Below are positions 1 through 32,000 of a stretch of DNA of 32,000 nucleotides, in pieces; the stretch's first letter is position 1; every line of letters begins with the position of its first letter. The notes beneath the pieces are model-generated. The model had not been told where the DNA came from. It ran no database searches and saw only the letters and a program-made list of their open reading frames with translations. Position numbers and translations under genes: made by a program. Origin of the DNA: Caldimicrobium thiodismutans (lineage in GTDB: Bacteria > Desulfobacterota > Thermodesulfobacteria > Thermodesulfobacteriales > Thermodesulfobacteriaceae); contig NZ_AP014945.1 of NCBI RefSeq assembly GCF_001548275.1, positions 1,290,001 to 1,322,000 on the forward strand, in the 5' to 3' direction.

Positions 1-1
1 T

Positions 2-301
2 CCTCAAAAGCCCTTGCCTGCACCTTCAATAAGGGTTCAAAAACCAAAGGAAGAAAAGGAATCAATACTTTCTAAAATAAACCCCTTTAGAGCTCTCTCT
101 AAACTCCTTCCTCGCAAAGAAGAGCCTTTAAAGATAAAGATCCAGGTCCCTCCTCCCCCGCAACCTCCTTTTTCCTCTCCTCAGATCTCCAGTTCCCAGC
201 CCCTTCAGCCCTTTTCTCAACCCCTTCAGCCACAACCTTTACCTTCCCCACCTCCTTCTCAACCTCCCGCCTCAGGCTCTTCCCCCTGGCAGTGGTTTTA
301 A
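2..301 (+). CDS. Pro/Gln/Ser-rich low-complexity protein, C-terminal fragment (5' end outside window)
   Basis: The frame is open from the window edge (codons from nt 2), so TTG at 14 is probably internal. Product contains PPPPQPPFSSPQISSSQPLQPFSQPLQPQPLPSPPPSQPP. Stop TAA at 299-301. Confidence 0.4.
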   Translation, partial: PQKPLPAPSIRVQKPKEEKESILSKINPFRALSKLLPRKEEPLKIKIQVPPPPQPPFSSPQISSSQPLQPFSQPLQPQPLPSPPPSQPPASGSSPWQWF

Positions 302-350
302 AAATTCCCTCTATACAAATTTGAAAAATTCAATATAATTGTTTTTTAAT

Positions 351-650
351 ATGCCCAAGCCATCTCAAATTATTATAAAACCCTATTCCAAGAGAAAAAA
401 GAAAAAAAGACTTAGAAGAATTCTTTTAGGCATGCTCACTGTTCTGGTCTTTGTTATCCTTACTATTTATATATTTTTAAGCTGGCTTATTAAAAAGGAA
501 GGAAAGGAACTTGAAAAACTTAGATCTGAAAATCAGATTCTTAAAACAGAGATTAAAAAATTCCAGAGTTCAGACCTTGCTTATGAGGAATTTCTCAGAG
601 TTAAAATGGGTTACATCAAGAATGGGGAAAAGGTCATTCAATATAAATAA
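351..650 (+). CDS. FtsB/DivIC-like septum formation initiator (single-TM coiled-coil protein)
   Basis: Basic N-terminus (KRKKKKRLRR), one TM (LLGMLTVLVFVILTIYIFLSWLI), a short coiled coil (LEKLRSENQILKTEIKKF) and a C-terminal RVKMGYIKNGEKV-type tail, as in FtsB/DivIC. ATG at 351 is preferred over the track's TTG at 339. Confidence 0.55.
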   Translation: MPKPSQIIIKPYSKRKKKKRLRRILLGMLTVLVFVILTIYIFLSWLIKKEGKELEKLRSENQILKTEIKKFQSSDLAYEEFLRVKMGYIKNGEKVIQYK

Positions 651-679
651 TTGTGTAGGTATGACTGGGAGGTGAGGTA

Positions 680-1159
680 ATGTTTAAGTGTCAGATAGTT
701 GAAGGCTATTTTGAGGGGCAAGACCTTAATTTAGCCATAGTGGTAAGCAGATTTAATGTCTTTATCACTCAAAAACTTCTGGAGGGGGCTATCGATGTCT
801 TAAGAAGACATCAAGTCTCTGAGGAAAACATTTATATTGCCTGGGTGCCAGGGGCCTTTGAGATACCTCTTGTAGCCAAAAAACTTGCAAGAAGCCAAAG
901 GTTTGATGCGGTAATTTGTCTTGGGGCAATTATTCGGGGGGCAACTCCTCATTTTGATTATGTGGCAGCTGAGGCCTCCAAAGGTATTGCTCAGGTCATG
1001 CTTGAAACAGAAGTGCCGGTTATTTTTGGAATTTTAACTACGGACACCATTGAGCAAGCTATTGAAAGAGCTGGAACTAAGGCAGGTAATAAAGGGGCTG
1101 AAGCTGCCTTTACTGCTCTTGAGGTAGCTAACCTTTTAAAAAGAATTTCCAAACTCTAA
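680..1159 (+). CDS. ribH: 6,7-dimethyl-8-ribityllumazine synthase
   Basis: 159 aa. Contains [17 protein letters not shown] and [14 protein letters not shown], the hallmark lumazine synthase segments. SD GGGAGGTGAGG lies upstream. Confidence 0.95.
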
Positions 1160-1171
1160 GGAGGATGGGCC

Positions 1172-2332
1172 ATGAAAACCATAAAAGATTTTAACCTAAA
1201 GGGAAAGAAGGTTTTTATAAGAGTTGATTTCAATGTCCCTATGGATAGGGGGAAAATTCTTGATGACACAAGGATTATTGAAGCCCTCCCTACCATTCAA
1301 TATGCCCTTAATTCGGGAGCAAGGGTTTTTCTTTGTTCCCATCTTGGAAGACCCAAAGGTAAAAGATTGCCTGAGTTTTCATTAAGGCCTGTCTACGAGT
1401 ATTTAAAGGAAAGACTTAAGGCCCCTGTCTATTTTTTGGAGGATCTTTCAGGAGAGAGAGTTGAGAAGATTTTAGCTGAGCTTAAAAATAGCGAGGTTGT
1501 TCTTCTTGAAAATATAAGATTTTATGAAGGGGAAACCAAAAATGACCCCGAGCTTGCCAAAGTTTTAGCTTCATTAGCTGATGTCTATATTAATGATGCC
1601 TTTTCCGTCTGTCACAGAGCCCACGCCTCAGTGGTCGGAGTGGCAGAGTTGGTGAAGGAAAGGGGGATTGGGTTTCTTACGGAGAAAGAACTTAAATATC
1701 TTAATAGAATTGTGGGTAAGCCTGAAAGACCATTTTATGCTATTGTGGGAGGAAGCAAGGTTTCAACAAAGATAGGGGTTCTTAAAAATCTCTTGAATAA
1801 GATTGATAAACTCATTATCGGAGGAGCTATGGCTAATACCTTTCTTTCTGCCATCGGATATAAGGTGGGGGCCTCTTTTGTAGAAGAGGACTATCTTGAG
1901 ACAGCTCGGGAGATTCTTAAGGAGGCCAAAGAGCAGGATGTGAAAATCTATTTGCCTGTGGATGCGGTTGTGGAAAGAGAGGGAGAGCCCTATCTTGTTA
2001 CTCTGGATGAGATTGAGGAGGGAGATAAAATTTATGATATAGGGGAAGAAACAGTTGGTCTATTTTCTTCTGCCCTTGAGGGTGCTAAGACCGTTATCTG
2101 GAATGGGCCGCTTGGCTTTTTTGAAAAAGAGCCCTTTGATCTTGGAACTATTGCCTTAGCAAGGGCAGTGGCTACCCTCTCAGGAGTGACAGTAGCAGGA
2201 GGAGGTGACACCCTTTCTGCTCTAAAAAAGGCAGGAGTAACCTATGCCTTTTCTCATACCTCAACTGCAGGGGGAGCCTTCCTTGAATACTTGGAGGGAA
2301 AAGACTTGCCTGGTCTTGGGGTTTTAAAATAG
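1172..2332 (+). CDS. pgk: phosphoglycerate kinase
   Basis: 386 aa. Contains RVDFNVP, SHLGRPKG, ENIRF, a GGAMANTF-type segment and a C-terminal STAGGAFLEYLEGK.LPG. SD AAGGAGG upstream. Confidence 0.97.
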   Translation: MKTIKDFNLKGKKVFIRVDFNVPMDRGKILDDTRIIEALPTIQYALNSGARVFLCSHLGRPKGKRLPEFSLRPVYEYLKERLKAPVYFLEDLSGERVEKILAELKNSEVVLLENIRFYEGETKNDPELAKVLASLADVYINDAFSVCHRAHASVVGVAELVKERGIGFLTEKELKYLNRIVGKPERPFYAIVGGSKVSTKIGVLKNLLNKIDKLIIGGAMANTFLSAIGYKVGASFVEEDYLETAREILKEAKEQDVKIYLPVDAVVEREGEPYLVTLDEIEEGDKIYDIGEETVGLFSSALEGAKTVIWNGPLGFFEKEPFDLGTIALARAVATLSGVTVAGGGDTLSALKKAGVTYAFSHTSTAGGAFLEYLEGKDLPGLGVLK

Positions 2333-2348
2333 ATTCAGGAGCTCGGCT

Positions 2349-3110
2349 ATGCGAAAGGCCCTTTTTCTTGGTAACTGGAAAATGCACCACACTATTCTTG
2401 AGACAAAATCCTATTTTGAAAAATTTTTACGCCTCCTTTTAAAGCATAATTTTTCAGACAGAACTGTAGGCATAGCTCCACCTTTTACCAGTCTTTTTTA
2501 TGTCCATTCCCTTCTCAAGGAAACCCCTGTAAAACTCTGTGCCCAAAATGCTCATTTTGAAGAAAAAGGGCCTTTTACAGGTGAGATCTCCCCTTTAATG
2601 CTTAAGGAGCTTGAAGTGGAATATGTTATTCTCGGTCACTCGGAAAGAAGACATCTCTTTGGTGAGGGAGATGAACTTATCCAAAGAAGGGTTGAAGGAG
2701 TTTACAGGGCAGGTCTCGTTCCCATTCTTTGTGTAGGAGAGACTTTAAATGAGAGAAAAGAGGGGAAAACCTTTGAAAGGGTAGAAACCCAGTTAAAAAA
2801 GGGACTTGCTGGCTTAAAGGAGATTAATCCAGAAAGAATTGTAATTGCCTATGAACCGGTCTGGGCTATTGGAACTGGCGTTAATGCAACCCCTTCACAG
2901 GCAGAAGAAGTGCATAATTTTATTCGGGGGCTCTTAGAAGAGCTTTATGATGAGGAAAGGGCCAAAAGAATTCGCATACTTTATGGAGGGAGCGTTACTC
3001 CTGAAAATGTCAATGAGCTAATGAGAGAACCTAATATAGATGGGGTTCTTGTGGGAGGAGCCTCTCTGGATCCCGAAAAATTTTTTAAGATTTGCTCTAT
3101 AAATCTTTAA
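2349..3110 (+). CDS. tpiA: triosephosphate isomerase
   Basis: 253 aa. Contains GNWKMH, ILGHSERR, AYEPVWAIGTG and YGGSV motifs. Confidence 0.97.
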   Translation: MRKALFLGNWKMHHTILETKSYFEKFLRLLLKHNFSDRTVGIAPPFTSLFYVHSLLKETPVKLCAQNAHFEEKGPFTGEISPLMLKELEVEYVILGHSERRHLFGEGDELIQRRVEGVYRAGLVPILCVGETLNERKEGKTFERVETQLKKGLAGLKEINPERIVIAYEPVWAIGTGVNATPSQAEEVHNFIRGLLEELYDEERAKRIRILYGGSVTPENVNELMREPNIDGVLVGGASLDPEKFFKICSINL

Positions 3111-3126
3111 AAGAGAGGTGGTTAAA

Positions 3127-3567
3127 ATGGAATGTCCTCTTCCTGATTATTCCAATGTCCCTCCAGATATTCTTGAGATTCCAAGGACTTATAAGAGACT
3201 TGTAATAGTTGGAGCAAGCCCTAAACCTGAACGGCCAAGTTATATGGTTATGGAATATCTCCTTAAAGAGGGCTTTGATGTAATTCCTGTTAATCCAGCC
3301 CACAAAGAGATTCTTGGAAAAACCACTTATCCTGATCTGGAAAGTCTGCCTACAGATTTTAAACCTGAGGTAATTATTATCTTCAGAAGAAGTGAAGAGG
3401 TCTTACCTATTGTAGAAAGGGCCATTAAACTTAATCCTCGTGTAATCTGGATGCAAGAAGGAATTGCCAATGAGGAGGCTAAGGCCTTAGCTGAAGCCCA
3501 TGGCATAAAGGTGGTGATGAACAGGTGTTTTAAAAAGGTGCATAAACTTAGTCAATGGAGCTCATAA
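3127..3567 (+). CDS. CoA-binding domain protein (YccU/YneT-like)
   Basis: VIVGASPKPERPSYMVMEYLLKEGFDVIPVNP, then IIFRRSE and VIWMQEG, typical of the small CoA-binding Rossmann family. ATG at 3127 sits 8 nt after AGAGAGG and is preferred over GTG at 3118. Confidence 0.8.
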   Translation: MECPLPDYSNVPPDILEIPRTYKRLVIVGASPKPERPSYMVMEYLLKEGFDVIPVNPAHKEILGKTTYPDLESLPTDFKPEVIIIFRRSEEVLPIVERAIKLNPRVIWMQEGIANEEAKALAEAHGIKVVMNRCFKKVHKLSQWSS

Positions 3568-4241
3568 AGTCAACTTCAGAGCTTTCAACTAAATTAGAGG
3601 CCTTACGAAAGCTTCTTCTTTATAAAAGGGAAGAGCTTTCAACTTTTCAGCTTTCCCAGGTCTCCCTTCAAATCCTTTTGTTTGTGCGGGAAAATCCTCT
3701 ACCTTTAAATGAACTTTTTCTTGAATTTTTGATAAGACTCTCCTATGCCCTTTATATAAAGAGCCAACTTCTTTTAAATCTTCCTTTTAATGGAGAAGAG
3801 GAAGAAATTACAGAGCCTGCCTTTCCAGAAAAGAGAAGGGTCTTTGCTCTTTATCAGGTTCTTCCTCTTAATCGAGCCCTTGAGGAAGAAGTTTTTTTAC
3901 CTCGGGTAAATGGCTTTACAGAGATTCAAAGCGTAGAAGAAAGAGGAGACTTAAATCTCCTATTATCTGCCCTTCTTAAGGTGCTTGAAAAGGCTAAAGC
4001 AGAACCAGAGCTTTACTTGGAATTTGAAAAAAGATCACTCGATGAATATCTGGAGGATTTGAGAGATTTTCTTCATTATCAAAGGATTATAAGCTGGAAA
4101 GAGTTTATTCAGAAAAAGGAAATACAGGAAAAGTTGGATCTAATCTACTATTTTTTGGCCTTGCTTTTTCTTGTCTTCTATGGGGAGGCAGGCATCTATC
4201 AAAAAGAAAGCGAAGATTTTCAGATTTTTCTAAAGAAGTAA
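3555..4241 (+). CDS. ScpA-like segregation and condensation protein (divergent)
   Basis: 228 aa. LSYALYIKSQLLLNLP resembles the ScpA ..L.EIKS..LLP segment. C-terminal LIYYFLALLFLVFYGEAGIYQKESEDFQIFL resembles the ScpA winged-helix tail (FLALLEL...Q.e.FgeI.i). The N-terminus is divergent. Overlaps the upstream gene by 13 nt. Confidence 0.5.
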   Translation: MELIKSTSELSTKLEALRKLLLYKREELSTFQLSQVSLQILLFVRENPLPLNELFLEFLIRLSYALYIKSQLLLNLPFNGEEEEITEPAFPEKRRVFALYQVLPLNRALEEEVFLPRVNGFTEIQSVEERGDLNLLLSALLKVLEKAKAEPELYLEFEKRSLDEYLEDLRDFLHYQRIISWKEFIQKKEIQEKLDLIYYFLALLFLVFYGEAGIYQKESEDFQIFLKK

Positions 4242-4293
4242 AAATTTGTTTCAGCACAAAAAAAGGGGAAAAAGACCTCAAAATTTCCTAAAA

Positions 4294-4358
4294 TTCTCCA
4301 TAATTCATTAAAATGTTATAATCCTGTGGTTGACAAATTGGGTCAAATAACTTAAAAA
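4294..4358 (+). promoter_or_regulatory. candidate sigma-70 promoter(s) for the ferredoxin-nuo operon
   Basis: Extended -10 TGTTATAAT at 4314-4322, with a weak -35 TTCTCC at 4294-4299 (17-nt spacer to the TATAAT). A second candidate is a perfect TTGACA at 4330-4335 with TAAAAA at 4353-4358 (17-nt spacer). The 127-nt gap here is among the longest intergenic gaps in the window. Confidence 0.35.
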
Positions 4359-4368
4359 GAGACTTGTT

Positions 4369-4782
4369 ATGACTTACACCATTGTTCATATCATTGAGAA
4401 GTGCACAGGTTGTGAGGAATGTGTTAAGGCCTGTGCAGAGGGGCATGAGGGCCTTTCCAATTGTCGTATCTTTAAAGTAGGGCCTAAGTTTGCCTATTTT
4501 GCCTGTTTACAGTGTAAAAAACCTCAGTGTGCCTCAGCCTGTCCGGTTGCAGCCCTTATCCGTAAAGGAGAGGTGGTTGCCTTTTATAAGGATCTTTGTG
4601 TGGGCTGTAAAAATTGTGTAGAGGCTTGTCCCTGGGGTGTTCCGAGATTTAATTTCAATACCGGGACTGTAGAAAAGTGTGATCTTTGTATAGCCAGAAT
4701 GGAAAAGGGTGAAAAGCCCTATTGTGTATCTGCCTGTCCTAATGAAGCCCTTGAAATAAAAGAAACCACCGCAAAGGAGTAA
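4369..4782 (+). CDS. four-cluster [4Fe-4S] ferredoxin (HycB/HydN/DmsB-type electron-transfer protein), no signal peptide
   Basis: Four Cys groups: CTGCEECVKAC, CLQCKKPQCASACP, CVGCKNCVEACP and CDLCIARMEKGEKPYCVSACP. Stop at 4780-4782, 3 nt before the nuoA ATG. The nuoA SD (AAGGAG) lies inside its last codons. Confidence 0.85.
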   Translation: MTYTIVHIIEKCTGCEECVKACAEGHEGLSNCRIFKVGPKFAYFACLQCKKPQCASACPVAALIRKGEVVAFYKDLCVGCKNCVEACPWGVPRFNFNTGTVEKCDLCIARMEKGEKPYCVSACPNEALEIKETTAKE

Positions 4783-4785
4783 GAT

Positions 4786-5139
4786 ATGGGAACCATGCTT
4801 CCCTTTTTGATTTTTGCAGGGCTTGTTTTGATAATAGGCCTTGCCATGCTTCTTGGCAATAAGATTCTCTCTGTTAAAAGACCAACACCTGAAAAACTGA
4901 TCCCCTATGAATGCGGAATAGACCCTTCTGGGGATACCAAGGTTCCCTTTAGAGTAAAATTTTATCTCATTGCTTTAATATTTCTCATCTTTGATGTAGA
5001 AGTTGTTTTTATTTATCCCTGGGCTGTTGTCTTTGAAGAGCTTGCTTGGTTTGGTTTTGTTGAAATAGCCATATTTGTGATCTTGCTATTAGGAGCCTAT
5101 CTTTATGCTTTAAATGAAGGAGCGCTTCAATGGGAATAG
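4786..5139 (+). CDS. nuoA: NADH-quinone oxidoreductase (complex I) subunit A
   Basis: 117 aa, 3 TM. Contains YECG..P.G and [14 protein letters not shown] motifs. Confidence 0.9.
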
Positions 5140-5645
5140 AGAAATTAACCTCTGAGGTTGCCCCCAAGGTTAGACAGATTCCTGGAACACCAGTTATTAT
5201 TTCTCCATTGGATGAGATCTTTAACTGGGCAAGGGCAAGTTCTATCTGGCCTATGACCTTTGGGCTTGCTTGTTGTGCTATTGAAATGATGGCTACAGGA
5301 GCCAGTCATTTTGACTTAGATAGATTTGGAATAATTTTTAGAGCGACACCTCGTCAGGCAGATTGTATTATTGTTGCAGGAACTGTTACTAAAAAGATGG
5401 CCCCGGCAGTTAAAAGGGTCTACGAGCAGATGCCAGAGCCAAAGTATGTAATTGCCATGGGGAGTTGTGCCTGTTCAGGGGGAATTTTTAAGACCTATTC
5501 CACAGTTCAAGGGGTAGATGAGTTTCTGCCAGTAGATGTTTATATACCAGGGTGTCCTCCAAGACCAGAGGCCTTAATTTTTGGTTTGCTTAAGCTTCAG
5601 GAAAAGATGAAAAAAGAAAGAGGAAGATGGGGTTTCTGGAGATAA
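5130..5645 (+). CDS. nuoB: complex I subunit B (N2 cluster subunit)
   Basis: [24 protein letters not shown] and IPGCPPRPE Cys motifs. Overlaps nuoA by 10 nt. Confidence 0.95.
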
Positions 5646-5648
5646 ACT

Positions 5649-6164
5649 ATGGAAGATTTTTTGAAAGAGCTTAAAGAAAGGTTTGAAAAATTTATCTTAA
5701 GGGTTGAAGAAAAGGATGCTCCAATTTTAGTTGTTAAAAGAGAGGGCTTTCTTGAGGTAGTAAAGGCTTTGCGGGAAGAGGGTTATAATCATCTTATTGA
5801 TCTTTGTGGGGTTGATTTTCTGAATTTTAAACCTGAAAAGAAGGATGAGCGCTTTGAGGTGGTATATCATTTTTATAGCATAGAGAAAAGAGCCCTTTTG
5901 CGAGTAAAAGTTCCCATTCCTGAGAATGACTGTTGGCAATATAGCTTAGCTCCTCTTTGGAAGACCGCTAACTGGTTTGAAAGGGAATGTTTTGATATGT
6001 TTGGGATTAAATTTAAAGGACATCCAGATCTCAGGCGACTTCTCATGCCTGAGGATTGGGAAGGGTATCCATTACGCAAGGACTATCCTCTTTTTCTTGA
6101 GGAAGAAAAGGAGTGGAAGGTCTATAAGGAGCTTAAGGCAAGGGCTAAAGGAGCCAAGGCATGA
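5649..6164 (+). CDS. nuoC: complex I subunit C (30 kDa)
   Basis: Contains [24 protein letters not shown] and PLRKDYP. Confidence 0.93.
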
Positions 6165-7393
6165 GCACTGCTTTAATTGAAGTTACTTCAAAACAAAAAG
6201 ACAGTAATTACTGGGAAGAACCCTTTTATATAAATATGGGGCCTCAGCATCCCTCAACCCATGGGGTTCTTAGGCTTGTTCTTGAGCTGGACGGAGAAAC
6301 TATCGTTAATTGCGATCCTCGTATCGGATATCTTCATAGAGGAGTGGAGAAACTCAGTGAGAATTTAAACTATAATCAAACTATAACTCTAAGTGACCGT
6401 TTAGACTACATTGCATCTGCAGCCAATAATACAGTCTTTTGCCTTGCCTTTGAAAAACTCTTTGGTCTTGAGGTTCCAAGGAGAGCCAAGCTTTTACGAA
6501 CTATTGTTAACGAAATGGCAAGGATCTCAAGCCATCTTTTGTGGTTAGCAACCCATGCCCTTGATATTGGGGCCATGACAGTCTTTCTTTATTGTTTTAG
6601 AGACCGTGAGTGGCTTTTAAATATCTTTGAAAAGATCTGTGGAGCAAGGCTCACACATACATATGTGCGTGTTGGAGGAGTAAGGCAGGACTTTACTCAG
6701 GAAATTATAGATGACCTTTATAGATTTACTGAGGAGTTTCCTTCTCGCATCCTTGAGTATGAGACCCTGATTGATGTCAATAGAATCTGGCTTAAAAGAA
6801 CCAAAGATATAGCGGTTGTCTCAGTAGAGGAGGCGATAAATCTTGGTCTTACAGGCCCGGTTCTTAGAGGCTCAGGGATACCTTATGATGTAAGGAAATT
6901 TAGGCCTTATGATAGCTATTCTGAAGTAGAATTTGAAGTTCCAACAGGAGAGAGAGGAGATACCTACGATAGATACCGTGTAAGAATGATAGAGTTAAGA
7001 CAATCTAACTGGATAATAAAGCAGTGCTTAGATAAGCTTTCTGAAACAGAGGGAGAGTCCATTCTGGCTGAGGGATCGCCTGACCTTCTTATTCCAGAAA
7101 AGGTTAAAGAGCCTGAACCAAAGCCCCATCCCAAAAAAGGCTTTATCTTTACAGGAAAAGATATTGGAGCTTTACCTCCTGGAGAAGCTTTTGCAAGTAT
7201 TGAATCTCCCAAAGGTGAGCTTGCAGTTTATGTAGTTAGTGATGGAACTAATAAGCCCTGGAGGCTTAGAATTAGGACTCCATCTTTTGTGCATATTTCA
7301 GCCATTCCTGCCCTTACTAAGGGGCATTTGATTGCAGACCTGATAGCTATTATTGGGACCTTAGATGTAGTTTTAGGTGATTGTGATAGATAG
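6161..7393 (+). CDS. nuoD: complex I subunit D (49 kDa)
   Basis: Contains [31 protein letters not shown] and a C-terminal [13 protein letters not shown] overlap with nuoC. Confidence 0.95.
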
Positions 7394-7432
7394 CTTTTTA
7401 AGTTTTTTTGGTTTTGAGAGGGGAGGGGGAGA

Positions 7433-8416
7433 ATGGATTTATCTTGGCTTACTGCTGTTCTTCTATTGATAATATTTTCCTTAGTCCTTCTTATATTAGC
7501 TCTCCTACATGTGGCCTATCTAACTTATGCAGAGAGAAAAATTATTGCAAGAATGCAGCAAAGACTTGGGCCAAACCGAGTTGGCCCCCGGGGACTACTC
7601 CAGCCTATAGCAGATGTTCTGAAACTTATTCAGAAGGAAGATATTGTTCATCCTCATGTTGATAGGCCTCTTTTTGCCATAGCTCCTCTTGTCTCCTTAG
7701 TATGTGCTGCAACAGGGCTTTCTTTAATACCTCTCTGGGATAGATTTGTCCTGAGTAATTTCAATGTAGGTCTCCTTTTTATTTTGGCCTTAAGTTCATT
7801 GAGTGCTTATGGGGTTATTCTTTCTGGTTGGGCATCAAATTCAAGGTATGCCTTTCTTGGTGCTTTAAGAGCCAGTGCTCAGGTAATAAGTTATGAGATA
7901 GCTATGTCCTTAGCACTTTTGTCAATAGTTCTTATGGCTGGGTCCTTTAATCTTCAGGAGATTGTGAAGGCTCAAGTAGCAAGCCCCTTTAAAATTAATC
8001 TTATCCCTCAAATAGTAGCCTTTTTTGTTTTTATGATCTCAGCTATTGCAGAAACTAATCGGGTGCCCTTTGATTTACCTGAAGCTGAGACTGAACTTGT
8101 TGCAGGATATTTTACTGAGTATAGCGGGATTCGTTTTGCCCTCTTCTATTTAGCTGAATATTACGGGATGGTTGTAATGAGTGCCCTTGCAGTAACATGT
8201 TTTCTGGGTGGTTATGCAGGGCCTTTTGAGGTGCCAGGGCTTCCCTTCTTTTGGTTTCTATTGAAACTCTATGTCCTACTTTTCTTTTATATCTGGGTCA
8301 GGGCTACCCTTCCCCGTTATAGATACGACCAGCTGATGAGTCTTGGCTGGAAAATACTTATTCCTCTTGCCCTTGTAAATCTCTTTGTAACTGCCTTTAT
8401 AAAACTAATGTTTTGA
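7433..8416 (+). CDS. nuoH: complex I subunit H
   Basis: Contains ERK..ARMQ.R.GPNRVGP.GLLQP.AD..K, GWASNS.YA.LGALR and ETNR.PFDLPEAE.ELV.G. SD GGGAGGGGGAG upstream. Starts only 39 nt after the nuoD stop. Confidence 0.95.
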   Translation: MDLSWLTAVLLLIIFSLVLLILALLHVAYLTYAERKIIARMQQRLGPNRVGPRGLLQPIADVLKLIQKEDIVHPHVDRPLFAIAPLVSLVCAATGLSLIPLWDRFVLSNFNVGLLFILALSSLSAYGVILSGWASNSRYAFLGALRASAQVISYEIAMSLALLSIVLMAGSFNLQEIVKAQVASPFKINLIPQIVAFFVFMISAIAETNRVPFDLPEAETELVAGYFTEYSGIRFALFYLAEYYGMVVMSALAVTCFLGGYAGPFEVPGLPFFWFLLKLYVLLFFYIWVRATLPRYRYDQLMSLGWKILIPLALVNLFVTAFIKLMF

Positions 8417-8428
8417 GAGGTTTAAGGC

Positions 8429-8971
8429 ATGAAACTGCTTGAAAAGATTTTACTTATTGAGATCTGGAAGGGACTCCTTTTAACCCTTAAAAAGCTTCTT
8501 CTGGATAAACCAGTTACCATCCAATATCCTGAAAAAGATAAGGTTATTCCAGCTCCTGGGTTCAGGGGAAGACATGCCCTTGTTAGAGACCCTCAGAGTG
8601 GGGATACCCTCTGTATAGCCTGTATGAGATGTGCCAGGGTCTGTCCCTCTCAATGTATATATATTGAGTATGAAATAGATGCTGAGACTAAAAAAAGAAA
8701 AGTAAAGAGATACGATATTGAGGCCTTAAGGTGCGTCTACTGTGGCTATTGTGAAGAGGTCTGTCCTGTAAATGCCGTTGTCCTGACCGAGTATTTTGAA
8801 TATGCCGGTTATTCCCGAGATGAGGTCTATTTTGATAAGGATAGGCTTCTTAAGAACTGGGATGAATTTATTGCAACCCAGAAGAGACCGTATCTTAACC
8901 CCTTCTGGAAACCAAGGGGTCTTCCTGAAAAATATCTGCCTGTTAGAAAGAGAAACTTTACAGGGGTTTAG
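8429..8971 (+). CDS. nuoI: complex I subunit I (2x[4Fe-4S])
   Basis: Contains T.QYPE, CIACMRCARVCP and CVYCGYCEEVCP. Confidence 0.93.
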   Translation: MKLLEKILLIEIWKGLLLTLKKLLLDKPVTIQYPEKDKVIPAPGFRGRHALVRDPQSGDTLCIACMRCARVCPSQCIYIEYEIDAETKKRKVKRYDIEALRCVYCGYCEEVCPVNAVVLTEYFEYAGYSRDEVYFDKDRLLKNWDEFIATQKRPYLNPFWKPRGLPEKYLPVRKRNFTGV

Positions 8972-8975
8972 GCTT

Positions 8976-9500
8976 ATGAACTGGGATATTTTGATTTTTC
9001 TATATTTAGCCTTGGCCATGAGCATTTCAAGTTTGCTGGCAGTTGTATCCAGAAATCCCGTGCATGCGGTCTTATGGGTCTTAGTGATGATTCTCCATCA
9101 GGCCTTTTTGCTCTATACCCTTGGCTCTGAATTTCTTACTGCTGTTCAGATTATCGTTTATGCTGGGGCAGTGCTTGTGCTTTTTCTTTTTGTGGTTTAC
9201 ATGATAAATCTGCGTAAAGAGGAAAGATGGAGGATTTTTATCCAGAGATCTTCTCTTGGCTTAATTGTCTTCTTAGTTTTTGTAGTTCTCTTTTTTAAAA
9301 ATCTTGCCTTTCTTACAGCCCTGAGTCCTTCCTTTCAGGCTGCCTTACCAATGGATCTTAATCAAGGGACAAATCTCTGGTGGATGGCAAGATACCTTTA
9401 TTCCCATTATCTATTCCAGTTTGAAATCATTGGGGTGATTCTTTTGGTGGCAGTGCTTGGGGCTGTTTTTTTGTTAAGAAAATTAAAGGAGGTTGCTTAA
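8976..9500 (+). CDS. nuoJ: complex I subunit J
   Basis: Hydrophobic product starting MNWDILIFLYLALAMSISSLLAVVSRNPVH. ATG at 8976 is 5 nt after the nuoI stop. The track ORF start at 8796 would overlap nuoI by 176 nt and encode non-NuoJ sequence. Confidence 0.85.
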   Translation: MNWDILIFLYLALAMSISSLLAVVSRNPVHAVLWVLVMILHQAFLLYTLGSEFLTAVQIIVYAGAVLVLFLFVVYMINLRKEERWRIFIQRSSLGLIVFLVFVVLFFKNLAFLTALSPSFQAALPMDLNQGTNLWWMARYLYSHYLFQFEIIGVILLVAVLGAVFLLRKLKEVA

Positions 9501-9501
9501 G

Positions 9502-9804
9502 GTGGTTCCCTTTAATTATTATGTGATTTTGAGTCTTTTGCTCTTTCTGATAGGGCTCCTTGGAGTCCTTTTTAGGCGAAATCTCATTATATTACTTGTC
9601 TCTTTAGAAATCATGATGAATGCCTTGATTATCCTTTTTGCAGGTATTTCTCATTATACCAAAGATGTTACAGGTTATTTAATTGTTTTTTTTCTAATAG
9701 GTATGGCGGCAGCAGAGGCTGGAGTTGGGCTCTCTTTAGTGGTTCTTCTTTACAAGAAATTAAAAAAGGTATATGCAGACGAAATAAATTACTTCAGAGG
9801 TTAG
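9502..9804 (+). CDS. nuoK: complex I subunit K
   Basis: About 100 aa, 3 TM, with the LEIMMNA and AAAEAGVGL motifs. GTG at 9502 is 9 nt after AAAGGAGG. The track's TTG at 9493 abuts the SD. Confidence 0.9.
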   Translation: MVPFNYYVILSLLLFLIGLLGVLFRRNLIILLVSLEIMMNALIILFAGISHYTKDVTGYLIVFFLIGMAAAEAGVGLSLVVLLYKKLKKVYADEINYFRG

Positions 9805-9808
9805 AGGT

Positions 9809-11782
9809 ATGCATGAGGTTTCCTTTCAAGTAGTGAGAACCTTTGATATAATAGTTTTTTTAGTGCCTTTTTTACCCTTTTTGGCAAGTATTATTACCCT
9901 CCTCTTTGGCAAGAGATATTTCCGAGATAAGGCGCATTATTTACCGGTATCTGCTTTATTTGTAAGTTTTTTATTAAGTTTAAAACTTTTGATTGATGTT
10001 ATTTCTGGGAAGACCTATAATTTTGACATCTATTCCTGGATTGTAGCTGGTTCCCTTAAGGTTGGGCTTGGATTTCTTGTAGATCCCTTATCAGTAATGA
10101 TGCTGTGTATGGTTACTTCTCTTGCCTTTTTGATTCATGTTTATTCAATTGGATATATGGGTGGAGATCCTGGATATTACAGATTTTTTTCCTATATATC
10201 TCTTTTTACCTTTAGCATGCTTATGCTTGTTCTTTCAAATAATCTTGTCCAGCTTTATTTAGGTTGGGAGGCAGTTGGACTTTGTTCCTATTTTCTGATT
10301 GGTTTTTGGTATGAAAAAAAGAGTGCCAGTGATGCAGCTAAAAAGGCCTTTATTGTTAACCGTGTGGGTGATTTTGGGTTTGCCCTTGGTATTTTTGCTA
10401 TGTTTTATTATCTGGGGACCCTTTATTATACGGAAATCTTTGAAAAACTACCCCTTCTTGCCAATCTCTATGTTGAAATAGGGGGCTATGAGATCCATGT
10501 TCCCTTTTTAATTGCCTTTCTGCTCTTTTGCGGAGCTATGGGGAAGAGTGCTCAGGTTCCACTACATGTCTGGCTTCCGGATGCCATGGAGGGTCCAACT
10601 CCAGTTTCAGCCCTCATTCATGCTGCAACCATGGTTACAGCTGGAGTCTTTATGGTATCCCGGCTCCATGCCCTCTTTGAGATGAGTGATTATGCTATGG
10701 CTATGGTTGCCTTTGTTGGAGCTATTACCTGTTTTATGGCTGCAACTATTGCTCCTACTCAGTTTGATATAAAAAGGGTAGTTGCTTATTCCACTCTTTC
10801 TCAGTTAGGATACATGTTTATGGCCTGTGGAGTGGGTGCTTTTGCAGCGGGAATGTTTCACCTCTTTACCCATGCCTATTTTAAGGCCTTGCTCTTTCTC
10901 GGAGCGGGAAGTGTTATCCATGCCCTTCATCACGCCCCGGATCCAAATGATATAAGGATTATGGGAGGCTTAAAAAAGTATATGCCTATTACCTTTTGGA
11001 CCTTTCTCATTGCCAGTTTGTCTATCTCTGGAATTCCGGGCTTAGCTGGTTTTTTCAGCAAAGATGAGATTCTTGCCATGGCTTATTTTTCTAAATACCC
11101 CTGGGGTAAAGTTATCTGGTTGATTGGTTTGATAGTGGCTTCTATGACAGCCTTTTATACCTTTAGGATCTTTTTTAAGGCCTTTTTAGGTGAGTTTAGG
11201 GGCAAGGAGGCTCTTCACGGGCATCTACCCCATGAGTCCCCTAAGGTGATGACCTTTCCTCTTATAATAATTGCTGTAGGAGCTATTTTTGCTGGCTGGT
11301 TGGGAATACCTGAATCCTTAGGAGGAGGAGCAAACTTTCAGAGATTTCTTGAGCCTGTGCTCGGGCACCCCGAGCTTCCCCATATAGATCATACTCTTGA
11401 GTATTTACTTATGGGTCTTGGAGTTCTTGCTGGAATCTTGGGTATAAGCCTATCCTATTTAGTCTATGTCAAGAGTCCCTCCTTAGAAACTCTCTTTTCC
11501 TCAAGATTTAAGAGGCTTTATACTTTCCTTTATAGGAAGTGGCTTTTTGATGAGTTATATCATCGTATATTTGTTATGCCAACTTTATTTTTATCAAGAA
11601 CGGTTGTTAATCTTATTCTGGATACCTTTATTATTGATCAAACTGTCAATGGATCAGCAAGGACAGCTGAATCTTTTGCTGGAATTTTCAGACGGTTTCA
11701 TACCGGAGTTGTTAATCATTATAACTGGTTTATTTTACTTGGGTTAATTATTTATATGCTTGTTGTGATGTACTTAAAGTAA
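9809..11782 (+). CDS. nuoL: complex I subunit L (antiporter-like)
   Basis: 657 aa polytopic. Contains GWE.VGLCSY.LIGFW, GKSAQ.PLHVWLPDAMEGPTPVSALIHAATMV.AG and the long C-terminal lateral-helix region. Confidence 0.95.
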   Translation: MHEVSFQVVRTFDIIVFLVPFLPFLASIITLLFGKRYFRDKAHYLPVSALFVSFLLSLKLLIDVISGKTYNFDIYSWIVAGSLKVGLGFLVDPLSVMMLCMVTSLAFLIHVYSIGYMGGDPGYYRFFSYISLFTFSMLMLVLSNNLVQLYLGWEAVGLCSYFLIGFWYEKKSASDAAKKAFIVNRVGDFGFALGIFAMFYYLGTLYYTEIFEKLPLLANLYVEIGGYEIHVPFLIAFLLFCGAMGKSAQVPLHVWLPDAMEGPTPVSALIHAATMVTAGVFMVSRLHALFEMSDYAMAMVAFVGAITCFMAATIAPTQFDIKRVVAYSTLSQLGYMFMACGVGAFAAGMFHLFTHAYFKALLFLGAGSVIHALHHAPDPNDIRIMGGLKKYMPITFWTFLIASLSISGIPGLAGFFSKDEILAMAYFSKYPWGKVIWLIGLIVASMTAFYTFRIFFKAFLGEFRGKEALHGHLPHESPKVMTFPLIIIAVGAIFAGWLGIPESLGGGANFQRFLEPVLGHPELPHIDHTLEYLLMGLGVLAGILGISLSYLVYVKSPSLETLFSSRFKRLYTFLYRKWLFDELYHRIFVMPTLFLSRTVVNLILDTFIIDQTVNGSARTAESFAGIFRRFHTGVVNHYNWFILLGLIIYMLVVMYLK

Positions 11783-11794
11783 GGAGGTTTGAAG

Positions 11795-13255
11795 GTGGGT
11801 ATTCCCAACTTGTTATCTACAATACTCTGGTTACCTTTGATTGGGATAATTCTTATCTTTTTAATGTCCCGTGAAAGTGAAAGGGCTATTAAGGTTGTTG
11901 CTCTGGTTACAGCTCTTCTTGACTTTGTCCTTTCCCTTTTTCTTCTTCTCAGTTTTGATTTTACAAATCCGGGCTTTCAATTCGTTGAAAAATCTATCTG
12001 GATAGATTTTTTAAATACTTTTTATTTTCTGGGAGTTGATGGTGTAAGTATTCTCTTTGTGCCTCTGTCTACTCTGGTTACCCTCCTTTGTATTCTTATT
12101 TCCTGGGATTCTATTAAAGAAAAGGTCAAGGAGTTTTATCTTGCCCTCCTCTTTACAAATATTGCCATGGTAGGGGTTTTTCTTTCCTTGGATCTTTTAC
12201 TGTTTTACCTTTTCTGGGAGGCCTTACTCATTCCAATGTATCTTATCATTGGAGTCTGGGGAGGCCCAAGGAGAATCTATTCAACCCTTAAATTCTTCCT
12301 TTATACCTTTTTTGGTTCAGTTTTTATGCTTATTGCAATTATTTATATCTTTCTGCAGTATGGCACCTTTGATTATACTGCCCTTCTTGGAAAGACCTTT
12401 GCTCCTCATGTTGAAAAATTACTCTTTCTTGGATTTCTGATTGCCTTTGCCATTAAGGTTCCCATGTGGCCTGTGCATACCTGGCTTCCAGATGCCCATA
12501 CGGAGGCCCCAACTGCTGGATCGGTTATTCTTGCAGGAATACTTATTAAACTTGGCGGATACGGAATGGTAAGGTTTCTTCTCCCCTTATTTCCTCAGGC
12601 AACCCTTTATTTTGCCAAGTTAATTCTGGTTCTTTCAGTTATTGCCATTATTTATGCAGGACTTGCCTGTTTGTGGCAGAGTGATTTAAAAAGGCTTATT
12701 GCCTATTCTTCAGTAAGTCATATGGGATTTGTAACCCTGGGAATTTTTTCTTTAAATCCAATTGGAGTAAAAGGAGCTATTCTTCAGATGATTAATCATG
12801 GAATAGTTACTGGTGCCCTCTTTATGTGTGTTGGTGTCATATATGATAGAACCCACTCCCGTGCTATTTCCTATTATGGTGGGCTTGCAACGACTTTTCC
12901 CCTTTATGCAGCCTTTTTTATGGTCTTTACTTTGGCAAGTATTGGACTTCCGGGAACTAATGGATTCATAGGAGAATTTATGATCCTTCTTGGAACTTTC
13001 CTTAGGGATAAACTTATGGTTGTGCTTGCCTCAACCGGTGTCATCATCGGTGCTGCTTATATGCTTTGGCTTTATCAGAGGGTCTTTTTCCAAAAACCAA
13101 GCCCCAATGTATTTAATCTAACTCCTATGAAATGGAATGAACTTACTGCCATTATTCCCATGCTTGCCTTAGTTTTTTTAATTGGTTTTTATCCCAATCC
13201 TTTTTTAGATTTTATGCGGGCAACTGTTTCGCAGATTTTACTTAATTTCCGGTAA
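11795..13255 (+). CDS. nuoM: complex I subunit M (antiporter-like)
   Basis: Contains FWEALLIPMYLIIG.WGG, K.PMWP.HTWLPDAH.EAPTAGSV.LAG and AYSSVSHMGF. GTG at 11795 is 7 nt after AGGAGG; the track's TTG at 11789 is too close to it. Confidence 0.92.
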   Translation: MGIPNLLSTILWLPLIGIILIFLMSRESERAIKVVALVTALLDFVLSLFLLLSFDFTNPGFQFVEKSIWIDFLNTFYFLGVDGVSILFVPLSTLVTLLCILISWDSIKEKVKEFYLALLFTNIAMVGVFLSLDLLLFYLFWEALLIPMYLIIGVWGGPRRIYSTLKFFLYTFFGSVFMLIAIIYIFLQYGTFDYTALLGKTFAPHVEKLLFLGFLIAFAIKVPMWPVHTWLPDAHTEAPTAGSVILAGILIKLGGYGMVRFLLPLFPQATLYFAKLILVLSVIAIIYAGLACLWQSDLKRLIAYSSVSHMGFVTLGIFSLNPIGVKGAILQMINHGIVTGALFMCVGVIYDRTHSRAISYYGGLATTFPLYAAFFMVFTLASIGLPGTNGFIGEFMILLGTFLRDKLMVVLASTGVIIGAAYMLWLYQRVFFQKPSPNVFNLTPMKWNELTAIIPMLALVFLIGFYPNPFLDFMRATVSQILLNFR

Positions 13256-13267
13256 GGAGGAAACAAA

Positions 13268-14722
13268 GTGGTGACACTCAGTCTCAATTTTGGAGTCCTA
13301 GCCGTAGAATTAGTTTTTCTTTTTATGGGCCTTTTTATTTTTCTTATAGATAAATTTATTAATAATAAGAATTATGCCTTTTATTTAGCCTTTATAGCTT
13401 TAGTGGTAGGGCTTGGTTTTCTTCTTTTTACACCTTTTGGGGAGTTTGCCCAGGCCTTCAAAACAGATTTTTATGCCACCACCATTAAGCTTTTTTTTCT
13501 TATAGGTTTTCTTCTCGTTCTTTTTATTTCCTATTTTTATTTGCAGACCTTTAAAGCACTGAATGTTGGTGAGTATTATGGACTTTTGCTATTTTCCGGG
13601 ATGGGTGCTTTTGTTATGCTTTCCAGCCAGGATTTCCTTACTCTTTACTTAGGGATGGAATTAATGAGTATCCCTGTGTATTTTTTAATAGCCTCTTCTT
13701 TTGTTTACAGAAGGGCTTCTGTTGAAGGAGCTTTGAAATATTTTATAGCAGGTTCTCTTGCTTCTCTTTTCTATCTCCTTAGTCTTGGCATAATTTATTA
13801 TTTTATAGGTGCTATTTCTTTTAAGGAAGTCTTTATCAAGCTTGCTCAAGGCCTTTATAAAAAGGAGATGATCCTCGCCTTGCTTTTGATTTTATCTGCC
13901 TTTTCTGTCAAATTGTCCCTTGTTCCCTTTCACATGTGGGCCCCTGATGCCTATGAAGCCTCTCCCCTTCCTGTTACTTCCTTCTTGGCAAGTCTTATTA
14001 AGTTTGCTCTTATGGCAGCTTTTATAAAAATTTTAATTGTCGCCTTTGCTCCTTTGAAAATTAGTTTAGGAGAATTACTTATACCAATTACACTTCTTAC
14101 CTTATTAGTTGGTGCGCTTCTTGCCATCAAACAGGACAATATTATAAGGATGCTTGCATACTCCTCTATTACCCATGCTGGGTATGCCTCCTTAGGACTT
14201 CTTTCGGGTGATTTTCTGGGATACGGCTTCACTATTTTTTACATGTTTGTTTATCTCTTTATGACTGTAGGAACCTTTGGGCTTTTAATTTATCTTGCCA
14301 AATTGAAGAGGGAATTTCTTGAAATTCCTGCTCTTTCAGGATTGAGCAAGGATTTACCTCTTATTAGTTTTTTTGTATTGGTTTTTTTCTTTTCCTTAGC
14401 GGGTATCCCTCCCACAGCCGGTTTCATGGCAAAATTTTATCTCTTTGTGATGCTTATTAAATCAAATCTTTTGTGGGTGGCTTTACTTGCCCTTCTATTT
14501 TCCATTATAGGTGCCTATCCTTATTTAAGGGTAATTAAGGTTATCTATATGGACAAACCCCTTCATGTCGTTGAAAAAGAAAGGTATGGTTTTTCTATGT
14601 TATTTCCTGTATTAATCTCCCTTTTAGTTGTAATCCTTCTTGGTATTTACCCAAAGCCTGTGATTGATTTTATTCAGAGGACCCTTTATTTATACCTTAG
14701 CCTTCTTTATTTCCATTTTTAA
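13268..14722 (+). CDS. nuoN: complex I subunit N (antiporter-like)
   Basis: 484 aa polytopic. Contains LGMELMSIP.YFL, K....PFHMW.PD.YE..P and AYSSI.HAGY. GTG is 7 nt after TAAGGAGG. Confidence 0.9.
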   Translation: MVTLSLNFGVLAVELVFLFMGLFIFLIDKFINNKNYAFYLAFIALVVGLGFLLFTPFGEFAQAFKTDFYATTIKLFFLIGFLLVLFISYFYLQTFKALNVGEYYGLLLFSGMGAFVMLSSQDFLTLYLGMELMSIPVYFLIASSFVYRRASVEGALKYFIAGSLASLFYLLSLGIIYYFIGAISFKEVFIKLAQGLYKKEMILALLLILSAFSVKLSLVPFHMWAPDAYEASPLPVTSFLASLIKFALMAAFIKILIVAFAPLKISLGELLIPITLLTLLVGALLAIKQDNIIRMLAYSSITHAGYASLGLLSGDFLGYGFTIFYMFVYLFMTVGTFGLLIYLAKLKREFLEIPALSGLSKDLPLISFFVLVFFFSLAGIPPTAGFMAKFYLFVMLIKSNLLWVALLALLFSIIGAYPYLRVIKVIYMDKPLHVVEKERYGFSMLFPVLISLLVVILLGIYPKPVIDFIQRTLYLYLSLLYFHF

Positions 14723-14830
14723 AGTTTTTTTGTAGGGTTTGACCTATAAAATGGTTGCAAAATACAAAGCAAAAATTAAAAAAAATGAGATTAAATTCTT
14801 TTAATAGCCTGAAAGAAAATTTTATTAAGG

Positions 14831-14857
14831 TTGACTTTGGCAAAAAGTTTTTATAAT
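14831..14857 (+). promoter_or_regulatory. candidate sigma-70 promoter of the sat-apr operon
   Basis: TTGACT at 14831-14836 and TATAAT at 14852-14857, both near-consensus hexamers but with a short 15-nt spacer. It sits 40 nt upstream of the sat ATG in a 174-nt AT-rich gap. Confidence 0.4.
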
Positions 14858-14896
14858 AAGACTTGAAAATTAATCTCAAGGATAGGAGGTGTTGAA

Positions 14897-16273
14897 ATGC
14901 CAGAACTTTATTTTAAGAGGCCCATGCCCCACGGGGGAAAGCTCGTTGAGCGGGTGATCACTGACAAAAAGATCGCCAAAAAGTATCTTGAGTCATGTAA
15001 AAAGTATTGCGCTTTTTACGACATTAAGCCTACTCTTCACTATAAGAGAGGCGTTCCTGTGAGAAATGTTTATCGTGAGATTATGTCAGTTTGTTATGGT
15101 TTTTTCAGTCCTGTTGAGGGTTCTATGACCAGTGCTGAGCTTGAGAGTGTGCTTTCCAAGAGAAGGCTTCTTTCTGGCTGGGTTTTCCCATATCCCATTC
15201 TTTTTGATATTTCTAAGGAAGACTTCAATAAGCTTGGTGTGAGTGAGGGGGATAGGCTAATTCTTAGGCTTAAAGGGAAACCCTTTGCTATGCTTGATAT
15301 TGAAGAAATTTATGAGATTGATCCTGAAGAGCTTGCTAATAGAACCTTTGGTTCTCCTGAGACCAATCCCGAAGTTGTTCAGGAAAAATTTGATGATAAG
15401 CATCCTGGTTGGGTTATTTATAGGTCTCACAATCCTATTATTCTTGCCGGGAAATATACTATTATTAATGAACCCATTTTTAAGCCACCCTTTGACAGAT
15501 TCTGGCTTCCTCCCAGAAAGGCAAGAGAGCTTATGGAGCAAAAGGGCTGGAGGACAGCTATTGCTCACCAGACCAGAAATGTTCCCCATGTGGGTCATGA
15601 GCACCTTATGAAAAATGCCGCTTACACTGGTGATGTTGAGCCTTGTCATGGAATTCTTGTGAATGCTATTATTGGTGTTAAAAGAAGAGGTGATTATCCA
15701 GATGAAGCTATCTTAGAGGCCCATGAGGCTGTCAATAAGGCTGGATATATTAAGCCTGAAAGACATGTGGTCTCTTTTACTCTCTGGGATATGAGATATG
15801 GCAATCCCCTTGAGAGTTTGCTCCATGGAATTATTCGTCAAAATATGGGATGCACTCATCATATGTTTGGGAGGGATCATGCTGCAGTAGGTGAGTATTA
15901 TGACAAATTTGCAACTCAGATTCTCTGGCTTAAGGGAATTCCAAGCTATGGTTTTGACAAGCCTGTGAATGAGGTTGAGGGAGGATTGGAGATCAGACCT
16001 CAGAATATGAGGGAATTTTGGTATTGTCCTGTTTGTAAAGAAATGGCTTACAGCGAGAGTTGTAATCACTCCAAGCAAAAAGAGAAGCTTTCGGGTTCTC
16101 TTATCAGGGGGCTTGTAGCTGAAGGTGTTCAACCTCCCGTTGTTATTATGAGGCCCGAGGTCTTCAAGGTTGTAGTTAAGTGGTGGAAGAAATTTAATTA
16201 TCCCTTTGTAAATGAAAGATATGTCCAGTGGAAAGAGGAAGAATTAGAAGTTGATCTTCCTGATATGGAATAA
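14897..16273 (+). CDS. sat: sulfate adenylyltransferase (dissimilatory ATP sulfurylase), long about 458-aa form
   Basis: PHGGKLVERV N-terminus, QTRNVPHVGHEHLMK (the QTRNP.HR.H active-site equivalent) and GRDHAAVG. Cys/His cluster CPVC...C.H near the C-terminus. SD GGAGGTG. Confidence 0.95.
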   Translation: MPELYFKRPMPHGGKLVERVITDKKIAKKYLESCKKYCAFYDIKPTLHYKRGVPVRNVYREIMSVCYGFFSPVEGSMTSAELESVLSKRRLLSGWVFPYPILFDISKEDFNKLGVSEGDRLILRLKGKPFAMLDIEEIYEIDPEELANRTFGSPETNPEVVQEKFDDKHPGWVIYRSHNPIILAGKYTIINEPIFKPPFDRFWLPPRKARELMEQKGWRTAIAHQTRNVPHVGHEHLMKNAAYTGDVEPCHGILVNAIIGVKRRGDYPDEAILEAHEAVNKAGYIKPERHVVSFTLWDMRYGNPLESLLHGIIRQNMGCTHHMFGRDHAAVGEYYDKFATQILWLKGIPSYGFDKPVNEVEGGLEIRPQNMREFWYCPVCKEMAYSESCNHSKQKEKLSGSLIRGLVAEGVQPPVVIMRPEVFKVVVKWWKKFNYPFVNERYVQWKEEELEVDLPDME

Positions 16274-16304
16274 TAAAAAATTAAAAAAATGAGGAGGTGA
16301 AAAG

Positions 16305-16664
16305 ATGGAATATATACTTGAGGTTTTTCTTGATGACTACAGATTGGGAAAAATTAAGGGATCACCTGTAGAATCTAATATAGAGACAGTTTTTGGTGGT
16401 GAGCTTAAGGTTTTAAAAGTAAAGGTTGGAGAAGAGACAAAAAATGATGTTCTTAAGGCCTTTGAGACTGCTCGTATTGATTCCCGTGCCTGTATCACAG
16501 ATACTCCTGTTGCCTTTAAGAGAGCCCTTTTTGAAGAGATAGCGAAGCAGAAGAGTCTTGGAGAGGAAGTGGTTAAGGCTGTTCTTGGAAGGATTAATGA
16601 AATAAAGGAATTAGCAGCTAAGGAATCAGATTTTTTACCAGCCCCTGAGATAGAAACAGATTAG
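16305..16664 (+). CDS. hypothetical acidic 119-aa protein embedded between sat and aprB
   Basis: Strong SD (GAGGAGGTGA) 5 nt before the ATG. No overlap with the neighbours. No TM segment, signal peptide or cofactor motif. One Cys. I recognise no family. Confidence 0.75.
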   Translation: MEYILEVFLDDYRLGKIKGSPVESNIETVFGGELKVLKVKVGEETKNDVLKAFETARIDSRACITDTPVAFKRALFEEIAKQKSLGEEVVKAVLGRINEIKELAAKESDFLPAPEIETD

Positions 16665-16693
16665 TAAAATAAAAAACAAAAGGAGGTGTCGTT

Positions 16694-17179
16694 ATGCCAA
16701 GTTATGTGAACCCTGAAAAGTGTGACGGTTGCAAGGGTGGGGACAGGACCGTCTGTATGTACATCTGTCCCAATGACCTTATGATCCTTGATCCTGAGGC
16801 CATGAGGGCTTACAACCAGGAGCCTGATCAGTGCTGGGAGTGCTATTCATGTGTTAAGAGCTGCCCTCAGGGAGCTATATCTATCAGACACTATGCAGAC
16901 TTTGCTCCTCTTAATGGAACTTGTCAGCCCATGAGAGGAACAACTGATGTCATGTGGACCATTAAATTCAGAAATGGAGTTGTTGTAAGGTTTAAGTTTC
17001 CTATTAGAACTACTCCTGAAGGTTCTGCAGATCCAACTATGGGTGGAAAGGAGCCTGATCCAGCCAAACTAAATACCAATCAGCTTTTTACTCAGGCTGC
17101 AGATGGTATTGAGCCAGCCAAACCTGAGGCTGTCCTTAATAAGGTTTTCCCATGCACTGATAAAAAGATGACCATTTAA
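16694..17179 (+). CDS. aprB: adenylylsulfate (APS) reductase beta subunit
   Basis: MPSYVNPEKCDGCKGGDRTVCMYICPNDLM...CWECYSCVKSCPQGAI...MWT.KFRNG...RFKFPIRTTPEGS is the canonical AprB sequence pattern. Confidence 0.96.
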   Translation: MPSYVNPEKCDGCKGGDRTVCMYICPNDLMILDPEAMRAYNQEPDQCWECYSCVKSCPQGAISIRHYADFAPLNGTCQPMRGTTDVMWTIKFRNGVVVRFKFPIRTTPEGSADPTMGGKEPDPAKLNTNQLFTQAADGIEPAKPEAVLNKVFPCTDKKMTI

Positions 17180-17209
17180 AAATTTAAAATTTTAAAGGAG
17201 GTGACAACT

Positions 17210-19210
17210 ATGCCTAAGATTCACAGTTATAACTTTGGATTAGCTTGTGCAGAGCCAGAAGTTGTTGAAAAGGATGTAGACATATTATTAGTTGGTGGTG
17301 GAATGGCAGCCTGTGGTGCAGCTGTAGAGGCAGTTCGCTGGGCCAAACCCCATGGAATTACTATACTTTTAGCTGATAAGGCTGCTATGGAAAGATCTGG
17401 TGCTGTGGCTATGGGTCTTTCTGCTATTAACACCTACATTGGTGATAACAAGCCTGATGATTATGTGAGAATGGTAAGATGCGACCTTATGGGAATTATT
17501 AGAGAGGACCTTTCTTTTGATGTGGGAAGACATGTTGATGATACTGTTCATTGTTTTGAGGAATGGGGTCTTCCTATTTGGAAGCAGGATCCTCAGACTG
17601 GAAAGACTCTTGATGGTGCTGAGGCCAAGGCCAAGGGTTTAACTCTCAAAGGCGGAGCAAAGCCTGTTCGTTCTGGACGCTGGCAGATCATGATTAACGG
17701 TGAATCCTATAAGGTTATTGTTGCAGAAGCTGCTAAGAATGCTCTTGCCAGCTATGACAAGGCTGAAATTATTGAAAGGCTTTTCATTGTTAGACCTCTT
17801 CTTGATGCTAATGAACCCAACAGATGTGCAGGTGCAGTAGGATTCTCTGTTAGAGAAAATAAGATTTACATTATCAAAGCCAAGGCTACTCTTGTTTCTA
17901 CCGGTGGAGCAGTGAATGTCTTCCGTCCCAGATCCATTGATGAAGGAAAGGGAAGAACCTGGTATCCCGTATGGAACCCCGGTTCTGGATATGCTATGTG
18001 TGCCATGAGTGGAGCTAAGCTTGTTCTTATGGAAAATAGATTTGTTCCTGCCAGATTTAAGGATGGATACGGGCCAGTTGGTGCTTGGTTCTTGCTCTTC
18101 AAAGCCAGAGCAACCAATGCCTTCGATGAAGATTATGTTGCTAAACATAAAGAGGAGCTTAAAAAGTTTGCTCCTTATAGCGAGGCTTCCGTTGTGGGAA
18201 CCTGCTTAAGAAACCATGCTATGCTTATTGAAATGAAAGAAGGAAGAGGTCCTATTTTCATGCACACAGAGTGGGCTCTTCAGGAAGCCGAAAAGAAGAT
18301 GGACAAAAAAGAATTTAAACATCTTATAGCCGAAGCCTGGGAAGACTTCCTTGACATGTGTGTAACTCAGGCTGGACTTTGGGCCTGTTTGAATATTGAG
18401 CCTGAAAAGAAACCTTCTGAGATTATGCCTACAGAGCCTTACTTCCTTGGATCACATGCTGGATGTGCTGGTGCCTGGTGCTGTGGACCAGATGAAGATT
18501 GGGTTCCAGCGGAATACAAAAAGCCTTGGGAAGGAATTGGAAAATACAATAGAATGACCACAGTCAAGGGTCTCTTCTGCGCTGGTGACACTGTGGGTGC
18601 CAGTGGTCATAAGTTCTCCTCTGGTGCTCATGTTGAGGGTAGAATTGCTGCTAAAGCTATGGTTAAGTTTGTCCTTGATAATAAGGATTATAAGCCTGCT
18701 ATCAAAGAATCAGCTGATGAACTTAAGAAAGAGATCTATGGACCATGGTATAGGTTTGAGCAATTTAAGAATGCAACTACTGCTTATGAAGTCAACCCCA
18801 ACTATCTTATTCCTCGTCATATTCAGGCAAGACTTATGAAACTTATGGATGAGTATGTAGCTGGAACCTCTACCTATTATATGACCAACAAACCTATGCT
18901 TGAGAGAGGTCTTGAACTCTTGAGAATGCTTAAAGAAGATATGGAACTTGCAGCTGCAAGAGACTTACATGAGCTTATGAGAGCCTGGGAGAACAGACAC
19001 AGAGTATGGACTGCTGAAGCTCACCTCTTGCATATCCTCTTCAGAGATGAGACCAGATATCCTGGATACTTCTATAGAGCTGATTACTTAAATATTGATG
19101 ATAATAATTGGAGATGTTTCACTCTATCCAGATGGAATCCCGAGACCAAGCAGTGGGAACTTGAAACCTATCCTTATGTGCAGATCATTCCTGATCCTCT
19201 TGGGCCGTAA
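17210..19210 (+). CDS. aprA: adenylylsulfate (APS) reductase alpha subunit (FAD)
   Basis: FAD fold DILLVGGGMAACGAA, a fumarate-reductase-like flavoprotein body and a C-terminal ..RYPGYFYRADY.. segment. ATG at 17210 is 9 nt after AAGGAGG; the track's GTG at 17201 directly abuts the SD. Confidence 0.96.
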   Translation: MPKIHSYNFGLACAEPEVVEKDVDILLVGGGMAACGAAVEAVRWAKPHGITILLADKAAMERSGAVAMGLSAINTYIGDNKPDDYVRMVRCDLMGIIREDLSFDVGRHVDDTVHCFEEWGLPIWKQDPQTGKTLDGAEAKAKGLTLKGGAKPVRSGRWQIMINGESYKVIVAEAAKNALASYDKAEIIERLFIVRPLLDANEPNRCAGAVGFSVRENKIYIIKAKATLVSTGGAVNVFRPRSIDEGKGRTWYPVWNPGSGYAMCAMSGAKLVLMENRFVPARFKDGYGPVGAWFLLFKARATNAFDEDYVAKHKEELKKFAPYSEASVVGTCLRNHAMLIEMKEGRGPIFMHTEWALQEAEKKMDKKEFKHLIAEAWEDFLDMCVTQAGLWACLNIEPEKKPSEIMPTEPYFLGSHAGCAGAWCCGPDEDWVPAEYKKPWEGIGKYNRMTTVKGLFCAGDTVGASGHKFSSGAHVEGRIAAKAMVKFVLDNKDYKPAIKESADELKKEIYGPWYRFEQFKNATTAYEVNPNYLIPRHIQARLMKLMDEYVAGTSTYYMTNKPMLERGLELLRMLKEDMELAAARDLHELMRAWENRHRVWTAEAHLLHILFRDETRYPGYFYRADYLNIDDNNWRCFTLSRWNPETKQWELETYPYVQIIPDPLGP

Positions 19211-19227
19211 AAGATAAAATAATAATT

Positions 19228-19256
19228 GAGGGGGCTTTAAAGCCCCCTCTTTTTTT
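19228..19256 (+). terminator. Rho-independent terminator after aprA
   Basis: Perfect 9-bp GC-rich stem GAGGGGGCT (19228-19236) / AGCCCCCTC (19241-19249), loop TTAA, then T7 (19250-19256). Confidence 0.85.
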
Positions 19257-19263
19257 AATTTTT

Positions 19264-19301
19264 AGGTTTGAGAGGCCTTGAAGATAAGGCTTCTCAAACC
19301 T
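19264..19301 (+). promoter_or_regulatory. 14-bp inverted repeat / stem-loop in the qmoA leader
   Basis: AGGTTTGAGAGGCC (19264-19277) pairs with GGCTTCTCAAACCT (19288-19301): 13 Watson-Crick pairs plus one G-U (19274-19291). The loop is 10 nt. No T-tract follows. It ends 27 nt before the qmoA ATG. Confidence 0.55.
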
Positions 19302-19328
19302 GAAAAGAAAGAGGTAAAGGAGGTTGAA

Positions 19329-20570
19329 ATGGGAAGCTCAACTATATTAGTCGTGGGTGGTGGAATTAGTGGTGTTACCGCTGCTATTGAGGCAGCAGAG
19401 ATGGAGACAGATGTTGTTCTTGTTGAAAGAGAGCCAACTCTTGGAGGAAGGGTAGGACAGTTGAGATATTACTTTCCTAAGCTTTGTCCTCCAACTTGTG
19501 GTTTAGAAATTAATTACAAAAGAATGAAGGTTAATCCCCATCTAACGGTTTATACCATGACGGATGTTTTAGAAATTAGTGGTAGTGCCGGTAATTATAA
19601 AATAAAACTCAGAAAAAAGCCTCGTTATGTAAATGAAAATTGCACTGCCTGTGGTGAATGTGAAAAGGTATGTGAGGGAGAAAGAATTAGTAGTTTTGAT
19701 TTTGGGCTCGGGAAGACCAAGGCCATTTACTTACCCTCTCCAATGGCTTTTCCGATGAGATATGTTTTGGATAAAGATGCATTGGCTCCCGGAGATTTAG
19801 AGAGAATTCAATCCGCCTGTAAATATAATGCAATAGATCCGGATATGAAGGAAGAGATCTTTGAGATTGAGGCAGGAGCCATAATTTGGGCCACAGGTTG
19901 GAAACTTTATGATGCAACAAAGCTTGATAATCTTGGATATGGAAGGTTTGCTAATGTAATTACTAATATGCAGATGGAGAGAATGGCCTCTCCCTGGGGG
20001 CCAACGGGAGGAAATATTATAAGGCCTTCAGATGGAAATGTTCCTCAAAGAGTTGCTTTTGTCCAGTGTGCAGGATCTCGTGATGAGAACCATCTGCCTT
20101 ACTGTTCTTATATCTGTTGTCTCGCCAGTCTCAAGCATAGTCTCTACTTAGCAGAAAAAGCTCCAGATACGGAATCTTTAATTTTTTATATTGACATAAG
20201 AACACCTGGAAGATATGAAAAATTTTTAAGAAGGGCACAAAATGAGGCTAAGGTTAATTTTATTAAGGGAAAAGTAGCCAAAATTGAAGAGGATCCAGCT
20301 ACAAAAGATTTAATAGTTACTGCTGAGGATACTTTAACTGGAAAGAAGGTGCATGAAAAGGTCAATATGGTTGTTTTAGCCTTGGGAATGCAGCCAAGTA
20401 TTGTGGACGAAAAAATCTCAGGTCTTCCTCAGGATGAGTATGGGTTTGTTCTTGAGAGTGATGGAATTATTCCTGTTGGGTGTGCTAAAAAGCCTCTTGA
20501 TGTTATGACCTCTAATGAGACTGCAACAGGTGCTGTTATTAAGGCATTACAAATTATAAAAAGGGCTTAA
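19329..20570 (+). CDS. qmoA: quinone-interacting membrane-bound oxidoreductase subunit A (HdrA-like flavoprotein)
   Basis: ILVVGGGISGVTAAIEAAE FAD fold, an FeS motif CTACGECEKVC, and HdrA-type VQCAGSRDENHLPYCS.ICC. ATG at 19329 follows AAGGAGG. The track's TTG at 19278 lies in the loop of the leader hairpin. Confidence 0.92.
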   Translation: MGSSTILVVGGGISGVTAAIEAAEMETDVVLVEREPTLGGRVGQLRYYFPKLCPPTCGLEINYKRMKVNPHLTVYTMTDVLEISGSAGNYKIKLRKKPRYVNENCTACGECEKVCEGERISSFDFGLGKTKAIYLPSPMAFPMRYVLDKDALAPGDLERIQSACKYNAIDPDMKEEIFEIEAGAIIWATGWKLYDATKLDNLGYGRFANVITNMQMERMASPWGPTGGNIIRPSDGNVPQRVAFVQCAGSRDENHLPYCSYICCLASLKHSLYLAEKAPDTESLIFYIDIRTPGRYEKFLRRAQNEAKVNFIKGKVAKIEEDPATKDLIVTAEDTLTGKKVHEKVNMVVLALGMQPSIVDEKISGLPQDEYGFVLESDGIIPVGCAKKPLDVMTSNETATGAVIKALQIIKRA

Positions 20571-20583
20571 AAGGAGGTAAAAG

Positions 20584-22785
20584 ATGGATAAAATTGGTGT
20601 CTTTATATGTAGGAGTTGTGGAATTGCTGAAAGATTAAATATAGAGGAATTGGAAGCAAAAGCAAGGGAACAGGGTGTAAATTCTGTATATAGTGCCGAA
20701 TTTTTATGTTCTAAAGAGGGCAAGGAATTTATAAATTCTAAAATAGAGGCAGATGGGCTTGATGCAGTTTCCATATGTGCTTGTTCTTTCAGAGTTAACT
20801 ATGATGTATTTAATTTTGGTAAAGTAGCAGTTGATAGAGTTAGTTTGAGAGAAGGAGTTGTCTGGAGCAGGTTTCCAATGGGAGATAGTGGAGAGATTCT
20901 TGATGATTCAACTGAGATAGCAAGTGGAGTCTCCTTTAAAGATGAGCTTATGGCTTTGGCTAAGGATTATATTAATATGAGTATAGCTAAACTAAGATCC
21001 TATAAGCTTCCAGAACCTTTCAAACCAGAAGAAGAACTTTCTAAAACCATTCTTGTTATAGGTGGAGGAGTAGCCGGTCTTACTGCTTCTCTTGAATGTG
21101 CAAAAGCTGGGTATGATGTTATTCTCGTAGAAAAGGAAAAGGAGCTTGGTGGTTTTGCTGCTAAGATGAAGTCTCATTGCGAGACAAAACCCCCTTATAA
21201 GAATCTTGTTGAACCAGTGGTAAAGAGTTTAATTTCTGAGGTTGAAAGCAATGACCTGATTAAAGTATACAAGAGTGCAACAGTTACAAATATTAACGGC
21301 GGGCCAGGTCTTTATAATGTCAAAATAAAGCAGGGAGGGAAGGAAGAAGAGGTTCGGATTGGTGCAATTGTTCTTGCTGCAGGATTTAAACCCTATGATC
21401 CTACCAAGTTAGCCCATTTAGGGTATGGAGAAGTCCCAAATGTGATGACTAATGTGGAATTTGAGAAGATGGCTGCAGAGGGGAAGCTTGTCAGACCATC
21501 AGATGGAGCTCCTATTAAGAGTATTCTATTTATTCAATGCGCAGGACAAAGGGATGAAAATCATCTTGCCTATTGTTCAAGTTTTTGCTGTCTTGCCAGC
21601 CTTAAACAGGCCAAGTATATAAGGGAAGCGGATTCTGAGGCTAAAGCATATATTGTTTACGAATATATGAGAACTATGGGAATTTATGAAAACTTTTATA
21701 AAACACTACAGGATGATCCAGGGGTTTTTTTGACTAAGGGTGAGGTTGTAAGTGTAAGTAAAGGAGAAAATGGTAAGGTTAAGGTGGTTGTAGATAATAC
21801 TTTGCTTGGTGAAAAGGTGGAGCTTGAAGTGGATGCGGTAGTCTTAGCAACGGGTATGGTTCCGGTAACAGCTGATGAGGCGGTTCTCAATCTGGAATAT
21901 AGGCAAGGTCCAGCTCTTCCTGAGCTTGAACTTTTTTATGGTTATGCAGACTCTAATTATATCTGTTTCCCCTATGAGACAAGGAGAACAGGTATTTATG
22001 CTGCAGGTGCGGTGCATCAACCTATGACCATTGACCAAGCTATTGAAGATGCCCGAGGAGCTGCTTTAAAGGCTATACAGTGTCTCACTGCCATAGAGGT
22101 TGGACATGCGGTGCATCCAAGAACCTGGGATTTTGCCTATCCTGAGTGGGACTTAAAGATGTGCACCCAGTGTAAGAGATGCACTGAAGAGTGTCCCTTT
22201 GGAGCCCTGAATGAAGATGAAAAGGCATTTCCTATACCTTTTATTACCCGCTGTAGAAGATGTGGCACCTGTTTTGGGGCCTGTCCACAGAGAATTATTA
22301 ACTTCAAAGATTACTCTATAGACATGATTGGAAGTATGATTAAAGCAACGGAGATGCCTGAGCAGGGATATGAACAATACAGGTTTATGGCCTTTGTCTG
22401 TGAGAATGATGCTTATCCTGCACTTGATATGTTAGCTTATAAGAGAATGAATCTTCCTGTTTACTTTAGAGTTATTCCTGTTAGATGCCTTGGAGCAGTA
22501 AATGTATCCTTTATCAAGGATGCTATGAGTAAGGGCTATGACGGTATCATACTTCTTGGCTGTAAGTATGGTGAAAACTATCAATGCCACTTTATTAAGG
22601 GAAGTGAACTTGCCAATCGTAGAATGGAAAATGTTCAAGAAACTTTACAACAACTTGCTCTTGAAATGGAAAGAGTTTCTATTGATACAGTAGCCATAGA
22701 TGAGATTGAAAAGCTTGCTGAGAAAACGAAAGAATTTGCAGAGACCATAAAAGGCTATGGTGAAAATCCATTTAAAGGCTGGTAA
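20584..22785 (+). CDS. qmoB: Qmo subunit B (HdrA-like flavoprotein with C-terminal MvhD-like domain)
   Basis: ILVIGGGVAGLTASLECAK, IQCAGQRDENHLAYCSSFCC, 2x[4Fe-4S] CTQCKRCTEECP / CRRCGTCFGACP, and a C-terminal FVCENDAYPA...IPVRCLG......GILLLGC (MvhD-like). Confidence 0.92.
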   Translation: MDKIGVFICRSCGIAERLNIEELEAKAREQGVNSVYSAEFLCSKEGKEFINSKIEADGLDAVSICACSFRVNYDVFNFGKVAVDRVSLREGVVWSRFPMGDSGEILDDSTEIASGVSFKDELMALAKDYINMSIAKLRSYKLPEPFKPEEELSKTILVIGGGVAGLTASLECAKAGYDVILVEKEKELGGFAAKMKSHCETKPPYKNLVEPVVKSLISEVESNDLIKVYKSATVTNINGGPGLYNVKIKQGGKEEEVRIGAIVLAAGFKPYDPTKLAHLGYGEVPNVMTNVEFEKMAAEGKLVRPSDGAPIKSILFIQCAGQRDENHLAYCSSFCCLASLKQAKYIREADSEAKAYIVYEYMRTMGIYENFYKTLQDDPGVFLTKGEVVSVSKGENGKVKVVVDNTLLGEKVELEVDAVVLATGMVPVTADEAVLNLEYRQGPALPELELFYGYADSNYICFPYETRRTGIYAAGAVHQPMTIDQAIEDARGAALKAIQCLTAIEVGHAVHPRTWDFAYPEWDLKMCTQCKRCTEECPFGALNEDEKAFPIPFITRCRRCGTCFGACPQRIINFKDYSIDMIGSMIKATEMPEQGYEQYRFMAFVCENDAYPALDMLAYKRMNLPVYFRVIPVRCLGAVNVSFIKDAMSKGYDGIILLGCKYGENYQCHFIKGSELANRRMENVQETLQQLALEMERVSIDTVAIDEIEKLAEKTKEFAETIKGYGENPFKGW

Positions 22786-22797
22786 GGAGGAAGCCCT

Positions 22798-23997
22798 ATG
22801 AGTAATGCTATTTTAAAAGTTGATGCGGATTTGTCCGCAGTTAAAGAAATTCAAGGTATAGGTGGAGATACGGTAAAGAGATGCTATCAGTGTGCAACCT
22901 GTTCAAGTGTATGCCCTCTGGCACCCGATGAGGCACCTTTTCCAAGAAAACAAATGATACTTGCCCAGTGGGGTTTTAGAGAAAAGCTTCTTTCTGATCC
23001 AAATGTATGGCTTTGCCATCAGTGTGGTGATTGCACCAAGTATTGTCCCAGAAATGCTCGGCCTGGTGATGTGCTTGCCTCTTTAAGGCTTCTTGTGACA
23101 AAGGAGCTTGTGCCTTTTAAGTTTATGAACACCTTTTATAGTAATCTTTGGGGGTTGCCTATTTTAATCTTAATTGCCCTGGCCTTTATTTTGCCAGTGC
23201 TCTTTCTTACTTTTGGAGGTGTTCCTGATTTTTCTGATCCCGTATCCTTTCCATATAATCCTGAGCTCCACTATAAAATAGGATTTATAGATTTACCAGC
23301 GAGAGTTTTGATGATTGATTTAATCTTTCTTCCATTAGCAACTTTTGTCGTAGTTCTTATGGCTAATGCGGTAAATAAGATGTGGAATACCTATCTTGAA
23401 TATTACAAGATTCCTCAGGCTTATCGACTTGGTGCCGTTACTATAATTAAAACTTATCTTGGCCCAGCTTTGAAGGAGATCCTTGCCCATAGCAGATTTG
23501 AAAAGTGTGATGCTAATTCCTGGAGAGCCAATCCTCATAAAATGCTCTTTTATGCCTTTATTATCCTTTTCATTACTACAGGCACCGTATTTATCTTGGC
23601 GGATATCCTTGGGATGCATACTCCCTGGAATCCCTTTACCCATCCTGTTAAATGGCTTGGTAATATTGGTGGTATATTGCTTCTTTACGGAGTTATTTCT
23701 CTTATATCAGGGAGAAATAGAGCAGTGCTTGAGAATTCACTCAAGACGGCTTATCCAGATGCCTTTCTATTATGGCTCATTTTGTTTGTGGGTATTACTG
23801 GATTCGGAATTGAAGTTGTCAGAATGGTTCCAGTCTTTTATAACTTTTCAGCCTTTGTTTATTTGGCTCATCTTGTTTGTGTCTTCTTGCTCTTTTTAGC
23901 TATTCCATATGGAAAATTTTCTCATCTTGTTTTTAGAACAACAGCAGTTGTTTTTGATCTGTATTACAAAGATACATTGAAAAAACAATCTTCATAA
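22798..23997 (+). CDS. qmoC: Qmo subunit C (HdrC-like FeS domain fused to HdrE/NarI-like heme-b membrane domain)
   Basis: N-terminal CYQCATCSSVCP and CHQCGDCTKYCP, followed by about 6 TM helices with conserved His residues. Confidence 0.9.
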   Translation: MSNAILKVDADLSAVKEIQGIGGDTVKRCYQCATCSSVCPLAPDEAPFPRKQMILAQWGFREKLLSDPNVWLCHQCGDCTKYCPRNARPGDVLASLRLLVTKELVPFKFMNTFYSNLWGLPILILIALAFILPVLFLTFGGVPDFSDPVSFPYNPELHYKIGFIDLPARVLMIDLIFLPLATFVVVLMANAVNKMWNTYLEYYKIPQAYRLGAVTIIKTYLGPALKEILAHSRFEKCDANSWRANPHKMLFYAFIILFITTGTVFILADILGMHTPWNPFTHPVKWLGNIGGILLLYGVISLISGRNRAVLENSLKTAYPDAFLLWLILFVGITGFGIEVVRMVPVFYNFSAFVYLAHLVCVFLLFLAIPYGKFSHLVFRTTAVVFDLYYKDTLKKQSS

Positions 23998-24010
23998 GAA
24001 GAGTTTCCTT

Positions 24011-24044
24011 AGGGCCCCTTATAAGGAGGGGCCTTTATTTATTT
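24011..24044 (+). terminator. Rho-independent terminator after qmoC
   Basis: Stem 24012-24019 (GGGCCCCT) pairs with 24027-24034 (AGGGGCCT): 7 Watson-Crick pairs plus a terminal G-U. Loop TATAAGG, followed by the T-rich TTTATTTATTT. Confidence 0.6.
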
Positions 24045-24068
24045 CAATTTTGGTCTATAATTTAAAAA

Positions 24069-26423
24069 ATGCGTCTTAATGTGCTTTTTTTTATTATTTT
24101 TTTCTTTGTATTTTCTTTTTTTATAACCATTAATCTTTTTTTTGAGAGGTCCTTTCAAAAGGAGTCTTTAGACCTAAGTCATAAAGAATTAGGCCTATTA
24201 ACTCAAAATCTAGCAGAAAAACTTTCATTTATTCTTAATATTGTGCCTCAAAAATATAGTTCAATTTCAAATTATTTAAGAAGTCAAGGGAATGTTTTAA
24301 AAATTGATAAAGAATTTATTTCCTCTTTTTTTGTAAAAGATTTAGAGAATTTATCCGGACTTAAAGTAGAATTTGTGTATAATTATGAAAAGATCAAAGA
24401 TAAGGAAAGTTTTAATGTTGAAACGGATTTTTCTGAAAGAAAGATACTTTATCTTCTTCCTTTTGAATCTAACGGACAGGCAATCTTGGCACAAATTTCC
24501 ATTAGTTTAGATGAAATATTTCAAAAAAACCTAAAACCCATTAAACTTACCCCCAAGGGACATGCCTGGTTAATATCTAAAGAGGGAACCCTGATTTATC
24601 ATCCTACTCAACCCGGTATGATTGGGAATAATATTTATTCAAATAATCCAATCTGTTTTAAATGTCATAAGAGCTTTGAAGCAGAAAAGATGATTCTTAA
24701 AGAGTCTATTAAAAGTGGATACCACTATTATTATTCCCCTGAAAAATTAGACAAAGTAATTTATTATGCAAAGGTCCCTGTTTTTGATCAGGAATGGATC
24801 CTTTGCGTTAGTATCCCTTATGATGAATTACAGTCAGCTATAAATAAAAGTATGAAGCTACATTCTTTAATAGTTATATCTATTTTTTTATCTATGATAA
24901 TTCTGGGAACCCTCTTTTATTATATTAATACAAAGCGTATTGCAGCTGAGGAGAAATTGAAATTTTATGCATTATTAGAGGGTATTATTGAGAGTACTCA
25001 ATCCAAAATTGTAGTTATGGATAAGACTTATAAAATAGTTTTAGCTAATACTCCTTATGCTAATTTATTGAAAAGACCTAAAGAGGAGATTTTAGGAATA
25101 AACTTTTTTGAAATATGTCCTCAACAAATAGAGATGTATAGAGTAACATTAAAAGAATTAATTAATAGATCTTTTAATGGTGAATATAGTGAATTAATGG
25201 GATATCCTTTAAAGGAAAATGGAGAAATTAAGTATTATCACATAACAGTAAATCCTCTTAAAGAGGGGACTGAGATTACGGGAGCAGTGCTTACCTGTGA
25301 TGATATAACTGAGGAGGTAGCTTTACGGGAACAAATTAAAGAATATGCTAATCAACTTGAAAAATTAGTAGCTAAAAGGACAGAGGAATTACAAGCAGAA
25401 AAGGAAAAACTTTCTATTATTATGGAAACAGTTAATTCAGGTATTTGTTTAATTGACGAAGAGGGAACAATTACATGGATGAATTCAAAAATGGAGGACA
25501 TTCTTGAATTATATAAATATAAACAATTTTCAGACAAAATTAATATTTGTGAATTATTTAGTAAGATTGGAGATTGTTTAAATGCCCTTGCCTCTACCCA
25601 ATTTGTTCAGGAGATTTTAGTTCAAGGACAACGAAAGATTTTTCAGGTTCAGATAACCCCTGTTAGAACAGCAGAGGACAAAACAAATTATATTTGTCTG
25701 ATTCAGGATATAACTGACCTTAAATTAATGGAAGAGCGAATCATGCAATCGGAAAAACTTCAGGCCTTGGCAAGAATTTCGGCTGGCTTAGCTCATGAGA
25801 TAGGCAATCCTCTTACTTCTATTTCTTCTTATGTTCAAGTTCTTAAAGAGATGGATTTAGGAGATTTTGCCAATCAAGCCTTAGAAATTATCTCCAAGCA
25901 TATTTTGAGGATTTCTGAAATAATAAGAAATATTTCAAGTTTTGCTAAACCCTCTAAAGGAGAGGTATTTCCTGTTAAGATTAACGAAGTGCTCGAGGGA
26001 AGTCTTGCTCTTGTAAGATTTGATAAAAGAATGAAGGATATTAAGGTAAACTTGAACCTAAAGGAGGTTTCTGAGGTTTTGGTGGATCCAAATCAGCTTT
26101 CTCAAGTTTTTATTAATATCATTTTAAATGCAGCCGATGCCATGCCTGAGGGCGGAGACCTGACTATTGAGACTAAAGAAGAAGATGGTTATGTATTAGT
26201 TAGTTTTACTGATACTGGAATTGGCATTTCACCAGAAAATCTTCCTCATATATTTGATCCTTTTTTTACCACTAAGGAAAAGGGGACAGGGTTTGGTTTG
26301 TCTGTTTCTTATAGCATTGTCAAAAATTTTGGAGGAGACATTTTGGTTAAAAGCCAGATAGGTCAGGGCTCTACTTTTACAGTAAAACTACCTGTATATT
26401 CTTCACAAGGGGTGAGTGCTTGA
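24069..26423 (+). CDS. membrane sensor histidine kinase: TM, periplasmic Cache-like domain with CXXCH, TM, PAS, coiled coil, PAS, HisKA, HATPase
   Basis: N-terminal TM (LFFIIFFFVFSFFITINLFF) and a second TM (LIVISIFLSMIILGTLFYYI). Periplasmic GHAWLISKEGTLIYHP is Cache-like. CFKCH at 24654-24668. H-box LAHEIGNPL. N/G boxes NIILNAADAM, DTGIGI and GTGFGLS. Confidence 0.9.
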   Translation: MRLNVLFFIIFFFVFSFFITINLFFERSFQKESLDLSHKELGLLTQNLAEKLSFILNIVPQKYSSISNYLRSQGNVLKIDKEFISSFFVKDLENLSGLKVEFVYNYEKIKDKESFNVETDFSERKILYLLPFESNGQAILAQISISLDEIFQKNLKPIKLTPKGHAWLISKEGTLIYHPTQPGMIGNNIYSNNPICFKCHKSFEAEKMILKESIKSGYHYYYSPEKLDKVIYYAKVPVFDQEWILCVSIPYDELQSAINKSMKLHSLIVISIFLSMIILGTLFYYINTKRIAAEEKLKFYALLEGIIESTQSKIVVMDKTYKIVLANTPYANLLKRPKEEILGINFFEICPQQIEMYRVTLKELINRSFNGEYSELMGYPLKENGEIKYYHITVNPLKEGTEITGAVLTCDDITEEVALREQIKEYANQLEKLVAKRTEELQAEKEKLSIIMETVNSGICLIDEEGTITWMNSKMEDILELYKYKQFSDKINICELFSKIGDCLNALASTQFVQEILVQGQRKIFQVQITPVRTAEDKTNYICLIQDITDLKLMEERIMQSEKLQALARISAGLAHEIGNPLTSISSYVQVLKEMDLGDFANQALEIISKHILRISEIIRNISSFAKPSKGEVFPVKINEVLEGSLALVRFDKRMKDIKVNLNLKEVSEVLVDPNQLSQVFINIILNAADAMPEGGDLTIETKEEDGYVLVSFTDTGIGISPENLPHIFDPFFTTKEKGTGFGLSVSYSIVKNFGGDILVKSQIGQGSTFTVKLPVYSSQGVSA

Positions 26424-27778
26424 TGGAAAAACCGAGTATACTACTTGTGGATGATGAAGAAGACATCTTAAGTGTTCTTAAGTTTGTTCTTGAAAAAGAG
26501 GGATATCAAGTGGCAACAGCCCCGAGTGGTGAGGAGGCCCTTAAACTTATGGATAAAAATTATTTTGATATTGTGCTTTCTGATTTGAGGATGCCTGGTA
26601 TAGATGGAATTCAGCTTCTTGAAAGGGTAAAAGAGTTAAGCCCATCAACTGATGTTGTGATCATGACTGCTTATGCAAGTATTGATTCAGCTGTAACAGC
26701 TATAAAGAAGGGGGCATCAGATTATATTGTTAAGCCCTTTATTAATGAAGATGTTAAAATGCGCTTGAAAAGAATCCTTGAACACAAGAGTCTTCAAAAA
26801 GAGGTTGAGGCCTTAAGGTATCAGTTGAGTCAGAGGTTAAAAGGAGATATCTTTTGGGGAACCTCTCCCCAGATGCAGGAAATAATGAGACTATTAGAAC
26901 GAGTAATTCCCACTAAAAGCACAATCCTCATTTTAGGGGAATCTGGGACAGGAAAAGGAGTTTTAGCTGAATTTATTCATAATAACAGTCCTCGCCAAGA
27001 TAAACCCTTTATTAGTATTAATTGTTCCGCCATACCAGAGAATCTTCTTGAATCTGAACTATTTGGATACAAAAAAGGAGCCTTCACAGGAGCTATAACT
27101 GATAAAAAGGGACTTATTGAACTTGCTAATGGGGGAACGCTTTTCCTTGATGAAATAGGAGATATGCCATTAAATCTGCAGGCCAAGATACTTAAATTTT
27201 TAGAAACTGGTGAATTTATTCCTCTTGGAGACACCACTAAAAAACAGGTTGATGTAAGAATTCTTGCTGCAACCAATAAAAACCTTGAAGAGCTGATTAA
27301 AGAAGGAAAATTTAGAGAAGATTTGTATTTCCGTTTGAATGTAATAGAAATAAAGATTCCCCCTCTTAGGGAACGGCGGGAAGATATTCCTGCTTTGGTT
27401 TACTTTTTTATTGATAAGTTAACTAAGGAACATAATAAAAAAGTTAAGGGAATAACTAATGAAGCCCTTTCTTTTTTAATTAATTATGACTGGCCCGGCA
27501 ATGTTAGGGAGCTAAAAAATGTTATCGAACGGGCTGTTATTTTAGCAACTGGCGAGTTTATAACTGCTAATGAGCTTCCAGAAAGAATTAAGGGAAATAG
27601 AGGGTTAGAATTTCCAGCCAAAACCCTGAAAGAATCTTTGGAGGAATTCGAAAAAAATATAATTCTCAATACCCTTAAACAGGTAAATTACAATAAAGAA
27701 CAGACAGCTAAGATTTTGGGAATTGATTTAGCAACTCTTTACAGAAAACTAAAAAAGTATCAGATTGAAGAAATCTAA
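26423..27778 (+). CDS. sigma-54-dependent response regulator (NtrC family: REC, AAA+, Fis-type HTH)
   Basis: REC domain (LLVDDEE, SDLRMPG.DG, K at ..VKPF). Walker A GESGTGKG. GAFTGA loop at 27077-27094. Also contains DEIGDM, REDLY.RLN, WPGNVREL and a C-terminal HTH (QTAKILGIDLATLYRKLKKY). The ATG overlaps the kinase TGA by 1 nt. Confidence 0.93.
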   Translation: MEKPSILLVDDEEDILSVLKFVLEKEGYQVATAPSGEEALKLMDKNYFDIVLSDLRMPGIDGIQLLERVKELSPSTDVVIMTAYASIDSAVTAIKKGASDYIVKPFINEDVKMRLKRILEHKSLQKEVEALRYQLSQRLKGDIFWGTSPQMQEIMRLLERVIPTKSTILILGESGTGKGVLAEFIHNNSPRQDKPFISINCSAIPENLLESELFGYKKGAFTGAITDKKGLIELANGGTLFLDEIGDMPLNLQAKILKFLETGEFIPLGDTTKKQVDVRILAATNKNLEELIKEGKFREDLYFRLNVIEIKIPPLRERREDIPALVYFFIDKLTKEHNKKVKGITNEALSFLINYDWPGNVRELKNVIERAVILATGEFITANELPERIKGNRGLEFPAKTLKESLEEFEKNIILNTLKQVNYNKEQTAKILGIDLATLYRKLKKYQIEEI

Positions 27779-27780
27779 AA

Positions 27781-28062
27781 GTGTCTAAACCCTTTAAATT
27801 AGGATTTATAATTGGTTTTATATTAGGCATAGCTGTGGCTTTTATGCTTGATTTTGCCTTCAGAGATACCCTTGGAGGAACTTGGTTTGATGCGGTTTCT
27901 CAGGATCTCTCAAGAATTATGAAAAAAGAAATTTCCAAGGACTCCCCTCTTGTTTTCATTGGTGTTACTTCTGTGATTATGTTTATTGGTCTGATAGGAG
28001 GTATTTTAGGAGGCATAGCAGCAAAGATCGTTTTTGAATTTCTCAATTCTCTTGACTCCTAA
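27781..28062 (+). CDS. small two-TM membrane protein (93 aa), coupled to the response-regulator gene
   Basis: GTG lies 2 nt after the regulator's TAA. TM1 LGFIIGFILGIAVAFML. TM2 LVFIGVTSVIMFIGLIGGILGGIAA is Gly-zipper-like. No obvious SD, which is consistent with translational coupling. Confidence 0.6.
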   Translation: MSKPFKLGFIIGFILGIAVAFMLDFAFRDTLGGTWFDAVSQDLSRIMKKEISKDSPLVFIGVTSVIMFIGLIGGILGGIAAKIVFEFLNSLDS

Positions 28063-28123
28063 TTTTTTGCAATTCTGCCAAAAAAGAAAATATTTTTTAG
28101 TCATTTTTTTGCACATTTGCAAA
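28063..28123 (+). promoter_or_regulatory. candidate enhancer (UAS) elements: repeated TTTTTTGCA / TTTGCA motifs
   Basis: TTTTTTGCA at 28063-28071 and 28105-28113, 42 bp apart (about 4 helical turns). A third TTTGCA is at 28116-28121. TTTGCACATTTGCAAA (28108-28123) is a 14/16 palindrome. Confidence 0.3.
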
Positions 28124-28164
28124 GGACTTCCTTGTTAAATTAAGAAAGATCTTTCTTTTCTCTC

Positions 28165-28180
28165 TGGCATATTTTTTGAT
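28165..28180 (+). promoter_or_regulatory. candidate sigma-54 (-24/-12) promoter
   Basis: TGGCAT-ATTTT-TTGAT compared with the consensus TGGCAC-N5-TTGCW. The GG and the TTG are correctly spaced, but the -12 C is replaced by A. It is 38 nt upstream of the ATG at 28218 and directly downstream of a sigma-54 activator gene. Confidence 0.4.
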
Positions 28181-28217
28181 AATAAATTTATATAAGAAAA
28201 AATAAGAGGTGAGAAAA

Positions 28218-28448
28218 ATGAGAGGGATAACAGGAATAAAGACAGAACCGAAGGGAAAAGGCACAGAGGTAGCTTTTTTAGTAATAACACTTTTTCTTCT
28301 TCAAATGCTTTTATATCTTTTAGGAGGTTTCACTAAAAGTGAAGTTATAAAAAGGGTTTTATTAAGCATTTCGGCTGTTGGCTTAATGGTTAGTTTAATC
28401 TTTCCTCTTTCTTATGTGATTTTGAGAAATAAGAAAAATAAAAAATAA
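28218..28448 (+). CDS. small two-TM membrane protein (76 aa)
   Basis: ATG at 28218 is 8 nt after AAGAGGTGA; the track's GTG at 28209 overlaps the SD. TM1 VAFLVITLFLLQMLLYLLGGF. TM2 LLSISAVGLMVSLIFPLSYVIL. Basic tail NKKNKK. Confidence 0.55.
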   Translation: MRGITGIKTEPKGKGTEVAFLVITLFLLQMLLYLLGGFTKSEVIKRVLLSISAVGLMVSLIFPLSYVILRNKKNKK

Positions 28449-28462
28449 AAGGAGGTGGGATT

Positions 28463-28759
28463 ATGTTAGCAAAACTTGATTCCAGGAAAGGGATTTACAT
28501 CGGGACCGGTGCCGGGTTGATTCTCTTTGTGCTTCTTGGGTTCTTTCCCAGTGCTATGATGGGAGGATATGTTGGTTTGAAACTGGCTGAACTCATCATG
28601 GGTCCCGGGAGTATGGGAGTTGTGGCAAGGTTATTTACTGCTCTTAGCATGATAGGAGCTGTTCTTGTTACAGCAGTTGTCTTTGTGCTTGGAGGAGCTA
28701 TAGCTGGTTATATTTTATCTGGAAAATTGAGAGCTAAGGAGGCTGGAAGCAAAGCTTAG
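28463..28759 (+). CDS. small membrane protein, paralog 1 (98 aa)
   Basis: SD AAGGAGGTG. Shares the motif GLILFV..GF.PSA..GG..GLKL.EL..G ... FV.G.AI.G.IL with the 28854 gene. Confidence 0.72.
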   Translation: MLAKLDSRKGIYIGTGAGLILFVLLGFFPSAMMGGYVGLKLAELIMGPGSMGVVARLFTALSMIGAVLVTAVVFVLGGAIAGYILSGKLRAKEAGSKA

Positions 28760-28771
28760 GAAAGTTAAGCA

Positions 28772-28830
28772 GGGGTTAGCCTCCCTTCATCCATTCCCCA
28801 TAAGCCCCCAAAGGAAGGGAAGCTAACCCC
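28772..28830 (+). repeat. 17-bp inverted repeat (long stem-loop) between the two paralog genes
   Basis: GGGGTTAGCCTCCCTTC (28772-28788) against GAAGGGAAGCTAACCCC (28814-28830): 16/17 complementary, with one C/A mismatch. The loop is 25 nt and C-rich. Followed by CCCCCC-TTTAAAA-GGGGG (28827-28844). Confidence 0.7.
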
Positions 28831-28853
28831 CCTTTAAAAGGGGGTGATCAATT

Positions 28854-29156
28854 ATGAAGACAAGACTTAAAAAAAGTGTTTTAGCAGGGGCCTTTGTGGG
28901 GTTAATTTTATTTGTTATTGCTGGATTTTTACCCAGCGCCTATACAGGAGGGCTCTTCGGATTAAAGCTTTCTGAACTTCTTTTCGGTACTCCTATTGAA
29001 CCCTCCACAGGACCAAGGATTCTTGTTGCCTTTTGGATGGTGCTGAGTGTGATCATTTCTGGTGCCATTTTTGTGGTGGGATGTGCAATTATTGGTTGGA
29101 TTTTGGGTTTTCTTTTAGAAAAGAAAAAGATTAAAGAAAAAAATCTACTTAGCTAA
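28854..29156 (+). CDS. small membrane protein, paralog 2 (100 aa)
   Basis: SD AAGGGGGTGA 9 nt upstream. Aligns with the 28463 product (AGAFVGLILFVIAGFLPSAYTGGLFGLKLSELLFG against GTGAGLILFVLLGFFPSAMMGGYVGLKLAELIMG). Lys-rich tail. Confidence 0.72.
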   Translation: MKTRLKKSVLAGAFVGLILFVIAGFLPSAYTGGLFGLKLSELLFGTPIEPSTGPRILVAFWMVLSVIISGAIFVVGCAIIGWILGFLLEKKKIKEKNLLS

Positions 29157-29180
29157 AAAATTGTTGATAGGGAGGGGTAT

Positions 29181-29531
29181 ATGAAATTTATTGTTAGCAG
29201 AACAAGGGTGCCCTTGTGGAGTAAAGAAAAACCTTGTGATGAGGCTGTAGAGGAGGAACTCACTCCTCTTGATTACAGGATGGTTTCAAGCCTTGAGGAA
29301 GCCAAAAAAAAGATCTGGTTCAAGGACTGGTGGGAAGGGGGAGTAAATCACCGGGAGGAAAATGGAATGATAGTTTGTGAAAAAAAACAAAAGGAAAAAA
29401 ACTGGGTAATTGAAATTAAGAGTCTTGAGGATTTGCTTAAATTTCAAGAAAAATATGGTGAGATCATGCTTCTTGATTCTCCACCTTATAAGGAAGTCAA
29501 AAAGGAAATTCGTATTTTAAGAGCAAAGTAA
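29181..29531 (+). CDS. hypothetical soluble 116-aa protein (charged, Trp-rich)
   Basis: SD GGGAGGGG 5 nt upstream. No TM segment or signal peptide. Contains KKKIWFKDWWEGGVNHREENG. Two Cys, no cofactor motif. I recognise no family. Confidence 0.65.
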   Translation: MKFIVSRTRVPLWSKEKPCDEAVEEELTPLDYRMVSSLEEAKKKIWFKDWWEGGVNHREENGMIVCEKKQKEKNWVIEIKSLEDLLKFQEKYGEIMLLDSPPYKEVKKEIRILRAK

Positions 29532-29544
29532 AGGAGGGGGAAGG

Positions 29545-30768
29545 ATGAGTGCGAAAAAGAATCCTATGATTGTTGAAGGAGAAGTTGCCTTTTCACAAAC
29601 TTGGATGTCAAGTTTATTTGAGTTTTTGTCAGGAACTAAAGCTTTTTACTACATTGTGGGTTTAAGTGCTTTGATTTTGATGATTGCTGCAATGTTTGGC
29701 GTAAATGCTATGTATACAGGATATAGACATGTTTATGGAGTAACAAGAGAAATTCCTTGGGGCATACTGATCTCTGGGTATGTATTTTTCGTGGTTACCT
29801 CAACAGGTTTATGTATTGTCTCCTCAATCGGCCATGTCTTTGGGGTAAAATCTTTTATGCCTATCGCTAAACGGTCTGTATTTCTATCTGTAGTTACTAT
29901 TTTGGCTGGGTTTATGGTAATCTTTTTTGATGTTGAAAACCCCTTCAGAATGGCTATTTGGAATGTTTTTTCTCCTAATCCCACCTCAAATATATGGTGG
30001 ATGGGAACCTTGTATGGAGCTTATTTGGTTTTTATGACTATAGAATTTATATTGCTTCTTCTCGAGCAACATAGATATGCTATGTTAGCAGGACTCCTTG
30101 GATTGATCTCAGGAATAGCAGCTCATAGTAATCTTGGAGCAGTTTTTGGTATGCTCCATGGAAGAGAATTTTGGTATGGTCCTTATATGCCTATTTATTT
30201 TATCGCCTCTGCTGCAGCTTCTGGGTGCACAGCCATAATTTTCTTTACCTATCTTGGTTATAAAATTACCGCTGAAAGAATGGACAGAGCTATGGAACTT
30301 TCTTTACAGGCTGTAGGTAAGATTTGGGCCCTTTTTCTGGCAGTGCTGATGTTTTTTACAACCTGGAAGATTATAACTGGTCTTGCGGCAGGAGAGGGAA
30401 AGGTTTTAGCTATCAAGGAGCTTACTACCGGTAAATATGCTCTTAATTTTTGGTTCTTTGAGGTGCTTCTCGGAATGGTTGGCCCATTCTTGTTACTTCT
30501 GATTTCAGGTTTTAGAAATATCAATCAGATGTTTGTAGCCTCTGTGCTTGCTTTTATCGGGATCTTTTTCATGCGGGTGGATCTCGTTGTTATTGGCCAG
30601 ATTGTTTCACACTATTTTGAATTTAATATAACCGATTTTCCGGTAATTTTGTCTTATAAACCCAGTATATATGAGATTATGGTTATTGTTGGAGCTATTG
30701 CCTTTGCAATTATGGCCTTTCTGGTTGGGGAAAAGGTCTTTAAAGGGCATAAAACAGAAATTCATTAA
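29545..30768 (+). CDS. NrfD/PsrC/DsrP-family polytopic membrane (quinone-interacting) subunit
   Basis: 407 aa, about 10 TM. Contains EIPWGILISGYVFFVVTSTG (the NrfD-family W(G)..I..Y.F..G motif) and PNPTSNIWWMG. SD AAAGGAGGGGG. Confidence 0.88.
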   Translation: MSAKKNPMIVEGEVAFSQTWMSSLFEFLSGTKAFYYIVGLSALILMIAAMFGVNAMYTGYRHVYGVTREIPWGILISGYVFFVVTSTGLCIVSSIGHVFGVKSFMPIAKRSVFLSVVTILAGFMVIFFDVENPFRMAIWNVFSPNPTSNIWWMGTLYGAYLVFMTIEFILLLLEQHRYAMLAGLLGLISGIAAHSNLGAVFGMLHGREFWYGPYMPIYFIASAAASGCTAIIFFTYLGYKITAERMDRAMELSLQAVGKIWALFLAVLMFFTTWKIITGLAAGEGKVLAIKELTTGKYALNFWFFEVLLGMVGPFLLLLISGFRNINQMFVASVLAFIGIFFMRVDLVVIGQIVSHYFEFNITDFPVILSYKPSIYEIMVIVGAIAFAIMAFLVGEKVFKGHKTEIH

Positions 30769-30782
30769 AGGAGGGGGAAATT

Positions 30783-31541
30783 ATGTTCAAAAACTTTAAA
30801 GATTGGTTGCTGGGATTAAAGAATGAAGGAACAGAAAATATTCCTGATGAGACCAGAAGGGATTTTTTAAAGATAGGTTTAATTATAACCGGAGTTTTTG
30901 CAGGAGGGAGCCTTTTTTCTGTAGTTTCAAGAGTAGCAGAGGGATTGGCAAGTCCTGAAGAATTGCATAAGAAGTATCCTTATAAACCTCACTATACTAT
31001 GGTTTTCAAGATGGATAGATGTATTGACTGTGAGCTATGTATGGAGGCCTGTGTGAAAACCAATCATGTTCCTGATTATGGTTGGAGAACTATGATCTTA
31101 AGAAGACATGATGAAACTGCAGTGGATCAAAAAACACTTTTTATGCCCATTCTTTGCAATCATTGTAATAATCCGCCTTGTGTAAGGGCATGTCCAACCA
31201 AAGCAACCATTAAGGATAAACAGACGGGAATTGTTAAGATGATCTCCTATAAGTGTATTGGATGTAAAACCTGTATGGTGGCCTGTCCTTATAATGCAAG
31301 GTATTTTAATGAGGAAAAACATGCAGTGGATAAATGTGATTTTTGCTGGGAATCCAGGCTTTCTAAAGGCGAAAAATTAACCGCCTGTGCAGCTGCCTGT
31401 CCAGCCGGGGTTAGAAACTTTGGTGATCTATCCGATCCGGGAAGTGAGGTTTATCAACTTGTGCATCAGTTAGCCAAACCTGTTTGGGTTTTAAAGCCTG
31501 AGACAGGGGCTAAGCCTAATGTCTTTTATACCATTAGCTAA
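30783..31541 (+). CDS. Tat-exported 4x[4Fe-4S] protein (NrfC/PsrB/DsrO/HybA family)
   Basis: Twin-arginine motif TRRDFLKIG followed by a hydrophobic region. Cys groups CIDCELCMEAC, CNHCNNPPCVRACP, CIGCKTCMVACP and CDFCWESRLSKGEKLTACAAACP. SD AAAGGAGGGGG. Confidence 0.92.
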   Translation: MFKNFKDWLLGLKNEGTENIPDETRRDFLKIGLIITGVFAGGSLFSVVSRVAEGLASPEELHKKYPYKPHYTMVFKMDRCIDCELCMEACVKTNHVPDYGWRTMILRRHDETAVDQKTLFMPILCNHCNNPPCVRACPTKATIKDKQTGIVKMISYKCIGCKTCMVACPYNARYFNEEKHAVDKCDFCWESRLSKGEKLTACAAACPAGVRNFGDLSDPGSEVYQLVHQLAKPVWVLKPETGAKPNVFYTIS

Positions 31542-31553
31542 GGGAGGGAGAAA

Positions 31554-32000
31554 ATGCGCAAAGTGAAAATATTCGTAGGAACACTCACACTTCTTTTAGG
31601 TGTGGTTAGTCTTGCCTATGTTTCGGAAAAAAAGGAAAATCCTTCAAAGGAGGCAGAACTCCTTAATCAGGGTGTAGTTTATATGGAAAGTGAAGAGGCA
31701 GGGGGTCCTGAAATAGTTTATGCCAAGCCTGTAAGGGGAGTCCTTTTCAGCCATAAATACCATGCAAAGGAACTGGGACTTTCCTGTGAGTCTTGCCATT
31801 CCGGTATCTTTGAAATGCAGGCCTTAAAATCTCAAGAAAATCCTGACTTTAATATGGAGGCTCTTTATAAAGGAAAATATTGTGGAGCCTGCCATAATGG
31901 TCAGTCTGCTTTTGCTTCAAATACCAAGTGTGCAAACTGTCATATCGGGGTAAAGGGAATGAAAGAATATATCAAAAAGCTTGCGGTGAGTGAAAAGAAA
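31554..32000 (+). CDS. periplasmic triheme c-type cytochrome (c7/c3-like), 3' end outside window
   Basis: My own translation (not in the ORF track because no stop is reached): MRKVKIFVGTLTLLLGVVSLAYV signal, then CESCH (31785-31799), CGACH (31881-31895) and CANCH (31929-31943). FSHK.H...C..CH...GK.CG.CHNG..AF is the pattern of triheme c7-type domains. SD GGGAGGGAG. Confidence 0.85.
   Translation, partial: MRKVKIFVGTLTLLLGVVSLAYVSEKKENPSKEAELLNQGVVYMESEEAGGPEIVYAKPVRGVLFSHKYHAKELGLSCESCHSGIFEMQALKSQENPDFNMEALYKGKYCGACHNGQSAFASNTKCANCHIGVKGMKEYIKKLAVSEKK

Follow-up and report, generated by a model that had tools for sequence, protein, structure and literature searches.

An NrfD/iron-sulfur/triheme cytochrome cluster behind qmoC in Caldimicrobium thiodismutans: a probable electron-transfer module between periplasmic cytochromes and menaquinone with predicted sigma-54 control

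Do the genes that fill the final 8 kb of the window (the whole 32-kb stretch of DNA analysed here, which additionally encodes nuo, sat and aprBA) form one functional unit, and if so, what would it do next to qmoABC? A sequence-only reading had proposed a single regulatory and respiratory unit forming an undescribed system. Each part that it had listed, from the kinase and the regulator through the small ORFs to the NrfD, iron-sulfur (FeS) and c7 genes, was found where it had been placed:

24011..24035, + strand: terminator-like hairpin with a T-run behind qmoC (10-bp stem, 6 GC pairs, then TATTTATTTC)
24069..26423, + strand: sensor histidine kinase, 784 aa (TM1, dCache, TM2, two PAS, HisKA, HATPase)
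26420..27778, + strand: sigma-54 response regulator (REC, AAA+ with GAFTGA, AAA_lid, HTH_8)
27781..28062, + strand: 93-aa two-TM protein, translationally coupled, start 3 nt past the regulator stop
28068-28079, + strand: degenerate copy TGCAATTCTGCC of the palindrome below, putative activator-binding site
28110-28121, + strand: palindromic TGCACATTTGCA (TGCA-N4-TGCA), putative activator-binding site
28165-28180, + strand: sigma-54 -24/-12-like element TGGCATATTTTTTGAT (TGGCAT-N5-TTGAT, GG-N10-GA variant)
28218..28448, + strand: 76-aa two-TM ORF (79 aa if the start is GTG 28209)
28463..28759, + strand: 98-aa Gly-rich two-TM protein, 100% identical to THC_1320 of Caldimicrobium thiodismutans
28772..28830, + strand: stem-loop between the 98-aa and 100-aa genes (16-bp stem, 25-nt loop with CCCCAUAAGCCCC)
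28854..29156, + strand: 100-aa paralogue of the 98-aa membrane protein
29181..29531, + strand: 116-aa soluble protein (invariant C19, H57, R58, W75)
29545..30768, + strand: NrfD-family integral membrane subunit, 407 aa, 10-helix (PF03916, 1.2e-25)
30783..31541, + strand: Tat-exported (RRDFLK) iron-sulfur subunit with four [4Fe-4S] motifs (PsrB/NrfC 2vpw_B, 4e-35)
31554..32000, + strand: triheme c7-type cytochrome with N-terminal signal or anchor (the window edge removes the last codon and the stop)

The terminator-like hairpin after qmoC sets the upstream boundary of the unit, and the gaps within the operon are 12-24 nt, save for one spacer of 94 nt. When the contig was followed past position 32000, the operon ended after the c7 gene, and neither a catalytic subunit nor dsrMK was found downstream; the next gene is convergent and encodes an octaheme NapC/NirT-like cytochrome fused to a c7 domain. 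Apart from the 76-aa ORF, the proteins recur jointly, in rearranged order, in Nitrospirota and Thermodesulfobacteria, which upholds the view of the 8 kb as one unit. Since no catalytic subunit or dsrMK lies downstream and the small genes recur with the core, explaining the locus away as a rearranged dsrMKJOP or as filler genes fails. Judging from these sequence comparisons, the last 8 kb is a gene cluster kept across phyla and under predicted sigma-54 control, and the encoded membrane complex probably carries electrons between menaquinone and the cytochromes of the periplasm in bacteria of the sulfur cycle.

In profile searches against Pfam and NCBIfam, the three core proteins matched NrfD, an FeS protein with four clusters and a triheme c7 domain. 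Thermodesulfobacteria, Nitrospirota and Desulfobulbales together supply at least 578 genome stretches that carry this core, and its NrfD is 55-67% identical across the three lineages. The AF2 model of NrfD superposes best on ActC of alternative complex III (ACIII; TM-score 0.72-0.76), at an identity of only about 15%, while 2vpw_B (PsrB/NrfC) is the best solved relative of the FeS subunit. The full cytochrome (locus L001) has 150 aa; it resembles the c7 domains of GSU1996 (3ov0, 1.4e-38) and shows a weak likeness to ActA and QrcA. The predicted complex consists of three periplasm-facing subunits, namely NrfD with the quinone site, the 4x[4Fe-4S] protein and the triheme c7 cytochrome, and has no catalytic subunit. 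Identities as dsrMKJOP, Nrf, Qrc, Hmc or ACIII were rejected because scores stayed below the family cut-offs.

Upstream of the operon, the kinase has two TM helices (aa 3-21 and 268-286), and its CFKCH motif (aa 196-200) lies within the periplasmic dCache match (aa 126-248). A CXXCH at aa 194-222 was present in 14 out of 14 module-linked kinases from two phyla. By its sequence, the periplasmic Cache domain of the kinase has a conserved motif for binding c-type haem, and haem binding is predicted. Periplasmic c-haem sensor domains are known from the Geobacter GSU0582/GSU0935 type, in which two TM helices likewise flank a periplasmic, PAS/Cache-like sensor domain with a CXXCH; here, however, the predicted haem domain sits on a histidine kinase that has a sigma-54 activator as its partner and is linked to a single operon. 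The start of the regulator gene overlaps the kinase stop codon, its product matches Sigma54_activat (5.7e-72, 241 bits), Response_reg (3.1e-32) and HTH_8 (2.5e-14), and orthologues with 57-61% identity adjoin the module in Nitrospirota.

The TTTGCA repeats and the -24/-12-like element described earlier are present, and sigma-54 promoters and TGCA-N4-TGCA also precede the small-TM genes in the loci of relatives. In 14 of 25 loci, TGCA-N4-TGCA was found 84-170 nt before the first small gene; in L011, the distance is 349-391 nt. The background is 0.06-0.5 per kb. Across the 32-kb window, TGGCATATTTTTTGAT is the sole match to TGGYAY-N5-TTGMW; in it, the conserved C at -12 is replaced by A. Loci L010 and L011 have a TTGA promoter variant at the equivalent position, a near-consensus TGGCAY-N5-(T/C)TGC lies 38-83 nt before the first small-TM gene in seven loci (L007, L019, L027, L028, L030, L033 and L035), and the promoter of L043 has TGGTAT.

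We favour, with somewhat better than even confidence, a self-contained, sigma-54-controlled and reversible cytochrome c:menaquinone oxidoreductase module that would feed the quinone pool of Qmo/Apr. The kinase may respond to the redox state of the periplasm or to a small ligand of the haem, e.g. sulfite or sulfide, and the phosphorylated regulator would then render sigma-54 RNA polymerase active at the operon. By analogy with Qrc, Cbc4 and the ActABC core of ACIII, the complex could work in both directions; the preferred one would be Qrc-like, with electrons from periplasmic donors entering at c7, following the FeS chain and reaching menaquinone at NrfD. These donors might be H2, formate or reduced sulfur, acting via c-type cytochromes that include the neighbouring octaheme NapC-like protein. 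Menaquinone reduction would use cytoplasmic protons, the quinone pool would then serve QmoABC-AprBA and DsrMK, and for the small membrane proteins, an accessory or stabilising role as subunits is most likely. It has been described that 10-helix NrfD proteins partner with non-molybdenum proteins and that QrcCD is an electrogenic menaquinone reductase (PMC6303296).

The link to qmoABC held in part. In Thermodesulfobacteria, the module lies behind qmoC in five loci, in two of them (L008 and L012) without intervening regulator genes and in L012 with only 40 nt between qmoC and the module, but no qmo was found within 10 kb of the module in the loci from Nitrospirota and Desulfobulbales. This confinement of qmo adjacency to Thermodesulfobacteria counts against the favoured reading, as does the A for C at promoter position -12. 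A NapC/NirT-type quinol dehydrogenase beside an NrfCD-type module is also odd for a simple quinone reductase.

Among known systems, Cbc4 of Geobacter sulfurreducens (CbcSTU, GSU0068-0070), which goes with the periplasmic c7 cytochromes PpcA (bioRxiv 10.1101/2025.04.14.648717), has the same parts list: a multihaem cytochrome of the NapC/NirT family anchored in the membrane, an integral membrane subunit without cofactors, a 4x[4Fe-4S] protein and a triheme c7 cytochrome as partner. Both are presumed to be quinone:cytochrome c oxidoreductases. In contrast to Cbc4, the module has its c7 as an operon-encoded subunit and its NapC-like protein as a convergent octaheme-c7 fusion, and it has further proteins attached, namely the small TM proteins, the 116-aa protein, and a haem-Cache kinase of its own together with a sigma-54 regulator. 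QrcABCD, the menaquinone reductase of sulfate reducers of the Desulfobacterota, shares the periplasm-facing c7-like multihaem cytochrome, the FeS protein and the 10-helix NrfD, as well as the proposed job of moving electrons from cytochrome c to menaquinone to supply Qmo/Apr. However, the module lacks the molybdopterin-like QrcB, has three haems versus six in Qrc, and scores 105 against a cut-off of 400 for QrcC and 26 against 180 for QrcA. With ACIII (ActABCDEF), it has in common a c7-like domain as in ActA and an FeS protein resembling the C-terminal part of ActB, but not the ActB1 domain, the second NrfD-like subunit ActF, or ActD/ActE.

The same complex running in the opposite direction is unlikely, though it deserves serious consideration. 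As a quinol dehydrogenase, it would oxidise at NrfD the menaquinol produced by reverse Apr/Qmo in disproportionation, possibly driven by the proton-motive force, and pass electrons via FeS and c7 to thiosulfate/polysulfide reductases or octaheme OTR-like enzymes encoded elsewhere. The host, C. thiodismutans, is a sulfur disproportionator, reportedly described as an organism without sulfate reduction, and many disproportionators are found in the lineages that bear the module. Moreover, six Desulfobulbales loci have octaheme cytochromes of the OTR family at a distance of 3-4 kb from NrfD, and Cbc4 and ACIII are believed to operate in this direction. However, no periplasmic reductase is linked to the module in the window or in most loci. 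Also speaking against it, and hinting at the favoured reading, an NrfD of Dissulfuribacter thermophilus, which lies beside FeS, cytochrome and regulator genes and was flagged as an unknown enzyme, was low in thiosulfate disproportionation and log2 6.9 more abundant on H2 plus sulfite (PMC13490349); its gene arrangement matches that of locus L039, and its likeness to the module is one of layout only.

What is new here are several conserved small proteins without earlier description. All five small proteins (the 93-aa protein included) matched no family in Pfam and NCBIfam. For the NrfD/FeS/cytochrome c core, which is a well-known kind of module, the term "undescribed system" says too much. In Thermodesulfobacteria and Nitrospirota, the two paralogous Gly-rich membrane proteins and the small cytoplasmic 116-aa protein are co-conserved with the core, together with the 93-aa protein and the haem-motif kinase. 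In 13 further genome loci, the 93-aa family, with invariant G8, G12, G16, D24, G32, W35 and D42, was found right behind the regulator gene; it is separate from the 98/100-aa family (hhalign probability 9%). Among loci with sufficient upstream flank, the latter occurs twice per locus in 20 of the 23 that are Nitrospirota-type and in three of the four from Thermodesulfobacteria, and it conserves G14, G18, F22, G26, P29, G34, G35, G38, G47, R56 and G82. The 76-aa ORF more likely starts at ATG 28218, behind the ribosome-binding site AAGAGGTGA; the JGI gene caller chose this start as well. It has a homologue in L010 only, is frame-decayed in L011 and absent elsewhere, and is lineage-specific and probably dispensable. 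Of the three small TM proteins proposed as parts of the system, the 98/100-aa pair is conserved, but the 76-aa ORF is decaying in a close relative; the check for lineage-specific fillers showed the linkage of the small genes to be conserved in two phyla, with the exception of this ORF.

The 116-aa protein has neither a signal peptide nor a TM helix, and its AF2 model (pLDDT 90) matched no fold in the PDB. Of 23 Nitrospirota-type loci, 14 have it. Its superfamily comprises 1528 representative clusters, with distant members in phage-like contigs; this phage association of its relatives argues against a redox role. Since the 116-aa and small TM proteins are missing from L008, L017, L031 and every Desulfobulbales locus, they are not essential to the core. 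The absence of accessory genes from Desulfobulbales and a few other loci, the filler-like 76-aa ORF and the phage-associated superfamily would all fit the idea that the small TM, 116-aa and 93-aa genes are unrelated passengers. This is nevertheless improbable, since 23 of the 27 loci with sufficient flank, from two phyla, have the TM pair, invariably just upstream of NrfD and downstream of a sigma-54 promoter, the 116-aa protein is 60-90% identical and invariably within the operon, and the 93-aa gene invariably follows the regulator gene.

Slightly less credible still is that the module supplies NrfH/NrfC/NrfD, the membrane part, to a cytochrome c nitrite reductase with NrfA encoded elsewhere. 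A Thermosulfurimonas cluster, like the window in its identical gene order, has been annotated in this way and called "Nrf without NrfA", with the absence of NrfA remarked upon (PMC4911364, PMC9676032), and NrfC is the top NCBIfam match of the FeS subunit. However, this match reaches 170.8 bits versus a cut-off of 377.6, and the NapC-like protein of L006 scores 40.5 versus 134.2 with the NrfH model. The cytochromes with at least four CXXCH within 7 kb, c7 aside, are NapC-like, OTR-family and a few unclassified small ones; no NrfA was identified among them, in a scan that is not exhaustive since the CXXCK haem site of NrfA is invisible to a CXXCH search. Furthermore, the putative nrfCD of Desulfurivibrio, candidate orthologues, showed no nitrate induction (PMC5516251).

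A spare or alternative DsrJOP module docking onto DsrMK is the most improbable explanation: the three kinds of subunit (triheme cytochrome, Tat FeS protein, 10-helix NrfD-family protein) and the sulfur-metabolising hosts are the same, DsrO is the second-best match of the FeS protein, and DsrO-like clades with NrfD neighbours exist whose function is unclear (PMC10504309), but the scores of DsrO (166.9 bits, cut-off 200) and DsrP (44.8, cut-off 350) are too low, the cytochrome is of the c7 type and not DsrJ, dsrMK is not adjacent in the window and was noted at none of the other examined loci, and T. dismutans carries a separate, complete dsrMKJOP.

In the 94-nt spacer, which has the stem-loop, an inverted repeat of 17 nt has a single mismatch. 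Equivalent long stems that differ in sequence form in the spacers of L010 and L011, and in the L012 spacer, a stem was seen solely in the centroid structure.

The sequence-only reading had taken 24069-32000 for a candidate undescribed system next to qmoABC, and all the features that it listed were found again in the window by translation, domain searches and motif scans. The unit is composed as follows.

24011-24035, + strand: terminator-like hairpin between qmoC and the unit
24069-26423, + strand: sensor kinase, with two TM helices around a dCache domain bearing CFKCH at aa 196-200, then two PAS, HisKA and HATPase domains
26420-27778, + strand: sigma-54 regulator, with REC, AAA+ with GAFTGA, and HTH_8
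27781-28062: 93-aa two-TM ORF
28218-28448: 76-aa ORF, first gene of the operon
28463-28759 and 28854-29156: paralogous Gly-rich 98-aa and 100-aa small TM proteins
29181-29531: 116-aa soluble protein
29545-30768, + strand: NrfD
30783-31541, + strand: Tat FeS protein
31554-32000, + strand: triheme c7 cytochrome

Upstream of the unit, all on the + strand, lie a ferredoxin gene, an 11-subunit nuo operon without nuoEFG, sat, a DUF6955 gene, aprBA and qmoABC. The gaps within the operon measure 12-24 nt, with the sole exception of a 94-nt spacer that carries a 17-nt inverted repeat. When the contig, JGI metagenome contig Ga0401068_000439 of 62 kb, was followed for another 10 kb (locus L001), the operon closed after the c7 cytochrome, which has a full length of 150 aa and ends one codon beyond the window edge. 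It is followed by a convergent gene, whose 321-aa product has one TM helix and eight haems, with a NapC/NirT part at the N-terminus and a c7 domain at the C-terminus. No catalytic subunit was found in these 10 kb, the genes looked for being those of a molybdopterin subunit, NrfA, DsrMK and an HdrD-like protein. Beyond the NapC-like gene, the minus strand (L001 12623-17668) encodes an ArsP-type permease, a hybrid PAS kinase, a YgaP-like TM protein and a GGDEF protein.

Pfam and NCBIfam searches recognised NrfD, the four-cluster FeS protein and the c7 cytochrome, and gave no match for any of the five small proteins. NrfD scored 91.2 bits against PF03916 (gathering cut-off 25.8). Its AF2 model (pLDDT 79) was closest to ActC of alternative complex III (TM-score 0.72-0.76 over about 410-445 columns), and the 8-helix PsrC was absent among its structure matches with E<0.001; a profile search by sequence matched no solved structure. 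The likeness to ActC places the protein in the 10-helix branch (ActC/QrcD/DsrP/HmcC) and not with the eight-helix PsrC. The gene of the FeS subunit (252 aa, RRDFLK Tat signal, four Cys motifs, Fer4_11 83.7 bits) starts 14 nt past nrfD, and such a pair of NrfD and an adjoining Tat four-cluster FeS protein constitutes an NrfCD-type dimeric module. The cytochrome has its match in the c7-type domains of GSU1996, with weak similarity to QrcA and ActA. By lineage, the cytochrome after the FeS gene carries 3, 6, 9 or 12 CXXCH motifs, which amounts to between one and four c7 domains and recalls the Geobacter 'nanowire' cytochrome GSU1996. Cytochromes of variable haem number were located in these homologous loci of other genomes:

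L006, 10962-11888
L007, 11062-11688
L017, 12022-13101
also L021 and L022

In the best-supported reading, the module would be a cytochrome c:menaquinone oxidoreductase that is regulated and reversible, akin to Qrc, Cbc4 and the core of ACIII, and controlled by the kinase via sigma-54. Electrogenic reduction of menaquinone is described for QrcCD, and NrfD proteins of the 10-helix type have non-molybdenum partners (PMC6303296). The parts list is the same as that of Geobacter Cbc4 (CbcSTU, GSU0068-0070), the two being compared by composition only (bioRxiv 10.1101/2025.04.14.648717). With regard to direction, electrons would preferably pass, as in Qrc, from the periplasm to menaquinone, because of the adjacency to qmo and of the induction on H2 plus sulfite in Dissulfuribacter. 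There, an orphan NrfD of Dissulfuribacter thermophilus was log2 6.9 higher on H2 plus sulfite than during thiosulfate disproportionation; its neighbours are FeS, cytochrome and regulator genes, and the authors speak of an unknown enzyme (PMC13490349). Its gene layout matches that of our locus L039, the likeness being one of layout alone. The opposite flow, out of the menaquinone pool, is a serious rival, to which we would give a real but clearly smaller chance than to the Qrc-like direction.

Other assignments fared worse. The same gene order in Thermosulfurimonas has been named NrfH-NrfD-NrfC-triheme cytochrome, a 'nitrite reductase without NrfA' (PMC4911364, PMC9676032), the likeness to the window being in gene order alone. 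The FeS subunit, to which PsrB/NrfC is the nearest solved structure, reached 170.8 against NrfC, with a cut-off of 377.6, no NrfA-like gene exists in the window or within the 10 kb that follow it, and among ORFs with at least four CXXCH within 7 kb, over 78 loci, none was identified as NrfA in a scan that leaves the CXXCK site of NrfA uncounted. A part of an Nrf nitrite reductase is thus unlikely. A module of the DsrJOP type is also unlikely: DsrO-like clades with NrfD neighbours have been described, their 'function not clear' (PMC10504309), but here the FeS subunit scored 166.9 against DsrO (cut-off 200) and NrfD 44.8 against DsrP (cut-off 350). A rearranged dsrMKJOP, the already characterised complex that the sequence-only reading had named as the alternative, was rejected, since dsrM and dsrK are lacking in the window and in the 10 kb downstream and the family cut-offs were missed. 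The FeS subunit was below the cut-offs of NrfC, DsrO, TtrB, QrcC and HmcB alike. In comparison with QrcABCD, scores were 105 for QrcC (cut-off 400) and 26 for QrcA (cut-off 180), and the module has no QrcB-like gene; with HmcABCDEF, they were 60 for HmcC (cut-off 550) and 79 for HmcB (cut-off 420), HmcA, HmcE and HmcF being absent. Alternative complex III has a fused ActB, a second membrane subunit ActF, and ActD/ActE, whereas the FeS protein here lacks a molybdopterin-like part and there is a single NrfD gene.

NrfD relatives number thousands; the best 120, at least 58% identical, come from Caldimicrobium, Thermodesulfobacteriaceae and Nitrospirota. A genome scan returned at least 578 stretches with the core of NrfD, FeS protein and cytochrome, from which 75 loci were kept and their layouts established by tblastn and HMM searches. 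In Thermodesulfobacteria the order is qmoABC, kinase, regulator, 93-aa gene, two small TM genes, 116-aa gene, NrfD, FeS and c7, followed by a convergent NapC-like gene. L012 has no regulators in between, its small TM genes beginning 40 nt past qmoC, and in L008 NrfD-FeS-c7 stands directly behind qmoC. Nitrospirota loci often start with a ten-haem NapC-like cytochrome, followed by TM, 116-aa, TM, NrfD, FeS and a 6-, 9- or 12-haem cytochrome, and carry on the opposite strand the 93-aa homologue, the regulator (57-61% identity) and the kinase; among those with enough flank, 20 of 23 had the TM pair and 14 of 23 the 116-aa protein. The small TM genes therefore recur with the NrfD/FeS/cytochrome trio in both groups. 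That the small genes are lineage-specific fillers, as the sequence-only reading had allowed, is true of the 76-aa ORF only: it has a homologue in L010 only, and in L011 (C. thiodismutans MAG ZAV-15, 8524-8855) its frame is decayed, the promoter and upstream sites being retained. The other small proteins are co-conserved in Thermodesulfobacteria and Nitrospirota; the filler explanation was rejected for them, and that the accessory genes are unrelated passengers is unlikely.

THC_1320 of Caldimicrobium thiodismutans has the same sequence as the 98-aa protein (100% identity), which points to this sulfur disproportionator, or a very close relative of it, as the host. The 93-aa family is distinct from the 98/100-aa family. 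The model of the 116-aa protein is confident (pLDDT 90), and its best Foldseek match in the PDB had an E of only 0.9. Its operon clade is tight (60-90% identity), with C19, H57, R58 and W75 invariant, and belongs to a superfamily of 1528 representative clusters by profile search that has no Pfam entry. Distant relatives (42-47% identity) lie in phage-like contigs beside holin and RecT genes (L084 6001-6351, L086 3077-3418), and weak phage matches were obtained to phrog_11889 and to the BFVD entry A0A449C4B3.

The regulator combines REC, AAA+ with GAFTGA and a Fis-type HTH, as in the NtrC class, and the 93-aa ORF begins 3 nt past its stop codon. In the kinase, the CXXCH motif at aa 194-222 of the periplasmic domain was kept in all 14 linked kinases, which makes this domain, as judged from its sequence, a candidate c-haem sensor. 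Through it, the periplasmic haem-Cache kinase would switch on the module by way of sigma-54. The 146-nt intergenic region contains the palindrome TGCACATTTGCA, a degenerate second copy, and TGGCATATTTTTTGAT, the sole TGGYAY-N5-TTGMW match in 32 kb. This putative -24/-12 element, TGGCAT-N5-TTGAT, has A in place of the -12 C (consensus GG-N10-GC, TGGCAC-N5-TTGCW), and the GG-N10-GA variant is common, at the equivalent place, to the Caldimicrobium group (the window and two close relatives). A near-consensus TGGCAY-N5-(T/C)TGC lies 38-83 nt 5' of the first small-TM gene in seven Nitrospirota-type loci (L007, L019, L027, L028, L030, L033 and L035), and an eighth, L043, has TGGTAT at the same place. 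Of 25 loci, 14 have TGCA-N4-TGCA 84-170 nt 5' of the first small gene, and in L011 it lies at 349-391 nt, against a background of 0.06-0.5 per kb; this fits a putative activator-binding site.

In single-sequence folds, the spacer that separates the 98-aa gene from the 100-aa gene forms a long stem in L010, L011 and the window; for L012 the stem is in the centroid structure only. The intercistronic stem-loops, whose stem sequences differ, are the following.

window, 28772-28830
L010, 7842-7901
L011, 9223-9289
L012, 9607-9660

The loop motif CCCCAUAAGCC(C/U)C, with CCCCAUAAGCC as core, is common to the window, L010 and L012, and the element may act in mRNA processing or stability. In the window its folding energy was unexceptional against shuffles (z -0.6 to -1.3), and an Rfam scan of 23900-32000 returned nothing credible, including no family for the stem-loop. 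Single-sequence folds were used because RNAalifold on the MAFFT spacer alignment was out of structural register and uninformative.

The sequence-only interpretation was borne out as to the unit and its features, and not as to the novelty of the core, which is already known, having been seen and mis-annotated before. As far as the searched literature shows, the conserved regulators, the operator, the small membrane proteins and the phage-derived small protein are undescribed; the cluster is not mentioned in reports on iron respiration by Desulfurivibrio or on Thermodesulfovibrio N1. Three conserved protein families without annotation are contributed by it, the recurrent mis-annotation 'Nrf nitrite reductase lacking NrfA' would be corrected, and the strongly induced orphan NrfD of the Dissulfuribacter proteomics may be explained. 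The cluster is a concrete and widespread candidate for joining periplasmic electron carriers to the menaquinone pool, a link at issue for sulfur disproportionators and non-deltaproteobacterial sulfate or sulfite reducers; it can be credited with its at least 578 genome stretches, its place beside qmoABC in Thermodesulfobacteria, and a testable sensor, promoter and operator of its own. Qrc is described for Desulfobacterota sulfate reducers only (PMC13059093). A more far-reaching proposal, which we regard as improbable when taken as a whole, is that the Gly-rich membrane pair and the 116-aa cytoplasmic protein of phage origin are true subunits of a new kind, through which the NrfD/FeS/c7 complex would gain an ion path or a face on the cytoplasmic side. 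In that case the module would supply the missing link, switched by conditions, between the quinone pool and Apr/Qmo and Dsr in disproportionation or sulfite/H2 respiration in Thermodesulfobacteria and Nitrospirota, in effect a lineage-specific Qrc replacement sensed via the periplasmic haem-Cache kinase.

Desulfobulbales and relatives have the core and a sigma-54 activator without the small proteins, and up to three NrfD paralogues, each extra one followed by a MerR/HspR-like gene. In L051 (4073-11705, Desulfosediminicola flagellatus), and also in L055, L061, L073 and others, NrfD1-FeS-c7 is followed by a strict sigma-54 promoter (TGGCAY-N5-TTGCT), a 73-84-aa one-TM protein with an EWFWF...LGPF(S/A)AP motif, NrfD2 (35-39% identity), a MerR/HspR-like regulator, NrfD3 (56-57%) and a second MerR-like gene. 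This layout suggests exchangeable NrfD subunits under separate control. Six Desulfobulbales loci (L049, L050, L056, L058, L062 and L063) encode, on the minus strand and about 3-4 kb upstream of NrfD, eight-haem cytochromes with lengths of 454-538 aa. These might serve as catalytic partners in the periplasm, and the two checked against the octaheme tetrathionate-reductase family (L050, L058) scored 289-301 bits, below the cut-off of 375.

In the window itself, the ferredoxin gene and nuoABCDHIJKLMN, without nuoEFG, occupy 4369-14722 immediately 5' of sat, and the DUF6955 gene lies between sat and aprB (16305-16664). Together, nuo, apr, qmo and the NrfD module form one block of quinone-linked complexes. 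AT skew was strongly negative at 9000-14000, over the nuo membrane subunits, and G+C fell to 0.29 at 24001-25000, the sensor region of the kinase, compared to about 0.40 elsewhere.
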